The notes under the pieces: model-generated
What the model was told of the DNA's origin: nothing
Seen by the model: only the letters and a program-made list of their open reading frames with translations
Database searches by the model: none
In this document: positions 1 through 64,000 of the stretch, piece after piece
Layout of the letters: each line of letters begins with the position of its first letter
How positions within the stretch are numbered: position 1 is the first letter of the stretch
IMG/VR virus record: IMGVR_UViG_3300023179_000059
Coordinates: 1-64,000 of that record
Strand: one strand, 5' to 3'
Origin: a virus
Taxonomy: Duplodnaviria; Caudoviricetes
DNA length: 64,000 nt
Translations under genes and position numbers: made by a program

Positions 1-63
1 TTATATATAGGCAAAGCCGGGGCAGAACAGGGTGTTATTGCTCCAATTAACAGTCCAGAATAA
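1..63 (+). CDS. 3' end of an upstream gene (partial; ...LYIGKAGAEQGVIAPINSPE*)
   Basis: Open frame from the window edge to TAA at 61-63, followed by AAGGAG RBS of the next gene. Confidence 0.6.
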   Translation, partial: LYIGKAGAEQGVIAPINSPE

Positions 64-74
64 GGAGAAAAATC

Positions 75-245
75 ATGGAATTAAATCAAGGTGATATTCA
101 GAATCTTATGGTAGTTATTGATCTTGCTACTCAAAGGGGCGTTTTTAAGGCCAGTGATTTGGTGGCTATTGGTCAACTTTATGAAAAACTAAATGGTATT
201 AACAAGAATTTGGTCGAAGAACAAAATAAAAAGCAACCAGAATAG
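75..245 (+). CDS. Small 56-aa hypothetical phage protein (MELNQGDIQNLMVVIDLATQRGVFKASDLVAIGQLYEKL...)
   Basis: Not in the ORF track; strong SD AAGGAG upstream of ATG 75; amphipathic helical pattern. Confidence 0.75.
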   Translation: MELNQGDIQNLMVVIDLATQRGVFKASDLVAIGQLYEKLNGINKNLVEEQNKKQPE

Positions 246-252
246 TGTATAA

Positions 253-482
253 ATGTTTGGATATAGCCATTTACCATTTAGCACATCAGATACTATATAT
301 TTTAACGGGGAGGTCTTTGGTTTTATATTACACGTAAAAACAAAAGATAATTTCTCTAGTAATATAAATACTTTAGTATCATTTACGTTAAGTATACAGC
401 AAGATAATGTCATAATATTATGAACATAATATCTTTTACTTTAAATATCCAAACCACCTTAGATATAGAACTAAAAAGATAA
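253..482 (+). CDS. 56-aa ORF (253-423) plus a coupled 20-aa ORF (420-482), or one gene broken by a 1-nt deletion
   Basis: ATGA overlap at 420-423; the second ORF's TAA (480-482) abuts ATG 483; shared repeat VSFTLSIQQ / ISFTLNIQT. Confidence 0.45.
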
Positions 483-788
483 ATGCCAAGTGAAATTCAT
501 CTAAATGATATTGGTACTAGATTTTTAGCCACTATTAAGGATAATGGCACTGTTGTAGATATTTCTAATGCCTCGCAAATTCAAATGATTTTTCGCCGCC
601 CAAGCGATGAATTATTTTACAGAGTGGGCAGTTTACTAACTAACGGCATAGATGGTAAAGTATATTATGATACAGTTTCTGGAGATTTATCAGAAATTGG
701 TATGCATAAATTACAAGCAAAAGTATATCTGCCAAGTGGAACATATTATACGGACATTTATTCTTTCCAAGTACACTGTAACCTATAG
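483..788 (+). CDS. BppU-N-like small virion/baseplate protein
   Basis: Motif pattern NDIGTRF...VDISNA...FRRP...GKVYY...GDL...G...LQAKV resembles the BppU N-terminal family. Confidence 0.55.
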   Translation: MPSEIHLNDIGTRFLATIKDNGTVVDISNASQIQMIFRRPSDELFYRVGSLLTNGIDGKVYYDTVSGDLSEIGMHKLQAKVYLPSGTYYTDIYSFQVHCNL

Positions 789-795
789 GTGAAAT

Positions 796-1320
796 ATGAG
801 TTGGCAAGGTCAAATGTCTACTATAGTTCGTCATTTAATAAACGACTTAGATCCAGAAAATTATAAATATACTACAAACAGAATTGAAAGCAGTATATTG
901 GTTTCTGCATTTTTGGTGGCTAGAGAAGCAGATTTTTCAAATTCATACGATATTAATGTAGAAAATTGTGGCATAAATCCAGATCCAACAGAATCAGACA
1001 CAAAAGATCAAGATTTTATAATATTAACATGTCTTAAAACTGCGTGTATAATAATTGGAAGTGAACTTAAGATAGAAGCTGCAAATGCTATATCTATTAA
1101 AGATGGTCCATCAGCAATAGATCTTAGAGGTGTGGCTAGTACATTATCAGTATTATACAAAGATTTATGTGAAAAATATGAAGCCGCTATGATGGATTAT
1201 CGTGCTGGTGGAAGTATTGCTGGTCAAGCAGTACTTGGTCCATATAGTCCCGGCAGCGACTTTGTTATAAGAACATATACAGATAACGATCTTCGCGGCG
1301 GCGGATATTTCATATACTAG
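796..1320 (+). CDS. Putative head-tail adaptor/neck protein
   Basis: IVRHLINDLD...YT...I N-terminus typical of connector proteins; position upstream of neck/tail genes; SD AGGTG. Confidence 0.45.
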   Translation: MSWQGQMSTIVRHLINDLDPENYKYTTNRIESSILVSAFLVAREADFSNSYDINVENCGINPDPTESDTKDQDFIILTCLKTACIIIGSELKIEAANAISIKDGPSAIDLRGVASTLSVLYKDLCEKYEAAMMDYRAGGSIAGQAVLGPYSPGSDFVIRTYTDNDLRGGGYFIY

Positions 1321-1328
1321 GAGGAAAA

Positions 1329-2252
1329 ATGGCTATTAAATCACAGGCTCAATTAACATCAGATATACAAACACGCTTGGCAGACAATAACGCTGGATTA
1401 ATTTCAGCCGCCGACGTTAGAGAAAATATGGTCAACATCGTTGACTCTATTAATGTAATTGTTGGTAGTGGTAATTTTGATAGTCAAACTCCATTTACCG
1501 CTGCAAACGTAAGAGCAAAAATTGTAAATAGTCAATATGGTTTATTTGTTGCTGAATCCGGTGTTAATTTTCCAAATGGCGGTGGAACGCAATACGTTCC
1601 ATATCCCGGCCCACAAGGAATTTCACACACAGGTATAGCAGATTTAACAGTTGGCAATCCACACACACAATATTTACATGTTAATGGCTGGAACAGAGTA
1701 ACCGGCAATTTGCCAATGGGTAATAGATGGATAAATTCTAGTGGCAATATTGATCAAGCAAATACAACATTTAACGATAGAGGATTTAAGTTTACATATG
1801 TAGATAGCAACAATGAAACTATCAGTGTTGGCAATAAGTCTACAATGAACTTTGATGTCGATAATTCAAAAATATTTAGTGCTAAAGGTGTAGCGCAGGC
1901 ATGGATTAGATTTCAAGGTACATCTGGTAATTTAGTAGTAAATTCATCTTATAATGTATCTGGAATTCATCATATAAATAATGGTTACTACAAAGTATTC
2001 TTCAAGCCATTAACATTCAACGATGCCACATATCTTGCCCTTGGTAATAGTAATAGCACAACTGGCTCTGGTTCTCCACAAGACTTTGACTTAAATACCG
2101 TTGGTATTATAGAAAGAACAAAAGACTATCTAACATTTGTAGTTAGAAATGATAATGGAGAATATGTTAATGCTAGAGTCAACGATCTAGTAGTATATGG
2201 TAATGCTAGCGGCGTAACCGCATCCAGTTCACCAACAATAGTAAACATATAA
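1329..2252 (+). CDS. Virion structural/fibre protein
   Basis: SD AGGAGG; LADNNAGLISAADVR, PHTQY and AQAWIRF..G....SSYNVS motifs common in phage fibre/decoration proteins. Confidence 0.55.
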   Translation: MAIKSQAQLTSDIQTRLADNNAGLISAADVRENMVNIVDSINVIVGSGNFDSQTPFTAANVRAKIVNSQYGLFVAESGVNFPNGGGTQYVPYPGPQGISHTGIADLTVGNPHTQYLHVNGWNRVTGNLPMGNRWINSSGNIDQANTTFNDRGFKFTYVDSNNETISVGNKSTMNFDVDNSKIFSAKGVAQAWIRFQGTSGNLVVNSSYNVSGIHHINNGYYKVFFKPLTFNDATYLALGNSNSTTGSGSPQDFDLNTVGIIERTKDYLTFVVRNDNGEYVNARVNDLVVYGNASGVTASSSPTIVNI

Positions 2253-2253
2253 C

Positions 2254-3324
2254 ATGTCAAATCCAATATTAGCTGATAGAATAAAAGAATTAAGTTATAC
2301 TGTTGGTACGGGCAATTTTCACTTAAATGGTGCCGCACAGGGATTTAGTTCTTTTTCATCTCAATATAACTACAATGATTATTTATTATATGCTGCAACT
2401 GATGGCACAAGATATGAAATTGGTTCTGGTCAATATATTTTAGATGGAATAAATAATGCATTACGACGTTTTCCATTTAGAAGTTCAAATAGTAATCAAA
2501 TAATTAACTTTCCCGCTGGACTTAAAGAAATCTATGTTACATATCCAGCAACTCATAGCGTATATACTGGTTCTGGTATATCAAACTTAAATTTTCCACA
2601 AAAAAGTGGAGTTGCTGTTTGGTCAAGCTCAAATATATTAAATTATGATAACAATATAGTATGGGATTCTGATAATAAACGACTTGGTATTATAAATCAA
2701 AATCCAGAATATGGAATACATGTTGGTGGTAATGGTCAACAATCTTCAGTGTTTGCATCCGGTTTTTATGTTGGAACTTCTGGAATATATTTTCCATCTG
2801 GCAACAATGGAGACTCAGGATATCAAGGTGGAAGACAATTAGCGCACTTTGTTCCAAATGAACTTGGTGATGCTAACATACAAGCAGTTTTAGAATTAAG
2901 CGGTGTTATTGATAATATTTTCTTTTTTAAGAAACAAAATGCTGGATTGGTTTTTGCTGGTCCACCAAGTGGCTGTTCTCCACCATGTTCTCCAGCATAT
3001 CCAAGTTTTAGACCACTAGTAATAAATGATATTGAAGACTTAGTTGATGTATCTGGACTAATAAATACACATGTACATGGTAATATTTCTAACTCTGGCA
3101 CAATAGGATCAACATCTGGATTAATGGTTGTAACTGGTTCTGGTGGATATATACAAACATCTGTATTACCAGCACCATATTTTAAAACAATAACAAATTA
3201 TAATGATACTGGTACATCTGGTCAAATGACTTTTGATAGCGATTATGTATATTTTAATGTTCCAAGTGGTGATAGTCCAACTGGACTAGTTTGGAAAAGA
3301 GCAGCTATATCTATTTGGGGTTAA
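2254..3324 (+). CDS. Tail fibre-like virion protein
   Basis: N-terminal LADRIKE...GTGNF.L.GA..GF, internal VFAGP.SG...P.FR.LV and C-terminal G.M.FD.DYVY...WKR motifs of phage fibre proteins. Confidence 0.6.
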   Translation: MSNPILADRIKELSYTVGTGNFHLNGAAQGFSSFSSQYNYNDYLLYAATDGTRYEIGSGQYILDGINNALRRFPFRSSNSNQIINFPAGLKEIYVTYPATHSVYTGSGISNLNFPQKSGVAVWSSSNILNYDNNIVWDSDNKRLGIINQNPEYGIHVGGNGQQSSVFASGFYVGTSGIYFPSGNNGDSGYQGGRQLAHFVPNELGDANIQAVLELSGVIDNIFFFKKQNAGLVFAGPPSGCSPPCSPAYPSFRPLVINDIEDLVDVSGLINTHVHGNISNSGTIGSTSGLMVVTGSGGYIQTSVLPAPYFKTITNYNDTGTSGQMTFDSDYVYFNVPSGDSPTGLVWKRAAISIWG

Positions 3325-3327
3325 TAC

Positions 3328-3810
3328 ATGCCAGTAAATGTACCAGAGAGTGTATTTGATAAATATTATGATGTTATAGATTCTACATTTGACATCTTTG
3401 GTGTTAAATGTCAGTTGGTATCTATCAACAAGGTTGAAGAAATAAATTATAATCCCAACAATAATATACCAAATAAAAATTCTATTAACGCGCATAGAAA
3501 TAGTAATGGAACTATTAATCGTGGTAATATAACAATTAAAGAAGTTGAAGTTTTAACAGAAGTTAAATTAAAAGTATACTGGGATCAAAAACAGTGGACC
3601 GGAGTCACTGATAATATACAATTACCGGATGGTAGTATACAAACAATTGGTTTTATGAGAGACTTGCCGTCAGTACTAAAAGCAAAACAACTAATTGTAC
3701 ATTCTGGAATAAAAGATTATAAAGAAATAAGATTTGAAAGAATAGGTGAACATATTCCAATGGGTCTTCGTCAAGACCGTTATTTTGGATGTTTTTGGAA
3801 GCGTGTATGA
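3328..3810 (+). CDS. Putative head closure/completion protein
   Basis: Size, beta-rich C-terminus (GEHIPMGLRQDRYFGCFWKRV) and gene order in the neck module. Confidence 0.45.
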   Translation: MPVNVPESVFDKYYDVIDSTFDIFGVKCQLVSINKVEEINYNPNNNIPNKNSINAHRNSNGTINRGNITIKEVEVLTEVKLKVYWDQKQWTGVTDNIQLPDGSIQTIGFMRDLPSVLKAKQLIVHSGIKDYKEIRFERIGEHIPMGLRQDRYFGCFWKRV

Positions 3811-4439
3811 TTACTCTCCAGCTAGTTGATAGTTTAGATGTAATAGAGAAAAATGTTGCAAAGGCATTGTCAGAGCTTGCTAATAATATTATTTCAAAAA
3901 ATCAAAATACTATTTTAAGTAGATGCAAAGACTTAACAAAAAATTGGATATTATCACAACCAGAAATGATGTCATTAAGTTCATCATCTCCAGAATCTTT
4001 AGCTGGTCAACTTGGAATATATGCTGGATCTGCAAATAGAATTATACAAGGAATAGCTTCAACAGTAGAAAATTCATTATCTATAAAGATGGTTAAATTT
4101 GATAATAAGTTAAAGGGTGGTATAGAAGTAAATTTTCAACCAAGCAATTTTGTTAATTTATTATCATTAAGTGAAGGTCATATTGTTTTTAATGGTGGAG
4201 ATTTACACTGGTTAGATTGGTTACTAAAACGTGGCGATAATATAATAGTAGTAAATTATCAATATAATCCAGAAAGTGGTCTTGGTAGATCTGGACTAGG
4301 AAATATGATACCCGGTGGCTCGTTTAGAATACCACCAGAATATAGTGGCACAGATGATGATAATTTTGTTACTAGGGCGTTAATAGGAACACAACAAGAA
4401 AAACAAATATCTAAAATTTTTCAAGATATACTCAAATGA
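3807..4439 (+). CDS. Putative neck/tail-completion protein
   Basis: Likely start at ATG 3807 (ATGA overlap with the upstream stop); LHWLDWLLKRG motif; gene order. Confidence 0.4.
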   Translation: MITLQLVDSLDVIEKNVAKALSELANNIISKNQNTILSRCKDLTKNWILSQPEMMSLSSSSPESLAGQLGIYAGSANRIIQGIASTVENSLSIKMVKFDNKLKGGIEVNFQPSNFVNLLSLSEGHIVFNGGDLHWLDWLLKRGDNIIVVNYQYNPESGLGRSGLGNMIPGGSFRIPPEYSGTDDDNFVTRALIGTQQEKQISKIFQDILK

Positions 4440-5410
4440 CAGATTATCTTAAATTAAAAGGTTTTAATGATATTTTCGAAACAACTCTAAATAATGAGTT
4501 GCAGGATAATATCATAGAATTTTTAGATTGGGCTTTATTAGAAAAGGGCAATTACTTTAATGTAACCCTTAACGAAGCATCCCCAAATGGTCAAGATTAT
4601 AGTTTATTAAGATTATCGTCTAATGATAATTATTTATACGGTCAAGCTTGGGAGGGTTTTAGAAAAAACTGGATATGGCAAAGTGGCGTGAATCATAATC
4701 CAGCCCCAATTGTTGGAACTAACAATGCAATCCCCGGTATTTCTGGTGTTTATGTAAATAATCAATTTTATTCATCCGCCACTACCGGCACATATTCTCA
4801 TAAAGTTGATTATTATAATGGTAGAATTATATTTGATTCTCCAATACCAAGTGGTAGTAAAGTACAGGCAGAACATAGTTATAAATATGTAAATATTATA
4901 TATGCTAATAATTTGCCTTGGCTAAGAGAGATTCAGTATAGAACCCAAGAACCATCTTTGTCATTTTTAAACGTTCAAAAGGGTGAATTTTCACTTCCTG
5001 CCGAAATGAGAGTTCAGCTTCCAGCAATAGCTGTAGAAATTGTACCAAAAAGAACCTTGCGTGGATATCAGCTTGGTGGTGGTCAATTTGTTGATACAGA
5101 TATTATTTTTCATTGTTTGGCAGAAGATGAAAATACTAGAAATAAATTACTAGATATTATATCATTTCAAAATGACAAAACAATACTTATGTTTAATAGC
5201 AATACTATTGCAAATAGTGGCGCTTTTCCACTAAATTATTTTGGCGTTCCGGTTTCTGGAGCATTAAGATATCCAGACTTGATCAATAAATACTCCAGCA
5301 ATAGAATTAGACTAAAAAATGCTATTGTTCAAAATATGGACTTAATTAATACAAATTTCTATGCTGGATTAGTTAGGCTAACGGCAGAAGTAATTAATAC
5401 GCAAATATGA
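4436..5410 (+). CDS. Putative tail terminator protein
   Basis: Immediately upstream of the tube gene; LPAIAVE...D.IFHCLAEDE..RNKL.D pattern typical of terminators. Confidence 0.5.
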   Translation: MTDYLKLKGFNDIFETTLNNELQDNIIEFLDWALLEKGNYFNVTLNEASPNGQDYSLLRLSSNDNYLYGQAWEGFRKNWIWQSGVNHNPAPIVGTNNAIPGISGVYVNNQFYSSATTGTYSHKVDYYNGRIIFDSPIPSGSKVQAEHSYKYVNIIYANNLPWLREIQYRTQEPSLSFLNVQKGEFSLPAEMRVQLPAIAVEIVPKRTLRGYQLGGGQFVDTDIIFHCLAEDENTRNKLLDIISFQNDKTILMFNSNTIANSGAFPLNYFGVPVSGALRYPDLINKYSSNRIRLKNAIVQNMDLINTNFYAGLVRLTAEVINTQI

Positions 5411-5415
5411 AATTT

Positions 5416-5431
5416 GTGTATAGATATTTAG
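5416..5431 (+). promoter_or_regulatory. Candidate late promoter GTGTATAgataTTTAG upstream of the tail tube gene
   Basis: Intergenic; related 16-mers at 245, 1044, 8491, 27230 and 37394, all on the + strand. Confidence 0.5.
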
Positions 5432-5459
5432 AGTTTCCATCATATAGGAGAGAATAATA

Positions 5460-6569
5460 ATGCCACAAAATAATCGTATATTTTATGCTTGTCAGGCTGT
5501 TGTTATAGCTCCATGCTTTGATGCCCATACAGACGCAAGCAGTAGAACCGTACACGGCGCTCAAAGTGTTGGTATTACAACAAATTTTAATCTAGAACAA
5601 GCCTTCGAATTAGGTCAAATTCAGATTTATGAAAATATTGAAGGTCTACCAGACGTAGAAGTAACAATTGAAAAGGTACTAGATGGTTATCCATTAGTAT
5701 ATCATCTTGCTTCACCAAAAGCAACTTCTGCCAACCTTGTTGGCCGATCAAAAGAAAGATGCTGTGTTGGTCTTGGTATATATGACGAATCAAAAGATGC
5801 TGTTACTGGCAATGCCCCTGTAGAAGTTTATATGAGTGGAATGTATCTAAGTAGTATTAGTTATACATTTCCAACAGATGGAAACTCAACAGAATCTGTA
5901 ACTCTTGTTGGCAATCATAAAATATGGAATCTCAGTCCAACTTTAGTAAACTCTGTACAGGCATCAGAAATACCAACTGGTATTGGTGGAATTGGAACAG
6001 ACAGTCCAGCAGCACTTGTGCTTGGTAGTGGTGGCATTCAAAGGCGTGAAAATGTTAAAATGAGTTCTTGCATTATTCCAAAGTCTGTATATGGTGTACA
6101 GCAAAATAGTAATGCTGGTAATAACTGGAATGCTGGTACAAGTTCTCCCTATGCACACATTCAAAGCTGCACAATTAGTACAGACTTTGGTCGTGAGGAT
6201 ATTCTTGAACTTGGTCGTAAAGCTCCATATTATCGTTCACCAAACTTCCCAATCGAAGTTACTTGTGAACTAGAAGTTATTGCAGTCAGTGGCGACTTTG
6301 TTTCAGCATATGAAGAAGGAGAACCAACATACATTGGTACTACAAATGAAGGTAATAATACTGCCGAAGAAACAATTAGAATTGAACTAGACGATGGTAC
6401 ATTCTTTAGCCTTGGATCAAAGAATAGATTGTCAAGTGTTACATACGGCGGCGGTGACGCTGGCGGTGGTAATGCAACAATCACATATAGCTATACTAAT
6501 TTCAACGATCTAATAGTTGGTCACAATCTAGACCCAGCAAAGGCTACAATTGTTCCATACCCAACATAA
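5460..6569 (+). CDS. Major tail tube protein with internal duplication
   Basis: SD AGGAG; two QS..I.T.F..E...ELG tube-fold motifs 200 aa apart; precedes chaperones and TMP. Confidence 0.7.
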   Translation: MPQNNRIFYACQAVVIAPCFDAHTDASSRTVHGAQSVGITTNFNLEQAFELGQIQIYENIEGLPDVEVTIEKVLDGYPLVYHLASPKATSANLVGRSKERCCVGLGIYDESKDAVTGNAPVEVYMSGMYLSSISYTFPTDGNSTESVTLVGNHKIWNLSPTLVNSVQASEIPTGIGGIGTDSPAALVLGSGGIQRRENVKMSSCIIPKSVYGVQQNSNAGNNWNAGTSSPYAHIQSCTISTDFGREDILELGRKAPYYRSPNFPIEVTCELEVIAVSGDFVSAYEEGEPTYIGTTNEGNNTAEETIRIELDDGTFFSLGSKNRLSSVTYGGGDAGGGNATITYSYTNFNDLIVGHNLDPAKATIVPYPT

Positions 6570-6613
6570 TTAGTTAGTTAAAAACTTAACCAAGGACACA
6601 AAAGGAAACAAGC

Positions 6614-6665
6614 GACTCCCGCCATGAGGTTTTTATGAAACACCATGAGCGGGAGTTTTTTATTT
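6614..6665 (+). terminator. Long hairpin plus U-tract overlapping the RBS and first codons of the 6635 gene
   Basis: ACTCCCGC (6615-6622) pairs with GCGGGAGT (6649-6656); inner CATG/CATG and GTTTT/GAAAC pairs; followed by TTTTTATTT. Confidence 0.6.
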
Positions 6666-7684
6666 CAAGAATAAGGAGTGGAAAACTAAGAATAAAATAT
6701 GAAGATTTAATTTTATATATTATACCACCAACATTTGACATATTATCAGATTCTTGTGAAACATACAATGAAATTTATCAACAGTCATATATTGACGGTG
6801 TAATGGATGAAGATGAAAATAATCAATGGATGTTAGAAAATGGACTATGGTCATATTCAGAAGAGGAAAAAATTAAAGTTATACAAAAAGATATTGAAAA
6901 ACTAAAAGTAGAAATATATAATGCACGTAATAATGAAAGGTTGGCCCAAACTATTCGTGCGTATATCAGAGCAGCAGAAAAACAACTTAATCAACTACAC
7001 AGCAAAAAACACATGTATTATTCAAACACATGTGAAGGAATAGCATCTTCTGAAAAAGCAATACATATAGTCAAAAATTCAACATACAAAAATAATGAAT
7101 TATATGACTTTTCAGATGTATCATTATCATATATTATGGATGAATATAATGCATCTATTTTATCAGAAAAAGAATGTAGAGAACTTGCGCGTAATGAACC
7201 TTGGAAATCTATGTGGATAATAAAAGATAAAGCTGGCATTAAACTATTCGATAATCCCCCAAACACAGACTTAACATATAATCAGAAAAATATTGTAATT
7301 TGGTCACAAATGTATGATAATATACAGGAGTCTTTAGATTGTCCAAGTAAAGATGTTATAGATGATGATGACATGCTAGACGGTTGGTTTATAATACAGG
7401 GCAAGAAACGAGACAAAGAAAAGGCAGATAGAGAATTCGAAGAATCAGTAAAAAGCGACAAAATAAAAAATTCTTCAGAAGTATTTATGATGGCTTCAAA
7501 TGATAAAGATGTTGATAGAGTAGATAGTATGAATAATATTCATGGAAATATGATAAAGAAACAAAGATTAAATCTTATTAAAGCAAAAGGCTCAGTCGAA
7601 CAACAGCATTTTGCGGATGAACAATTAAGATTAAGATCTCAAGCAACTAACCAATTTAAGGATAAGTTTAAAGGAGGAAAATAA
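6635..7684 (+). CDS. Hypothetical protein, probably tail assembly chaperone-related
   Basis: Located between tube and TMP; charged helical protein; SD GAGG. Confidence 0.4.
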   Translation: MKHHEREFFISRIRSGKLRIKYEDLILYIIPPTFDILSDSCETYNEIYQQSYIDGVMDEDENNQWMLENGLWSYSEEEKIKVIQKDIEKLKVEIYNARNNERLAQTIRAYIRAAEKQLNQLHSKKHMYYSNTCEGIASSEKAIHIVKNSTYKNNELYDFSDVSLSYIMDEYNASILSEKECRELARNEPWKSMWIIKDKAGIKLFDNPPNTDLTYNQKNIVIWSQMYDNIQESLDCPSKDVIDDDDMLDGWFIIQGKKRDKEKADREFEESVKSDKIKNSSEVFMMASNDKDVDRVDSMNNIHGNMIKKQRLNLIKAKGSVEQQHFADEQLRLRSQATNQFKDKFKGGK

Positions 7685-8016
7685 TGGAAGATTATAAGAA
7701 AATAAGAGAGTCAAAATATAAGTTAGATTCTAAAGATAGACTATCTAAAATTTTGAAAAAGAAAATACAAACAACTATGATTGGCGCACTTAGTACTATA
7801 GAAGATAATTTTGGATTTTTGTGGCAAACAAAGGATGGCAAACTCACAAAAGAACAAGAATTAATGAAAGATCTATATAACAAAGTAAGATCTGAAATAT
7901 TAGATAAGGGCAATAATCAAGCTAGAAATATAGACGCAGAACTTTCTCAATATGAAGTTGAGTGGCTAAGATATTCGATGAAGATACCAGTTATTTCACC
8001 TAATGATAAGGAGTAA
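7684..8016 (+). CDS. Hypothetical protein (tail assembly region)
   Basis: ORF coupled to the upstream gene; SD AGGAGG. Confidence 0.5.
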   Translation: MEDYKKIRESKYKLDSKDRLSKILKKKIQTTMIGALSTIEDNFGFLWQTKDGKLTKEQELMKDLYNKVRSEILDKGNNQARNIDAELSQYEVEWLRYSMKIPVISPNDKE

Positions 8017-8019
8017 ATT

Positions 8020-8847
8020 ATGAAGGACAAGGAAAAGACAGTAGACGTTAAAGTCACAGATGCTAACGGCGAAAAGACAGTTAAGATTGTTGTAAAGCGT
8101 CCAAACAACGCATTACTTTCTCAAGCACAGAGATTGAGCGCAAAAGTGTGGACAGACTGTGTGCGTGATGGAATTATGACTAAGAAAGAACTTGAAAAGT
8201 TTATGAAAGAGCAGGATATTTGGAATAACGACAAGGATGTTGAACAAAAAAAGATTACTGAAGAAATCAGTAGACTTGAAAAGGAATTATATGTTAGTGG
8301 CAAAAATGGTAAATTACGCGCAAGTGAAGGTAAAAATATTGCCATTGACATGAGAAGAAAACGTATAGAATTGCGCGAACTTATTGCTGAAAGAATGAGT
8401 CTAGAACAAAATACGGCAGAATCATTATCTGACAATGCCAGATTTGATTTTCTAGTAGCAAACTGCACATTTCATGAAAATGGCAATAAGGTGTATAATA
8501 ATTTAGATGAATATACTGCAAATTCGGATAGTGAAATTGCCTTTGCGGCAGCAACCGCACTGGCCCAAATGATGTATTCTGTAGACAAGGATTTTGAATC
8601 TAAACTACCAGAAAATAAATTCCTTAAAATGTTTAACTTTGTTAACGATGACTTAGCATTAGTTAATGATAAGGGAGAAAGGGTAGATACAGAAGGTCGA
8701 AGAATAGATGAATTTGGATATTATGTAAATGAAGAAGGAAAACGTGTAGATAAAGATGGAAACTTACTTGACGAGAATGGAAATTACATTCCTTCAGTCA
8801 CGTATGTAGACGATAAGGGAAAGAAGCTGAGTATTAAAGACGAATAA
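8020..8847 (+). CDS. Putative tail assembly chaperone
   Basis: Directly upstream of TMP; KIVVKRP..ALLSQAQR pattern; SD AAGGAG. Confidence 0.45.
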   Translation: MKDKEKTVDVKVTDANGEKTVKIVVKRPNNALLSQAQRLSAKVWTDCVRDGIMTKKELEKFMKEQDIWNNDKDVEQKKITEEISRLEKELYVSGKNGKLRASEGKNIAIDMRRKRIELRELIAERMSLEQNTAESLSDNARFDFLVANCTFHENGNKVYNNLDEYTANSDSEIAFAAATALAQMMYSVDKDFESKLPENKFLKMFNFVNDDLALVNDKGERVDTEGRRIDEFGYYVNEEGKRVDKDGNLLDENGNYIPSVTYVDDKGKKLSIKDE

Positions 8848-8897
8848 TCTGCGGATAGTTATGGGGTCAATTTACTTCAAACTAACTGTAGGTTAAT

Positions 8898-11800
8898 ATG
8901 TCAAGATTTGTATTAACTGCACAACTACAACTACAAGCACCAACAAATACTGCTCAAGTTGTTAGGCAGATACAGAGTCAGCTTAATAATGTTCAAGTAA
9001 ATGTTCAAGTACAGGGTACGGCCCAAGCTACGCGACAGGTTCAACAAGTCGCCCAATCTTTAAATGCCGCAAACTCAGCGGCTTCAAACTTGGGCCGTAC
9101 CTTTGCTATTTCAGTAAAAAGATTTACGGCTTTAGCTGTGGCAACTAGGGCCGTTAGTCTATTTACTAATACTTTATCTAATGCAGTAAATGAAGCAATT
9201 GACTTTGAACGTCAGTTAATTAAAGTCGCTCAAGTAACAGGACAAACTATTGGTGAACTAAGATTTTTGACTAAGTCTATTACTGATTTATCTACTGGAC
9301 TTGGCGTTTCATCAAAAGATTTACTTAACACATCGCAGTTATTATTACAGGCCGGTGTTAGTGCTAGAGATACAGAAGTAGCACTTAAAACATTAGCCAA
9401 GGCAGCACTTGCCCCAAACTTTGATAGTCTTAGTGAAACTACTGAAGGTGCTATTGCTATTTTAGCACAATTTCAAGAAGGTGTCGGTTCTTTAGAAGGT
9501 CAATTAAGTTCTATTAATGCTGTTGCTGGCGCATTCGCGGTAGAAGCTGGAGACTTAATTGACGTTATTCGTAGAACTGGTGGTGTGTTCAAAGCTTCTG
9601 GTGGTAGTCTTAATGAATTAATTGCATTATTTACAAGTGTAAGAGCAACTACGCGAGAAAGTGCAGAAAGTATTGGTACTGGTTTGCGTACAATTTTTAC
9701 ACGTATTCAACGCCCCAAGACAATTGAGTTTTTAAAACAATTTGGCGTAGAACTTGTTGATCTTGAAGGTAAGTTCGTTGGCCCATTTGAAGCAGTAAGA
9801 CGATTAAGTGAAGCACTAACCGGTTTAGGTGAACGTGATATTACATTTATTCGTATTGCTGAAGAGCTTGGTGGATTCCGTCAGATTGGTAAAGTATTAC
9901 CATTACTACAACAATTTAAAACTTCACAAGAAGCTCTTAATGTTGCACAAAAAGCTGGAACCGGTTTAACAAAAGACGCGGAAACTGCACAACAAGCACT
10001 AGCCGTTAGAATTACTAAAGTACAAGAAGAATTCCTTGCTCTTGTTAGAGCGATCACTGAAACAAGTTCATTTCAATTTTTTGCCAATACTACTCTTAAT
10101 CTTGCTAGTGCTTTAATTAAACTTGCAGACGCACTAAAGCCAATTATTCCATTGTTAACAGCAGTTGCTACTATTAAATTAGCCAGAGGACTTAGTAGTT
10201 TTGTTGGTGGATTTGGTAGAGGTATAGGTTCTGGTAGAACATTTAATAAGGGTGGAAAAGTACTTGGTTTTGCTAGAGGTGGAATGGTTCCCGGTACTGG
10301 AAATAGAGATACTGTTCCAGCAATGTTACAGCCCGGTGAATTTGTTATTAGAAAGAGTAGTGTTAATAAACTTGGTGCTGGTAATTTAGCGGCTATGAAT
10401 CAGAATAGATATGCCAAAGGTGGAAAGATTAATATAAAACCGGGAGCTATAGGTGGATTTTTCTTACAACCAGAAGAAGGCATTGATAGAAAGGGAGTAT
10501 CTGTCAATCAAATGGTACAAGTTAGGGGTGTCAAAGCTTTAAACGCTTTGGGTGCTATTGATCCTAATGATCCAAAATTAAGAGCTGAAACATTTGAGTC
10601 TGCTACTATTGCACAGCAAGCTAAAATTTTAGGTGTAAAAAAGTTAAATTCTAAAGTACCGAATAAAGTTTCTATTGGTGGTGGAAAAAAAAGAAATACT
10701 TTTACGCCAGATGGAGAATTTGCAAAAGGCATAGGATTAAATGCAGACGAACAAGCTAATAATAGATTAACCAAAAGAATTACTTCTGGAAAAATTAAAC
10801 TTAGTAAAGATTCTAAATTTGCAAAAAATGTTGAATTATCTGGAAATATAACTAGTTATTTTCCGGGTGGATCGGATATGAAAAAAAATTCTGATGTTGC
10901 CAATATAGTTTCTCAAGCCACATCTAATGCTTTAAGTCAAGCTGTTAAAGTAGCAGCTAATCAAACAAAATCTATTTTTGCAAATAATCGATCAATTCGC
11001 CCAACAGATGCTGGAATAGACTCCGCATCTCAAAGAATAGCTACTGATTCTAACGCTACAAAAACCACAGAGGGCTTCGTTTTTGAAGGTTTAATTCAAG
11101 GAATTACTGGCGCTCAATTAGCTGGAGGTCAGTCTAATTTTGATTTTCCAGCAGAGTCTATACGCAATAGCAGAAAATCTTTACAGGCTATGTTTACAGA
11201 TAGCTCTGGCGAAGGAATGGATAGTTTAATTAAAGCCGACGCTAAACGTACTAATACACCAGATAATATAGAAAGTATAGTCAATAAATTAGTAAATGAT
11301 ATCAATAAAGGAAATTTGCTTGGTGTAAATTTTGAAAAATTTGCCTCTGGAGGTAGAGCCAAGGGCATACTTCCAAGACCAAGTGCTATTAATGATATTA
11401 TTAAATCTGGTGGTGGATATGTTGATATTGATCGTACTTTATTAAGAACAGTTGGTGATATCGCTTACGGTAAAGCTAGAACAGAACAAGAAAAACAAGC
11501 TGTACTACAAAAGTATTTCTTAGATCCAGTTGCAAGATTGAAAGATATTAAATCTGTTGGATTAACACAATTTGGTAAGCAACTTCAAACCTCAATAAAG
11601 TCTGGTCAAATACAGGGTTCTAGATTAAGAGTTCTTAGTAAGTCTACAGAAGTACCCGGTGTTCGTTCTTATCTTAGTGGATTGTTTGGAATACCACCCG
11701 GAAATATGAGATTTACTGCTGGTGGAAGTAAAGTTCCATTCATGCGTAATCGTGGACCACTTGTTGATGATATTACTTCTAATGCACGATTTGCTTCTGG

Positions 11801-14800
11801 AGGTTCTGTCGGCACAGATACCGTTCCAGCACTATTAACTCCCGGTGAATTTGTTGTAAATAAAAAATCTGCTCAGTCAATTGGCTATGGCACTTTAGGT
11901 CGAATGAATAAAGTTGGAAAATATGCTAAAGGTGGTGTTGTTCAAAAATTTGCCACTGGTGGTCAAGCACAGGGAAATGGTGGCAATTTATTTGGTGGTA
12001 TTGGCTCACAACTAACACTTGTTACAGCAAGTTTACAGGCACTAATTCCACCAATTGACGAAAATAGTAGCGCGACAGCAAAATTAACTAATAACTTTTT
12101 AAGTCTAGCAACAACTGTTGGTGGAGCTATTTTTGCATTAGAAGCTTTTGGACTTACAATTAATAAAGAACTTATTGGTAAAGTATTTAAATCGTTAGGA
12201 AGTGGCAAAGGGGGTCTTGGGGATATTATTGGAGGATTTCAAAGACAGGGTGGAAAGACTACAAGAACAACTGGTGAAAGTATTGGTGAAGCTTTTAGTA
12301 TTTCCAAAGAGCGTAGTAAAAGAGCAAAAGATTTATTAGCTGCTAGATCTGCTAGAAAAAGTTCACCATTTCAATTAGGTAGCAGTAGAGATTGGTTGGA
12401 TCAACTTAAACAAGAAACAACAGATTTAAATCTAAGACGAGCAAAACCAACAAGTTTAACTGGAAAACTTGGACAATCTTTGGGAAGAAATGAAACTTTT
12501 GTTAAAGCAAGTGAGCTTGCTCAATCTGCCAGTACTAAACTTAGAAAAGGAACTACTAAAGCTAGAGATTTTCTTGGTCAATTACCCGGTTCTGATATTG
12601 ATATTGGAGATATATTTGGAAGATTTAAAAAAGGAGTAAATCTTGGTTCTACTGGTCAATTTTCACTAAAAAATATAATATCTGGTCAAGGAGGAAATGG
12701 TGGAATAGCTGGTAGATTAGGTGGAGTTGTTGGCAGAGGCGCTGGAGCAATTGGTGGTGCAGTTAGCAGGGGTGCTGGATTAGCTGGAAACGTTCTTAGT
12801 AGAATACCCGGAGCCGGTACTGTTGGTAGATTTGCTGGTCGTGCTAGTGGAGCAATTGGTGGAGCAATATCTGGTGTCGCTTCTGGTGGAATTGGTGGAG
12901 TTGTTAGTAGTTTAACAGCATTAGCTGGACCATTAACAGCGATTGTTGGATCAGCAACACTTGTTTCTGGAGCTTTTAACGCAGTAGTTTCTAGTTTATA
13001 TGATTATGATACACAGTTAAAAAAGGCAACAGAAAAGGGAGACGTTCAAAAGGCTGGTGAAATTGCTGGAAAACAATATGATCTAGAAGCCGCCAACAGT
13101 TTAAGAACTGGTGGAGCATTTGTTGGTGCTGCTATTGGAACATTTTTTGGTGGTCCAATTGGTTCTGCGATAGGAGCAGCTATTGGAACTGGCCTTGGTA
13201 CATTAATTGCAAATTTACCATTTGGAGATAAAATATCAGAATTTGTAAACGTTTTGTTTGGTGGTAAAACAAAAGAAAGCACCATAGCATTAGCACAAGC
13301 ACAAGCGCAATTAGTAAAAACGTCACAAGAATTACAAAAAGCTGAAAAAACTACTGCTGATAGTATAAAAGAATTCGAAGATGGTACAATTAATGCTGCT
13401 GACGCTATGCAACGTGTTATGGTGGCAACAGCATCCGCCGAAACATTAAGACAAAGTACACAAACGGCAGTTAATAAAAATCTAGAGAATAAATCTACTG
13501 GCTTTGGGGCTGGCGTTAGAAACACTTTAGCTCTTGGTGGACTCAATCCTTTTTATGAAACTGCTGGAGCAAGAAATACAAAAATAGATGAAGAAAACGC
13601 TAAATTAGTTGCTGGACAGCAAGAACAGATTTTAAAAGCTAATCAATTGAGAACACAAGCCGGTTTAGCTACAGCTAGACCAGAGATTTTATCAGCTATT
13701 TCTCAAGGAAAAACACCAGAACAGGTAAAAGAATCGTTAATACCACAGAAGAAAGTATTAGACGATATAAGAAAACAAGCATTAGAAACAAGACAGCAGG
13801 CTTTTTCAGCAGAAAAGCGTGGAGATACAGAAACAGCTTCTAAATTGAAGGAACAGGCAGATGCATTAAGAGAACAAGCAAATGATTATGAAAAAAGTAT
13901 TGATAACTTAATAAAAGAGCAAACAAGGCTTGAAAAATCATTAAAAGCTTTAGATTTAGGATTAAGAGGCCCAACGGCAACAGCATCTGCGGCAGCAGCA
14001 CAATTAGAATATTTTGCATCTCAAATTGAAGGAACAGCACTTCCAGCCGTTGGCGCTTTAGGATTATTAGAAGCTTCATTTACTTCTGCTGGCAATGCAT
14101 TAGATAGAACATCTTTAGCTGAAGCTACTAATAGTGTAGTTCAAACTTTACAAGAAGTTGGCGCAACAGCTAGTAGTATAGATAAATTTAAAAATACAAC
14201 AGAAAGTCTTAATACAGTTCAGTCTAGATATGCTAGCGTAGCAGCAGAAATTGCGGCAGAACAAAAGAAAAGTGGCAAAGCATTATCAGCAGAACAGGTG
14301 CGAGATAAATTTGCAGAAAAACTTGGCGAAGGAATGCCAGATGAAATTAAAGATCTAATAAATGGTATTGAATTAACCGACGAAATTAAAAATCAAATTG
14401 CTAGAGGGGATTATAGTGGAATTGGAGATGCAATAGGTGAACAGGGTAAAAAATTATTAGAACCAATACAAAAAATTGTACAAGACTATCAAAAAGCAAA
14501 TCAAGTAGTCATAGATCTAACCAAGAAAAGGATAGATGCTGAAAGAAACTATGTTGCTTCTATAAAAGAAGCGCAAGACATAATAATGGAAGGTAGAGAA
14601 ATACAAGCTAAATATGGCGGTGCTGCTGTAACACAAGAAGAAAGACGGGGATCAATACTAAAATCAGCTAATGCTGCCAATAGATTAACTGGATTAAATG
14701 AATTAAGAACTGGAAGTGCGGCAGAACTTAATGCTAGAAGCAAACAAATAAATGCAGCATTTGCTCAAAATCAAAGAAGAATAGCTGGCGGGGAAGGCGC

Positions 14801-15998
14801 TGGAAAAGCTGGTGGAGAACAATTAAGACAACAACAAGAAGACTTAAAGAACGCACAAAAACAACAAGTAGAAACTATTAGAAGTTTAATTAAACTAGAA
14901 GAAGAAAATCTTAGACTTATTGGAGAAAAAAATAAGCTTGAAAAAGATTCTGTTGATGCTCTTGTTAGTGGAGATATTGATAAGTTTTTTGAACAACAGG
15001 CAGCAGCAGGAGCGCAAGCGGCAATTGCTCTTGGCTCAGAAAGATTGCAAGGAGCTTTTGGTGCTAATGCACTAGGCGCAGCCGCACAAGATATTAAGAG
15101 ACAACAAGAGGCTGGACAACAAACATTATTTGGACAACAATTAGCTGGTCCCGGCGGATTGACAGAAAGAGCGTTTGGTGCAGCAATAGGTGCTAGAGGA
15201 ATTACTGATCCAAGATTAGCACAGGTTGCGGCAGGAACAACTGCTGAAGAAAGTGCTGCACAAGCAAGATTAAGAGATTTAGGTGGAGCATTAGGAGAAG
15301 CTGGGCAATTAGGCGCAGACTTAGCACAAATGGAAGTAGCTCAAGCAACAATGAATGTACAACAAGCAGAAATTAAATTACAAGAAGTAATTGATCGTGG
15401 TAAACAAGCTTCTGCACAGGCTGAACAAGAAATGGGACAAGCAGTTGGTCGTAGACTTGGTGGTTTAATTTATGCTAATCGTGGAATTTTTGTACCCCGT
15501 GGTACAGATACAGTTCCAGCAATGTTAACACCGGGCGAGTTCGTTGTTCGTCGTGAAGCAGTACAGCGTGGCAATAATCTACAAATGTTACAGGCCATGA
15601 ATCGTGGATCAACTACTGGACAAAGTAGTATTGGTGGAGCTATTGGAATGGCGAATGGTGGCGTTGTAAATCAAACTCAATATTTAGCGTTTGGTGGTTT
15701 TGCAAAAGCAATTAATGGATTATTAGATGGTGATTTTATCAATAAATTATCTCAAACATTTAATTCATTTATGTCAGATATGAGTAAAAATATTGATAAA
15801 CTTAATTCTACTAATTTTAATATTAAACTAGACACTACTAATATAAATGTAAATCTTAATGGTGGAACATTCTTAAGTCAAATGACAGAACAGGTTAGAA
15901 GTGCCGTAATTCAAGAAGTTTCTAAAGAAATACAAAATTATTCTGCTGGAGAAGGCGGAAGATTAAGGAAAAATTCTGGCATTGTAAATAAAGGATAA
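8898..15998 (+). CDS. Tail tape measure protein (TP901-family core) with embedded cargo-like cassettes
   Basis: 2366 aa, Ala/Gly/Gln-rich; TP901-type core (AIDFERQLIKVAQVTG...GLRTIFTRI); glycine-zipper segments; position after chaperones. Confidence 0.9.
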   Translation: MSRFVLTAQLQLQAPTNTAQVVRQIQSQLNNVQVNVQVQGTAQATRQVQQVAQSLNAANSAASNLGRTFAISVKRFTALAVATRAVSLFTNTLSNAVNEAIDFERQLIKVAQVTGQTIGELRFLTKSITDLSTGLGVSSKDLLNTSQLLLQAGVSARDTEVALKTLAKAALAPNFDSLSETTEGAIAILAQFQEGVGSLEGQLSSINAVAGAFAVEAGDLIDVIRRTGGVFKASGGSLNELIALFTSVRATTRESAESIGTGLRTIFTRIQRPKTIEFLKQFGVELVDLEGKFVGPFEAVRRLSEALTGLGERDITFIRIAEELGGFRQIGKVLPLLQQFKTSQEALNVAQKAGTGLTKDAETAQQALAVRITKVQEEFLALVRAITETSSFQFFANTTLNLASALIKLADALKPIIPLLTAVATIKLARGLSSFVGGFGRGIGSGRTFNKGGKVLGFARGGMVPGTGNRDTVPAMLQPGEFVIRKSSVNKLGAGNLAAMNQNRYAKGGKINIKPGAIGGFFLQPEEGIDRKGVSVNQMVQVRGVKALNALGAIDPNDPKLRAETFESATIAQQAKILGVKKLNSKVPNKVSIGGGKKRNTFTPDGEFAKGIGLNADEQANNRLTKRITSGKIKLSKDSKFAKNVELSGNITSYFPGGSDMKKNSDVANIVSQATSNALSQAVKVAANQTKSIFANNRSIRPTDAGIDSASQRIATDSNATKTTEGFVFEGLIQGITGAQLAGGQSNFDFPAESIRNSRKSLQAMFTDSSGEGMDSLIKADAKRTNTPDNIESIVNKLVNDINKGNLLGVNFEKFASGGRAKGILPRPSAINDIIKSGGGYVDIDRTLLRTVGDIAYGKARTEQEKQAVLQKYFLDPVARLKDIKSVGLTQFGKQLQTSIKSGQIQGSRLRVLSKSTEVPGVRSYLSGLFGIPPGNMRFTAGGSKVPFMRNRGPLVDDITSNARFASGGSVGTDTVPALLTPGEFVVNKKSAQSIGYGTLGRMNKVGKYAKGGVVQKFATGGQAQGNGGNLFGGIGSQLTLVTASLQALIPPIDENSSATAKLTNNFLSLATTVGGAIFALEAFGLTINKELIGKVFKSLGSGKGGLGDIIGGFQRQGGKTTRTTGESIGEAFSISKERSKRAKDLLAARSARKSSPFQLGSSRDWLDQLKQETTDLNLRRAKPTSLTGKLGQSLGRNETFVKASELAQSASTKLRKGTTKARDFLGQLPGSDIDIGDIFGRFKKGVNLGSTGQFSLKNIISGQGGNGGIAGRLGGVVGRGAGAIGGAVSRGAGLAGNVLSRIPGAGTVGRFAGRASGAIGGAISGVASGGIGGVVSSLTALAGPLTAIVGSATLVSGAFNAVVSSLYDYDTQLKKATEKGDVQKAGEIAGKQYDLEAANSLRTGGAFVGAAIGTFFGGPIGSAIGAAIGTGLGTLIANLPFGDKISEFVNVLFGGKTKESTIALAQAQAQLVKTSQELQKAEKTTADSIKEFEDGTINAADAMQRVMVATASAETLRQSTQTAVNKNLENKSTGFGAGVRNTLALGGLNPFYETAGARNTKIDEENAKLVAGQQEQILKANQLRTQAGLATARPEILSAISQGKTPEQVKESLIPQKKVLDDIRKQALETRQQAFSAEKRGDTETASKLKEQADALREQANDYEKSIDNLIKEQTRLEKSLKALDLGLRGPTATASAAAAQLEYFASQIEGTALPAVGALGLLEASFTSAGNALDRTSLAEATNSVVQTLQEVGATASSIDKFKNTTESLNTVQSRYASVAAEIAAEQKKSGKALSAEQVRDKFAEKLGEGMPDEIKDLINGIELTDEIKNQIARGDYSGIGDAIGEQGKKLLEPIQKIVQDYQKANQVVIDLTKKRIDAERNYVASIKEAQDIIMEGREIQAKYGGAAVTQEERRGSILKSANAANRLTGLNELRTGSAAELNARSKQINAAFAQNQRRIAGGEGAGKAGGEQLRQQQEDLKNAQKQQVETIRSLIKLEEENLRLIGEKNKLEKDSVDALVSGDIDKFFEQQAAAGAQAAIALGSERLQGAFGANALGAAAQDIKRQQEAGQQTLFGQQLAGPGGLTERAFGAAIGARGITDPRLAQVAAGTTAEESAAQARLRDLGGALGEAGQLGADLAQMEVAQATMNVQQAEIKLQEVIDRGKQASAQAEQEMGQAVGRRLGGLIYANRGIFVPRGTDTVPAMLTPGEFVVRREAVQRGNNLQMLQAMNRGSTTGQSSIGGAIGMANGGVVNQTQYLAFGGFAKAINGLLDGDFINKLSQTFNSFMSDMSKNIDKLNSTNFNIKLDTTNINVNLNGGTFLSQMTEQVRSAVIQEVSKEIQNYSAGEGGRLRKNSGIVNKG
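10269..10424 (+). repeat. TMP DTVPAML-PGEFV module copy 1 (FARGG...YAKGG)
   Basis: Protein-level repeat; other copies at 11790-11963 and 15450-15698. Confidence 0.85.
11790..11963 (+). repeat. TMP DTVPALL-PGEFV module copy 2 (FASGG...YAKGG..FATGG)
   Basis: Protein-level repeat visible in the translation. Confidence 0.85.
15450..15698 (+). repeat. TMP DTVPAML-PGEFV module copy 3 (RRLGG...MANGG...LAFGG)
   Basis: Protein-level repeat visible in the translation. Confidence 0.85.
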
Positions 15999-16001
15999 TT
16001 A

Positions 16002-19000
16002 ATGGATTGTATTAATGTTCCAACATTGTCGTTAAGAAAATTAGCGCGTGGAAATATACGCGCAAAAGTTACAATGTTGCACAACTCTATTACTAGATTT
16101 AAGTCTATATCTAGTTTAAATAATAATAATGGAGTAATTCTTGGCACTAAATCTAAACTAAAATCTAGTTCTGATTTAAACGCAAAATTTATACACACAC
16201 TAAATCTTATTGGCCTTAAGCCAGAAAATAATGCTGATATTAGTGCGACTTTACTATTATCTGGAGTTTTTCACGCTACTTTAAAATCAAATTCACAACT
16301 ATCAATTCCATATACTGATAAACTTGGTGGATCTTTTTATTTAGAAGAATATAGAAATTTTAAATGTAGAGAAAAATTATATCCAACACAAGACATTATT
16401 ACATCATCTGGTAATAATTATTTTGTTAATGAAGATTTAGAAACTAGCGGTCTATATAATAGTATTGATGAGGGTATTTTTGCAAAACAGTATGATGATA
16501 AAAATACCTATATACAACCTTGGTCAACATATTCATCTGGTAACTTTAAATATACTTTTAATGTAAGTAATCCACTAGTTAGACCAAGAGAAAGTTTACT
16601 TCTAATACGTGCATCAGCCCCAAGACACAATGATTCTTCATTTACTACGCCAATATATAAAATAAATAATATTACATTTGAAGATCCTTCTGGAAATTTG
16701 ATTATCAAATATAAAGATTTTGTAATTCGCGGTGACGCTAATTATGATGAAGAATATGTTAATTTCGCTACATATATTACAGAACCAGAAATAAACAATT
16801 CTGCTCTAGACACTTGGGATAATAACTATCCAGTATTAGGAAGTGGAACATTTACTGGAAATTATAAAGTAAATATAGATATAACAATAGAATCTTTAGA
16901 TGATCCATTTGATGATGGTTATAATGAAGGATATAAAGATAGAAATACATTTACTATTATTGATCAAAGTGGAAATAATTATCTAGCTTTAGACGGTGCG
17001 CCACTATCAACACAAACACAGAATTTTATTAATCCAGAAAATACTTTACGAATAACAGCAATTGAATTATGTAATAGTGGAGAATTATCAAGTTTTAGAA
17101 ATAATTATGTTCCATTTTATACAGATGTTTTATCAACTGGATTAAGAATCACACGTAATATATTTCCTAGCCAAATATTAACAAATAATTCTTATACAGA
17201 TATATATCCATCATCTGATTCTACTTGGAGATACCAAGATTTTGAATCAAATATATATACAAATATTACAACTAGTGGAGCTAATAAATTAAGCCCAACA
17301 TTAAGAGACGACAGTAATGGAACAAATATAGAATTAATTTATTCATCCATACAAGATTCTGGTAAATTAAGATTAAAATTTTCTCATGAACCACCAGTAC
17401 CATACGATGGATATAGTGATGGAGCTTTTAGTTTTGGCTTATTAAGACAGGCTAAAGATTTTAATAAAGCTAAGTGGTCTAATATTACAGAAGCAGATAG
17501 TTTCTTTACTATAGATAAAGTAGATCTAGTTGTTGTAGCAAAAAAGGCTAATGGCAGTAGAAATTATAGCCTTGACGTTGTTGGATATAGTGATGATAAA
17601 TTACTGCACGTAACATCACAAGTTGGTGGATTTTTACAAAATTTAGAAAATTCTGGAATATCTACAATTCCAACATCTTCTGGTTTTAATTCAGTAGATG
17701 ATCTTGGAATTAGTTCAGAGGCATTATCAGATAAATATCAATATTATCAAAATAATTTAACCAATAACGATGGTGGCGACCATTATTTATTATCTACATA
17801 TCCAGTAATTAACAGTACAACATTTCAAGAATATACAATACCACTTAAGATATATGATGATAGAGTAGCGATTGGTCAATCTATAGACTACTCTATGAGT
17901 TCATATTTTGAAAATTTATATTTAGATATTTATCCAATACCAAGTGGCGCATCTATAGCAAAAATTAAATTAGTTGTTTCATATAAGCCATCCAACGGTT
18001 TAATGTTACATACTATTGGTCAAGCAGATAAAGAATTTACAAAAAGAATAGTAAGATTGCTACCAAACGGGGATACCGTTAATACTTCTGGATCTTTAAT
18101 AAATAATATTCCACACGGATATACTAGAGATAACACATTAAAAAATAATTATGGTCGTAGATGGAAAAAGGCCCACGATTCTTTATTTGCTGGACCATAT
18201 GATCCAAAAGAGTTTGATTTTAGTTTTTACAATCCACAAATGTATAGTCCATTCTTAAATGGATATTTTTCTTTTATTTATGATAGTGGAAACTCTATTA
18301 TAGCTGATTATTCATATAATAGATCTAGACTAGATACAGTTGTAAGTGGTTCATATATTGGAAATTATGATAAAGTAAATAATTTAGGTCTTAGATTTAA
18401 TTCTACATCTTTGTTTAGTCAATCTACTACAAATAAAACTATAGATTGGACAAGAATATCTGGCTATACAAATCACGAACTATATGGAAGAATAATTGAT
18501 AATTTTGAAAATGCTGTTCGTGTCTCTGGTGATCTTGGATATATTAATTTTGGTAATATTGTAACATCTAACGGTTTTGCTATTTATACAAGATTTAGTC
18601 CAGATATTAATATTAGTGGCGTTGCATATAACTTATGGAATTCTGGTGTTATATTTAGTAAGTATGATAATGGTAATAATCTAGAATTTATAGTTGGATT
18701 TAAAGATGGTAAACTAATTGGAACAGCCAGAAATAATACTGGTAATCTTGTATCTGTTAATGATTCTAAATATTATTATGAGTATACATATCCACTAGAT
18801 ATAATGTTGTCATATAATGAAAATGATAATAAACTTAGATTATTTACAGATTCACTAAGAGACACATCTACATCATTTATTCTACATAGTGGAAATAATA
18901 ATCTTACTTTTGGTTATAGTAGTGGTTCTGGTGTTGGTATAAATGGATTCCTAACTAATATTGGTATATCCACAAATAGTGGAATCAATATCTTATCTAG

Positions 19001-20561
19001 TGGAACCAAGAATATAACATCAAAACAATTGTTATATTCTGATTTAAATAATAATCTATATGATTCTATTAATGAACGTATAGATAATTGGCATCTAGGT
19101 GCATATAAAATATGTGCATTTAATCGTGAATATGATAGATTTACAAAGAGAGAAGGATCTGGTATTTTAGTTCATCATATTAACCATCACGGTTCTGGTT
19201 ATACGCAAACAACTGACTTAACTTTACCAACTGTAATAAATTCAAATGAAGTTGCGTATCATACACAAATAGAAAATGATTTTATAAGATTTAATCTACA
19301 AGATACTTCTGAAGCAAATCCAAACTTTTATTCTACATATCCTCGTATATGCAAGACACTACCAAGAGGATATAAATTTACAGAAGATGCATTTGTTGTA
19401 GATACAATAATAAATTATGAAACATATAATGATATTATTTGGTCTAATAATAATATTGGCCCAAAGTTAATTGTAAGTTTATATACCCCAAACAAAGAGC
19501 CAATTTCTTATCCAACAACTAATTATGGATTAATAAATAGGTATATTCATTATCTAAAGCCTTCTGGATGTTGGCAAACTATTAGTAGTAAATTTGATTT
19601 TAATAGTTTAATTGATGAATCAGAACCTTGGGCAAACTTTAATAAAGATCAATATTTAAATGAATTTAATCATAAATATTTTTCTAAAGATATTGATGAT
19701 ATGTTTTTACAATATGATTTAGTTTATCCATCTGGAAAATCTTTTGAATCTATATTAAAAATTTATGGTGTTAATGTTAGATTAGAAAATAGTCTCGTTA
19801 CATCTTCTGGAATTAATAATAATATTAATTTACGTGTAAGCGGAGAAAACGTTTCTAGAGAATATCTTAACCTAAATATGCCTAATATAGTAATTCCATC
19901 TAGTGCATATATTAATTTATATGCTAATGCTAATATTAGTGGAGTATCCTCTGGTATATTTAATTTATCATGTTCTGGAGCAGTACTATCTAGTGGATAT
20001 ATGCCACTACATAGTTTGACGATTGGATCATTATCTAATATAGATCCAATATTTGGATCTTTTGGTTCTACACCAAACTTTGGTTTTAATTTATATACTA
20101 GTGGTCAATTATTCAGAGAAGAAGATCTTTCCCTATTTATACAAAATAATCTTATTGATCAATCTTCTTCTGAAACAATTTCTTTAGTATCTTTCAATAG
20201 AAAAAATCTAGATTTTACTAATTCGTCATTAAATTTTAGAATTAGAGCTATAGCTAGTCCAACTAATAGATTGCCAAATGCAAGTTCCAATTTATATATA
20301 AAAGGTCCAGAAAATATACCAATAAATTCAAATTGCAACTTATATGTTTCTTCATTTGACCCAAGGATAATTAATGAACAATTATCATTATTTACTGTAA
20401 ATTTACCCATTTTAGATATAGAATTAGGTAACCAAGTAGTATATTGGAATAACAAAAATATAGGTGTAAATATAGATGTGAGCGACAATTCATACGCTTC
20501 TCTATCTGCAAACGATGAAATTCGTGGTGTTGAATTAATCTGTTATGGAGGATGTAATTAA
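16002..20561 (+). CDS. Large tail/virion protein with a LamG/concanavalin-A-like domain
   Basis: 1519 aa, N/S/Y-rich; LamG-like pattern FAIYTRF.P...GVIFSKY...LEFIVGF...LRLFTD...LTFG...GFLTNIGI. Confidence 0.55.
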   Translation: MDCINVPTLSLRKLARGNIRAKVTMLHNSITRFKSISSLNNNNGVILGTKSKLKSSSDLNAKFIHTLNLIGLKPENNADISATLLLSGVFHATLKSNSQLSIPYTDKLGGSFYLEEYRNFKCREKLYPTQDIITSSGNNYFVNEDLETSGLYNSIDEGIFAKQYDDKNTYIQPWSTYSSGNFKYTFNVSNPLVRPRESLLLIRASAPRHNDSSFTTPIYKINNITFEDPSGNLIIKYKDFVIRGDANYDEEYVNFATYITEPEINNSALDTWDNNYPVLGSGTFTGNYKVNIDITIESLDDPFDDGYNEGYKDRNTFTIIDQSGNNYLALDGAPLSTQTQNFINPENTLRITAIELCNSGELSSFRNNYVPFYTDVLSTGLRITRNIFPSQILTNNSYTDIYPSSDSTWRYQDFESNIYTNITTSGANKLSPTLRDDSNGTNIELIYSSIQDSGKLRLKFSHEPPVPYDGYSDGAFSFGLLRQAKDFNKAKWSNITEADSFFTIDKVDLVVVAKKANGSRNYSLDVVGYSDDKLLHVTSQVGGFLQNLENSGISTIPTSSGFNSVDDLGISSEALSDKYQYYQNNLTNNDGGDHYLLSTYPVINSTTFQEYTIPLKIYDDRVAIGQSIDYSMSSYFENLYLDIYPIPSGASIAKIKLVVSYKPSNGLMLHTIGQADKEFTKRIVRLLPNGDTVNTSGSLINNIPHGYTRDNTLKNNYGRRWKKAHDSLFAGPYDPKEFDFSFYNPQMYSPFLNGYFSFIYDSGNSIIADYSYNRSRLDTVVSGSYIGNYDKVNNLGLRFNSTSLFSQSTTNKTIDWTRISGYTNHELYGRIIDNFENAVRVSGDLGYINFGNIVTSNGFAIYTRFSPDINISGVAYNLWNSGVIFSKYDNGNNLEFIVGFKDGKLIGTARNNTGNLVSVNDSKYYYEYTYPLDIMLSYNENDNKLRLFTDSLRDTSTSFILHSGNNNLTFGYSSGSGVGINGFLTNIGISTNSGINILSSGTKNITSKQLLYSDLNNNLYDSINERIDNWHLGAYKICAFNREYDRFTKREGSGILVHHINHHGSGYTQTTDLTLPTVINSNEVAYHTQIENDFIRFNLQDTSEANPNFYSTYPRICKTLPRGYKFTEDAFVVDTIINYETYNDIIWSNNNIGPKLIVSLYTPNKEPISYPTTNYGLINRYIHYLKPSGCWQTISSKFDFNSLIDESEPWANFNKDQYLNEFNHKYFSKDIDDMFLQYDLVYPSGKSFESILKIYGVNVRLENSLVTSSGINNNINLRVSGENVSREYLNLNMPNIVIPSSAYINLYANANISGVSSGIFNLSCSGAVLSSGYMPLHSLTIGSLSNIDPIFGSFGSTPNFGFNLYTSGQLFREEDLSLFIQNNLIDQSSSETISLVSFNRKNLDFTNSSLNFRIRAIASPTNRLPNASSNLYIKGPENIPINSNCNLYVSSFDPRIINEQLSLFTVNLPILDIELGNQVVYWNNKNIGVNIDVSDNSYASLSANDEIRGVELICYGGCN

Positions 20562-23500
20562 TGGCTAAGTGTAATGATCAGCCAGTAATAACACATGACA
20601 CACAGTGGCAACCGCTACAATGTGTAGATGGTGGAATTTTTAGAGCGCAAAAAACTTATACAAATCTTGAAGCCAGCGGTTTTAATACCTCTATTGGATA
20701 TAGTGGTCATTTTTATGGCATAAGAAAATATACAGGATTAATACCATCATCACCATTCATATTAACAGTACAAGGAAGAACTGGCGATGGAAGTAGACTA
20801 GAAGTACCAAGAGAAATATATGAAATTGAGTATGGTAGCAATAATAATGTAGATTATTCTGGTATTAAATTAACTGCTAATTACGAGTATCCTTCTGGAA
20901 GAAACGAGAATGATAGATATGGTAAATCTGTAAGTGTTTGTAGCGATATTATGGCTATTGGTGCGCCATTTCATACATTATATGATGCTAGTGGATATCA
21001 ATTAAATAATGCTGGAGCGGTTTTTGTATATGATCGTTTACCAGCTCCATCTGGATATGATTGGTCAACTCAATATGATAAAGCACCTTGGTCATTTGTA
21101 ACAAAATTAACTCTTCCTTCTGGATATTTAAGAGACTATGTAGAAAGAGAAACTGATAAAGAAATTATATATCCATATAGTGCAAAAGAAAAAGTATGGA
21201 AAGTCGGTCAAGAGGGTAGACAGTTTGGACATTCTATAGATATATGTTCAACAAATAATTTAGCAGCTTCATTATTTGAAGACAAAAAAAATATTATAGT
21301 TGTTAGTGGCCCGAGTTGCGCTTGGTCTAGAACATTTGCTCCATTAAATGCAACAAACGTAAATGTTGCGTTATTTGTATTTACTGATGAATTTATTCCA
21401 GAAATAGAAGAAGGTATCTATCCAAACATAATAAAATATAATTATTCAACTGTACAAAACGCAATTAAAGACAAAGATATATTATTTAAATATTTTTGTG
21501 ATCCACCAGTTGCTTTTAATGTCAAGATTGTCATATGTGAAGGTATAGTCAGTTCCTCAAATAGAATTACATACGATTTTCCAGAGCCAAAACCATCTTT
21601 TGCCATTAAAAGAGTTATTGATAGACATTCATCTGATCGTCCCGGTTCTCAACAATTTATAGATATAGATAATAAAATATTTACAAATTTAAAAGAAGCT
21701 TTAGATATTGTGTTTCCATATGATAATACAAAACTAAATAATAATATTCCATCTATAATTGGTTTTTATATTGACGACAGTAGATCTTTTGGTGGACAGC
21801 AAGCTATACAACCAGCATTAAATAATTTTATATCTTATTATAAAGATTACTCATTTGCTAGTGGCTTGCAGGACTTTTTCAATTCTCCATCACAAGGATT
21901 TACAAAAATATTTACTGGAGAAGATGAAAACTGGGTTAGACAATCTATAGCAATATTAAATGAAGTATTGGATATAGATGTTATGAAGCAAAATGATACT
22001 TTTAAATTATTTGCCTCTGGCATTGGAGATTTTAATCCTAATCTAGAAGAATTTAATGATCCACCACCAAGCGGTGGTTGTGTTTATGTTTTTGAAAGAG
22101 AAAGTGGAGCTTGGAATTTAATTCAAACGATAGAATCTCCAACAACATTAAATAATGTACATCCAGACAGATTTGGTCATGCTGTAAAAATTAGTGATAA
22201 TGGAGAAGTTATTGGGATAGGATCGCCATATATAAATCAAGCATTAATGTTATATGAATATGATTCATCAGAAAAGAATAGATTGTATCAAAACATTGAA
22301 CCTTGGATATACCATAGAAAAGATTTAGATACTTCATTTGGTTATTATTATCAAATGTATGAAAGATATTTAGATCTTAAAGAATTATATGGACAGGCAG
22401 AAGCTTCAAAAATATTATATCTTGAATTAGATCAAACGTCAAAATACTTCGCAAGAACAGATTATAGTTATTGGGGATCAAATCCTATTAGTGAATATAA
22501 AAGAAAGTTTATATACTCTTATTCAAATATTCCAGTTGGAAATTGGGGATTTTTTATCAAAGATTTTGCTCCATTGTCTAGACTAGGATATAGTATTGGA
22601 TTAAGTGAGGATGGAAATATTTTTGCCGCAGGTGCGCCAACAGATAGTTTAAATGAATTTGATCAATCTGAATCATATTACGCACCTACAAGGCCACAAT
22701 ATAGTACTTGGCACTCATATGTAAATACTGGTGCTGTCAGAGTATTTGAATCAAGAAAGTATTTTCCACATAATTCTGTGATTGAATATGGAAAATTTGG
22801 AAATCTAGAATATGAAACTAGATTACCAGAACATACACCATTTTTTAATCATATGTCTGGTATATATACAAGCAGGGGCTTGAATTTTACCAAAACAGAA
22901 TTTACAGATATAGATATTCCGCAAGAAGCTGGATTAGTTTTTATAATAACTCCACAAGTAGATGCTTTAAGTGATGAAATATTAAATAATATTAAAAATT
23001 GGTTAGCTTTGGGTGATAGAAATCTTGTTTTAGTTGGTAATGATCCTATTTGGGAAAAGAATGGATTATATTTTGAATCAAATGAAATTATAAATAAAAT
23101 TTTATCTAGCTTATCATCTAGATTAAGAATTTTACCAGCTAGAAATAGATTTGAATCACTGCCAGATTTATGTCCATCATCAGTTAATTTATTACCATCT
23201 TTTAGGCCAACTAGTTCACTATCTACATATATTAAGCCACAAGATATGAGGGCTTATGGCGTTGGAGACATTAAGCCTTATCGTGTTGGTGCTAGTAGAT
23301 CTTATTCTTGTGAATCTGATAATAATGATCCACTATCATTATCATCTATCTTTGGACAAGATTTAACATATGGTTCAGCAAATACAAAATGTGAAATACC
23401 AATTAAGCATCTTGGTGATTTAAGATCTGAGTGGAAAGAATGGTGCATTGACCAAAGGGGAAATCCAAAAACATATCCAGTTAACTGGCCTTTATTTTTT

Positions 23501-26500
23501 GGAACAGTAAATGAAAAATATTATGGATGCGGCGGTGAAGATAGCGTTAGGTCACCAACATATGGATATGATGGAGTTCCACTTTTAGTAGCAGCAGAAT
23601 ATCCAGAACAATATTCTATTACATATCCTAAAATACCAGCAGCGTCATCATTATTACCAGTTGGTGTGCAGGCAATATTTAGAGAAAATTCTTTTAGTGC
23701 AAAATTTGCAGAAACTCCTTTGAGTGGAGTCGCTTTTGTTTGGTCTTCAGATAGCGGTAATTATACATCACTAAATAGAAATATTAATAATACTTTAAGT
23801 ACAAGTACATTTTTTGATCCAATAGCATATAACGAAAAAGATGCTATATTACAAGCAAAAGCTTCAAATAAAATTACAACATCAACAATATCTAAAATTG
23901 TTTCTGACAAGGCATACTTTTGTGCTGAACAAAGTTATAATCAAAATTCTAAAGTAATTTTAATAGCTGGAACATTTAGTGAAACACAAGAATATTTATA
24001 TTCTGGCGTTGGAGATAAAAATGTAAATTTCTATTTTAATTTAGTTGCAAAATCTGTAAACGGTGGATCATATATAGCACAGTTAGGAGATTGGACGGGA
24101 AGAAGTAGTTTTGATGATGCAACAGAGGGTTCTATTTTAAATGAATTATTTCAAAATACATTTAATACTGTTAAGCTTAATGTTTCTACAGAAGAATTAT
24201 TAGAATTAGGACATCCAGATGGATTTGAGTATGATGTATGTTGGATAGCAAATCCAACTGGACTTCCAAATACTACACAGATTCAACAAATCAAATCTTG
24301 GTTAGCAAAAGGAAATAAAAAATTAATCATTACATATTCTATTAGCCAAATAAATATGATGAGCGAGTTTTCGACAGATATAACCACATCTTTTAATACA
24401 GTTAGTGTTGTTAATAATATTTGTGAATTATTCGATTTAACAATACAGCCACTATACTTAGATAATAAAAATAAGTATGCTGTTAATAATATTGATACAA
24501 ATTCTTTAGCCGGTAATATTCTATTAAATGAAAATAGTTTTGTTTCACAGGGATTTGCAGCAAAAGATAGAATTACCACAATTGATGTTGCAGAAGAATT
24601 ACGTAGGCCATTTGTTCCAATTAAAATAAATACCGGAAACAGTATAGCATATACAAATAATGCAATAATTGATAATGAATTTATTGATACTGGCACTTGG
24701 CAATTAAAAACTGGTGTATGTGAAGTAGTATTTCCAGTATTACCCGGATCTGGATATAAATTATTTTTTACTGTTGCTTCTGAGCATTTTTCTGAAAATG
24801 AACCATTGCAAATAAAAGTAAGCAATATGGTAACTTTTCCAAGATTAAATCCAACCAATGCTGATAATGCGCTTCGTGTTCAAGATATTAATAATGATAC
24901 AGATCAAATTATTCAATTAAACAAATTTGCAAATTATTACCATAAATATAGTCTTGGTGGACTTAGATCAGACAATACTGCCGGTGATTTAACAACAGAT
25001 TCTATTAATATACAAGTTTATGATAATGTTAGTGGAATATCCGTATTTATAGATGGTAATAATGTTAGAATTGAAGATAAGAACTATATACCAAAAACAA
25101 CTAGATTGATTGGAATTTCTGGTTGTTTATTACCAATTGAGACTGTGCCAATTCCACAGTATGATTATTTTGATATTTACGATTGGGTAGTTACTCCAGA
25201 AGTTCCAGAAAAAACAGTAGTTATTACACCACCACCTAGACCAATCAGTACAGATAATAGTAAATATTGTCCCGATAATTCTTGTATACCAACATTAGGA
25301 AATCAGCTTATTGAAGACGGCCCAGTTGTTGCCGCACAAGAACTAGAAGTTTTTTCATCTTTTGATAATGGTGTAGCAAGATCAAGAATCACTGTTCTTA
25401 GTGATTCTAGTTTTGTTCAAGGTAGATGTATTGCAGATGCTGAAGGTAGAATATATAATTCTAATATTAATTTCTTACAAAGCCTATATCCATTCACACA
25501 GTTTCCATCAAATCTTGGTGGTAGATCATTTAATATTCAAACAAAAATTGAATCACCAGAACGTGGAACACCACAAAGATTTTTTAATGCTACTGGTAAT
25601 CAAGGTTTAAATTTAAGATTTGATACAGGTCAAATAGAATCTTCTGGCAGACCGATGAGTGATTTTATTGAATCATTCAATTATGGATCATTTAAACCAG
25701 CCTTACATCCAGTAGATGGGGAACCACCATCATATGAATTAAGAAGATTTACTCCTATTAATTCTATACAACAACTATTACTAGAAATTAGTGGAGTTAA
25801 AGCTGCTTTCAAATCAACATTACCATCTTGGGGAGCATACACCAAATTCGCTGGAACAATAGAAGGTAAATACTACGAAGATGCTGGCCCATTTGGTGGC
25901 ATACCAGAAATCATGAAAGATACTGGATATGATTACTTGGACTTTGATAGATTTCCATCTGGATATCCCGGTGATCTATTTGGATATTCCATAGATATAT
26001 ATAAAAATAAAATTTTAATTGGCGCACCATTTGCTGCGTATGAAAAAGAAGCTATTACAAGTTGGAATGATGTTATAGCTAATACACCAGCATATACTAC
26101 TCCATCTGGAACAAAGATAGGATTTAATGGTGGTGCGGGATCTGTATATTTATATGAAAAATCTGCTAGTGGAGTTACACCATTCAATAGAACAATTGGT
26201 TGGACATGCATAAGAAAATTTAGACCTAACACTATTAATATTGGACAAGACACAAATGATTTAGAATTATTTGCCTCTGGATATATTTTTGGTAATCATA
26301 ATTATAAAGCCGATGATTTAAATCTTAGTATTGTTGCTGATCAGTTTGGACACAGCGTAAAGATAGAAAGTGATTTAATTGCTATAGGTGCGCCGGGTCA
26401 TGATTTTGATAATTATGTAGAAACTATTTTTAATAGTGGAGCATTTATTAAAAAAGAATTTGACTTATCTTTAGATATTCCCAAGAGAGTAATATATGAT

Positions 26501-27415
26501 CTTGGTGAATCTGGCGTAAGAAATGAATTGACAACTAGTGGTATTCCTATATTAAATAATGGTGCTATATTTATTTATGAAAATAGATTAATAGATTGGC
26601 AAAATAAAAAACAAGAATGGAAACCAATACAAAAAATTGTTTCACAAGGATATAATTCCAGAGAACAAAAAACTTATGTTGGATCTAGTGAAATACCAGT
26701 ATCTGGATCAGAAAATGACAGATTTGGAAAAATCATATCTTTAAGTAGGGTGCGTAGAAGTGATTCAGACTATATTTTAGTTGGAGGAACAGATACTCAC
26801 TTATTTGAAAATAGTGGCGAAGCATTACTTAATGCTGGTGCTATATATATTTATGATGGTATTTTAAGAAAAATGCCAGCGTCTACTGTTGGCAGTGGTG
26901 GCTTTTTACACGCAAAAGTCTTTGGTGATACCGATTCTTCTGGAAATCCTTATATTAGACTAGGATTTAGTAATGATATACCAAATACAATTTATAGTGC
27001 TACTGGAATAGTATATAGTAATAATCAAGGTGAAATATTCTTAGAAGCATCTGGACAAGATGTAGTAGAAAAAAGCTACATAAGACATAGGCCATATATA
27101 GAAGCAATAAATGGTCAATATGTTTTTGGAACTGGGGAAAATGGCAGTATATCAATGTTTATTGACGGGCAACCATTTATAAATAGCGGTAATATAAATC
27201 TATTTTCTAATGCCGCAAATTCAGCAATTGTGTATAATAATTTAGGATTGTACCAAAGCGCTGTTTTAGGTATTGCTTCTGGTGTACCATCTGGATTATT
27301 CCTATATACGGATTGTCCAAGTGGAATAACAATATCAGAATCTGGTTTTGCATTATACGCTAGTGGGACAGGATTTTCTCCCGAAACATTAACTTTACGG
27401 GTTAGAGGAAAATGA
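20561..27415 (+). CDS. Giant FG-GAP (integrin-alpha-like beta-propeller) adhesin/tail protein
   Basis: Seven D.[FY]G.S......[IA]GAP...GAV.VY-type repeats at about 20912, 21218, 22166, 22580, 25973, 26339 and 26717. Confidence 0.7.
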   Translation: MAKCNDQPVITHDTQWQPLQCVDGGIFRAQKTYTNLEASGFNTSIGYSGHFYGIRKYTGLIPSSPFILTVQGRTGDGSRLEVPREIYEIEYGSNNNVDYSGIKLTANYEYPSGRNENDRYGKSVSVCSDIMAIGAPFHTLYDASGYQLNNAGAVFVYDRLPAPSGYDWSTQYDKAPWSFVTKLTLPSGYLRDYVERETDKEIIYPYSAKEKVWKVGQEGRQFGHSIDICSTNNLAASLFEDKKNIIVVSGPSCAWSRTFAPLNATNVNVALFVFTDEFIPEIEEGIYPNIIKYNYSTVQNAIKDKDILFKYFCDPPVAFNVKIVICEGIVSSSNRITYDFPEPKPSFAIKRVIDRHSSDRPGSQQFIDIDNKIFTNLKEALDIVFPYDNTKLNNNIPSIIGFYIDDSRSFGGQQAIQPALNNFISYYKDYSFASGLQDFFNSPSQGFTKIFTGEDENWVRQSIAILNEVLDIDVMKQNDTFKLFASGIGDFNPNLEEFNDPPPSGGCVYVFERESGAWNLIQTIESPTTLNNVHPDRFGHAVKISDNGEVIGIGSPYINQALMLYEYDSSEKNRLYQNIEPWIYHRKDLDTSFGYYYQMYERYLDLKELYGQAEASKILYLELDQTSKYFARTDYSYWGSNPISEYKRKFIYSYSNIPVGNWGFFIKDFAPLSRLGYSIGLSEDGNIFAAGAPTDSLNEFDQSESYYAPTRPQYSTWHSYVNTGAVRVFESRKYFPHNSVIEYGKFGNLEYETRLPEHTPFFNHMSGIYTSRGLNFTKTEFTDIDIPQEAGLVFIITPQVDALSDEILNNIKNWLALGDRNLVLVGNDPIWEKNGLYFESNEIINKILSSLSSRLRILPARNRFESLPDLCPSSVNLLPSFRPTSSLSTYIKPQDMRAYGVGDIKPYRVGASRSYSCESDNNDPLSLSSIFGQDLTYGSANTKCEIPIKHLGDLRSEWKEWCIDQRGNPKTYPVNWPLFFGTVNEKYYGCGGEDSVRSPTYGYDGVPLLVAAEYPEQYSITYPKIPAASSLLPVGVQAIFRENSFSAKFAETPLSGVAFVWSSDSGNYTSLNRNINNTLSTSTFFDPIAYNEKDAILQAKASNKITTSTISKIVSDKAYFCAEQSYNQNSKVILIAGTFSETQEYLYSGVGDKNVNFYFNLVAKSVNGGSYIAQLGDWTGRSSFDDATEGSILNELFQNTFNTVKLNVSTEELLELGHPDGFEYDVCWIANPTGLPNTTQIQQIKSWLAKGNKKLIITYSISQINMMSEFSTDITTSFNTVSVVNNICELFDLTIQPLYLDNKNKYAVNNIDTNSLAGNILLNENSFVSQGFAAKDRITTIDVAEELRRPFVPIKINTGNSIAYTNNAIIDNEFIDTGTWQLKTGVCEVVFPVLPGSGYKLFFTVASEHFSENEPLQIKVSNMVTFPRLNPTNADNALRVQDINNDTDQIIQLNKFANYYHKYSLGGLRSDNTAGDLTTDSINIQVYDNVSGISVFIDGNNVRIEDKNYIPKTTRLIGISGCLLPIETVPIPQYDYFDIYDWVVTPEVPEKTVVITPPPRPISTDNSKYCPDNSCIPTLGNQLIEDGPVVAAQELEVFSSFDNGVARSRITVLSDSSFVQGRCIADAEGRIYNSNINFLQSLYPFTQFPSNLGGRSFNIQTKIESPERGTPQRFFNATGNQGLNLRFDTGQIESSGRPMSDFIESFNYGSFKPALHPVDGEPPSYELRRFTPINSIQQLLLEISGVKAAFKSTLPSWGAYTKFAGTIEGKYYEDAGPFGGIPEIMKDTGYDYLDFDRFPSGYPGDLFGYSIDIYKNKILIGAPFAAYEKEAITSWNDVIANTPAYTTPSGTKIGFNGGAGSVYLYEKSASGVTPFNRTIGWTCIRKFRPNTINIGQDTNDLELFASGYIFGNHNYKADDLNLSIVADQFGHSVKIESDLIAIGAPGHDFDNYVETIFNSGAFIKKEFDLSLDIPKRVIYDLGESGVRNELTTSGIPILNNGAIFIYENRLIDWQNKKQEWKPIQKIVSQGYNSREQKTYVGSSEIPVSGSENDRFGKIISLSRVRRSDSDYILVGGTDTHLFENSGEALLNAGAIYIYDGILRKMPASTVGSGGFLHAKVFGDTDSSGNPYIRLGFSNDIPNTIYSATGIVYSNNQGEIFLEASGQDVVEKSYIRHRPYIEAINGQYVFGTGENGSISMFIDGQPFINSGNINLFSNAANSAIVYNNLGLYQSAVLGIASGVPSGLFLYTDCPSGITISESGFALYASGTGFSPETLTLRVRGK

Positions 27416-29163
27416 TTACAGTATATTATAAAAATGATTTAGATCAAGGTTGTGTTATTAGGCCAACTCCTCTTATTTCTATATCTCATACTCCAATTAA
27501 AAATAAAATTGGAACTATGGGTTCAACATATAATATTACATTAAATGGAACCATTATTGCTGATGAAGGATCTCCAATATATACATCTAATTCTAGTTCT
27601 GTTTTTGGACCTAATGGAAAATTTAATCAAATTGGTCCAAATTATGACGGAAATATACCGGGAAATTATACAAGACCGCCACATGAAAGTGTCAATTATG
27701 GAGATAAATTATCTGCAATATTTACAAAACAACAGGCAATACGTGAATTATTTGCATTAGATGGTCAAAAAATGGAAATTTTGCCAATTACTGGCGATGA
27801 ACCAATTTTAATATTATATCCTAAAGTTGAATCTATTAATTTTGAAGAAGGTATTTATGTTGATATATGTAAATATACAATAAATTTAGTTGCAGATAGA
27901 ATTTTAGATAATGATAAAAAAACATTTATTGAAGGTAGTATTTTTTCAACCTCTCCAAGTGGATCCAATACTGAAGGATCTACATTTTATAATACCGAAA
28001 GAAAAACAGAACTTGAATTAATTAATGAGTTTGGTGGTTTTGTTGAAGATTTTACAGATAATTGGGCAATAGAAGTTGATGAATCTACTGGAGAAACCCC
28101 ATTAACTGTAGATAATAATACTAAAAATATTCCAAGATCTTATAGAATTACTAGAAGTATTTCTGCTACCGGCAGAACAAGTTATATACCAAGTGGTAAT
28201 TCTGTAGTTAGACTTGAAGCTTGGGAACAAGCTAAAAATTTTATCAAAAAAAATATATTTAAATCTACTACTGGTGGATATAAAGATTATCCCGGCTATG
28301 AATTAGCAAAAAAATATGGAGAAAGTTTTTTAAATATACCAGATATATACAGAGGATATAACCATATAAGAACAGAAAATATTGATAAAGCAAATGGTTC
28401 CTATAGTATTAATGATACTTGGTTAATGGCTTCTGGAAGTAAAGCTCTTGAAACATATAATATGTCTGTTCAATCATCAATAGATGCTCCATTTGTTAGA
28501 GTCTCTATAGATGGAAATATAAAAGGTTTAAGTAGTATTGAAGCAAGTGGATATATTGGAACAATATCACAAACACCATATGAAAAAGCTTTAGAAAAAT
28601 ATAATGAAATATCTAATAATAAACAGTTTGGAATTAATTCTAATTTATATAAAAGAGCTAATAACTTAGTTGTTCAAACATTAAATTCACAACCAGTATC
28701 CATAACTTTAGGTACAAATGAATTTACTGGTGAAATAACTTATAATTTAGAATTTAATAATAGACCTACTAATTATTTTATTGGCGTTTTAGGTGAAAAT
28801 ATATCTGTAAACGATACTTATCCCGGCGATGTTTTTGCTGTCATACCAGTTATCGGAAGAACAACTGGTCCAATATTACAATATATTGGAGGAAGAACAG
28901 AATATAGAAGAGATGTAACTATAGAAATTGTTTTAGACTATACCAATATTGGTTATAACAATGATAGAGAATCATTTCTTTTAAAAAAACCAAGTTTAAA
29001 CGAACCATTAAGATCACAAATATTAAACTTAATTAATTCTTTAAGTCCAGCATCTGAACCGGGTATTAGAAAATATTTTTTAAATCCTCCATCAGAAAAT
29101 TGGTCACCAAAAGAAGGAAGATATTCATTAAGTTTAAGTTGGATTTATGAATTGAGTTATTAA
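27412..29163 (+). CDS. Putative distal tail/hub protein
   Basis: Repeated tube-like beta patterns (ITLNGTI, YRITRSISATG, VSIDGNIKGL, GEITYNLEF); gene order. Confidence 0.35.
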   Translation: MITVYYKNDLDQGCVIRPTPLISISHTPIKNKIGTMGSTYNITLNGTIIADEGSPIYTSNSSSVFGPNGKFNQIGPNYDGNIPGNYTRPPHESVNYGDKLSAIFTKQQAIRELFALDGQKMEILPITGDEPILILYPKVESINFEEGIYVDICKYTINLVADRILDNDKKTFIEGSIFSTSPSGSNTEGSTFYNTERKTELELINEFGGFVEDFTDNWAIEVDESTGETPLTVDNNTKNIPRSYRITRSISATGRTSYIPSGNSVVRLEAWEQAKNFIKKNIFKSTTGGYKDYPGYELAKKYGESFLNIPDIYRGYNHIRTENIDKANGSYSINDTWLMASGSKALETYNMSVQSSIDAPFVRVSIDGNIKGLSSIEASGYIGTISQTPYEKALEKYNEISNNKQFGINSNLYKRANNLVVQTLNSQPVSITLGTNEFTGEITYNLEFNNRPTNYFIGVLGENISVNDTYPGDVFAVIPVIGRTTGPILQYIGGRTEYRRDVTIEIVLDYTNIGYNNDRESFLLKKPSLNEPLRSQILNLINSLSPASEPGIRKYFLNPPSENWSPKEGRYSLSLSWIYELSY

Positions 29164-29164
29164 T

Positions 29165-29503
29165 ATGACATCTATTAATATAGATAATAGTTCATTAGAT
29201 TTATCACAAAATATTACGAATAATACAGCAGTTGATTTATCTTTACAAAATCCAATATATAGTGGTGGACAAGTTAATGATATAAATAGTAATACATCTA
29301 TCGTATCACCAAATGGATTAAATTTTAATATAGAATTATCTAATGCAAATTTATCTAGTCAATATGCAATAACAGATTTTACCATTTTTAATCCATATAT
29401 ACACAACACTTCGTTTTATACTTTTAGTACATCTAATTTATTACAAGTTGCTACAAATAGATTTAATATTTATTCTCAATCATTTAGGACATGGTTGTCA
29501 TGA
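29165..29503 (+). CDS. Hypothetical N/S-rich protein
   Basis: ORF fills the gap between coupled genes. Confidence 0.5.
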   Translation: MTSINIDNSSLDLSQNITNNTAVDLSLQNPIYSGGQVNDINSNTSIVSPNGLNFNIELSNANLSSQYAITDFTIFNPYIHNTSFYTFSTSNLLQVATNRFNIYSQSFRTWLS

Positions 29504-32500
29504 CAAGACCCGTTGGAAATTTATCTATTAATCCAGCATCTGGATATTGGGGTGCTAATTTTAGTCAAGAATCTTTTTCTATTCCAGAATCATTCTCAAG
29601 TGCTAAAGATGGTTTTGAACAACAAACATTTTTAGGCGCTTCTATACGAAATTTTGGAATAAGCGCTGGTTATGGTGACAGTACAAGTAGTTTATCTGTT
29701 GAATTAATTAATGATGAATTTAATAAATCAGACAATACAAGATATGGTGATCCCATTGGTGACGACGTATATCACGATGGACAATTTGATAGATTTTCTC
29801 CACCGCCAGTTGGATCTCCAGTATTTTTTAAATTTGGACAAAAAAAAGCAAATATAAATGAAGCATATAAATCAATGTATGATAGTTTATATGGAACTAA
29901 TGAAGCTATTGGATCTATTGGTCAATTCCATTTATGCTTTGGTGGAATATTACAAAGTTATGTTCAAAATCGTGGACCGGGTGGGAATCCACTATATTCT
30001 GTACAAGTAGTAGATCCAAGAGAAATATTATCTAATGTAACATTGATTTTAAATAATTATGCCGGTACAACATTTAATAATGCTAATATGTATAATCTAT
30101 ATGGATTTTTAGAATATAATCCTACTCAAGATCTTAAAACACAATTAGATGAAGCATATGCAATTAAAGATATCTTTAGAAAAATAATAAATCCAGATGG
30201 TAGTTATAGATTTTTAGGTTATGATTTATATGCGATTAATCCAAACATCCCACTAGATAGAGAACAATTTAATATAACTACAACAGTTGATTGGACATCT
30301 CTTCCAGTTAAATTTCCAATGACGGGAACCGGTTTTTCTAGGAGAGGTCCACAGGGAATGCCGTTCTATAGAATTAAACAATCTTTTTCTGCTTTATTAG
30401 GACTCAATGGTGCTTTACCACAAGAATATATAGATGCAGGATTTGGCGGCTTTGTTAATTTTCGTGGACATAATTATATTGTTGATCTTAGTGGTCTTAA
30501 AAATGTTCCTAACTATTATTTCTTTGATTTTGATCAGATAAATTTATTAGATTTTTGTTTAGAAGTTTGTGATATTACAAGTAGTGAATTATTTGTTTCT
30601 TTATTACCAATTATTCCTCACGCAGCCTGTGCAAGATTTCAAAGTTGGAATAATTCTTATGGATCTGATCCAAAAAAGTTAATTTCTGGAATTATTAGAG
30701 TTGATAGTATTGATAAATCTTTTAAGCCACAATATGGAGCTATTAAAAATTATATAGATAAATTAAGACTATCTGGTACTCCAGTTGAAAATCAAGATGT
30801 TGGATTTGAATTATCTAATGTTACTACAGATAAATTTATTGTTGGCGCACAAGAAGTCGATATGTATTATTTTTCTAATAATAATGATAGAGATAATTTA
30901 ACTGTTAGAGAAGTAAGTGCTGGATATGGTAGTGTTGATAATGCGAAACAATGGAGATTAAAAACAGCACTTGAACAACAAATATTACCATATTATGGAC
31001 TTTTGGGAAATCGTGCAGTAACTATACCAAAAGGATGGGGTGCATATCAACAAATATTATTAGATTCATCATTACTAAATGCTAAAGGTGTTGGTAATTA
31101 CTATGTTGCAACAGAAATAGAATTAAGAGCGGCACTTATTTCATATGAAAGATGGTGTGAATTTCTATTATCATATAATGATATATATATGGAATCTGTA
31201 GAACTCGGAGATGATGTAGAAGGATCTTTAATATCACAACAGCCATCACGATTTGATAATGATATAGTTGAATTATCTAAAAATTATGCTGTCACAGTTC
31301 CTAGATCTGTTTTTGATTCAGAAGATATAAGATATGGAACAGATGGGCTTCCTTTAAGTGCATGTAATCCTCCATATGGATATCCATTATATTACAAACG
31401 TGCTACTAGAATAGGAGTTCAAGGTGCTGGTTTATCAAACTTATATTCAAGATATAATGGAATAATAACATCTTTAGCAGAAATTAATGGAGCAGCAAAT
31501 AGCGAACAACTAAAAACTATACTTGGTAATGTTTGGGATGATTTAACATCTTCTAGTGTTGGTGATATAACACAATTTGAAAGAGATCTTATAAATAGAA
31601 TTAATATATTAAAACAAAATATTGATTTAGTTACAAAAGCTGATGTTATTGGTCTTATACAAGAATTTGAAGCTGGATTAGAATCTTCATTTAAAATAAT
31701 GAATAGACTTACGAAAGATACAAAAGAAAATTCATTAAAAGTCTATAATTTTATTAGAGCAATTGCAGAAGAATGTTTAGGTAAGAAATTTTTAGTAAAA
31801 ATTCCAAAATATGTAAATGTATTTTATAATCCTACTGGTATTACTGTAGATAATAATACTTTAAAATATACAAGTGGTCCATTTGGATTTAAACCAAGGG
31901 CAACAAAAAGTATACCACCAAATTATGAATTTAGTTCAGAATTTTTAGATCAAGTTAAAGAAGCAAGAGACTCAATAGAAACTCATATGTTTACTTCATA
32001 TGAGACTGTCACACAATTTAAAGGTGCTTTAAATCTAAACTATAATCCAATAACAGAACAATATGAATATAATTATTTACCAGAAAAACAGGGTGGCTAT
32101 ACTAATTTTGATTTATTAACAAATATTTCTCAAAATAAACCAGTAGGCGTATTATATGGATTAATTCCACAAGATTTAACAAATTTTTTGCTTGAAAATT
32201 CTCGCACATGTTCATATGTAAGATTTGATAATAGTCAATATCTATCATTTAATGGTATAGATTCAAATTCTTTTACGCAACAAGTTGTGATTGGAAATAA
32301 TTTTATTCCAGATCTAACTAATCAGTTAAATAATGTTGGAGAAGATTCTACAACATTTACCAGTTTTCAAGAAAATGATACAAACCCACCGCCACCTAAG
32401 TCTATTGCTTTCGTTAAGTGTGATATAGATGATAAATTTTATATGCCACCAAGAGTATCAATTAGTGGAATTGGTGGTGAGAATAATGATGGATATAATG

Positions 32501-33966
32501 GTTTATATAATGTTACTGTGCATGGAACAAATGTAGTTGATATTGGTAGAGCATCAAGACCTAGAAAACTATTTACATGCGATATACCACCAAGTGGTGG
32601 ATGGATATTATCAAGAAGATATTTTATATCTCATTATGTTCCAACTAGTACAGCCTCAGAAAATGTTGCACAAGATAAATTTTTTGAAAGAGAAATTGTT
32701 AATAATAAATGTATAATTAAAACAAAAAATGAAAATCTAGATACAAATAATGTATATGCTTTAATTACATTGCCGGGTAGAATTGTAGCAACAAAAGATG
32801 CTAGATATAGAGATTCAATATTTCAAACTATTAATACTGCTGTCATTAAACACGCTTTAACAATGGATGTTGTAAAGATACCAGAATTTTCTGCTCCAAA
32901 TTTTATTGGTGCGCCTCCAGACGTTGCTATTGGAGAAGACGTTGGGGCTATAGCACAGGCAACAGCCGCATATAATCAAGCATTAGAAAAAAGTATTAAT
33001 TTTTCTTTACATAATAGAATTCAATTTGCTGCACCGTCTCCAATATATCCAGATTTAGTTGTTTTACCATTAATGTCTAAAGAACGATGTTATGGCCCTT
33101 GGATTTCTTCATTATTAGATTCACAAGCCAGTGTATATCAAAACATTGGTGGAAAAATAGAATTTATTAAAGATGAAAATTTATCTCCTTGGAATTATCA
33201 AGGTTATGATTTAATGAATCAAGCTGGAATAACACAGGCACAATTTGCAAATAGTTTATTATTACAATCAGAACGTGGTGGCTTTGTGGTTCCAGCAGCA
33301 CCTAGCGGTGTTTCTATTGGTAGAGCTTTAGCTAACTTAGGCCCACTAATTACAAATATATCAGTAGATATATCAGATAATGGTATTAGAACAACATTTA
33401 AGATGGATCTATATACATCAAGTTTTGGAAAATTACAAAAACAAAAACAAGACGCTATAGCTAATATAAGTAGAGAAAGACAAAAACTTAAAGATGAAAG
33501 AAATACTTTGATACGAAAAGGATTAAGTAAAAATCAAACAAATGTAAATTATAATTTAATATATAATTATATTAGAAATCAAAGTATATATGGTAACTAC
33601 TACACTAATTATCAAACTAATAGCCCATCTATGACACAGCTTGTGGTTTCTGTTGATCCAAACAATAATACATTTGTCAATGAACAAAATTCAACTATGT
33701 TTGGAAGTACATCGAATAGTCAATATAATACTTTATATTCCTCATCTGCCAGTGTGCAGAGTAATGATCAACTAAGTGATACTATTAATAATTTACCAAA
33801 TACTATAGGAACCTCAAATAAATATTATAATTCTGCTGGAATATCTTTATCTGAAATGTTTGTAGCTTTTTCTAAAGAACCTCATCCAAATATGCCATAT
33901 CTTGTTGATAATAATTTAAATTCATCACAATCTTTATACGATCAAATTAGTTCAAAGGAAATATAA
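29500..33966 (+). CDS. Large tail-tip/baseplate hub-like protein
   Basis: About 1488 aa; likely start ATG 29500 (ATGA overlap, AGGA upstream); C-terminal ITNISVDISDNGIRTTFKM typical of hub/central-fibre ends. Confidence 0.45.
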   Translation: MTRPVGNLSINPASGYWGANFSQESFSIPESFSSAKDGFEQQTFLGASIRNFGISAGYGDSTSSLSVELINDEFNKSDNTRYGDPIGDDVYHDGQFDRFSPPPVGSPVFFKFGQKKANINEAYKSMYDSLYGTNEAIGSIGQFHLCFGGILQSYVQNRGPGGNPLYSVQVVDPREILSNVTLILNNYAGTTFNNANMYNLYGFLEYNPTQDLKTQLDEAYAIKDIFRKIINPDGSYRFLGYDLYAINPNIPLDREQFNITTTVDWTSLPVKFPMTGTGFSRRGPQGMPFYRIKQSFSALLGLNGALPQEYIDAGFGGFVNFRGHNYIVDLSGLKNVPNYYFFDFDQINLLDFCLEVCDITSSELFVSLLPIIPHAACARFQSWNNSYGSDPKKLISGIIRVDSIDKSFKPQYGAIKNYIDKLRLSGTPVENQDVGFELSNVTTDKFIVGAQEVDMYYFSNNNDRDNLTVREVSAGYGSVDNAKQWRLKTALEQQILPYYGLLGNRAVTIPKGWGAYQQILLDSSLLNAKGVGNYYVATEIELRAALISYERWCEFLLSYNDIYMESVELGDDVEGSLISQQPSRFDNDIVELSKNYAVTVPRSVFDSEDIRYGTDGLPLSACNPPYGYPLYYKRATRIGVQGAGLSNLYSRYNGIITSLAEINGAANSEQLKTILGNVWDDLTSSSVGDITQFERDLINRINILKQNIDLVTKADVIGLIQEFEAGLESSFKIMNRLTKDTKENSLKVYNFIRAIAEECLGKKFLVKIPKYVNVFYNPTGITVDNNTLKYTSGPFGFKPRATKSIPPNYEFSSEFLDQVKEARDSIETHMFTSYETVTQFKGALNLNYNPITEQYEYNYLPEKQGGYTNFDLLTNISQNKPVGVLYGLIPQDLTNFLLENSRTCSYVRFDNSQYLSFNGIDSNSFTQQVVIGNNFIPDLTNQLNNVGEDSTTFTSFQENDTNPPPPKSIAFVKCDIDDKFYMPPRVSISGIGGENNDGYNGLYNVTVHGTNVVDIGRASRPRKLFTCDIPPSGGWILSRRYFISHYVPTSTASENVAQDKFFEREIVNNKCIIKTKNENLDTNNVYALITLPGRIVATKDARYRDSIFQTINTAVIKHALTMDVVKIPEFSAPNFIGAPPDVAIGEDVGAIAQATAAYNQALEKSINFSLHNRIQFAAPSPIYPDLVVLPLMSKERCYGPWISSLLDSQASVYQNIGGKIEFIKDENLSPWNYQGYDLMNQAGITQAQFANSLLLQSERGGFVVPAAPSGVSIGRALANLGPLITNISVDISDNGIRTTFKMDLYTSSFGKLQKQKQDAIANISRERQKLKDERNTLIRKGLSKNQTNVNYNLIYNYIRNQSIYGNYYTNYQTNSPSMTQLVVSVDPNNNTFVNEQNSTMFGSTSNSQYNTLYSSSASVQSNDQLSDTINNLPNTIGTSNKYYNSAGISLSEMFVAFSKEPHPNMPYLVDNNLNSSQSLYDQISSKEI

Positions 33967-36900
33967 TGTCTACATTTAAAGGATCTTTGACTTCAAGAGT
34001 TCAAGAAAATCATCAATTTTTTAGTAAGAATAAATTTTTAGAAAGTATAGGATTATGTTCTTTTACTAAATCTTCATGTGAAATTATTTATAAACAAAAT
34101 AGAAAACTATTAAATAATAGTTCAATTTTTAATAGCTTACCAACTCAACTTAATAATAATACAACAATTTTAGATCTATTGTCTAATTTAAATTGTACAT
34201 ATACTAAATTTAGTATTGGATCTCAAACATTTGAAGCTTCACCAACATCAATATCATTATTAGATTTATATAATTTAATTACATATCATGAAAATAAAAT
34301 TTTTAATGGATCTGCACAAGTTGTAATAGAACAATATGATAGTCAAATAAAAGATATTAATAATAGTTTAGAAAAATCTGTTAAGTGTGTTGGTACATTA
34401 ACTCTTGGTCAACTTAATGAAGAAATAGTTATTAATTTGACTTTTCAAGAACGGGGAAATAGAAGCAACGAAAGAAGCGTTGCATTTAAAGAAATAATGA
34501 TTGCTGCTCCACCAAGAATGGCAAGTGGTCCACAGTATGGATTTGGTACAACGGATGATCATCAAAAATCATCAACTTCTAATATAAATACAGTTATACC
34601 ACCAACACAAGGTGGTTTTGGTCAAGATTCAATTGCTGCACCATTAAAAGTATATTACGATAATAATACTGGACAATGGAAATCTGGAAATATTCAAATA
34701 TTAGCTAGATTACTTACTGATATAGATCCAGCAGATATTCAACCAATTCCAGATTCGGATTTAACTAATTTATCTCCAGAACAAATTGCTGAAATATTTT
34801 CGGGATCACCAAAAAAAGGAAAAGCATTACCATTATCTATGCAAGGTGGTAATCCACACACATATGGACCAAATTTTATAGAATGTATTACAAAAAAAAC
34901 AGTAGAAGTAGAAGTTATTAATAGATCATTAAAAGCTTTTAAACAGGGCGAACTTGTAATGTTGACCGATATTAATGGTGAATGGATACCACAGCCATTT
35001 GGAGAAGATCAGCCAGCAACATCTCCTATAAAGTTTGGTGATTGGTCATTTGTAAAATTAATAGCAAATACAGATAGTTATTTTAAAGACGATAGATTTT
35101 ATAAAGATGGATCTACAGAATTTGCGACAGATATCAAACCAGAAGATTATGAAAATGCGTCTAGATTTAAATTTTATACAAATATATTAAGTACTTGGAT
35201 TAATAGAAAAGATTTTATAGAAGATAATATAAAAAGACCGGCCTTAACAACCGTATACCCCGGATCATTGCTTAGAGAAATACAACAATTAAATCTTAAA
35301 AATATTGAATCCACAAATTTTATTCCAAGTAAAAGATATTATATTTGTAGTATTTTTGACCAATTAAATGAAACAATAGGTGGATTCCAAAAAAAAACAA
35401 TATTAACTTCTACAAATGTAGAAGCTAAAAATACATTTATTTCAGCAAATGATCAATTTAAATATGCTGAAGAAATTCCTCTTTTTTGGGGTCCAGTATA
35501 TTTAGATGGTGTTATGGATATAATATATAATAATAATCCATTACCAGAATATAATGGTCCAGATAAAAATTTTAGTCAAATATGTGAATTTTTCAGATTA
35601 CCAAAATCATCTAATGATATATCAAGTTTTCCGGCCAGTGACAATAAAGACAATGAACAATTATTACATGTACCAGCAGAATGCGTTAGTAAGTTTATTA
35701 ATCCATATAGTGTTTTTATTGGGTGGCCCCTACTTGGATCTGAAAATTTTACAATATATACACCACACGTTCCAGCACCATATTATGGGACATCTATACC
35801 AAAAAGCAAAAATAGAATTCAATTTTCTCCACTACAAGCAGAATTTGCAGGTGGAGACGATATGTTATCAAAATTTTCTAATGATCAAAATAATAGAAAT
35901 TTCTATACCATTGTAAGAAAACTTATTAATAAAAGATCAGCACAGGTAGAAAATATTATACCAGATAATTTTACTGGATATTTAATGGGAAATACTTATG
36001 AAAGGTCTGCAAAATTAGGATATATTGAAGCAAATAAAAATATATTATTATCTGAAATAAATGATAGTATTTTACCAAACTGTAGTTTAATATATGATAT
36101 ATCAAAATATAATCAAGGATCATTTTTAAATACGATTAGATATCAATGTTATGTAGCACAACAACCAATTGATACTGGATTAGTTGGCGCGCCAAGATTA
36201 TTTAGAGATGGATTTTCATCTTCTGCCGTTGGCGCACAATGTGTTGGAATAATATCTGCTAAAAATACAATTTCTAAATCCGGTGGTGGAAAAATTAATT
36301 ATTCTCTTATTCAAGATTTTGGACTTAATCAACAAAGAGCTGCTACAGCAACACAGACATTTTTTTCACAACTTATGGGTATAGCATTTGGTGGTAGCAG
36401 TGGGGGAATTCAAACCGGAATTCCACAGTGGGGTTCAAATACAGATACTATTGACAGTTTTGGAACAACGGCACTACATGTAAAAATTTATGACTATTGG
36501 CCCGAAGAACAAACATTATTTGATCCAAGATATTTTGGCGTATTACATTTTAATGCTGGTAGTTATTGGAATACCGAATCTTTAAATAATACATTGGCAA
36601 TTGTAGCTGGAGAAACTACGCAGCAAACACAGCAAAGAATAGAAAATAGTAAAAAACTAGACTTACCAATTCCAACATATTTAGATGATAATATTATTCA
36701 AGTTGGAGAATCAATAGATAGAAATATAGCATTTAAACCAAAAAATCAATGGAAATTAAATCCAATAAGAAGAGGCGCTTTATTAACTGGTGGTGGATTT
36801 ACTTATAAGTATCATGTTATTGGATTATCTGATACTGCAACTATACTTTCTGGTGGAACGGGTTTTACATCTTCTTTTGAGCATACAATTGCTTCTAGAA

Positions 36901-37388
36901 ATTTAAAAATTACCGTATTAGTAAGTAATGGTTCTGTTACTGGAATAAAATTTGAAAAAGATACTTTTGGAAATGATATGCGTGGTGACGATTTTATTCC
37001 GAACGATTTTAATACAGATTTTCCAAAATATGTAAATGGAGATGTAAATGGAACAACTGACCAAAAAGGATTTGTTTTAAACTTTAGATCTCCTACAGCA
37101 AATGGAAAACAGGCTAGTATAGGATTTATAAATGGTATATGTTGGCTAAAAATAGCTAAAGATTTACCACCTGTACAACACGGTCCAATCACTAGATTAA
37201 CCAGTAGCAGCAAGCGTGGAGAGGGATTTATAGAGGAAACTAGAGATACTACATTAGATTTAGGAACAAATTCTAGTGGAAAATATGACTGTTTTTATCA
37301 CTTTCATAACGATATTACTCATACACTTATTTTGGCACAGCCATTTACAGCCGGATTTGCCCAATATGTCAGTATGACAATAACATAA
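33966..37388 (+). CDS. Large hypothetical virion protein
   Basis: 1140-aa ORF coupled to the upstream gene within the tail module. Confidence 0.5.
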   Translation: MSTFKGSLTSRVQENHQFFSKNKFLESIGLCSFTKSSCEIIYKQNRKLLNNSSIFNSLPTQLNNNTTILDLLSNLNCTYTKFSIGSQTFEASPTSISLLDLYNLITYHENKIFNGSAQVVIEQYDSQIKDINNSLEKSVKCVGTLTLGQLNEEIVINLTFQERGNRSNERSVAFKEIMIAAPPRMASGPQYGFGTTDDHQKSSTSNINTVIPPTQGGFGQDSIAAPLKVYYDNNTGQWKSGNIQILARLLTDIDPADIQPIPDSDLTNLSPEQIAEIFSGSPKKGKALPLSMQGGNPHTYGPNFIECITKKTVEVEVINRSLKAFKQGELVMLTDINGEWIPQPFGEDQPATSPIKFGDWSFVKLIANTDSYFKDDRFYKDGSTEFATDIKPEDYENASRFKFYTNILSTWINRKDFIEDNIKRPALTTVYPGSLLREIQQLNLKNIESTNFIPSKRYYICSIFDQLNETIGGFQKKTILTSTNVEAKNTFISANDQFKYAEEIPLFWGPVYLDGVMDIIYNNNPLPEYNGPDKNFSQICEFFRLPKSSNDISSFPASDNKDNEQLLHVPAECVSKFINPYSVFIGWPLLGSENFTIYTPHVPAPYYGTSIPKSKNRIQFSPLQAEFAGGDDMLSKFSNDQNNRNFYTIVRKLINKRSAQVENIIPDNFTGYLMGNTYERSAKLGYIEANKNILLSEINDSILPNCSLIYDISKYNQGSFLNTIRYQCYVAQQPIDTGLVGAPRLFRDGFSSSAVGAQCVGIISAKNTISKSGGGKINYSLIQDFGLNQQRAATATQTFFSQLMGIAFGGSSGGIQTGIPQWGSNTDTIDSFGTTALHVKIYDYWPEEQTLFDPRYFGVLHFNAGSYWNTESLNNTLAIVAGETTQQTQQRIENSKKLDLPIPTYLDDNIIQVGESIDRNIAFKPKNQWKLNPIRRGALLTGGGFTYKYHVIGLSDTATILSGGTGFTSSFEHTIASRNLKITVLVSNGSVTGIKFEKDTFGNDMRGDDFIPNDFNTDFPKYVNGDVNGTTDQKGFVLNFRSPTANGKQASIGFINGICWLKIAKDLPPVQHGPITRLTSSSKRGEGFIEETRDTTLDLGTNSSGKYDCFYHFHNDITHTLILAQPFTAGFAQYVSMTIT

Positions 37389-37393
37389 TTTAT

Positions 37394-37409
37394 GTGTATA
37401 ATAAATTAG
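37394..37409 (+). promoter_or_regulatory. Candidate late promoter GTGTATAataaATTAG
   Basis: Intergenic; same layout as 5416 (motif, ~11 nt, TATRGGAGA SD, ATG). Confidence 0.5.
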
Positions 37410-37433
37410 AAACCTTCAATATGGGAGACTTTC

Positions 37434-38141
37434 ATGGCTCAAATCGAATTTTATGCTAATATTTTAAATGGTGCAAATACACTAATTAACCATTCTGCTG
37501 GTTCTGGATTAGGTTTTTATGGTTCTAGCTTTGGTGTTTCTGTCCCAGTAAATGCCAAGCAGACAACCACATATGTTACAGACGCTAATGGTGTAAATCA
37601 AGGCTCACAATTAAATAATACATCAATGAGTACTCTTGGTAATGGCGCAACAGCCGGAACAGTTTCCATAAATTCAAATACAGCCATAAATAATAATAAT
37701 CTCCCTAATTATTTATGCCCACTAAATGTCAGATTTACACACAACGAAGCTGTTCGTGTTCAAAACTGTAAGTTAAGAATATTTGATAGAAGTAATATAA
37801 ACAATCCAGCCAGTGGCGTAACTACATATGTATATGAAGCTAGACATCCATCTTCATTACAAAATAAAACAAACTTATCACATCGAGGTAGAAACGATAA
37901 TAGTTGGGTTGAATTTGATCCAGTTACAAGCGTAACAGATATGATATTTACAAGTTCACCCGGTATAAGTGGAACAAATACAAATACATCTGATACAGAT
38001 ACATCTTTAGGATATTTAACACAAAATGGTTCTTTACACTCTAGCACAAGACACGATTGGTATATAGCACTAAGTTCAGAACCAGAAAGTATTGGAAGTA
38101 AGACACAGTACGGTCTTTACTTCTCAGTAGAATACCTATAA
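37434..38141 (+). CDS. Putative high-copy virion structural protein
   Basis: T/S/N/G-rich; own candidate promoter and strong SD GGGAG; last gene before the terminator. Confidence 0.45.
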   Translation: MAQIEFYANILNGANTLINHSAGSGLGFYGSSFGVSVPVNAKQTTTYVTDANGVNQGSQLNNTSMSTLGNGATAGTVSINSNTAINNNNLPNYLCPLNVRFTHNEAVRVQNCKLRIFDRSNINNPASGVTTYVYEARHPSSLQNKTNLSHRGRNDNSWVEFDPVTSVTDMIFTSSPGISGTNTNTSDTDTSLGYLTQNGSLHSSTRHDWYIALSSEPESIGSKTQYGLYFSVEYL

Positions 38142-38199
38142 AAATAAAATACCCCCAAGATAACCAATAATTGGATTTACCTTGGGGGATTTTTTTATT
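38142..38199. terminator. Bidirectional rho-independent terminator between the convergent modules
   Basis: CCCCCAAG (38152-59) pairs with CTTGGGGG (38181-88); inner TAA-CCAA/TTGG-TTA pairs; A-tract on the left, T-tract on the right. Confidence 0.85.
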
Positions 38200-38530
38200 C
38201 AGACTGTTCAGTCTTTGGATTCCATTTTACCCAACCACCATCTGGTAGCCACTTTCCATCGTTATCCTTCCTCTTTGGAAATAATCCACCGCCCTTCTTG
38301 TTGACACCAAAAGAAAGTCTAGCACCACAATCTAGGCATCGTAATTCATAATATAGATTATCATCTACATTTCTAACTACAAATCTTAGATTTTCTGAAC
38401 CACACTTTCCACAGGCTGTTTCATCAAATACTTCTTGAAACTTGCTAATAGCTTCAAATAAGTCCTTTTGTGACTCACCCTCTAGCTCTACTTTTAGTCT
38501 ACCATTTTTTGTTGTATATGTTAATCTCAT
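38195..38530 (-). CDS. Zn-ribbon protein
   Basis: CGKC...CLDC cysteine pairs. Confidence 0.6.
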   Translation of the reverse strand: MRLTYTTKNGRLKVELEGESQKDLFEAISKFQEVFDETACGKCGSENLRFVVRNVDDNLYYELRCLDCGARLSFGVNKKGGGLFPKRKDNDGKWLPDGGWVKWNPKTEQSE

Positions 38531-39285
38531 AAATTACGCCACTCCTGTTGGTATCCAACTATAGACTCTGGAATTAAATTCTTATCACGCTGAAAATCAT
38601 TCAGCTTATCAATTATATCACTAGCGATCTTTTTTGACACCTTTTTATTAATATCAGCAGAAAATATATCCTTAAATAGTTTTTGTCCATTGATATTTAA
38701 TTGCTTACACTTTACGTCAATAAAATTAAGTTGGGCATCACTCATTCTACTCTGATCATTATAATCACTATCTGTACTAGTCTTTGTAGAAGATATATCT
38801 CTAACAATCTTAGCAGTGTCTTTCTTTGTTAATTCTTCGGCTGCAACGGCCCTAATCTTTAATGCTTTTCTCAAGGCTCTTGCTTCTGCTCTTGTACTTG
38901 CTATTGCAACAGCATAGGCACAGAATGTATCATCTGTGTTACCCTCCCAGCAGTCTGCCACTTCTGAATATTTCATTCCACTGCTAAACTCTACAGTAAA
39001 AACAACGGTAGCACGACCATGATGATCATCGCGTTGAACTGGAAACACTTGCGTTGGGCCACTAAAAATAATTGGCCCAATTACAAGTTCTGCCACCCTT
39101 CTCAATCCATGAACAAGTGGATTTCCATCTACCATTTCTGATTCTGAAAACAATCCCATTACATAATCATTCCACTCTGGAGAAAGTGGATGTGGACCAT
39201 CTACAGCAACTACATCTTTTACAGAAGTATTTGTATTGCTTGGTGTTGCTAGTTCAACATTATCAAATAACTGTTCCTCTTCCAT
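38527..39285 (-). CDS. Single-strand annealing protein (Rad52/Sak-like)
   Basis: ASTRAEARALRKAL motif; C-terminal SDAQL..I...SK..AS.IIDKL domain typical of phage SSAPs. Confidence 0.55.
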   Translation of the reverse strand: MEEEQLFDNVELATPSNTNTSVKDVVAVDGPHPLSPEWNDYVMGLFSESEMVDGNPLVHGLRRVAELVIGPIIFSGPTQVFPVQRDDHHGRATVVFTVEFSSGMKYSEVADCWEGNTDDTFCAYAVAIASTRAEARALRKALKIRAVAAEELTKKDTAKIVRDISSTKTSTDSDYNDQSRMSDAQLNFIDVKCKQLNINGQKLFKDIFSADINKKVSKKIASDIIDKLNDFQRDKNLIPESIVGYQQEWRNL

Positions 39286-39296
39286 ATATTATTCCT

Positions 39297-40064
39297 TTAT
39301 ACTTGTAGTTCAATTAATCTATTAGACTTGTCTGGAAAACGTGTATTAATCTTATTTAAGATATCAATAATATTATTCTTTAGCTTTTCTTGTTCGGCCA
39401 AAGATACATTGTCAGAAAGATTTTTAACTCTAATAATCGCTAATCCTTTCCCTAAAATTAATCCTGTTTTATGCTCATCTGCTTTTATTTGTTTATGTAG
39501 CTTTTCTTCTCCCCATATTGGCAAGAAATGAGATGGGCCGTCTATCTCTATTATAGTCCGCAACTTGGGTATGTACATGTCTATTTCAAGATTTTGATTT
39601 GCGATGAGATTGGTCTTGTGATATTCTACCACAAAGCCAGCCGTTGTCAATTCCTTACGTAGAAATTTCTCAAGTTTAGAACCTTCTTTACCAGCGGCTT
39701 GAATTGCTTTAATCGCTAAAGCCGCCATATTTTGTTTTTCTAATTCTGTCATATTTTTCCATCTATCTTTTGCAATTTGTACTCTAGAATTATATTCTTC
39801 ATCAGATAGATTATCCCAAGTCTTTTTTAAACTTGCACTAATCTTTAGCTTATCTTCTTTAGTTCTTTTTTTACCTTTAGTTGGAATAATAGCTGTGCCA
39901 TTATTAATAGCATTTCTTTGTGCTTCACTTTTACTTTTAAGCTCTACGCCATTTTTCACTAATATTCTTCTAACCTTATTTGGATACGTATTTAATATTT
40001 CTGCTATTTCATACGTGCTTTTTTGATCTTTTGTATATAAATCAATAATCTTTTTTTCATTCAT
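39297..40064 (-). mobile_element. Free-standing homing endonuclease (HTH + NUMOD3-like + Vsr/EDxHD-type nuclease)
   Basis: N-terminal HTH (STYEIAEILNTYPNKVRRIL); KGKKRTKEDKLKIS; EID.YIP.L..IIEIDG.SH. Confidence 0.7.
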
Positions 40065-40507
40065 TATTTCACCGATAATAGAAAGTCTACTATTTCATTA
40101 GAGTCAGATATAACTTTTGTTTTTATTCCAGTAACTCTATACAAATATTTTGCATCCTGCTCCGTCTTTGATACTATATTTACATTAGCATTAATAATAT
40201 TTAACAGTTGAAATATTGAAACAGCTTTTTCCCATCCATAGTAATAAAAAATATCAATATTATTAACTATACTAAATGTAGATTTTAAACAATCCATATT
40301 GAATATTAATAATTTTCCATTAAAGTTCCATAGATCTGTTGAATTAAACATCCCGCATGGTATGTCAAATGGTATAAATCCAACACCGTCATAAAAAATG
40401 CTACAATCTTTTAAATTATTATTATCTACTGCGGAATTGATAATATTTGAAACAAAAGACATTTCACTTTCATTCGACAAAGTTTTAACATAAATACCTA
40501 AATTCAT
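40064..40507 (-). CDS. Hypothetical protein (glycosylation cluster)
   Basis: Likely start ATG 40507 with AGGA SD; coupled within the operon. Confidence 0.5.
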   Translation of the reverse strand: MNLGIYVKTLSNESEMSFVSNIINSAVDNNNLKDCSIFYDGVGFIPFDIPCGMFNSTDLWNFNGKLLIFNMDCLKSTFSIVNNIDIFYYYGWEKAVSIFQLLNIINANVNIVSKTEQDAKYLYRVTGIKTKVISDSNEIVDFLLSVK

Positions 40508-40515
40508 ATAAAATC

Positions 40516-41250
40516 CTATATAAAAATATTGTGATAGCCTAAACATTCGGATACATAAAAATAAAAACGTTCTAGTCCATGTGAAACCTCTCCATCTGTT
40601 CTATAAACATTCTTATTAAAAAAATCTTCATATATACAGCTATGAGTTGTTTCAATAATATCTCTTTTTGCTAAAAATATATTACCAGAACAAAATCTTG
40701 GGTATAGTGATTCTTCTTTTATTAATTGATGTTTTTCTAATAAAATTCTTTGAAGTTCTTTTAGCCATATTACAGTGTGAATAGATTGTACTAAGTTTTT
40801 TCTATATTCAAATGGCATAGATCCATAATTATTTAATAAAGAATTTATGTCTTCAACTTTATTCACATACTTTAAAGATGAAATCATTCCACATTTTTTA
40901 TTTAATAAATAATCATCCTCTACATTTGTTAATATTTCTATTAATTCAATCATCCAAGTTTTTTTATTAATATGTTTATCATGACAAAAAAATACCCAAG
41001 GTTTTTCTGATAAATCTTTTTTAAATGAATAGAAAAATCCATATTGGTCAGTACCAGCATTATCTACATATGTAATATCTAAATCGAAAAATTTTCTAGC
41101 ATGTTCTATTAATAATTTATTATTTGGATTATTTATTATTAATGATAGAAATATTTTTCCAGAACAATAATCTTTAATTTGATTGATTAATTCTACACCT
41201 GTGTCTTTGTAATATAAAAATACATGTGTAGATACTATTTTATTATTCAT
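40516..41250 (-). CDS. RgpF-like (rhamnan synthesis F) glycosyltransferase
   Basis: H.FLYY.D, N.GTD.YGF, FCHDK, F.SGNIF, DG...HGLERF motifs. Confidence 0.65.
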   Translation of the reverse strand: MNNKIVSTHVFLYYKDTGVELINQIKDYCSGKIFLSLIINNPNNKLLIEHARKFFDLDITYVDNAGTDQYGFFYSFKKDLSEKPWVFFCHDKHINKKTWMIELIEILTNVEDDYLLNKKCGMISSLKYVNKVEDINSLLNNYGSMPFEYRKNLVQSIHTVIWLKELQRILLEKHQLIKEESLYPRFCSGNIFLAKRDIIETTHSCIYEDFFNKNVYRTDGEVSHGLERFYFYVSECLGYHNIFI

Positions 41251-41888
41251 ATTTTAGACCAGTAATGACCAAGTTCCATTGGCACTTTAGTTGTTACGCT
41301 GGTTCCGTTATAATTAAAATTATCTAATTTAATTAATCTAAAGTCAACGCTTACTCTACTTACTCCAGTTTTATTTTCTTTATTTCCATGCAATAGATTT
41401 GCACCATTCCATATATAATATTCTCCAACATTTGCTTCCATCGGAATATAATCACCTTTATCTTCTTCTGTTTCTGCCCATATAGTATTTGTATCAAACG
41501 CATCTGTTAGTGGTAAAAATATATTCACTTCATTAGATGAATGATTATATGCCTTATCTTTATGCCATTTAGCAACAGCTATATTATCTGGTGTTTGTAC
41601 TCTGAAAGTTGGTTTGGTTTGATATACCATATTTTCTGCACTAAAATGCTTATCTATTAAATATTGTACAAATTGCTTATATATAATTAGAAACTCGCTA
41701 TTTTCATCTTCATATATTGGATAAAACATTCTATGAAAGATTGTTTTTTGATCTTTTGATGGATCGTCTGGAATTTCTAATCTTTCTTTGGCTACAGTGT
41801 GAATTTGATCTAATCTATCTATATTAAATCTTTTTTGTACAATATCACTAAAATTAAATACTGATGTATCATATGAATATTTTTTCAT
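41247..41888 (-). CDS. 2OG-Fe(II) dioxygenase, StrG-like
   Basis: HxD (WHKD), distal H (LHGN) and SRVSVDFR; VNIFLPLT.A..TNTIW. Confidence 0.7.
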   Translation of the reverse strand: MKKYSYDTSVFNFSDIVQKRFNIDRLDQIHTVAKERLEIPDDPSKDQKTIFHRMFYPIYEDENSEFLIIYKQFVQYLIDKHFSAENMVYQTKPTFRVQTPDNIAVAKWHKDKAYNHSSNEVNIFLPLTDAFDTNTIWAETEEDKGDYIPMEANVGEYYIWNGANLLHGNKENKTGVSRVSVDFRLIKLDNFNYNGTSVTTKVPMELGHYWSKI

Positions 41889-41890
41889 TA

Positions 41891-42571
41891 TTAATTCTCC
41901 AATAGTTTCATAGCAGCAACATTAAACGTACCATGAAAGCCAAACGAGTTATATGTTTTAATATTTTGTCTATCATAAAATCTATGAATAGATGGATGCT
42001 CTACTGAAAACTTATATGCTAAATCTACACTTGGGAAATTTATACCCATTTCTATCATTGCGTTATATGAATAACTACATGCAAACCAATCTTCTGGAGT
42101 TATTAATTTACCCGCTGGAATATGTGGTTGAAACTGTATTTTACTATTATAGTTAAGTGTCTTAGCCGATTGCAAAAATTTCTGACTTCTTAATGAGAAT
42201 CCGCCATTTCCAATATTATTATTTTTTTCGCTTATCCACGGCGCACCTATATAATCATATTGTAAAAATTCTTCTCTCCATAAGTGTGAATTAATAATAA
42301 AACCATCACCTTGAAATGTTAAACAATATTCTGTATCGATATAGTTTGGTAAATCATATAAACAAAATAAAGCATATTCTTCTTGATTTAATGGTGATAT
42401 TTTAATCATATCAATATTATCACAATCAACAATAGTATCTGATAATATTTTTGTAGAACCAAACTCAATATCTTTAATACAATATTGTGCAGCTTTTATT
42501 ATGCCATTTAAAAATTTATTATTACCACATACCGATACTAGGGTTATATTTTTTAATATCATTGATCCCAA
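41891..42571 (-). CDS. DUF5672-family GT-A-like protein
   Basis: FQGDGF, YDYIGAPW and GNGGFSLRS motifs. Confidence 0.7.
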   Translation of the reverse strand: MGSMILKNITLVSVCGNNKFLNGIIKAAQYCIKDIEFGSTKILSDTIVDCDNIDMIKISPLNQEEYALFCLYDLPNYIDTEYCLTFQGDGFIINSHLWREEFLQYDYIGAPWISEKNNNIGNGGFSLRSQKFLQSAKTLNYNSKIQFQPHIPAGKLITPEDWFACSYSYNAMIEMGINFPSVDLAYKFSVEHPSIHRFYDRQNIKTYNSFGFHGTFNVAAMKLLEN

Positions 42572-43302
42572 GCCCCAACCATGTTTGAAAAATAATTATT
42601 TCCTAGATAATAATCTCTCTTAAAAGCTTCTGATTGTAACCAAGGATTTAATGTAGATCCAATGTCTAAATAAGTATTATATGGACAATCTTTAGTTAAT
42701 TCATATGCTAAAATATTTCCAAATGGTCCACAGCAAAAAAGAACTAATAAATCTTCTACACCTTGTGATTTAAGATTTGTCAGTAATATCTTTGCACTAT
42801 CTATATAATCCCAGTTATATTGCCAAGCATTATTTTCAACTGGAAATATAACATATGGAACAAATGGTAAATTTTCTATTTTACCACGTTTATTACAAAA
42901 TAATACAACATCTCTATTTTTAAATAGTGGAACAATTTCGTTTATAAAATAAATATAGTTTGAATTAACCCAAATATCGGCCCAAGTTAATCTATCTTCT
43001 GGAAGGCCCGATATCATCTTCATTCTTCTATGTGTTTCAATTCCAAATACATTGACACACGTTATACCAACAAAATATCTATCATTATTATACTGAAACG
43101 CATCTAATAATTTTTTTCTTTTAAATGTATCTGTCGATGGGTCAAAATTAAATTCTTTATTATCTATATGATTATTTTGAAGTACAGCCCATTCGCCATC
43201 ACAAAATTTAGAAAATGTTATTCTTTCTCCACTTTGTATAGCTTCTTTTAAAATTACTATATCTTGTTGATAATTTTTATTCGGTGGTGTTGTAAATTTC
43301 AT
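42559..43302 (-). CDS. GT-D fold (DUF1792-like) glycosyltransferase
   Basis: FSKFCDGE, LFCCGP.G and LDIGS motifs. Confidence 0.6.
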   Translation of the reverse strand: MKFTTPPNKNYQQDIVILKEAIQSGERITFSKFCDGEWAVLQNNHIDNKEFNFDPSTDTFKRKKLLDAFQYNNDRYFVGITCVNVFGIETHRRMKMISGLPEDRLTWADIWVNSNYIYFINEIVPLFKNRDVVLFCNKRGKIENLPFVPYVIFPVENNAWQYNWDYIDSAKILLTNLKSQGVEDLLVLFCCGPFGNILAYELTKDCPYNTYLDIGSTLNPWLQSEAFKRDYYLGNNYFSNMVGAWDQ

Positions 43303-44060
43303 GTTTTATCTGCCAGTATTTTATATCCATTGTTTCTGATAAAATTCCAATATTGATTCATTCCCATGTTTGCTTGATTATTCCAAGATATTGCAGAGGC
43401 ATCTGTTCCATATTTATTAGCTGTATCTGGCATTGATCCCCACAATTCTTTTTCGTTAACTGGATGTGGTGCAACATATGTTCCCATGTCAAAATACTTT
43501 TGTGCTATATAAGATAAGTGCATATCTTCACCATAATTCATTGGTATTGTTTCTGGCATTTCTGCCCAGTATGCTCTTAAAATATTTTTTGGAAAAAACC
43601 AACAATGACATCCCATATCAACTTGCATTACTTCTTCATTTGGAGAACACCATCCATATGCTTTATAACTTTGTGGCATAGGATATGTATTATTATGTTC
43701 CTTATCCATAACAACCCCCCTAGTTGTTATAACCCCATTATGTTTTGATATTGTATCTAGGCAGTTTTCTATCCACCTAGAGCCGGGAATAGTGTCATCG
43801 TCAATAATACATATATATGGAGTTTGGGCATTTATAGCTAATGTGAATCTACCCCAAACACCAAAATTAGTATTAGATATTACACTGTGGCATTCGTTTA
43901 TTATATTTTGTGGAATATTACCACTATGTTCATTATTTACTAAATTAACCCAAAAGAAGATATCAATATCTTTGAAAGATTGATTTTTAATAGCTGCTAG
44001 CTGTTCTTCTAAAACATATATTCTTTTATATCCACTTAATATAACTGTTACTAGATTCAT
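43299..44060 (-). CDS. GT2-family glycosyltransferase
   Basis: VTVILSGYKR, IIDDD (DxD) and YGED motifs. Confidence 0.75.
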   Translation of the reverse strand: MNLVTVILSGYKRIYVLEEQLAAIKNQSFKDIDIFFWVNLVNNEHSGNIPQNIINECHSVISNTNFGVWGRFTLAINAQTPYICIIDDDTIPGSRWIENCLDTISKHNGVITTRGVVMDKEHNNTYPMPQSYKAYGWCSPNEEVMQVDMGCHCWFFPKNILRAYWAEMPETIPMNYGEDMHLSYIAQKYFDMGTYVAPHPVNEKELWGSMPDTANKYGTDASAISWNNQANMGMNQYWNFIRNNGYKILADKT

Positions 44061-44911
44061 TTTTTTGTCCTTATATTTGAAAGCAAAGTTTTAACTCTAT
44101 TTTTGCTTGTATGTTTTTCTAATATATATGTTTTTAACTCTGAAAAGTCTATCAATCTATCATTATCATTTATATCTAATGTTTTAGATGTCTTTAATAT
44201 TTTTGAAACAGTATCATTCATTTTATTAAGACTATCTTTATTGTCTAAATCAAAATAAACACTACAATCAAAAATAATTGCATCAAATAATGATTGTGGT
44301 AAATATCCATTAAATTCTCTTAATACAATAGTTTTATAAGACTTATATAGTGGTGCTAATAAAAGCTCTGGCAAAACAAAATCTACATCATCTTTTAGAG
44401 ATTCATAATTTGATATGTTATGATAGATACCATCATATTCTTTAATGTTGTTTTTAGTTTTTACTAAAACACCAATGTCAACATTAAATTTAATTGTATT
44501 TTTTCGTTGTAGTAAATTAAGATCTGCTGCGTTACATAAACTAATAATATTTCTATCTTTTATTTTTGGCAAATTGTCCGAATCTAAATACGAAAAGAAT
44601 AATGATGATGTTATATTATTTGCAAAAAAGAACTGAGATAATTTTTGTACATCTTCGTTGCTCATAGCACTTATATTTATTAACACATCAATCTTATTTT
44701 CATTATTATTTATATAATGAATTACATCTTGAGATATTTTATGACCATGTGTAATATAAACATCTGGTTTATATCTATCAAATATGTCATATACGCTTTC
44801 TTTTGAGCTATCACACAAGTATGATTTATGGTCCATTTCTATTAGAGTTTGATGAAAATACATTGGCTGTGTATCTTCTGATGTTGTATAATTATCTATT
44901 ACAAAGTTCAT
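44057..44911 (-). CDS. Hypothetical GT-B-like protein (possibly DUF3880/CgeB-related)
   Basis: FDRYKPDVYI N-terminal pattern; cluster context. Confidence 0.35.
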   Translation of the reverse strand: MNFVIDNYTTSEDTQPMYFHQTLIEMDHKSYLCDSSKESVYDIFDRYKPDVYITHGHKISQDVIHYINNNENKIDVLINISAMSNEDVQKLSQFFFANNITSSLFFSYLDSDNLPKIKDRNIISLCNAADLNLLQRKNTIKFNVDIGVLVKTKNNIKEYDGIYHNISNYESLKDDVDFVLPELLLAPLYKSYKTIVLREFNGYLPQSLFDAIIFDCSVYFDLDNKDSLNKMNDTVSKILKTSKTLDINDNDRLIDFSELKTYILEKHTSKNRVKTLLSNIRTKK

Positions 44912-45672
44912 AGGTGATCCTTTAAATTTTTATAGATTTTGATATTATTTAGTTTTTGTATGGTATGTTTATTTTTTATATAGCATATTTCATGATTTAA
45001 TTTTAGTAAATCATTAAATAACTCAAATATTAATTTATTCTTGTATTCCTCATTATATAATAATCTTCTCAAAGCGTCTAACACTTCCTTTTTTGTAAAA
45101 TATATTATTTCTGACCAAATTTTTTGCGCTCCATAAGAAAAGTGTTCAATAATATTGATTTCGTTTACATTAACACCTATCTCTAGATTTTCTGATGGTT
45201 TATCTTCTATTAGTAAAAAATCACGATTTAAATCTACAGTATTAAAAATATTTGCTGTAAAAAATAGACTACCATCAATTATAAATATTTTTGAATTATT
45301 AATATTATTTAAGCACAGCCTCAAGCTTTCACAAGAATTGCATGTACTAAAAAGTTGATTTTCTACTATTCTAATATTATATTGACTATATTTGTTCTTA
45401 ATATATTTACATAGATTATGAGCATCAAAACCAGTACATATAATAATTTCATTTTTCTTAAAAGATTGATTGATTGCCTCTATTTGAAAATCAATAAGTT
45501 TTCTATCTTTAATATTTATTAGTGATGTAGATCCATATGATTTCATTCTATATCCCGGCATGTCACATAATAAAATAAATGTAACAAATGTTTCAGTTTT
45601 TTCTATTACTTTATCTTTTGGGATAAGTGCTGAAATAGATTTGGTAGATGTTATAAATTTTTTTCTATTCAT
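44908..45672 (-). CDS. Nucleotidyltransferase-like protein (LicC/MobA fold, degenerate)
   Basis: ILLC..PGYRMKSYG.TSLI...KLIDFQIE; FIIDGS. Confidence 0.6.
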   Translation of the reverse strand: MNRKKFITSTKSISALIPKDKVIEKTETFVTFILLCDMPGYRMKSYGSTSLINIKDRKLIDFQIEAINQSFKKNEIIICTGFDAHNLCKYIKNKYSQYNIRIVENQLFSTCNSCESLRLCLNNINNSKIFIIDGSLFFTANIFNTVDLNRDFLLIEDKPSENLEIGVNVNEINIIEHFSYGAQKIWSEIIYFTKKEVLDALRRLLYNEEYKNKLIFELFNDLLKLNHEICYIKNKHTIQKLNNIKIYKNLKDHL

Positions 45673-45673
45673 A

Positions 45674-46438
45674 CTAAATCTCTACATAAAAATCTTCTTT
45701 AGCATAATTAATTATATTTTGTAATGATTGTTCTAGATCTGGATTAATTTTTCCATCGTTTTCTATTTTATATGATAAGTTAGATATTATATATGTATTT
45801 CTATTTTTACATACCAATATCTTTTTTAAATCATTATGTATGATGTCATTTAGTTTTTGAAAAATATCAATATCTACGATATGATCATGATCAATTTTTA
45901 TGTGATATGAATTTCTTGATTTTGATATTACGTTATGTTCCAAAACCGATTTGTTATAATATATACTTAAATCTGATTTCTTAATACCCTTTTTAAGATT
46001 TAATAAATTTTTTCTGCTATCTTTATCTAATGACTGATTGTGATATAAGTGTATGTTAAACTTATTTTCTCCATAGAAGATTGCTTCTATTAATAGTCTT
46101 TGGACATATTGATAATATTCGATATTGTCTATATTATCGCAGTTTATTAGTAGATCAAAACTAATCTTAACTTCTTCTAAAGCCTTTTCAACATCAACAT
46201 TCCCATTATTCCAACTATCTTTATCTCTATATAGTGTGCATAATCTATTAACTACAAAAAATTCTTTTTCATCATCATATGCCTCTGTTATATAAGAGAA
46301 ATCATTAGTAGACAGATTTTTAAACTTATCTATTCTTCCATGAGCGCAGCTAATCTGTGTATTATCTTTATATTCTGCAAACACGCAGTTTTTACAACTA
46401 GTCCTTATTATTTTACTATCTTGTTGCAATGATTTCAT
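45674..46438 (-). CDS. Hypothetical protein with N-terminal Cys motif
   Basis: SCKNCVFA...CAHG...RLC; ORF in the operon. Confidence 0.5.
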   Translation of the reverse strand: MKSLQQDSKIIRTSCKNCVFAEYKDNTQISCAHGRIDKFKNLSTNDFSYITEAYDDEKEFFVVNRLCTLYRDKDSWNNGNVDVEKALEEVKISFDLLINCDNIDNIEYYQYVQRLLIEAIFYGENKFNIHLYHNQSLDKDSRKNLLNLKKGIKKSDLSIYYNKSVLEHNVISKSRNSYHIKIDHDHIVDIDIFQKLNDIIHNDLKKILVCKNRNTYIISNLSYKIENDGKINPDLEQSLQNIINYAKEDFYVEI

Positions 46439-46829
46439 AAATATTTCCCTTTGTAGTAGAAGATTGTATCTTTAAGTTTTTTCCACTTAATAGATCAAAC
46501 ATATATTTTCTTGAATGTATTGATTTTATATTTTGTATCATTTGATTAAATTCTTGCTCAGATAATGTTCCATTTACTATATTTCTAGCAACAATATCTA
46601 GATTAATGCAACTTATAAATAGTGTTCCGCCAAGTCTTAGCTTTGATATTAATAAATTAATAAAACCATCTATATTTTTTTCATCTATCAGATCTAATAT
46701 ATTTGCAACTAAAATTTCTGTACAGGAGTTATTTATTATGCTTTGATGCTCACTTGGTAGCTTTTCTAATAATACATTAGAATATCCAGATATAAATCTA
46801 TCTTCTGTTAATGCTATGTTTAATTTCAT
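46416..46829 (-). CDS. Degenerate SAM-methyltransferase-like protein
   Basis: KLNIALT (no GxG), SC.EI....ILD.I, KLRLGGTL.I...N.D. Confidence 0.5.
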   Translation of the reverse strand: MKLNIALTEDRFISGYSNVLLEKLPSEHQSIINNSCTEILVANILDLIDEKNIDGFINLLISKLRLGGTLFISCINLDIVARNIVNGTLSEQEFNQMIQNIKSIHSRKYMFDLLSGKNLKIQSSTTKGNIYEIIATR

Positions 46830-47824
46830 CTGTTAAATACCTCATAAGTTTCGTTAAAAATAGTATTCCAATTATTGATAAATACTATTTCTGAAAATTT
46901 CTCTAATATGGTTGCTCTTGCATTATTTCCAACAGTCTTTCTTAATTCTTTATCCTTTAGTAATATTTCTAAATATTTTCTTAGTTCTGACTCATCATTT
47001 GATATAAAGCCATTCACACCATTCTGTATAACAGATGGTATCATACATGTGGCAGTTGACACAACCGCACACCCACAACTCATTGCTTCTAATAAAGACG
47101 TAGGAATTGGACTTAATGTAGAACTATTAAAAAATACAGAACACTTATTATATTCTTCTATTAACTCTTCTGTAGATTTTGCAGCTTCCGATAAGCCCTC
47201 GGTATCTCCAATAACTTTTCTATTTAAGCCGTCTGTAACTCTTTTCCATCCAGAAAAATTTAAACAATAATCTCTATTTATAAAATCATTTGCGACAGAT
47301 AATATATGATTCTGTTTTTCTATTTGTAGCGGCTTAAAAGATTCTATATCTATTCCATGATGTATAACGTGAGAATCTATACCAATATTCCAAGCATTTT
47401 GTGAAAATTCAGATATAAATATATTAACATTCCCAATCATTTTTTGCATTTGGATAATTTGTTCTTCTTTTTGAACGCCATACAATGGAAGGGTATGTTC
47501 CAACGAAATAACTGGAATATTAAGCATTGGGGCTATTTGTGAAGCAATCTGAAATTGACCAAACTTACTTTGAGATAATATAAAATCATAATTTAAATAT
47601 GAAGCTAGTTCATTATCTGGTAATATATGATAATTTTGTGGAATTGGACATTGTTTTTCGTTCCACTTCTTACGCCCCTGTACATTAAAAGAATAGAACT
47701 CATGTCCTGTCTTACATAATTGAGTTTCATATCTTTCATGCGTTGGGAAGGTTAAAATACGATATTTATCTCTTCTACTTTCGTTTGACAAAGATATTAT
47801 TCTTTTTACTGAGTTATTAATCAT
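46826..47824 (-). CDS. GT4 (GT-B) glycosyltransferase
   Basis: IHHGID..F; SP.PTSLLEAMSCGCAVV. Confidence 0.85.
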   Translation of the reverse strand: MINNSVKRIISLSNESRRDKYRILTFPTHERYETQLCKTGHEFYSFNVQGRKKWNEKQCPIPQNYHILPDNELASYLNYDFILSQSKFGQFQIASQIAPMLNIPVISLEHTLPLYGVQKEEQIIQMQKMIGNVNIFISEFSQNAWNIGIDSHVIHHGIDIESFKPLQIEKQNHILSVANDFINRDYCLNFSGWKRVTDGLNRKVIGDTEGLSEAAKSTEELIEEYNKCSVFFNSSTLSPIPTSLLEAMSCGCAVVSTATCMIPSVIQNGVNGFISNDESELRKYLEILLKDKELRKTVGNNARATILEKFSEIVFINNWNTIFNETYEVFNR

Positions 47825-48956
47825 TTAGTTTTGTCCTTATTAAATTAGCAATATTTTGATAGCTAAACTGTTCTGCCTTTACTAATCCGGCTGTTCTATC
47901 TATCTTGTTCTTTTGATTTAGTACATATCTCATAGCCTCTTTAGTCATACTTTCACTTGGGCAAAACCACTCTTCTCTTCCAGTAAATAGTTCTGGAAAT
48001 GCTGGATCTGAATGATTACATATATTATAAACACCATCAATTAATATCCCATTTGAAAAACTGTCTATATATTGTGATGGACCACCCTCATTACTGCATA
48101 TTGGAATTTTACCAAAACACATAGCATCAAAAGTAGGTATAGACCAAGCTTCACCGTGAGAAATCCCAACAAAGCAATCGCACGAATTATGTAATGCAAA
48201 AACCTGCTCTTCTGTAAAATTAGAAGTAATAATAATTTCTTTTGGATATTTATTTATATCCTTATGAATTTTTAGCTCTTTTTTAATTGATTGACACATT
48301 GCTTGAATATGGTCATTTAGTTCTTTTTGTCCAACACCATGTTTTCTTAACTTTAATACAAATATTACATTATCTTCTAATGTAAATTCAGAATAAAAAC
48401 ATCTTAGTATTGATGCTATATTTTTTCTATCACTTAATTCACCTATGTAATAAAATTTAAAAGCATTATTATATTCATTAAAATTAATAATTGGATATTT
48501 TGCTTTATATTTTTCTAAATTAAATGTGTGTGGTACACATTCTACATTATTTAATCCATCTATATATAATATAGATTTATAACATTCGCTTGGAACCCAA
48601 ACCTCGTCCATATTTTTTAATTGTTCAAACCAAGATAAATGTTTTATAGTATTTGTTTCACCAACAAAATATGAAACATTTTTTCTAAACTTAGATGTTG
48701 AAACTAAGTGGTGTGGTAAAACATGTTGTATACAATAATCTACATCTTGTAAATTTTTTTGTTCTAATTCTAATATTCTTTCTGGAATAACTGCGTCAAT
48801 ATTAGTTAATTTTACATTCCTACAAACAACATCTATTCCAATACTATCTAAAGCTAGGATGTAATCCATAGCTGCTTGCGACCAACCAGAATTTTCTTTA
48901 TAATGACCTATATATAGTATTTTCATTTTATTGTATTTATCCTTCTGTGTTCCCAA
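47817..48956 (-). CDS. GT4 (GT-B) glycosyltransferase
   Basis: SGWSQAA, DRKNI, HGEAWSIP.FDAMCFGK. Confidence 0.8.
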   Translation of the reverse strand: MGTQKDKYNKMKILYIGHYKENSGWSQAAMDYILALDSIGIDVVCRNVKLTNIDAVIPERILELEQKNLQDVDYCIQHVLPHHLVSTSKFRKNVSYFVGETNTIKHLSWFEQLKNMDEVWVPSECYKSILYIDGLNNVECVPHTFNLEKYKAKYPIINFNEYNNAFKFYYIGELSDRKNIASILRCFYSEFTLEDNVIFVLKLRKHGVGQKELNDHIQAMCQSIKKELKIHKDINKYPKEIIITSNFTEEQVFALHNSCDCFVGISHGEAWSIPTFDAMCFGKIPICSNEGGPSQYIDSFSNGILIDGVYNICNHSDPAFPELFTGREEWFCPSESMTKEAMRYVLNQKNKIDRTAGLVKAEQFSYQNIANLIRTKLND

Positions 48957-50575
48957 TAATTTCTTTTATTGCATAGATTAACCATATGATCATATGCTAT
49001 ATCAAAATTAAATGGATTTCTTGATGTTCTTTGATCAAACGCAGCAGAACTTTCATTAAAATACATTCCTCCAGTTACAGAGGTTGAACTTTGATACATT
49101 AAATCTCTAATAAGTCTTGCTTCCATAAATGAGTTTAATCTTTCTGGCTCGCACAATACTTCTGCAATTAGCCATTTTGCTAATTCTTCGTGCTTAACAT
49201 TTTCTGGTAAGTTTGGTTTTGATTTAGGTTGTTTAATTCTTGGCTGAGATTTCCAAGTTTGTTCTATTGGTAATATTTCTTGACTATCAAAATAATTTTC
49301 CCAAACTCTTCCACTTTTATACCACTGAAAATGTTCAAGGAACTTTTGCCTTGTATTAAATCCCATCATCTTTCTTATTTCTTGTGGCTTATCAAAAAAT
49401 TCCTTGAATAATGAAGCTGCCAAGGAATTATCTGGAACCGCTCTAAAACATCCAGTTTCTAATTCTTTGTACAGTGCCTTTGGTTTAATTGGAATTCCAT
49501 CAAGCTGTCTAAGTACACTTTCCATCGCAGAATAGTCTGTACCAGCAACGGGGACTCCGCAAGCCGCAGCTTCCACCTGTGGAAGACCAAATCCCTCACA
49601 GTTTGCATACTGTACATATAAATCAAATAAGTTAATTATTTTAGCTAGGTCTTCATAGCTTAATCCTTGACGAACATTAGATAATGTCGCACCATATTGA
49701 CCGCTATATGGTGATTGAATTATAGCCCCTTTAAATAATGAAGGAAACGGCTTCCCAGTTTGTGAACATATATAAGTAAATAAAACGTGTGAAGATAATT
49801 GATATTGATGTAGAAGTTCTGGTATGTCCCATCCCAAATCTGGATAACTTGTATGGCAATATAGTATATATTGATTTTTATTTTCTACCATATCCAGAAA
49901 TTGTCTGAATGCATTAAATAGATCTGGATATAATTTTCTTCTTTGATTTCTCATAACAGTCCCAATTATTTTAATACTGGGATCTAATCCTAAAGAAGTT
50001 TTTAATAAAGTTTTATTTTCAATTGGTTGATATGCTGGGTGTGCGGATGGCGGTGAACTACCTAAATAATTAATTTTTCCACCAGACTGTTCCATTAAAA
50101 CTCTACCAGCCCAATCAGAATATGTCAAGCAAGCATCAGCAGATTGATATGTTGCTATCCACTGTCTTGCTTGTGGATAAGCATCAACAGTTGGCATTAT
50201 TACCCAGCGAAAATAATTTCTAAATGGAGATCTCTCAACGAAATCTAACATCCAGAAATCTCGTATATCACAAACAAAATCTGGTTGATATTCTAAGCAA
50301 ACTTCTTCAAATCTAAATTCACCAAATTGATTGGTTGGCATAGATGCATACATTTGCTTTTCTTGATCACTGTCATTTTGATTTGGCATTACGCCATAAA
50401 ATTTCCAAGGTATATTTTTTGCTCTTGTATCATTTTTTTCGCCATAAGAGGCAAGTTCAGCCAACTCATATTTATTTGTGCTATGAAGATAATTTAATAT
50501 CTCTCTTGTGTATGTGGCATATCCAGTATTTAAAAATGTAGCTTCACTACAAAATAAAATTCTTTTTTTTCTCAT
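48923..50575 (-). CDS. GT4 (GT-B) glycosyltransferase
   Basis: TGYATY, RNQRRK, CEGFGLPQVEAAACGVPV. Confidence 0.85.
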   Translation of the reverse strand: MRKKRILFCSEATFLNTGYATYTREILNYLHSTNKYELAELASYGEKNDTRAKNIPWKFYGVMPNQNDSDQEKQMYASMPTNQFGEFRFEEVCLEYQPDFVCDIRDFWMLDFVERSPFRNYFRWVIMPTVDAYPQARQWIATYQSADACLTYSDWAGRVLMEQSGGKINYLGSSPPSAHPAYQPIENKTLLKTSLGLDPSIKIIGTVMRNQRRKLYPDLFNAFRQFLDMVENKNQYILYCHTSYPDLGWDIPELLHQYQLSSHVLFTYICSQTGKPFPSLFKGAIIQSPYSGQYGATLSNVRQGLSYEDLAKIINLFDLYVQYANCEGFGLPQVEAAACGVPVAGTDYSAMESVLRQLDGIPIKPKALYKELETGCFRAVPDNSLAASLFKEFFDKPQEIRKMMGFNTRQKFLEHFQWYKSGRVWENYFDSQEILPIEQTWKSQPRIKQPKSKPNLPENVKHEELAKWLIAEVLCEPERLNSFMEARLIRDLMYQSSTSVTGGMYFNESSAAFDQRTSRNPFNFDIAYDHMVNLCNKRNYWEHRRINTIK

Positions 50576-50886
50576 TATTCATAATCCTGTTGACAGAAAT
50601 CAAACTCATTAACTCTAAAAATAACTGATTTATTATCCTTGGAGTAATTTTTAGCAGAAGCACTTACTGTTATTTTTGTTCCCTTTTGAGCAAACTTTTC
50701 TATTGTCTCTGCTCCAGTGTGCCAAGCTTCACATTGTATAAATGTTGGAATTCTCGTCTTTTCGCCAGTATTTTTTGATCGCCTATATGTATAGACGACG
50801 ATTGTAAATTCTGCTAAAACTACATCGTCAACAACTGAAACATGAGGATTATCTGTTAGATATCCAGTAAAGCAACAAATATTCAT
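50575..50886 (-). CDS. ssb: Single-stranded DNA-binding protein
   Basis: N.CCFTG.LT..P...FT......T.FI.CEAW..GAE......KG..I.V OB-fold pattern; no long acidic tail. Confidence 0.8.
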   Translation of the reverse strand: MNICCFTGYLTDNPHVSVVDDVVLAEFTIVVYTYRRSKNTGEKTRIPTFIQCEAWHTGAETIEKFAQKGTKITVSASAKNYSKDNKSVIFRVNEFDFCQQDYE

Positions 50887-50936
50887 TTTATCTCCTATCT
50901 TAGTATATTAGGTGTTTCACTATTAAAAAAACAATA

Positions 50937-53297
50937 TTAAATTTCATGTATTGCGTCAACAATAAAAGAATCATCTTTTCCAGAAACGCTACCACAAAAA
51001 ATTAGATTATTTCCTTCATATAATACATATTTATACTTCTCTTTAACAGAAGGAAAAACTATAACGCTATCTATAGAACATGTGTCATCTTCTAGTGTTA
51101 AAAATGACATCATTTTACCCTTTGATTCGCCCTTTGTTATCTTATAATCTGATAGTCTTTGTATGTTAGCCACAATACATATGTCTTTTCCACGTTTGCC
51201 ATTAATAATTTCTTTACATGTTGTATTTGCAGCAGACGTATCAGAAACCTCAATTTTAGATAATGAAACTGGACATCCTAAAAACTTTGTTTCTTGATCT
51301 ATTATCCAAGCTGGATCATCTTCTAGATCATATGGTGGATCTATTAATAATTGTATTTCATTTTGAATAATTTGTTTGCGTTCTACCTTACTTGTGCCAC
51401 CGCCCTCTTTTTTGGTTGGTGCAAGAGCTTTTAAAGCATCAATTAAACTGGGCCACTTATGATTATTATAGTTTTCAAATAACCAGTTCTTTTCACTATT
51501 GGTTAGATTTTTAAAGATATCATAGTCATAAAGTGCCTTATTTCTACTAATAATTTCTGAAAATCCCTTAATAAAACCTATTGATGCCAATGTTTTAAAT
51601 GCAGAGGAATTTACTTTTGGAGATAAAAATAATAAGATTTCTAGCCAAGTAAATGACGTAATTTTTTTATTTAATTCCTTTTCTACTTCTTGTATGGATT
51701 CTATTAACTTGTCTCCAGTATTGCCAGTTAATGATTTTATATCTTTTATACCAAAGAATATGGTGTTACCCTTTATATTAAACTTGATATTATAATTAGA
51801 TAAATTTGGCGCTTTTACCTCTATATCAAAAAGCTTTGCTTCAGAAATTAATTCATATATTTCTCTATGTGGATCTTGCTTTTCTGTAGCATGATATAAA
51901 TATGACAAAAAGAATTCTTTAGGATAATGTGCTTTATGATATGCACTTAGATAAGAACATACAGCATAACTAACGCCGTGAGACTTATTAAAAGAATATC
52001 TTGAAGACTTTTCAATCCATTCGAAGATTTGTTCTGCCTCTTCCTTTGTTACTAATCCAATACGTATAGAACCCTCAATGAATGCCTTTTTAACTTCATT
52101 CATAAGGTCGGCTTTCTTTTTTCCAATGGCTTTACGCAACGTATCTGCTTCTTGTAGATTAAATCCAGCAATTTTTTGTGCTATACGCATACTCTGTTCT
52201 TGATAAATTAAAACTCCATAAGTTGGTTTTAATATATCTTCTAATGCTGTATGAAAATATGTTACATCTTCTTTACCATGTTTCCTATCTACATAATGTT
52301 GAGTCATAGATTTACCATCTGCATAAGCTTTTAAGCAATTATGAACAATAAAATTTCCTGCTATAAAATTATGATTAGGAGAAAGCATTGATATGTCATA
52401 AGTATCTTTTACTCCTACGGATTCTTTTCCAAGATAGGTTACCCATTCAATGTCATTAGATTCTGGTAATATATATTTATTTCTATGTAACATAATTTCT
52501 TCTCTTGATAATTTATTATTATTATGTAGCCTATGGCAATTTGGACATAAATACACTAGATTACTAAAATGATTGCTTGTGTGTCTATTACCATCAATAT
52601 GATGAACATCTAAAGTTGTTTCTTTCCATTCACACACAACACATTGCTCTTCATAATGTTTATAACATATTTCTGAAAAATATCTTGTTCCAGAAATATT
52701 TTTCATTCTTGGGCCATCTTTTGTGTGTCTATTTGAAATGGTATTTTGCCTAATGTCTCTGTTATTTTGTTTTTTGAAACAAGCTATTCTATCGCCACAT
52801 TGTAAATCTTTTAATTCTACCCATCCTTTATTTGTAAGTAATTTGTGATCAGAAGTACATTCTAAATCATACCAACTTGGATGAAGTTTGTGCGAAATAT
52901 TCTGAGATGACATTGAATATTTTCTTATTTTTACCTTAAAACATTCTTTTTGTCCACTATAAAAAATATGTAATATTTGGTTTTTTACTACGGTCATATC
53001 AGATTCATTTAGTGAAAATATTTCTGTTGGTTTATTTTTAGAATTATATATGTCTCTTATTTTTTGTCTTATAAATCTATTTTTACCATCTTTGTGAATA
53101 TATTTCGATATGGTTATAAGAGTATCTCCAGAAATACATCCCGGCCTAATAATACTTATTAATGCACATAACTCTTCAATATTTTTAGGTTGTAACTTTT
53201 TTGCCCATGATTTACCAAGATTACTTTCTAGTTGAAAAATGCCCTTGGTTTTTCCATCGGCAAACAGTTGCCAAGTTTTTTTATCGTTATATTCCAT
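50937..53297 (-). CDS. dnaE: DNA polymerase III alpha, C-terminal half (fingers, HhH, OB), intein-containing
   Basis: GIFQLES, RPG, YQEQ.M, AD.LRKAIGKK, FNKSH and OB-fold M.FLTLED motifs. Confidence 0.9.
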   Translation of the reverse strand: MEYNDKKTWQLFADGKTKGIFQLESNLGKSWAKKLQPKNIEELCALISIIRPGCISGDTLITISKYIHKDGKNRFIRQKIRDIYNSKNKPTEIFSLNESDMTVVKNQILHIFYSGQKECFKVKIRKYSMSSQNISHKLHPSWYDLECTSDHKLLTNKGWVELKDLQCGDRIACFKKQNNRDIRQNTISNRHTKDGPRMKNISGTRYFSEICYKHYEEQCVVCEWKETTLDVHHIDGNRHTSNHFSNLVYLCPNCHRLHNNNKLSREEIMLHRNKYILPESNDIEWVTYLGKESVGVKDTYDISMLSPNHNFIAGNFIVHNCLKAYADGKSMTQHYVDRKHGKEDVTYFHTALEDILKPTYGVLIYQEQSMRIAQKIAGFNLQEADTLRKAIGKKKADLMNEVKKAFIEGSIRIGLVTKEEAEQIFEWIEKSSRYSFNKSHGVSYAVCSYLSAYHKAHYPKEFFLSYLYHATEKQDPHREIYELISEAKLFDIEVKAPNLSNYNIKFNIKGNTIFFGIKDIKSLTGNTGDKLIESIQEVEKELNKKITSFTWLEILLFLSPKVNSSAFKTLASIGFIKGFSEIISRNKALYDYDIFKNLTNSEKNWLFENYNNHKWPSLIDALKALAPTKKEGGGTSKVERKQIIQNEIQLLIDPPYDLEDDPAWIIDQETKFLGCPVSLSKIEVSDTSAANTTCKEIINGKRGKDICIVANIQRLSDYKITKGESKGKMMSFLTLEDDTCSIDSVIVFPSVKEKYKYVLYEGNNLIFCGSVSGKDDSFIVDAIHEI
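52338..53138 (-). mobile_element. 267-aa intein with HNH endonuclease in DnaE-C
   Basis: Starts CISGDT after RPG; block B CTSDHKLLT; HNH C..C...LDVHHIDG...N...NL..LCPNCH; ends TYDI...HNF....IVHN before +1 Cys. Confidence 0.92.
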
Positions 53298-53751
53298 CGT
53301 TATTTTTCTTATAAGATTGAGCTTTTTTGCTATTAAACCCGTTTGTTACCCATTGTAAGTTATTTACTCTAAAATCTGATTTATCATCATTTATATGATC
53401 TACCTCTAACTTTTTATTTGTATCATCATTTTCTATAAATGCTAAAGCAACCAATCTATGCATCGCAATAACAATACCACCGATTCCAATACAAGGATAT
53501 TGATTTCTTGTAGTATTTACGGTTAGCTTATTGTTTTTAGGACCAATTACATATGGAAAACCACCAACATTTTTATGCAGAAAATATTTACCTTGTTCAA
53601 TAGAATTTAATTTACTTATCATTATATTTGATTTTCTATGCATTTCTTTTTCGCCAATAAATTTAACATTGATTTTGCTTACATCTATAAAGTCTAAATC
53701 TAAAATTTTTGGTTCGTCATTTTCGAATAATTGTAATTGTTTATTTGACAT
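53287..53751 (-). mobile_element. Free-standing HNH homing endonuclease (I-HmuI-like)
   Basis: MHRLVALAFI...VDHIND.K.D.RV.NLQWVT; likely start ATG 53751 with AAGGA SD. Confidence 0.85.
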
Positions 53752-54421
53752 ATAATTCCTTATTTGCGAAGGCTTTTTCAAAATTCATGTTTTGGTAAAC
53801 GGCTCTATGTGTTTTCATTAGCTTTATAAAAATATTAGCTTCATCTTTAACGTCTTGCAATGCATCGTGTGCATTTTCTTTTGACAATCCCATTATATCT
53901 CTTAATGAATCCATGCTTATAGACTTGATTGATGGATCACCTTCTGTCCATGCAAAAATATTATCCATAATATCAAATTTATAAACACGACTAAATAGTT
54001 TTTGTTTTTCTCTATCTTTATCCCAAGGACCATATTCTCTACATAAACGATCAATGATTATCATATCAAATCCAAGAATATTAAATCCAACAGGTATTGG
54101 TGCATAAAATGGATCATTTTTCCAATTATATTGCCCAACAAATTTAATAAACTTATTCCAAACTACTTTTAATGTTGGGGCATTTTCTAGCTGTTCTCTA
54201 GTTTTATGTGTTATCTTTAGTGCTTCATCTTCTATTGGGTCTAACCCAAGACTGATTGCTTTTTCATCATCAAGCACAGGCTTAATTTCACTATTAAATT
54301 GTCCCTTGAGCTTAAGATTTCTACCATCTAATGCTAGTGCGGCAATTTGAGTTGGCTGTGTTTTATTTGGATTACGAGATCCCGTCTCCCAATCAAATAT
54401 TATATAATCACGATTTGCCAT
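53741..54421 (-). CDS. DEDDh 3'-5' exonuclease (DnaQ/epsilon-like)
   Basis: ExoI FDWETG, ExoII GFN...FD, ExoIII HDALQD; likely start ATG 54421 with GGAG SD. Confidence 0.85.
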   Translation of the reverse strand: MANRDYIIFDWETGSRNPNKTQPTQIAALALDGRNLKLKGQFNSEIKPVLDDEKAISLGLDPIEDEALKITHKTREQLENAPTLKVVWNKFIKFVGQYNWKNDPFYAPIPVGFNILGFDMIIIDRLCREYGPWDKDREKQKLFSRVYKFDIMDNIFAWTEGDPSIKSISMDSLRDIMGLSKENAHDALQDVKDEANIFIKLMKTHRAVYQNMNFEKAFANKELYVK

Positions 54422-54491
54422 AAATATGTTCTCCATGTGAAGTAGAGCTATATAGTGTCTTAAAAATTGTTTGATCTTTATGATTTTAAAA

Positions 54492-56120
54492 CTAGATTAA
54501 GTCTTTTGTGTGCATTATTTTATCTAATAATGATAAGCCTAGAATATCAAATTTTACATGACCCAAGGCTTCCAAGTCTGACATTTCTAATCCAGCAATT
54601 TTTTCATTAGATCCCTTTTCTTTAACCATTGGACATGCTTTATATAATGGTTCTGCTGAAATTACAACTCCAGCCGCATGTTTTCCTTGTGTTTTAAAAG
54701 TACCTTCTATTGCTATTGCTTGTTTAAAGTATTCTGCATATTCACCATCTAATTTACCATCATCATTAATATAACAAAAGTCTCTTAATTCTTTGGAGTT
54801 ATTTATTAATGCCCAACGAATAATTGATCTTTCGTCATCATCCATATCCGCAAGTTGATCTGATATTTCTGCCTCATTTGGAATATATTTTGTAATCGTA
54901 TTCATTTCTGCAAATGAACATGCTTCGTACACTCTCAATACTTCTTTAATAGCACTTCTACCCTGCAATCTACCAAACGTTAACATTTGACTCACATGAT
55001 CATTGCCATATTTTGTTTTTAGATATTCAATGACATTATCTCTTTTCTTACTTGGAACGTCCATATCTATATCTGGTAGTGATATATGATCTTTAGAATT
55101 TCTTCCGTCGTTATAAAATCTACTAAATAATAGATCATATTCTAATGGGTCTATTTGTGTAATACCAAGAAGATAAGATATTAAACATCCAGCGGCACTG
55201 CCTCTGCCGGGACCAGATAACCACCCTTGATTATTAACATATCTAATAATATCTTGAACTATTAGAAAATATCCGAACAAGTTTGCTCTATTAATTACGC
55301 CAAGTTCTTCGTTAAATCTGTCTCCATACAATTTTTTCGAATCTGGAGAATTAACTTTATTTGTAGCTATTAATAATCTTCTCCATCCATCACGACATAA
55401 TTCTTTTAAGTATTCTTCTTCCGATATACCATTTGGACAATCAAATCTTGGAAGCATTGGTTGATTTAATATATTATATTCTTCGCACTTACTTAGTATT
55501 TCTTCCAAGTCTTTTGCCTGTTCTTTTGAATACTTTACATTTTCTAAATCTTTAGAAGACCATAAATATTTATTGTCTTTTATGAAAAAGTCTTTTATGT
55601 CTTCTGGTAATTCTTCTTTTCTAATTTGCTTTTGTACCTTTGGTAATGTCGTTTTCATGTTTGAACAAAGTAATATTCTATGCAATTCTACATCCGATTG
55701 ATCTATGTAATAACTTTTTGGAGTTAATATAGAATATGCATAAGAGTCCTCACCAAGTGCGGTATACTTTTTATCAGATAGGCAAATGAGATTTTGTTTT
55801 GCAAATATTTCTTTACACAATTCAGACGGAAGATTTCCATCTTCATCTAATGATGAAACTAATTCTATTAAATCTAGCCAGCCATTTTTATTCTTTGCAA
55901 ATAAAATATAATTATCAAATGAACATCCAATTATTGGCTTAATGCCAGCGTCTTTACAAGCCTTGAAAAAAGATATTGCACCAGAAATAGTCTTATAATC
56001 AGCTATTCCACATGCTGAATATCCATTTTCTTTACACTTTTTTGCAAGTTCTTTTGGTTTAGAAAAACCACGCAAAAGACTATAATGAGTATAATTTATC
56101 AAAGGCGACCAATTCAACAT
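54492..56120 (-). CDS. dnaE: DNA polymerase III alpha, N-terminal half (PHP + palm)
   Basis: PHP (THYSLL.G, GIKPIIG), GRGSAAG, PDIDMD, GKHAAG.VI and KFDILGL; likely start ATG 56120 with AAGGA SD. Confidence 0.9.
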   Translation of the reverse strand: MLNWSPLINYTHYSLLRGFSKPKELAKKCKENGYSACGIADYKTISGAISFFKACKDAGIKPIIGCSFDNYILFAKNKNGWLDLIELVSSLDEDGNLPSELCKEIFAKQNLICLSDKKYTALGEDSYAYSILTPKSYYIDQSDVELHRILLCSNMKTTLPKVQKQIRKEELPEDIKDFFIKDNKYLWSSKDLENVKYSKEQAKDLEEILSKCEEYNILNQPMLPRFDCPNGISEEEYLKELCRDGWRRLLIATNKVNSPDSKKLYGDRFNEELGVINRANLFGYFLIVQDIIRYVNNQGWLSGPGRGSAAGCLISYLLGITQIDPLEYDLLFSRFYNDGRNSKDHISLPDIDMDVPSKKRDNVIEYLKTKYGNDHVSQMLTFGRLQGRSAIKEVLRVYEACSFAEMNTITKYIPNEAEISDQLADMDDDERSIIRWALINNSKELRDFCYINDDGKLDGEYAEYFKQAIAIEGTFKTQGKHAAGVVISAEPLYKACPMVKEKGSNEKIAGLEMSDLEALGHVKFDILGLSLLDKIMHTKDLI

Positions 56121-56153
56121 ATTCAATTCCTTAATAGTGTAATGCAACACTAT

Positions 56154-56182
56154 ATTATAGCAACGTAGAACCAAAAATGCAA
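56154..56182 (-). promoter_or_regulatory. Sigma70-type promoter for dnaE-N: TTGCAT-17-TATAAT with extended -10 TG
   Basis: Exact 17-nt spacer; TGn before TATAAT; lies directly upstream of the RBS. Confidence 0.7.
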
Positions 56183-56188
56183 GATGGA

Positions 56189-56220
56189 CACGCTGCGGAA
56201 ATATTTCATTCCGCAGAGTG
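56189..56220. terminator. GC-rich hairpin CAC.CTGCGGAA/TTCCGCAG.GTG upstream of the dnaE promoter
   Basis: 11-bp stem with one mismatch and an 8-nt loop; U-tract imperfect. Confidence 0.45.
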
Positions 56221-56231
56221 ACCAATATAAA

Positions 56232-56533
56232 TTAACTCTTTATATCAAGTTTATCTTTTGTTGCTTTTGGCAAAGCTGCAACAAATTCTGGACCTTTTCT
56301 TTTAGCCATTTTATATAACTTATTTAAAAACTCATCATAACTCGTCTTGCCTTTCATTCTTCCAAAATTGCTTATAGCATCTGGAATATCTTGTGGTGTA
56401 ACTATGGAAATGATCTATCTTCTGGAAAAAGAAAGTCACTATCTTTTAGCTCACTACGTTTCTTTCCTTTATATGTTTTTTGATATGCATGTATATTATC
56501 TAGTTCTTCGCTTAAATTAAAATTTTCTAACAT
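56232..56533 (-). pseudogene. ~100-aa gene interrupted by an apparent 1-nt deletion (…DSDFLFPEDRSFP/IVTPQDIPDA…)
   Basis: SD AGGAG; TAG at 56402-04 in frame 0; the -1 frame continues 57 codons to TAA 56232; span 302 nt (one short of 101 codons). Confidence 0.6.
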
Positions 56534-56541
56534 TATTACTC

Positions 56542-56964
56542 CTATTTTATTGGACCACCAGTTATCCAAGCGTCACATGTTCTTTCGCCAGCACATTTAA
56601 AATCGAATAATTCACAATATCCTAAATTAGATGTGTCTACTATTTCTTTGGCTATGTCTTCTTCTTGTATAGATATTGATGCTATTCCTTTTTCTATACA
56701 TTGTTTCATCTTTTCTTTCACAATAAAAGCCGCACAATTACCACATCTCATAGTTTTTATTTCTTCTATTGATGTTTTAAATAAGTCAGCTTTTTTTTGC
56801 CAAAAGTCATCGTTATCTAATTCTGGATTAGCTGGTCCATAATTAGCTTGTTCTACGCATTTTTTTCTATTAGCTAAATTTAATACAATATCCTGCGTTG
56901 CTGGAGGACATTCTATATAATTTTGAATAGATTCTATTATTTCTTCTGCTCTAAACTTATTCAT
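56542..56964 (-). CDS. Cys-rich hypothetical phage protein
   Basis: RCGNCAAF...GYCE.FDFKCA..RTC.AW; SD AAGGAG. Confidence 0.6.
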   Translation of the reverse strand: MNKFRAEEIIESIQNYIECPPATQDIVLNLANRKKCVEQANYGPANPELDNDDFWQKKADLFKTSIEEIKTMRCGNCAAFIVKEKMKQCIEKGIASISIQEEDIAKEIVDTSNLGYCELFDFKCAGERTCDAWITGGPIK

Positions 56965-56975
56965 ATTTTTTCTCC

Positions 56976-57983
56976 TTACCAGCTTTTACAGGCCCAATAA
57001 CGAGCTTTCCATTTTGGACCGGGATTATCACAATTATGTCTTGCTCTAAAGCTCTTTCTTCTTTCTGGTATATTTTTTTTGATTTTCATATTTGGATCAC
57101 CAAAACGAACGATAACAACATTGCCACTTTCATTTTTTGTATATACAGCAAATTTCTTTGGACCATTTGAGGTTCTAAATGGTTTATTTAATGTTACTTT
57201 ACGTCCTTGATATTCTGCTGCTTTACCAACAAATATTAAAGAATGACCATTTTTTTCATAAACTCCACGCCTATTATATGTATAGACTTCTTGTGTAATA
57301 GGATCTTGATACTGGAATTTTGATTCTGTATCTTCCATTTCATCTTCAATATCATCTACTTCAGATGGCTCGTCTATATATTCATCTTCATATTTACTAG
57401 GTTCATAATATGTAACAAAGTCAAATACATTTTGTACATATATTTCTGCTTTAGAAATCATATCTTTAGTCCAATCTTGAAATTCTATTTCCATTAATTT
57501 CAGCTTCATGATAACTGACATTAACTGATCATGCATTTTTTGTATTTGTTCTATAGCCATCTCGTCTCCGCTACCAGACTGAGCCTTTTTCCAAGCATCT
57601 TTGCTTGGTCTATCTGGATCTCCCGGTTTTGCTGGCTTATAATTTTTTCCCTCACGCTCCTTTTTCTTACGAATATTCTCCCATAGACCGGGCTTTTCTG
57701 CCGCACAGTCCCATTCTTCTATTGTTTCTCCAAAGTCTACATATTCTGCTGCTGTTGGAACATAAAAATTATCTTCATTTAATTCTTCTTCATATCCATA
57801 TGCTTCGATTTGCATTTGAAAATCGGCGGCTTCTATACAATTGCAATCTGCTGTTGCTTGCTGTATGCAAATAGCCACTCTTTGTTTTTCATCTGGATAT
57901 TCTTTCTTCATTGTTTCATTACTCATACAACGAGAAACAAAATTATCTTTTTGTTCATCTTTTTTTCTTGATGGAATTGGCAT
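56976..57983 (-). CDS. Mosaic protein of short modules, putative head-internal protein
   Basis: Modules MPIP...FVSRCM...QRVAIC; PGLWENIRKK; EMA..Q...DW....I; EYQGRKV.LNKP...KSFRARH.C...YWAC..W. Confidence 0.5.
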   Translation of the reverse strand: MPIPSRKKDEQKDNFVSRCMSNETMKKEYPDEKQRVAICIQQATADCNCIEAADFQMQIEAYGYEEELNEDNFYVPTAAEYVDFGETIEEWDCAAEKPGLWENIRKKKEREGKNYKPAKPGDPDRPSKDAWKKAQSGSGDEMAIEQIQKMHDQLMSVIMKLKLMEIEFQDWTKDMISKAEIYVQNVFDFVTYYEPSKYEDEYIDEPSEVDDIEDEMEDTESKFQYQDPITQEVYTYNRRGVYEKNGHSLIFVGKAAEYQGRKVTLNKPFRTSNGPKKFAVYTKNESGNVVIVRFGDPNMKIKKNIPERRKSFRARHNCDNPGPKWKARYWACKSW

Positions 57984-57992
57984 AATATTCTC

Positions 57993-58850
57993 CTATTTAA
58001 GTATTAAATTTTTAGCTTGTGAAAAAATATTCTCTATACTACCTTCTGGTATTTTTGGCTTGAAGTAACTAAAAATTTGCTTTATCATTTCATGTTCTGG
58101 ATCTTGTGTTATTTCAAGCCATCCAACAAAATAGTTCCATATTCTATCTTCTAGAATAAGTGGATATTTTACACCAAGCGGTCTTCCAAATCTATGCAAC
58201 CATCCCAGCTTTGGTAGACATATATTCTTTCCACCATTTCTTCTAAATTTCTCTGCTATATATCCTTCTTCTCCACCAAATCCTCTAAAGTGTTCACATA
58301 TACCCGGCCAATTCTTTTTTTCAAATGAGCATAAGCCCATACCTTGCATTAGTATTTCAAATGGTTTATTTAATTTATATTTTTCATGATCTGTTCCCCA
58401 TGTTCCATACATATCTCCACTCCAATTTGGATCAAAATGTGTAGAAACATTGTTTAAATCATCATATACTAATGGTCCCTGTACTAAATCCTTACAATTT
58501 TTATTTTCTAAATAATAATCTAATAATGAATTAATGGCGTTTTGTATTAATAAAACGTGACAATCTAAAATAACAACATATTTTCCAATTGCGTGTTTTG
58601 CTATTTCATATTTATTAAAGCTAGAACATTTATCTTCTTTTGGTATATATCTACCAAGCTTATTTAATCCACCCTCGATAAATCTTTTAGTCGCTTTACC
58701 GCTTTCACTATTTGGATTATTATCTAGAACAATATATTCTACCATGTCTGTATTACATGCTTCATGGTACATTCTTAAGCCTTGTATGGTAAAGAATACA
58801 CCATCATAATCGTCATAAGTTGCCATTCCAATAGTTAATAATTTTTTCAT
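57993..58850 (-). CDS. GT2-family glycosyltransferase
   Basis: LTIGMATYDD, ILDCHV and GFGGEE motifs. Confidence 0.75.
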   Translation of the reverse strand: MKKLLTIGMATYDDYDGVFFTIQGLRMYHEACNTDMVEYIVLDNNPNSESGKATKRFIEGGLNKLGRYIPKEDKCSSFNKYEIAKHAIGKYVVILDCHVLLIQNAINSLLDYYLENKNCKDLVQGPLVYDDLNNVSTHFDPNWSGDMYGTWGTDHEKYKLNKPFEILMQGMGLCSFEKKNWPGICEHFRGFGGEEGYIAEKFRRNGGKNICLPKLGWLHRFGRPLGVKYPLILEDRIWNYFVGWLEITQDPEHEMIKQIFSYFKPKIPEGSIENIFSQAKNLILK

Positions 58851-58860
58851 TTTTCAATAC

Positions 58861-59880
58861 TCAACCGGGGGATTCATAAAAACCTATGTCGAAATCTTCT
58901 CTTTTACAATCGTTGACAGTCTTTTGCATACCATTTTCTTGTAAATATCTATCTATATATACACACATACTTTGATCTGTGTCTTTCCAGTTGTTTTTAC
59001 AAAAATGGCATAATTTAGTGCATTTCCAGTTACTTCTATCATCAGAAATGGGTTTTGGCTTGTTATTTCTCTGTATTTCCTTAAATCTATCTTTAAGCAT
59101 ATTTAAGAATATTGTCTGATCGTTTTGATCAAAACATAGGGAAAATGGCCCACCGTCCTTAATGAAAAATATAGACATAATTGACTGTTTATATTCTGGA
59201 AAAAGTTTAGATATTGCATAATTATATAGTAATAATTGTGGATCTTTGCCTAATTTAGCATATGTTTTTTCTTCTCCAGTAGCCCAATCTAATCTTCTTC
59301 CTGTTTTCCAATCTACTACTTCTATAATTCCCGGCTCAGATTCTGTTACAAGATCTATTGTGCCTTTTATTGCCAGTTGTCCCTTTATCTTTTTACCGTC
59401 TATTTCGTATTCGTATTTTGCCCAATCTTCTTCTATTGGAATATCAAAGTGTGGTTCTGCGGCAATAATATTTCTATTTCTTGGATCAAATTGTCCATTA
59501 TTAAAATTTAGTGCATTAAAGCATAATTCTAGACAATCATTTTTATCATATTTTGAAAATGTATTATGAGACTTATTAGTATAAAAATCAAAGCTTTTTT
59601 CTAGTAATTGACTCACAATTTCTTTTTTAAATAATGCTGCTGAACCAACAGATATACTTCCTACGGCATCGTCATTAATAGTTATTTTTTTGCTCTTTGG
59701 ATTATCTTGTAATTCTTTTTTAAGCTTGGCTAACGACTCCATTACCTTATGAATAATTGTGCCAAGGTCTGCTTTTTTTCCACTTAAAGATTGATATCCA
59801 AGAACATATGTAATAAAGTATTGCATCTCACAATAAGCATAGTTATTATAACTAGAAGATCTAACGTATGTTACAATCAT
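58861..59880 (-). CDS. PD-(D/E)xK exonuclease, RecB/Cas4-like with Fe-S cysteines
   Basis: SS...Y..C, G.IIH, GTIDLV, VDWKTG, QL..Y and C..LC.FC. Confidence 0.85.
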   Translation of the reverse strand: MIVTYVRSSSYNNYAYCEMQYFITYVLGYQSLSGKKADLGTIIHKVMESLAKLKKELQDNPKSKKITINDDAVGSISVGSAALFKKEIVSQLLEKSFDFYTNKSHNTFSKYDKNDCLELCFNALNFNNGQFDPRNRNIIAAEPHFDIPIEEDWAKYEYEIDGKKIKGQLAIKGTIDLVTESEPGIIEVVDWKTGRRLDWATGEEKTYAKLGKDPQLLLYNYAISKLFPEYKQSIMSIFFIKDGGPFSLCFDQNDQTIFLNMLKDRFKEIQRNNKPKPISDDRSNWKCTKLCHFCKNNWKDTDQSMCVYIDRYLQENGMQKTVNDCKREDFDIGFYESPG

Positions 59881-59881
59881 A

Positions 59882-60622
59882 TTAATTCCATATAAAGTTT
59901 AATTTTTGTAGTTGAGAACACAAATTACTAATATCTCCTTGGCTATTGTTTACTATAAAATCAAAATTTGACCAATCATAATTATTTTGATCTAAAATAC
60001 ATTCACTTTCATGATCGCTATTATATATATCTCTTGTTAATCTTAAAACAATGCCATTATTTTCTTTTATGGCAGATATTTCATTTGGAAATCTAACATC
60101 TGGTATGATAGCAACTTCTGGCTTTTCCGCTAGAATTGAATTAATTGTTGCATTTACCCAAGCTTGTGGGTATATTTTTCTAACAATAGTTGTGCCAAAA
60201 TATTGTAAGAATTCTCTAGATGTCATTAGCCCACTTTTATTTTCATTAAGTGGAATGTCTTTCCAATCTATATTTATTACAGTATTTTTGTCTTCATTTG
60301 TTCCATATACTTGCTTATGATTTAATCCAAATAAAGCTATAGATAATTCCTTTAAAGGATCTGCAAAGTGATATATCTTAACATACGGCCAAAGTTCTCT
60401 TTCTGCATATTCTATAAAAGTATTGTCTTTTCTCGTTACATCTAAAATTCCATATCCACTTTTACCAGAAGAATTTTGTGTTTCTATAACCAAATTTCCA
60501 GAAGGGTCAATATAGAAACTTTCTATCATTTGATATTTCTTTAGAATTTCTCCATTTATATAATTAGCTGTTGTATTTTTACCAGCTTGTTTTCTTCCAG
60601 ATATACCAATAATTTTAGTCAT
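59882..60622 (-). CDS. Deoxynucleoside monophosphate kinase
   Basis: IIGISGRKQAGK P-loop, FADPLK, REFLQ.FGT and D.RFPNE; likely start ATG 60622. Confidence 0.85.
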   Translation of the reverse strand: MTKIIGISGRKQAGKNTTANYINGEILKKYQMIESFYIDPSGNLVIETQNSSGKSGYGILDVTRKDNTFIEYAERELWPYVKIYHFADPLKELSIALFGLNHKQVYGTNEDKNTVINIDWKDIPLNENKSGLMTSREFLQYFGTTIVRKIYPQAWVNATINSILAEKPEVAIIPDVRFPNEISAIKENNGIVLRLTRDIYNSDHESECILDQNNYDWSNFDFIVNNSQGDISNLCSQLQKLNFIWN

Positions 60623-60623
60623 G

Positions 60624-61640
60624 TTAATATGCACCTTTTAGATTATTTAAGATCTTTGTTTGTATTTGTTCTACTGACATATCTCCAATATCTTTACCAT
60701 ATATTTTTGGAAAAGATAACTTATACATCCTATTGAATTGTCTTTTTATTTGTATTTTAGATTCTCTTCCAGCTTGATCATTGTCTGTTAATATTATTAA
60801 ATGTGTAATTGGTAATTTATATAATATATCTTCTTGTTCTTTTGCTATTGTTTTACCAAAAATACTAACAGCATTCATAACTCCAGCTTCATATAGTCTC
60901 CAAACATCACCCTGTCCTTCTGTAATAAACAAGCAGGATGTTTCCGACGCTCTTTGTACTGCTCTGTGATAATTATAGAGATAATGTCTTTTGTCAAAAC
61001 CTTTTGGATACAATAAAAATTTTGGTAACTTATATTCTTTTACCGATCTTCCTATAAGTCCCACAATATTTTGTCCATCCTTATCATGTATTGGTACTAT
61101 AACTCTATCTTTCATAGATGTTATTTTAGTGTCTGTACCAACGCTAAAGTGTTTTAGTGTATCTATCTTAAATCCTCTTTGTGTAAAATATTCATGTGCA
61201 TAATTTGGATTATATTCTATATTAAGATTTTGTTGTTTGTGTGTTTCACTGTGACAAAAAATAGATAAAATTTGATCTGTTATATCGTCGGATACCGTAA
61301 TATCCTGTATTTTATTTTGCTTTACCTTTTTTACCTGTAATAAGTCACAAGACCACTTTAAGACATCAGAAAATTGTAAATCTTTACCATTCTTTTCTGA
61401 TAAAACTCCTTTAATCAATCCAAAAATATCATTCTTATGATCACACTGACAATCTCTAGTCCAACATTTCCAGTATCCTTTTTGAATGGAATATGAGAAA
61501 GCTCTTGGATTATCACTTCCATGATGAATAGGACATGTAGAATATAAGTTATCACCAATAACTTCATATTTCATATCTAGTCTATCAAAAACTAACTGAT
61601 AATTATTCTGTAGCTGAATCTTGATCTGATTCAAGTCCAT
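60624..61640 (-). CDS. dnaG: DNA primase (Zn finger + TOPRIM)
   Basis: CPIH...C...C Zn finger; ITEG..DV; TDND.AG. Confidence 0.88.
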   Translation of the reverse strand: MDLNQIKIQLQNNYQLVFDRLDMKYEVIGDNLYSTCPIHHGSDNPRAFSYSIQKGYWKCWTRDCQCDHKNDIFGLIKGVLSEKNGKDLQFSDVLKWSCDLLQVKKVKQNKIQDITVSDDITDQILSIFCHSETHKQQNLNIEYNPNYAHEYFTQRGFKIDTLKHFSVGTDTKITSMKDRVIVPIHDKDGQNIVGLIGRSVKEYKLPKFLLYPKGFDKRHYLYNYHRAVQRASETSCLFITEGQGDVWRLYEAGVMNAVSIFGKTIAKEQEDILYKLPITHLIILTDNDQAGRESKIQIKRQFNRMYKLSFPKIYGKDIGDMSVEQIQTKILNNLKGAY

Positions 61641-63078
61641 CTCTTATCCTTTGAATATCATTATTGTCAACTAGACCGGTATCACCAATTGGTTGATTTT
61701 TAAATTCATTTCTAGTTCTTAATTCTATTAGTTTAGAATGAGAACCTTGCATTACCATATTTATATAATCACCATCATTTAGTCCACCGCCATGCCTAGT
61801 TACAACTGGAACTAATTTCCTATTTCCAGCATTTGGACCATCTTCAGCCAATTCTTCTGGTGATTTTAATTTAAATATGGAAAAAGATGTACATAGCCAT
61901 ATCAATCTATCAGATCCACTAACTGCGTCAGTACTTTCTCTCGTTATACCATCTCTATTTAACTGGACAAATGATAAGCATGGAATATCAAGTTTAACAC
62001 ATAAATTATGTAATGAAGTAATTTGAAATCCAAGAGCTTGATATTCTTGTACATTATTTGTGATAGATTCTGATGACATTAATTTTAGATAATCATATAT
62101 AATTAAACAGTCATTTGTTTTACCGGTTTCATCGGTTTTTACCTCTTGAACAACCCATCGCTTTATTAAATTTAGAATTTGTTCAAATGGCTTACCAGCG
62201 ACACTAACATAATTATAAGATATATTTTCTAGCTTTTTACATGCTAATACTACCTTTTCATATTTTTCTTGATCATCTGTAAATTTACCAGTTGCAATTT
62301 CATTGATTGGAACACCGCTGATATTAGATAGTAGTCTATTTAGATGATCTTCTTTACTCATTTCTGTATCAAGCATTAATACTGGAATTTGTTTTGATGC
62401 AACATTTAATGCTACATTATCAGCAAATACGCTTTTACCAACCTTTGGCCTTGCTGCAACCAGATCAACACACTTCCTTCTTAATCCGCCACCAATGGCT
62501 TCATCAAATTTATTAAATCCTGTTGGTATTCCAATGATATCGCATTTGTTTTCTACTAGAAACTCTATATAATTATTGATATCTGAACCAATCTTTGTTG
62601 GTCTTTCTCCACCATCATCTTCTCTCAAAAAATCTACTACTGGATTTTCAAGAATTCCAATAATATCATTAATTGATTCTGTACCATTTATGGTATCAAT
62701 ATCTTTATTAATCTTATGAGTTAGCTGTTTTATCTTGCGGGCAAACTCAAACTTCTTAATTTGTGCAGCAAAACTCAGTATATTATCTTTATTTACTGGA
62801 AAGTCAAATAGAGATTTAATGTACTTTAATTCTTGTGGCGTATTTATAACATCAATTACATTTAATTGTGTGGCGGCTGATAGTAAAGATGTTATGTCTA
62901 CTTTCTGCTCGTTTGATATAATACGTTCTATACATTTATATAGAATTTGATTATTTGTATTACCAAAAGTATCTGCACTAATAAGATCAGATATTACAAT
63001 ATAGGAATCTATTCCGTTCTGAACTAGAATAGATAATACTGCTCTTTCAGATCCAATATCTAGCAACTTATCACTCAT
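61603..63078 (-). CDS. dnaB: Replicative DNA helicase, DnaB-like
   Basis: AARPKVGKS Walker A, DTEMS, IYDYL and QLNR; likely start ATG 63078. Confidence 0.9.
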   Translation of the reverse strand: MSDKLLDIGSERAVLSILVQNGIDSYIVISDLISADTFGNTNNQILYKCIERIISNEQKVDITSLLSAATQLNVIDVINTPQELKYIKSLFDFPVNKDNILSFAAQIKKFEFARKIKQLTHKINKDIDTINGTESINDIIGILENPVVDFLREDDGGERPTKIGSDINNYIEFLVENKCDIIGIPTGFNKFDEAIGGGLRRKCVDLVAARPKVGKSVFADNVALNVASKQIPVLMLDTEMSKEDHLNRLLSNISGVPINEIATGKFTDDQEKYEKVVLACKKLENISYNYVSVAGKPFEQILNLIKRWVVQEVKTDETGKTNDCLIIYDYLKLMSSESITNNVQEYQALGFQITSLHNLCVKLDIPCLSFVQLNRDGITRESTDAVSGSDRLIWLCTSFSIFKLKSPEELAEDGPNAGNRKLVPVVTRHGGGLNDGDYINMVMQGSHSKLIELRTRNEFKNQPIGDTGLVDNNDIQRIRDGLESDQDSATE

Positions 63079-63080
63079 AA

Positions 63081-63476
63081 TTATTTTCTTCCAATGCACC
63101 TATTACAACGATGATATTCTCCATACACAAATCTTTGATCTAATTTAAAAGACTTGCCACACACATGACATTCCACTTCTGTCTTATTTTGCTGTGGTCT
63201 ACGTCTTGGGGTTCTTTCATATTCTGGAGTAGTAATATCTCTAAGTTCTCCAGTATCTTCCCACTCATTTTTTCTAGCCTTCACCGGTTCTCTCCTTTTA
63301 TGGTTTTGGATATTTGGTTTACTCTCTGTAATAAAATTTTGATTAATAGCTTTCTTTGTTTGCTCATTGACTTCTTTTGGCACTGACTGTATTGTTGGTG
63401 AATTTTCATTTAGAGCTTTTAGTAATGCCCTCTTTTGATCGTCATTAAGTGTATTAACAAAATCTTCCATACTCAT
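63081..63476 (-). CDS. Hypothetical protein with C-terminal Zn ribbon
   Basis: ECHVCGK...RCNRC. Confidence 0.6.
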   Translation of the reverse strand: MSMEDFVNTLNDDQKRALLKALNENSPTIQSVPKEVNEQTKKAINQNFITESKPNIQNHKRREPVKARKNEWEDTGELRDITTPEYERTPRRRPQQNKTEVECHVCGKSFKLDQRFVYGEYHRCNRCIGRK

Positions 63477-63955
63477 GATCTTTTTCCTTTTTCTAATAAA
63501 ATATCTGCTTTTCTTTTTATTTCATAAACTTTACCATCTAATGCTTGTAGTCTTGATTCAGCAACTAATCTCATTTGATCTATTTTTGCTGCATAAGTAT
63601 TATCTTGTGCTATAATTTGTTTCTTTGATTCATGCTTAGTATACTTATCAAAAGAATCATTATGTTTTACGATTAACTTTTCTATCTGATCATTGCACCA
63701 ATCTAACGCAATTTTATTTCTATTAATATCATCTTGAATATAAGAAGCATAACTATATAAAATATACGCATTATCGAATAGCTCATCCTTTGTCAATTTT
63801 TTGAGCGTATCTAATGGTAAATCAGCTACTAATAAAAATTCTTCTCTAAAAGATGAGAACTTTGTATTGTGACTATTTATATAGTCGTCAATATCTTTTA
63901 TGTGTTGTTCTAGATTTTCTTTAGCGGTTGACAATTTGTTGTCTCCAATCTTCAT
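63473..63955 (-). CDS. Coiled-coil hypothetical protein (possibly UvsY-like mediator)
   Basis: All-helical heptad pattern; upstream of the helicase; the UvsY assignment is weak. Confidence 0.35.
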   Translation of the reverse strand: MKIGDNKLSTAKENLEQHIKDIDDYINSHNTKFSSFREEFLLVADLPLDTLKKLTKDELFDNAYILYSYASYIQDDINRNKIALDWCNDQIEKLIVKHNDSFDKYTKHESKKQIIAQDNTYAAKIDQMRLVAESRLQALDGKVYEIKRKADILLEKGKRS

Positions 63956-64000
63956 TTGAGTCAGAATATTTTAATGTAATTATTTTAATTCCATTCAATC

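What the first reader, a model, noticed from the sequence alone, without database searches (positions are those of the whole stretch)
10242..15698. Tape measure protein as a cleavable polyprotein: [FYM]A-x-GG sites and DTVPAML-PGEFV modules frame cargo cassettes
Seen: FNKGG 10242, FARGG 10269, YAKGG 10410, FASGG 11340, FASGG 11790, YAKGG 11922, FATGG 11949, RRLGG 15450, MANGG 15648 and LAFGG 15684. Three ~50-80-aa DTVPA[ML]LxPGEFV modules are bracketed by these sites. Between modules 1 and 2 lie two non-helical, globular-looking cassettes (310 aa and 150 aa), each ending precisely in FASGG. Established: TMPs are often proteolysed and are ejected into the host, and phage polyvalent proteins deliver enzymatic effectors. 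Inference: GG-terminated sites are protease cut sites (deubiquitinase-like specificity), and the TMP is a swappable-cassette delivery vehicle for injected enzymes. Prediction at ~0.15 nm/residue: a tail of ~280 nm rather than ~350 nm if the cassettes do not measure length.
Basis: partly seen in the sequence, partly recalled or inferred. Interest (0 to 1): 0.9.

Follow-up and report, generated by a model that had tools for sequence, protein, structure and literature searches.

The report
Tape measure protein carrying swappable enzymes
The tail "ruler" protein of this uncultured lake phage carries two folded, enzyme-like domains fenced by a short glycine motif at which related phages swap such domains (one a true ADP-ribosyltransferase), so the tail probably brings ready-made enzymes into the host; whether the motif is cut is untested.

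Summary
Observation confirmed. ORF 8898-15998 (+) is a 2,366-aa TP901-type tape measure protein (TMP). All ten GG motifs sit in frame at the stated coordinates. [FY]AxGG occurs 6 times against 0.19 expected.

The three DTVPA[ML]LxPGEFV units are copies of one ~60-aa module. This module is homologous to lambda gpH residues 732-786, the glycine-rich region where gpH is cut to gpH* and gpHC; the site and protease there are unknown.

Between modules 1 and 2 lie two folded domains:
- F0 (aa 513-819) is predicted with pLDDT above 90 and has no known fold. E730 and D749 are invariant; K783 is nearly so. It is found almost only inside TMPs.
- F1 (aa 820-962) is HAD-phosphatase-like, with an invariant DxDRT.

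In about 180 relatives every cassette family ends in GGx[IV]Q[KR]FAxGG. Cassettes are added, dropped, reordered and replaced at that joint. One family is an ADP-ribosyltransferase with an intact R/STS/ExE signature.

The cargo-cassette architecture and its exchange are real. Cleavage after GG is unproven. No C1, JAB, NlpC/P60, C39, C48 or OTU peptidase was found in four complete related genomes. In T5 the known cut lies just before AEGG, not after GG.

The scan has found this pattern before on other DNA. It is a new variant of a known kind (enzyme-bearing TMPs such as P23-45 gp96).

The parts
8898..15998 (+). Tape measure protein gene, 2,366 aa plus stop
   Evidence: PF10145 at 87.7 bits, TIGR01760 at 97.9 bits, PHROG TMP families. 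The N-terminus MSRFVLTAQLQLQAP is conserved in 60+ relatives.
9273..9833 (+). PhageMin_Tail core domain (aa 126-312) within the conserved N-terminal 453 aa
   Evidence: N-terminal length is 442-462 aa in 95 relatives.
10101..10199 (+). Hydrophobic stretch (aa 402-434) followed by a Gly-rich run, just before module 1. Lambda gpH has the same order.
10257..10433 (+). Joint module 1 (aa 454-512): FARGG ... DTVPAMLQPGEFV ... YAKGG
   Evidence: Module HMM, 89 bits. Low pLDDT in the monomer model.
10434..11354 (+). Cassette F0 (aa 513-819), a globular domain of unknown fold ending in KFASGG. E730 (11085) and D749 (11142) are invariant; K783 (11244) is nearly invariant.
   Evidence: pLDDT above 90; conserved columns. 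No structural match. TMP-restricted.
11355..11783 (+). Cassette F1 (aa 820-962), HAD-phosphatase-like, with invariant D843-x-D845-R-T847. Its C-terminal joint FASGG (aa 965-969) is also the start of module 2.
   Evidence: invariant columns; model; Foldseek: all top hits are HAD phosphatases, E about 0.02, probability up to 0.95; VIA: AphA Z 4.8.
11784..11963 (+). Joint module 2 (aa 963-1022): FASGG ... DTVPALLTPGEFV ... YAKGG-VVQKFATGG
   Evidence: Module HMM, 88 bits. Low pLDDT.
12093..12161 (+). Hydrophobic segment aa 1066-1088
12681..13223 (+). Glycine-zipper and hydrophobic region (aa 1262-1442), the presumed membrane-channel part
   Evidence: Homologues carry PF13441 and PF13488 Gly-zipper hits here.
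13224..15464 (+). Long charged segment rich in A, E, K and Q (aa 1443-2189), the presumed ruler
   Evidence: The module 2-to-3 distance has a median of 1,167 aa in 95 relatives.
15465..15674 (+). Joint module 3 (aa 2190-2259): ANRGIFVPRGTDTVPAMLTPGEFV ... MANGG, at the position that corresponds to the module in lambda gpH
   Evidence: Module HMM, 83 bits.
15675..15995 (+). C-terminal tail (aa 2260-2366), the likely hub-binding end (compare lambda gpH 818-849)
   Evidence: C-tail length has a median of 107 aa; PMC10721106.

Best explanation
This is the tape measure protein of an uncultured freshwater siphophage of about 160 kb, built as a cargo carrier. The order of parts is: a conserved TP901-type N-terminal core; joint module 1; cassette F0, present in nearly all relatives and very divergent between them; optional cassettes (here the HAD-like F1); joint module 2; a glycine-zipper membrane segment and a ruler of about 1,160 aa; joint module 3; and a short hub-binding tail. 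Each cassette is an independent globular domain tethered by the peptide GGx[IV]Q[KR]FAxGG. That peptide and the ~60-aa module belong to the same element as the glycine-rich C-terminal region of lambda gpH. Shown: the architecture, the homology to gpH, the folded state of the cassettes, their enzyme-type conserved residues, and exchange of cassettes between phages at the joints. Inferred: the cargo rides in the tail lumen at the head-proximal end of the TMP. It leaves the tail before the DNA through the channel made by the TMP's own glycine-zipper part. It then acts in the host at the very start of infection, as the N-terminal virion RNA polymerase of P23-45 gp96 does. The joint is conserved too strongly to be a passive linker, so something probably recognises it. 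My odds are: processing site as in lambda and T5, about 0.4; docking site for a chaperone or the tube lumen, about 0.3; plain hinge or recombination boundary, about 0.3.
For: TMP identity. Module found 2-7 times per protein in about 180 homologues, always at aa ~454 and ~107 aa from the C-terminus. Module homologous to lambda gpH 732-786: a family profile scores 20.6 bits (E 1.6e-8 against gpH alone). A profile of only the window's three copies puts 8iyk_H gpH first in the whole PDB sequence set (E 0.0022, residues 732-784). Cassette families and shared joint. Joint logo from 232 non-redundant contexts: [KR] 81%, F 84%, [VA] at +2 90%. Exchange: in window versus L013, aa 1-505 are ~99% identical, F0 ~18%, then 99% again from KFASGG. 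Of 102 TMP pairs at least 95% identical over the N-terminal 400 aa, 57 have F0 identity x coverage below 40%. Folded cargo. Enzyme-like residues: F0 E730 and D749 invariant, K783 nearly so; F1 DxDRT invariant with HAD fold hits; relatives carry PF03496 with R/STS/ExE and a weak P-loop cassette. Precedents: P23-45 gp96 TMP-fused virion RNAP (PMC10770324); lambda gpH cut in this region, site and enzyme unknown (PMC12617516); T5 pb2 cut after R1127, which frees an enzymatic domain (PMC10038345), and that bond is followed directly by AEGG. A cut at lambda FATGG737 would give 80.1 + 12.2 kDa, against the paper's ~14-kDa released peptide.
Against: No virion, proteomic or activity data exist for any member; all are metagenomic. 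F0 has no recognisable fold or family, so 'enzyme' rests on two invariant residues and one nearly invariant one. The HAD assignment of F1 is weak (Foldseek E about 0.02; VIA Z 4.8, tied with CheY-like receivers). F0 hypervariability would also fit a host-contact or defence-evasion surface rather than an effector. Three copies of a 300-aa globular domain must fit in, or unfold for, a lumen of about 4 nm (my estimate). Nothing shows that cargo reaches the cytoplasm. T5 pb2 shows no significant sequence similarity to the module (z -0.7), so the T5 parallel rests on the motif only.
Confidence: 0.62

Rival explanations
1. One reading: a true polyprotein. Every [FY]AxGG joint is a protease site, cut after GG with deubiquitinase-like specificity. 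The TMP is then processed into free N-core, F0, F1, small module peptides and the ruler, either in the tail or in the host.
For: The joint is a conserved peptide of about 11 residues shared by unrelated cassettes and sits on a flexible tail after the last strand of F0. The module is homologous to the lambda gpH region where cleavage occurs. T5's mapped cut abuts AEGG. A cut at lambda FATGG predicts an 80.1-kDa N-terminal fragment.
Against: No peptidase of families C1, Prok-JAB, NlpC/P60, C39, C48 or OTU was found in four related genomes that are 98-100% complete (the OTU control rang nowhere, so that one is uninformative). Pfam found no peptidase in the tail genes. PHROGs named no function in the ten ORFs upstream of the TMP apart from one tail-fibre match. 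In T5 the cut is before A-E-G-G, not after GG. Cutting both motifs of a module would release odd 44-47-aa peptides. No gene split at a joint was found: the shorter hits are fragments or frameshifts. P23-45 gp96 works as a fused enzyme.
Confidence: 0.3
2. The joints and modules are docking elements that are not cut. They bind the tail assembly chaperone, the tube lumen or the tail terminator, or they oligomerise the TMP, and so hold bulky cargo in register during tail assembly.
For: The module core (PA..L.PGEFV...G.GNL..MN) is as conserved as the AxGG ends. It is disordered in monomer models, as expected for a segment that folds on a partner. Lambda gpH ~690-817 is unresolved in virions. The module also occurs internally in TMPs of cultured phages (Nodularia, Gordonia, Mycobacterium; 8zdo gp16 has two copies).
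Against: No partner was identified. This reading does not explain why every cassette, whatever its family, ends in the short joint without a full module.
Confidence: 0.25
3. The cassettes are not injected effectors. They are host-specific parts of the ejection machinery, for example contacts with inner-membrane or periplasmic host proteins, as with HK97 TMP-PtsG or lambda gpH-ManYZ. Alternatively they are decoys against TMP-sensing defences, and they diversify for host range.
For: F0 is near-universal yet extremely divergent between otherwise near-identical TMPs, a pattern typical of host-contact surfaces. F0 occurs almost only in TMPs. It has no enzyme fold match.
Against: E730 and D749 are invariant, and G726 and K783 nearly so, across 50 sequences with a mean column identity of 14%, which points to an active site. 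Sister cassettes are bona fide enzyme families (ART, HAD-like, P-loop).
Confidence: 0.2
4. The motif pattern reflects only the Gly-rich composition of TMPs plus repeated duplication, with no function.
For: The protein has 47 GG positions and 11.7% glycine.
Against: [FY]AxGG occurs 6 times against 0.19 expected, with 0 of 20,000 shuffles reaching 6. The motif is conserved at homologous junctions across proteins about 30% identical and across unrelated cassettes. The DNA at the two FASGG sites shares only about 15 nt.
Confidence: 0.03

Closest known systems
Lambda gpH tape measure protein and its maturation to gpH* + gpHC (PMC12617516; PDB 8IYK, PMC10721106)
   Same: The ~60-aa module is homologous to gpH 732-786. 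Module 3 sits at the same distance from the C-terminus. The order hydrophobic stretch, Gly-rich run, module is the same. gpH is cut in this region.
   Different: Lambda has one module and no cargo. This TMP has three modules, extra short joints and two globular cassettes. In lambda the site and protease are unknown, and the region is unresolved in cryo-EM.
Thermus phage P23-45 gp96, a 5,002-aa TMP with an N-terminal virion RNA polymerase (Chaban et al. 2024, PMC10770324)
   Same: An enzyme that acts in the host cytoplasm is part of the N-terminal portion of a TMP and is delivered at ejection.
   Different: It carries one fixed enzyme. No cassette array, conserved joint motif or exchange between phages is described, and there is no sequence relation to F0 or F1.
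Phage T5 pb2 processing (Linares et al. 2023, PMC10038345)
   Same: The TMP is cut during tail assembly between a hydrophobic stretch and an enzymatic domain. The scissile bond R1127|A is followed by A-E-G-G.
   Different: The cut is before AxGG, not after GG. Similarity to the module is not significant. The cargo is a C-terminal muralytic domain at the tail tip.
TMPs with embedded cell-wall hydrolase domains (reviewed in PMC6116005; SPbeta YomI)
   Same: A globular enzyme domain sits inside a TMP.
   Different: Those are peptidoglycan hydrolases for envelope penetration. Here the cargo families are ART, HAD-like, P-loop and an unknown fold, arranged as exchangeable cassettes.
Polyvalent proteins of phages and conjugative elements (Iyer et al. 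2017, PMC5512222) and MuF-toxin fusions (PMC7302621)
   Same: Large virion-delivered proteins that string together unrelated effector domains, ARTs among them.
   Different: Those are head or portal-associated proteins. The paper never mentions tape measure proteins. No MPTase or other processing peptidase domain was found here, and no shared joint peptide is described.
Sle1-type TMP-related reconfigurable effectors of actinobacterial contractile injection systems (PMC13277306)
   Same: A TMP-like scaffold with an exchangeable functional domain, loaded in a tail-like tube.
   Different: That is a bacterial CIS effector with a C-terminal functional domain, not a phage ruler with internal cassettes and joints.

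Membership tests
TP901-type phage tail tape measure protein (PF10145 / TIGR01760) | Profile match above the curated cut-off | tested here: met
   PF10145 scores 87.7 bits against a cut-off of 33.2. TIGR01760 scores 97.9 against 28.8.
TP901-type phage tail tape measure protein (PF10145 / TIGR01760) | Very long ORF in a tail gene block, with hydrophobic or glycine-zipper segments and a long charged segment | tested here: met
   The 2,366-aa ORF is followed by ORFs of 1,519, 2,284, 583, 112, 1,491 and 1,140 aa on the same strand. Hydrophobic and GxxxG runs.
TP901-type phage tail tape measure protein (PF10145 / TIGR01760) | Sets tail length and lies in the tube lumen | not testable with these tools
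   Needs virions.
Lambda-gpH-type processed TMP | Gly-rich C-terminal module homologous to gpH 732-786 | tested here: met
   (20.6 bits, E 1.6e-8 against gpH). (top PDB hit 8iyk_H, E 0.0022).
Lambda-gpH-type processed TMP | Proteolytic removal of a C-terminal fragment during tail assembly | not testable with these tools
   No proteomic data for this phage group.
Virus polyprotein with a dedicated GG-specific protease (adenain, Ulp1/C48, DUB-like, C39 double-glycine) | A cognate protease encoded by the virus | tested here: not met
   PF00112, PF14464, PF00877, PF03412 and PF02902 gave 0 of 5 related records, four of them 98-100% complete. PF02338 is uninformative because the control was silent. 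The window's own genome beyond 64 kb could not be reached. Divergent or host proteases are not excluded.
Virus polyprotein with a dedicated GG-specific protease (adenain, Ulp1/C48, DUB-like, C39 double-glycine) | Conserved cleavage motif at every domain boundary | tested here: met
   A conserved joint is present at all cassette ends. That it is cleaved has not been tested.
Polyvalent proteins (Iyer et al. 2017) | Several unrelated enzymatic or effector domains in one virion-delivered polypeptide | tested here: inconclusive
   Across the family: ART, HAD-like, P-loop and unknown folds. In this window: one HAD-like and one unknown domain. Delivery is not shown.
HAD phosphatase superfamily (cassette F1) | Motif I DxDx[TV] on a Rossmannoid fold, plus Ser/Thr, Lys and acidic motifs | tested here: inconclusive
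   D843-I-D845-R-T847, S-K-S and G-G-S-K are invariant in 14 sequences. All top Foldseek hits are HAD enzymes, but at E about 0.02. VIA Z is at most 4.8, tied with CheY-like receivers. No Pfam HAD hit.
PD-(D/E)xK nuclease fold (cassette F0; another first-reader note) | E...D...(D/E)xK residues on the restriction-endonuclease fold | tested here: inconclusive
   E730 and D749 are invariant and K783 nearly so, in that order. No structural match to any nuclease: Foldseek PDB found none, VIA best Z is 4.9 on a helical hairpin, and BFVD found none.
R-S-E ADP-ribosyltransferases (PF03496), cassette F2 of relatives, absent from this window | Profile match above the cut-off, with catalytic R, S-T-S and E-x-E | tested here: met
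   26.6-28.5 bits against a cut-off of 23.4. The motifs are conserved in 11 sequences.

The most novel reading that the evidence does not exclude
The [KR][FY]AxGG joint with its DTVPAML-PGEFV module is a general maturation signal of tape measure proteins. It would be the same signal that directs the still unmapped cut of lambda gpH (predicted at or beside F-A-T-G-G 733-737) and resembles the T5 pb2 cut (R|AEGG). In this phage group it would be multiplied, so that the TMP becomes a true polyprotein releasing several enzymes (ART, phosphatase, the unknown F0) into the host ahead of the DNA.
Probability: 0.25. Interest if true: 0.85.

Novelty: new variant of a known kind. Interest (0 to 1): 0.62.

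Why it matters
TMPs are mostly treated as rulers and channel formers that sometimes carry a cell-wall hydrolase. One case of a TMP-fused cytoplasmic enzyme is known (P23-45).

This window belongs to a large environmental family. More than 2,500 homologues matched in one search, and F0 alone spans 327 clusters at 50% identity. In this family the TMP has a defined slot where unrelated enzyme domains are exchanged by recombination at one conserved joint.

That would make the tail lumen a second route, besides the capsid, for delivering changeable early effectors such as ADP-ribosyltransferases. It would also add a locus to the arms race with host defences.

The homology of the joint module to the lambda gpH cleavage region gives a concrete, testable prediction for a 50-year-old open point: where and how gpH is cut. 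F0 is a confidently folded, widespread, TMP-only domain with two invariant residues, a third nearly invariant one, and no known fold.

Tried and rejected
- **Fold of F0.** Foldseek against PDB, VIA-align against 48,161 PDB chains (best Z 4.9, helical hairpin only), BFVD and the ESM Atlas gave no usable match.
- **Free-standing forms.** A search among shorter proteins and a full profile search of 1.84 billion proteins found F0 or F1 only in TMP-length proteins or in fragments and frameshifted pieces. There is no evidence of genes split at a joint.
- **Protease hunt.** No Pfam hits in the seven downstream tail ORFs except FG-GAP. PHROGs named none of the ten upstream ORFs except one tail-fibre match. 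Family searches of five related virus records were all negative.
- **Papain-like gene beyond the window.** Another scan note reports such a gene beyond the window's end.
- **Homology with T5 pb2.** Rejected: local alignment z is -0.7 and the module HMM gives E 0.67. Only the AxGG next to the cut is shared.
- **Cargo versus ruler length.** A negative correlation (r -0.38) vanished once three outliers were removed (Spearman 0.00).
- **Cultured relatives.** The Nodularia phage TMP has partial internal modules but no F0. No GenBank phage matches more than the N-terminal core or the module.
- **Literature.** Searches for TMP with ADP-ribosyltransferase, with polyprotein, or with the PGEFV motif found no description of this architecture.
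Full report
**1. What is in the sequence**

ORF 8898-15998 (+) encodes 2,366 aa without a stop. It is a tape measure protein:
- PF10145 covers aa 126-312 at 87.7 bits.
- TIGR01760 covers aa 89-388 at 97.9 bits.
- Nine PHROG TMP families match.

More than 60 relatives share the N-terminus MSRFVLTAQLQLQAP, which fixes the start codon. GG alone is common here (47 positions). The specific [FY]AxGG occurs 6 times against 0.19 expected, and none of 20,000 shuffles reached 6.

**2. The module**

A profile built from 303 non-redundant instances finds a ~60-aa unit 2-7 times in each of about 180 homologous TMPs. Its consensus is kFArGG-lvpGt-DTVPAMLTPGEFVv-...-iGlgnLaamN-..-kYAKGG. The flanking [FY]AxGG motifs are therefore parts of the module, not separate sites.

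Positions are fixed in 95 three-module proteins:
- Module 1 follows an N-terminal part of 442-462 aa.
- Module 3 lies a median of 107 aa from the C-terminus.

The module is homologous to lambda gpH 732-786 (HFATGG...GEFVFTKEATSRIGVGNL...YATGG):
- The family profile scores 20.6 bits, E 1.6e-8 against gpH alone.
- A profile of only this window's three copies ranks gpH (8iyk_H) first among 177,635 PDB sequences, E 0.0022, residues 732-784.

This is the glycine-rich region in which gpH is cut to gpH* and gpHC of about 14 kDa. The site and the enzyme are unknown, and gpH ~690-817 is unresolved in virions (PMC12617516). PMC10721106 models only residues 818-849. A cut after FATGG737 would give 80.1 + 12.2 kDa. 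In AlphaFold2 monomer models, modules 1 and 2 have low confidence.

**3. The cassettes in this window**

*F0 (aa 513-819).*
- It is predicted as a compact alpha/beta domain with pLDDT above 90 and pTM 0.78, from a 51-sequence alignment.
- It ends in a strand followed by the flexible KFASGG.
- No solved or predicted viral structure matches it, and the ESM Atlas gave nothing.
- Across 50 sequences with 14% mean column identity, E730 and D749 are invariant and G726 and K783 nearly so. These are the residues another first-reader note read as PD-(D/E)xK. The residues are confirmed; the fold is not.
- A profile search of 1.84 billion proteins finds F0 in 327 clusters, almost all TMP-length with F0 at about aa 500-800. 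The short hits are fragments.

*F1 (aa 820-962).*
- It folds with pLDDT 73-88.
- DxDRT, SKS and GGSK are invariant.
- All top Foldseek hits are HAD phosphatases: phosphoserine phosphatase, AphA, deoxyribonucleotidases and the Lem4 HAD domain, at E about 0.02 and probability up to 0.95.
- VIA gives AphA Z 4.8, class C acid phosphatases, and T4 PNKP phosphatase Z 4.2, tied with CheY-like receivers.
- The call is HAD-like, weak but consistent.

**4. The cassette slot across relatives**

A search with aa 430-1050 returned 2,551 significant TMP-length homologues from metagenomes, on contigs up to about 160 kb, with query coverage of 11-100%. I cut the interval between modules 1 and 2 at [FYMWL]AxGG and clustered the pieces. 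This gives families of constant length:
- F0: 172 pieces.
- F1: 75 pieces.
- F2: 12 pieces of about 212 aa.
- About a dozen rarer families.

The order varies, for example F1-F0, F1-F0-F10, or six cassettes in P0025.

F2 is an ADP-ribosyltransferase. PF03496 scores 26.6-28.5 bits against a cut-off of 23.4, and the match fills one cassette exactly. The R, S-T-S and E-x-E residues are conserved. F9 has weak P-loop matches.

Every family ends in the same joint. From 232 non-redundant contexts the joint reads GG-x-[IV]-Q-[KR] 81%-F 84%-A-x-G-G-x-[VA] 90%.

**5. Exchange between phages**

- The window and L013 are about 99% identical over aa 1-505, about 18% over F0, then 98-100% again from exactly KFASGG (aa 814) through F1 and module 2. 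They diverge again in the ruler.
- P0003 lacks F1 from one FASGG to the next.
- Of 102 TMP pairs at least 95% identical in the N-terminal 400 aa, 57 have F0 identity x coverage below 40%.
- The DNA at the two FASGG joints shares only about 15 nt. The motif is therefore kept at the protein level.

**6. Is it cut?**

*For cleavage.* The joint is conserved across unrelated cassettes. The module is homologous to the lambda cleavage region. T5 pb2 is cut after R1127 (PMC10038345), and in the T5 record that bond reads NSFVPR|AEGG. That is one of only two AxGG motifs in 1,219 aa.

*Against cleavage.*
- In T5 the bond precedes AxGG.
- T5 shows no significant similarity to the module.
- No C1, Prok-JAB, NlpC/P60, C39 or C48 peptidase was found in four related genomes that are 98-100% complete, nor in a fifth record that is 61% complete. 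The OTU search was uninformative.
- Pfam found no peptidase in the downstream tail genes, and PHROGs named no function in the ten upstream ORFs apart from one tail-fibre match.
- No gene split at a joint was found.

A host protease, an unrecognised phage protease, or self-processing all remain possible. I put cleavage at some joints at about 0.3-0.4.

**7. Mechanism**

By analogy with lambda and T5, the C-terminus lies at the tail tip. The N-terminal third, with the cargo, is then head-proximal and leaves last, next to the DNA end.

The region aa 1262-1442 is a run of glycine zippers and hydrophobic segments. Homologues score PF13441 and PF13488 there. Such motifs are linked to membrane translocation, and TMPs are noted to share them (PMC10240207).

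P23-45 gp96 shows that an N-terminal TMP-fused enzyme can work in the host cytoplasm (PMC10770324). Delivery of F0, F1 or the ART is inferred, not shown.

The module 2-to-3 segment has a median of 1,166 aa in one-cassette TMPs and 1,160 aa in two-cassette TMPs (Spearman 0.00 after removing three outliers). Cargo is therefore added without compensation in the ruler.

**8. Novelty**

Already known:
- Enzyme domains inside TMPs: cell-wall hydrolases, and the P23-45 virion RNA polymerase.
- Processed TMPs: lambda and T5.
- Polyvalent proteins. That paper never mentions TMPs.
- TMP-like reconfigurable CIS effectors (PMC13277306).

Literature searches found no description of a TMP cassette slot with a conserved joint, or of an ART inside a TMP.

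The scan's own notes show the same pattern was found and followed up on several other genomes, with the same verdicts. I reached the lambda link on my own before reading them. I checked the P23-45 and T5 leads myself.

**Limits**

The papain-like gene reported beyond the window's end therefore remains unchecked.

Noticed in passing
window 16002-37388 (+): Six large ORFs follow the TMP on the same strand (1,519, 2,284, 583, 112, 1,491 and 1,140 aa). Only the 2,284-aa one has a Pfam match (FG-GAP repeats, 58 bits). The whole distal tail is otherwise unannotatable.
   Followed up: partly
window 1329-2252 (+): A 307-aa ORF upstream of the TMP matches a PHROG tail-fibre family (phrog_11355, E 1.3e-8). 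The other nine ORFs between 796 and 8847 match no PHROG.
   Followed up: no
window 8001-16000 versus 16001-36000: The TMP gene has 36-38% G+C against 27-31% in the following tail genes. This probably reflects its Gly/Ala-rich composition, but a different origin is not excluded.
   Followed up: no
PDB 8zdo_S (TMP gp16, 1,699 aa), residues 965-1009 and 1412-1450: A solved-structure TMP carries two internal module-like copies (A/YANGGFLSG.GTGRSDSMLARVSNGEFITR). Internal copies of the joint module are therefore not confined to this metagenomic family.
   Followed up: no
GenBank phages: Streptomyces phages VWB, SF1 and SF3; Synechococcus phages S-SCSM1 and S-SM2: The module also occurs in proteins annotated as endolysin, lysozyme or 'transmembrane protein' in Streptomyces siphophages and T4-like cyanophages. 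These are probably tail-lumen lysin-carrying proteins rather than true endolysins.
   Followed up: no
L091 (Nodularia phage vB_NspS-kac65v151), TMP of 3,282 aa: A cultured 147-kb cyanophage has two partial internal modules (aa 881-918 and 957-992) preceded by YAFGG, but no F0. It could serve as a laboratory model for testing whether internal modules are processed.
   Followed up: partly
P0025, P0016 and L057 (4,395 aa): Some relatives hold six cassettes or up to seven modules. L057 is nearly twice the usual length.
   Followed up: no
window aa 2186-2200 (15453-15497): The N-flank of module 3 reads ANRGIFVPRG and is nearly invariant in the family. It recalls the T5 cut site ANSFVPR|A by eye, but the similarity is not statistically supported.
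   Followed up: yes

What the first reader, a model, noticed from the sequence alone, without database searches (positions are those of the whole stretch)
11355..11804. TMP cassette B is a minimal HAD-phosphatase-like domain
Seen, within exactly 150 aa bounded by two FASGG sites: motif I YVDIDRTL (DxDxT, 11424-11438), motif II LRVLSKS, motif III Lys (GGSK) and motif IV PLVDDITSN (11760-11783). Established: this is the HAD catalytic set seen in PNKP 3'-phosphatases and 5'-nucleotidases. Inference: an injected phosphatase acting on nucleotides, RNA ends or nucleotide second messengers at the moment of infection.
Basis: inference. Interest (0 to 1): 0.78.

Follow-up and report, generated by a model that had tools for sequence, protein, structure and literature searches.

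The report
Phosphatase-like domain inside phage tape measure
A 150-residue cassette inside a lake phage's giant tail tape measure protein is a conserved, tape-measure-only domain with the fold and catalytic residues of HAD-type phosphatases, and its metal-binding strand lies on opposite sides of the domain in different relatives.

Summary
Window 11355-11804 encodes aa 820-969 of a 2366-aa tape measure protein (TMP). It is bounded by two FASGG sites encoded by a 16-nt direct repeat (15/16 identical, 450 nt apart). One relative with the same upstream context lacks exactly these 150 residues.

The module occurs in over 110 metagenomic TMPs, never free-standing, and not in 185,579 prokaryote genomes. 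D24, D26, T28, S97 and K126 (S/T at 95) are invariant or nearly so.

Two AlphaFold models (core pLDDT about 90) give a small Rossmann-like core with a four-helix cap after the DxDxT strand. Foldseek's best hits are almost all HAD phosphatases, but weak (E 5e-3 to 1e-2). Sequence and profile searches find no HAD family.

Only the query's derived clade has it after the Lys, the canonical HAD order. Keeping the element through relocation argues that it is needed.

Phosphatase activity, substrate and delivery are inferred, not shown. An earlier agent of this scan reached the HAD-cassette reading on near-identical DNA of another genome.

The parts
8898..15998 (+). Tape measure protein ORF, 2366 aa, that hosts the cassette
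   Evidence: ORF list and translation. Pfam PhageMin_Tail at aa 126-312, E 1.3e-24, plus PHROG tape-measure families.
11339..11354 (+). 5' copy of the 16-nt direct repeat, encoding (F)ASGG; upstream cassette boundary
   Evidence: the repeat finder family D4. Relative P0117 joins ...NFEKFATGG directly to TVGTDTVPALL at this point.
11355..11804 (+). Cassette B: 150-aa HAD-like domain (TMP aa 820-969)
   Evidence: Translation. Present in over 110 TMP homologs. AF2 core pLDDT about 90. HAD-led fold hits.
11424..11468 (+). Strand S1 end and motif I with the flap-like turn: D24-I-D26-R-T28-L-L-R31-T32-V-G34-D35-I-A37-Y38
   Evidence: D24, D26, R27, T28, R31, T32, G34, D35 and A37 are invariant or nearly so in 112 sequences; Y38 is 108/112. 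The strand ends just before D24 in both models.
11451..11600 (+). Four-helix insertion (cap-like) between S1 and S2, cassette residues about 33-82
   Evidence: DSSP helices 48-55, 59-70, 73-82 and 87-97 of model 1 (cassette numbering +15), pLDDT about 90. Same four helices in model 2. Invariant F55, R61, D64, T71, G74, L77.
11625..11645 (+). Strand S2 and motif II: L-R-V-L-S95-K96-S97
   Evidence: Strand 106-110 in model 1 and 124-128 in model 2. S95 is S/T in all; S97 is invariant; K96 is invariant among 112 and becomes A only in the most divergent clade.
11706..11732 (+). Strand S3 and motif III: M-R-F-T-A-G-G-S-K126
   Evidence: Strand 133-135 in model 1. F120, T121, G123 and K126 invariant. 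Aligns locally to AphA '...NMNPVIFAGDK'.
11757..11786 (+). Relocated acidic strand element P135-L-V-D138-D139-I-T-S-N-A144 (candidate motif IV / Mg site)
   Evidence: Conserved in the query clade P0002-P0009. 9/10 identical to the N-terminal PLVDDILSNA of the sister clade. N-terminal in 116 of 125 homologs. Not confidently modelled in the query (pLDDT < 50). The N-terminal version is modelled at pLDDT > 90.
11789..11804 (+). 3' copy of the 16-nt direct repeat, encoding (F)ASGG; downstream cassette boundary
   Evidence: the repeat finder D4, 94% identical to the 5' copy, spacing exactly 450 nt.
11805..11936 (+). Flanking DTVPALLTPGEFV module and YAKGG site (second of three in this TMP); context, not part of the domain
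   Evidence: Translation. Internal repeats of this module in the TMP and its homologs.

Best explanation
Cassette B is a compact phosphoaspartate-type domain, HAD-like in its features, built into the tape measure protein as an in-frame, swappable cargo module.

Its predicted active site has four parts:
- a nucleophile Asp (D24) with an Asp+2 (D26) and Thr (T28) at the end of the central strand;
- a Ser/Thr (S95/S97) at the end of the neighbouring strand;
- a Lys (K126) after the third strand;
- an acidic pair on a short strand (PLVDD), expected to hold Mg2+.

A four-helix cap inserted straight after the DxDxT strand, the position of HAD C1 caps, carries many invariant residues, including three Arg. 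It probably forms a pocket for an anionic substrate.

In most relatives the acidic strand comes first, which is the strand order of CheY receiver domains. In the query's clade a 10-residue PLVDDI(T/L)SNA element was lost from the N-terminal side and gained after the Lys, which restores the canonical HAD order.

The most likely activity is Mg2+-dependent phosphoryl transfer, i.e. phosphomonoester hydrolysis. The domain would act once the TMP leaves the tail at infection and the domain folds in the host envelope or cytoplasm.

Shown here: conservation, cassette behaviour, predicted fold class, motif placement and the relocation. Inferred: catalysis, Mg2+ binding by PLVDD, delivery compartment and substrate.
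For: (1) Conservation. Over 110 TMP homologs carry the module at 41-76% identity (close kin 96-100%). D24, D26, R27, T28, R31, T32, G34, D35, A37, F55, R61, D64, T71, G74, S97, G102 and K126 are invariant or nearly so, including across the deepest split.

(2) Fold. AF2 model 1 (query) has core pLDDT about 90. Model 2 (majority form) has mean pLDDT 85, pTM 0.77, and residues 21-170 above 90. Both place DxDxT at the end of a strand, followed by a four-helix insertion, a strand ending in S, a helix, a strand, then K.

(3) Fold searches.
- Foldseek against PDB: model 1 is led only by HADs (PSP 1nnl E 1.1e-2, prob 0.96; AphA; dNT-like). Model 2 is led by AphA 1z5g_D (E 5e-3, prob 0.99), PSP and e(P4).
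- Foldseek against BFVD: PNKP phosphatase and 5'-nucleotidases among the top hits.
- VIA wide, model 1: class C acid phosphatase 3pct (Z 5.3, rmsd 6.1, 123 aligned), AphA 4.9, T4 Pnkp 4.7, dNT 4.6, phage AfhF 4.6.
- VIA wide, model 2: about 40 receiver domains at Z 5.8-7.0, rmsd about 3.3, about 102 of 120 residues aligned, model range 18-177; also 3pct at Z 6.3 with 124 aligned.
[quoted passage not shown] 2015).

(4) The PLVDD element.
- It co-occurs with the module: exactly one near each module, none in TMPs that lack the module.
- It lies 28-39 aa before D24 in 116 of 125 sequences and 114 aa after D24 in the 8-member query clade.
- That clade is nested, with SH-aLRT 90, and is sister (99) to a clade whose N-terminal PLVDDILSNA is 9/10 identical to the query's C-terminal PLVDDITSNA.
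- Retention through relocation argues that it is functionally required and lies where both chain ends can reach it.

(5) Cassette behaviour. P0117 lacks exactly the 150 aa at the FA[ST]GG repeat, and the cassette is flanked by a 16-nt direct repeat. In other TMPs an ADP-ribosyltransferase domain (PF03496) sits directly upstream of the module. This fits a cargo-enzyme region.

(6) Profile alignment. The hhalign alignment to an AphA family profile puts motifs I, II and III in register, although without statistical support.
Against: - No sequence method recognises a HAD. There is no Pfam hit at E <= 10 for the query or any of 30 members, and no PHROG or PDB sequence or profile hit.
- hhalign against AphA gives probability 1-2%, P 0.025-0.05.
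- All structural matches are below the level the tools call clear: no Foldseek E <= 1e-3, and VIA Z < 8, where a common Rossmann-like arrangement alone can score.
- The predicted core has only 3 (query) to 5 (majority, two of them 2 residues long) strands. It is smaller than any characterised HAD.
- In the query model the PLVDD tail has pLDDT < 50, so its docking is not shown.
- I had no access to model coordinates, so the DD-to-DxD distance was never measured.
- K126 to D138 is only 12 residues, short for the canonical helix between motifs III and IV.
- No experiment exists, and the host and the compartment reached are unknown.
Confidence: 0.55

Rival explanations
1. The domain is a receiver-like (CheY-type) metal or phosphoryl-binding switch rather than a phosphatase. 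Mg2+ binding, or Asp phosphorylation by a small-molecule donor, would change its conformation and so control TMP folding, release from the tail or membrane insertion.
For: With the full majority-form model, VIA's best matches are receiver domains (Z 5.8-7.0, rmsd about 3.3, about 102 of 120 residues aligned). The motif order DD, D, S/T, K is that of receivers. Receivers and HADs share the same active-site chemistry.
Against: The invariant Asp+2 (DxDxT) and a helical cap inserted right after the nucleophile strand are HAD hallmarks and are absent from receivers (my knowledge of both families). Foldseek, which also uses sequence, ranks only HADs first. There is no PF00072 hit. The query clade has abandoned the receiver order. 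Z of about 7 is within the range of generic flavodoxin-like matches; a de novo Rossmann 2x3 protein is the top hit.
Confidence: 0.13
2. The domain is a different acid-metal enzyme on a Rossmann-like scaffold, for example a Toprim-like nuclease or a DxD nucleotidyl- or glycosyl-transferase, that only mimics the HAD motif pattern.
For: DD on one strand and DxD on a neighbouring strand also recall Toprim (E...DxD) and other two-metal sites. An injected nuclease or transferase would fit a cargo region that elsewhere carries an ADP-ribosyltransferase. Fold statistics are too weak to exclude other Rossmannoids.
Against: No Toprim protein, GT-A protein or nuclease appears among the listed top hits of the five fold searches. 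The invariant S/T at the end of the next strand and the invariant Lys are specific to the HAD/receiver site. The cap position matches HAD C1 caps.
Confidence: 0.08
3. The domain is catalytically inert and structural. It would act as a folded spacer, plug or interaction module of the TMP (for a tail chaperone, the tube lumen or a host envelope protein), and its conserved polar residues would serve folding or binding.
For: The domain is found only inside TMPs and never as a free enzyme. It is smaller than known HADs. Some close TMPs do without it, so it is not essential for tail assembly. No sequence-level membership in an enzyme family was found.
Against: The pattern of invariance is concentrated on exactly the residues that form the HAD/receiver catalytic site. 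It persists across the deepest split, where overall identity falls to 41-46%. The acidic strand was retained by relocation. A spacer would not need D-x-D-R-T, S, K and DD.
Confidence: 0.17

Closest known systems
Class B (AphA) and class C (e(P4), P. multocida, B. anthracis) bacterial acid phosphatases of the HAD superfamily (Pfam PF03767)
   Same: They are the best structural matches: Foldseek 1z5g_D at E 5e-3, prob 0.99; VIA 3pct at Z 5.3-6.3 with 123-124 aligned. Both have DxDxT at the first core strand, a helical insertion after it, S/T on the next strand and K after the third. There is a local sequence echo, 'F.IP..NM..IF.G..K'.
   Different: There is no significant sequence or profile similarity (Prob 1-2%). 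The TMP module is about 130-160 aa against 210-250 aa. It lacks the last core strand(s). The acidic strand is N-terminal in most members. It is embedded in a 2000-4000-aa virion protein rather than being a free periplasmic enzyme.
T4 polynucleotide kinase/phosphatase (Pnkp) 3'-phosphatase domain and phage or cellular 5'(3')-deoxyribonucleotidases (minimal 'DD'-type HADs)
   Same: These are small HAD domains with DxDxT and a DD motif IV. They appear among the VIA and BFVD hits: 5uj0 Z 4.7, 1ltq 4.4, 6g2n 4.6, and a BFVD PNKP phosphatase at E 8.5e-2.
   Different: The scores are weak. The cap type differs, since Pnkp has essentially no C1 helical bundle. No sequence similarity was found. Nothing here points to nucleic-acid ends as the substrate.
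CheY-like receiver (REC) domains of response regulators
   Same: The majority form has the same order of catalytic elements along the chain: acidic pair on strand 1, Asp on the central strand, S/T, then Lys. It also gives the best VIA Z values (5.8-7.0, about 102 of 120 residues aligned). The active site and chemistry are shared with HADs.
   Different: Receivers have no Asp+2 and no cap. There is no PF00072 match. The query clade has the acidic strand after the Lys. The strand 1 to strand 2 connection is 8 residues with no helix.
Enzyme motifs embedded in tape measure proteins (for example Rpf-like and peptidase M23-like motifs of mycobacteriophage TMPs, and the muralytic C-terminus of T5 pb2; from my own knowledge, not checked here)
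   Same: All are catalytic-looking modules carried in frame inside a TMP and presumably ejected with it.
   Different: The known examples attack peptidoglycan. A phosphoaspartate-type domain in a TMP was not found in the paper library.

Membership tests
HAD superfamily | Motif I, DxDx[TV], at the C-terminal end of the first core strand | tested here: met
   D24-I-D26-R-T28. D24, D26 and T28 are invariant and R27 is 111 of 112 in 112 sequences. The motif directly follows strand 36-38 in model 1 and 54-56 in model 2.
HAD superfamily | Motif II, conserved S/T at the end of strand S2 | tested here: met
   L-R-V-L-S95-K-S97. S95 is S/T in all and S97 is invariant. The strand is 106-110 in model 1 and 124-128 in model 2.
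HAD superfamily | Motif III, conserved Lys after strand S3 | tested here: met
   K126 is invariant in all sequences, including the divergent clade. It follows strand 133-135 in model 1.
HAD superfamily | Motif IV, acidic residues (DD or GDxxxD) at the end of strand S4, following motif III | tested here: inconclusive
   In the query, D138-D139 lie 12 residues after K126 and are conserved within its clade, but they were modelled at pLDDT < 50. In 116 of 125 homologs the equivalent P[LM][VI]DD precedes motif I and is modelled at pLDDT > 90.
HAD superfamily | Rossmannoid three-layer core with HAD-type cap position; significant structural match to solved HADs | tested here: inconclusive
   Top hits are homogeneously HAD but weak: Foldseek E 5e-3 to 1e-2, prob up to 0.99; VIA Z 4.4-6.3. 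Only 3-5 strands are predicted.
HAD superfamily | Recognition by HAD family sequence profiles | tested here: not met
   No Pfam family at E <= 10 for the query or 30 members. No PDB chain by phmmer or profile search. hhalign against an AphA family profile gives Prob 2%.
HAD superfamily | Mg2+-dependent phosphoryl transfer through an aspartyl-phosphate intermediate | not testable with these tools
   This needs an enzyme assay and BeF3- trapping.
CheY-like receiver domain (PF00072) | (beta-alpha)5 fold with DD after strand 1, Asp after strand 3, T/S after strand 4 and K after strand 5 | tested here: inconclusive
   The majority form has this order and VIA Z 5.8-7.0 over model residues 18-177. 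The query clade does not have the order. Helix 1 is missing and a 50-residue cap is inserted.
CheY-like receiver domain (PF00072) | Recognition by the receiver sequence profile | tested here: not met
   No PF00072 hit. hhalign of A2 against E. coli CheY gives Prob 0.2%.
Phage tail tape measure protein (PF10145, TP901 family) | PhageMin_Tail domain in a very long protein in the tail gene block | tested here: met
   PF10145 at aa 126-312, 87.7 bits against a cutoff of 33.2, plus PHROG tape-measure families. The ORF lies in a run of same-strand ORFs followed by very large ones; I did not annotate these.

The most novel reading that the evidence does not exclude
One protein family contains both topologies of the phosphoaspartate active site. 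The ancestral TMP module has the receiver (CheY) strand order combined with HAD-specific features (Asp+2 and a C1-type cap). A derived clade, the query's, has converted to the canonical HAD order by moving a 10-residue Mg-binding strand from the N- to the C-terminal side. This would be a live natural example of the circular-permutation route between receiver-like and HAD-like folds. The domain would also be an active phosphatase that a siphophage delivers on its tape measure to disarm a phosphorylated host molecule, such as an immune signal, a nucleotide or an envelope precursor, in the first seconds of infection.
Probability: 0.3. Interest if true: 0.85.

Novelty: new variant of a known kind. 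Interest (0 to 1): 0.62.

Why it matters
TMP-embedded enzymes known so far cut peptidoglycan. If active, a phosphatase-type domain carried on the tape measure would extend the idea of virion-delivered effectors in long-tailed phages. In sister phages it sits next to an ADP-ribosyltransferase cassette. The host target it points to would act before any phage gene is expressed.

For protein evolution, homologs about 60% identical carry the same Mg-binding strand on opposite sides of the domain. This gives a directly testable case of how the receiver and HAD topologies can interconvert. The clean cassette boundaries (FA-x-GG repeats) also suggest a natural system for swapping cargo in a virion protein.

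Tried and rejected
- Sequence routes that gave nothing for the cassette: Pfam and PHROGs, Pfam on 30 members, phmmer and profile search against PDB sequences, and tblastn against 50,697 phage records.
- megablast of the TMP against phages found no match.
- The ESM Atlas search gave only a 0.75 hit to a DUF, below any useful level.
- hhalign of the family profile against E. coli AphA, an AphA family alignment and CheY gave probabilities of 0.2-2%. The AphA alignment built had little diversity (>78% identity), so this test was weak.
- Prokaryote genomes: neither the back-translated pattern scan nor search for related loci found the module. No host or prophage context was obtained.
- No whole genome is held for this window.
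Subsequences for alignments were instead taken from IMG/VR and metagenome loci found by a degenerate DNA pattern.
- Complex prediction of the query core with its own PLVDD-containing tail as a separate chain returned 'no answer' (score 0.00, controls not run). This is neither support nor evidence against docking.
- Toprim and GT-A readings were considered. They were set aside because no such fold appeared among the listed hits of any search, and because the S/T and Lys positions fit HAD/receiver sites.
- The idea that PLVDD is a generic linker motif of TMP cassettes was rejected. It occurs once per module-bearing TMP, next to the module, and is absent from TMPs without the module.
- Two papers on the HAD-CheY relation (PMC1220148, PMC4516285) are not held. 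The detailed residue mapping between the two families therefore rests on my own knowledge.

Full report
**1. What is at the coordinates**

The window carries a phage structural block with one 2366-aa ORF at 8898-15998 (+). Pfam places a PhageMin_Tail domain at aa 126-312 (87.7 bits), and several PHROG tape-measure families match the N-terminal 450 residues. It is therefore a giant tape measure protein (TMP).

The finding's interval, 11355-11804, is in frame and gives exactly 150 residues, TMP aa 820-969. FASGG precedes the first residue and closes the segment. At the DNA level the two sites are a 16-nt direct repeat (11339-11354 and 11789-11804), 15/16 identical and 450 nt apart, with a weaker third copy at 11948.

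**2. Is it a real domain?**

Yes.
- A region search returned 1356 TMP-like proteins. 111 of the 120 listed carry the 150-aa segment at 41-76% identity, with closest kin at 96-100%.
- An exhaustive HMMER pass over 1.84 billion representatives found only 52 clusters. Most are proteins of 1200-4355 aa; the six shorter ones (168-867 aa) look like fragments, and none is a free-standing protein.
- IMG/VR holds about 50 contigs with the module.
- No copy was found in 185,579 prokaryote species genomes or in 50,697 deposited phage records.
- The carriers are uncultured phages known only from metagenome contigs. This window has 31% G+C.

Conservation is strongly uneven. D24, D26, R27, T28, R31, T32, G34, D35, A37, F55, R61, D64, T71, G74, L77, S97, G102 and K126 are invariant or nearly so, even in the most divergent clade.

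**3. Cassette behaviour**

P0117 is 83% identical over TMP aa 1-819. It reads ...NLLGVNFEKFATGG|TVGTDTVPALL..., which is the query sequence minus exactly the 150 residues.

Other near relatives keep the module but have a different segment upstream. P0004 is 98% identical over aa 1-511 and then unrelated until aa 788. In P0057 the upstream slot holds an ADP-ribosyltransferase domain (PF03496, aa 1067-1276), with the module at 1307-1446.

The module is therefore one of several in-frame, exchangeable inserts between the DTVPA..PGEFV/FA-x-GG units. An earlier agent of this scan reached the same cassette reading on near-identical DNA from another genome (e1-5487486). I reproduced it independently here.

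**4. Fold**

No sequence method recognises a known family. I built alignments from metagenomic loci (A1 with the query first, A2 with a majority-form sequence first) and ran both available AlphaFold jobs.

*Model 1 (query, 165 aa).* Residues 21-143 have pLDDT about 90. The order of elements is:
- a strand ending at V23, followed by D24-x-D26;
- four helices (cassette residues about 33-82);
- a strand L91-S95;
- a helix;
- a strand M118-F120, then GGSK126.

The N-flank and the C-terminal 22 residues, including PLVDDITSN, have pLDDT < 50.

*Model 2 (majority form, 189 aa).* Mean pLDDT is 85 and pTM 0.77, with residues 21-170 above 90. It has the same core, plus a confidently placed N-terminal stretch with two short strands (M26-V27 before D28-D29, and S36-I37) and two C-terminal helices.

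**5. Fold searches**

*Foldseek against PDB.*
- Model 1 is led exclusively by HAD enzymes: human and archaeal phosphoserine phosphatase, AphA, a deoxyribonucleotidase-like protein, beta-phosphoglucomutase-type enzymes and e(P4). The best E is 1.1e-2, with probability 0.96-0.97.
- Model 2 gives AphA 1z5g_D at E 5e-3, probability 0.99, then PSP and e(P4).

*Foldseek against BFVD.* PNKP phosphatase domains and 5'-nucleotidases are among the top hits, again weakly.

*VIA-align, Foldseek-independent.*
- Model 1: class C acid phosphatases (3pct Z 5.3, rmsd 6.1, 123 aligned), AphA (4.9), T4 Pnkp phosphatase (4.7), dNT-1 (4.6) and phage AfhF (4.6).
- Model 2: a de novo Rossmann 2x3 protein (Z 7.3), then about 40 response-regulator receiver domains (Z 5.8-7.0, rmsd about 3.3, about 102 of about 120 residues aligned, model range 18-177). 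Class C phosphatases score Z 6.0-6.3 with 123-124 aligned.

None of these values is individually convincing, since the tool notes warn that Z < 8 can be a common arrangement. But the hit lists are homogeneous, and the matched families are the two that share a phosphoaspartate active site (PMC5132288, citing Ridder & Dijkstra 1999 and Immormino et al. 2015).

**6. The acidic strand**

However, nearly every homolog has P-[LM]-[VI]-D-D 28-39 residues before D24, where the query has only RAKG.

- The element occurs exactly once next to each module, and it is missing from TMPs that lack the module. It therefore belongs to the domain and not to the linkers.
- Eight sequences (P0002-P0009) instead have PLVDDI[TP][SD]NA 114 residues after D24.
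- On a tree of the core region these form one clade (SH-aLRT 90), nested among N-terminal-type sequences.
- That clade is sister (99) to P0030/36/46/123/124, whose N-terminal PLVDDILSNA is 9/10 identical to the query's C-terminal PLVDDITSNA and whose C-end is the short SKVPLMRKFATGG.

The simplest reading is a single derived relocation of a 10-residue element from the N- to the C-terminal side. Tandem duplication of the cassette followed by two deletions is the classical route to circular permutation and would produce this (inference).

From my own knowledge of the two folds:
- The receiver order is acidic pair (strand 1), Asp (strand 3), T/S (strand 4), Lys (strand 5).
- The HAD order is Asp (S1), T/S (S2), Lys (after S3), acidic residues (S4).
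- The two orders are circular permutations of one another around the same site.

The majority form therefore has the receiver order, and the query clade has the HAD order. Both keep the HAD-specific Asp+2 and a helical cap inserted directly after the nucleophile strand.

This explains why model 1, which has no N-terminal DD strand, hits only HADs, while model 2 aligns end to end with receivers. The ranges reported for receivers (model 17-22 onto chain residues 1-7) put D28/D29 of model 2 about where the receiver acidic pair lies. I could not inspect residue-level alignments or coordinates.

**7. What remains unshown**

- The docking of PLVDD in the query form is not shown. It has low pLDDT in model 1, whose alignment is dominated by the other arrangement.
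- A split-chain complex run gave no verdict.
- Profile-profile comparison with an AphA family alignment puts motifs I-III in register and shows a local echo (LFGIP..NM..IFT against NFHIPATNMNPVIFAG), but at probability 1-2%.
- Activity, metal dependence, substrate and the compartment reached after ejection are all inference.
- The structural neighbours AphA and e(P4) are periplasmic nucleotide phosphatases, and the ART cassette in sister TMPs would need cytoplasmic NAD+. The data therefore do not decide between envelope and cytoplasm.

**8. Verdict**

The functional story is untested.

The added value of this follow-up has two parts. First, the acidic strand is an obligatory, relocatable part of the domain. 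Second, the family spans the receiver-type and HAD-type orders.

I rate it a new variant of a known kind, with moderate to high interest. The same module was already flagged by this scan on other DNA.

Noticed in passing
window 10425-11354 (TMP aa 510-819), compared with P0004, P0007 and P0057: The segment upstream of cassette B is itself exchangeable. P0004 is 98% identical over aa 1-511 and then unrelated until aa 788. P0007 behaves likewise. In P0057-type TMPs this slot holds an ADP-ribosyltransferase domain (PF03496, aa 1067-1276) directly before the HAD-like module.
   Followed up: partly
window 11805-11936, also 10269-10420 and about 15450-15700: The DTVPA[ML]L.PGEFV modules with FA-x-GG sites recur three times in this TMP and many times in its homologs. 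A similar stretch gives the only phage-database hits: a 950-aa virion 'lysozyme' in the baseplate-hub region of Synechococcus phage S-SCSM1 (32.5% over 126 aa) and a Streptomyces phage VWB 'endolysin'. Its role is unknown.
   Followed up: partly
L028:5353-5919 (also protein P0056, aa 580-760): One TMP has the normal N-terminal PMVDD and a second GG-LIDDIK element immediately after the module's closing FAGGG. This is the arrangement expected of an intermediate in a duplication-deletion route to permutation.
   Followed up: no
L016, L036, L042 (proteins P0136, P0139): A deeply divergent clade of the module has SKS replaced by TAS and GGSK by PGTK, and is flanked by GFIPNF(S/A)P repeats instead of FA-x-GG. 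It still keeps DD, DxDRT, S and K.
   Followed up: no
window 12000-13000 (TMP aa about 1030-1370): Long glycine-zipper and hydrophobic stretches follow the cassette region. Relatives score Pfam Gly-zipper families there. This probably forms the membrane-inserting part of the TMP, so the cassettes lie N-terminal to it.
   Followed up: no
whole window: G+C is only 30.8% (TMP 37%). There is no near relative among deposited phages by megablast, and the best TMP N-domain hits are about 25% identical (Bacillus and Rhodococcus phages; Gordonia phages are the commonest hosts in the tally). The lineage appears uncultured.
   Followed up: partly
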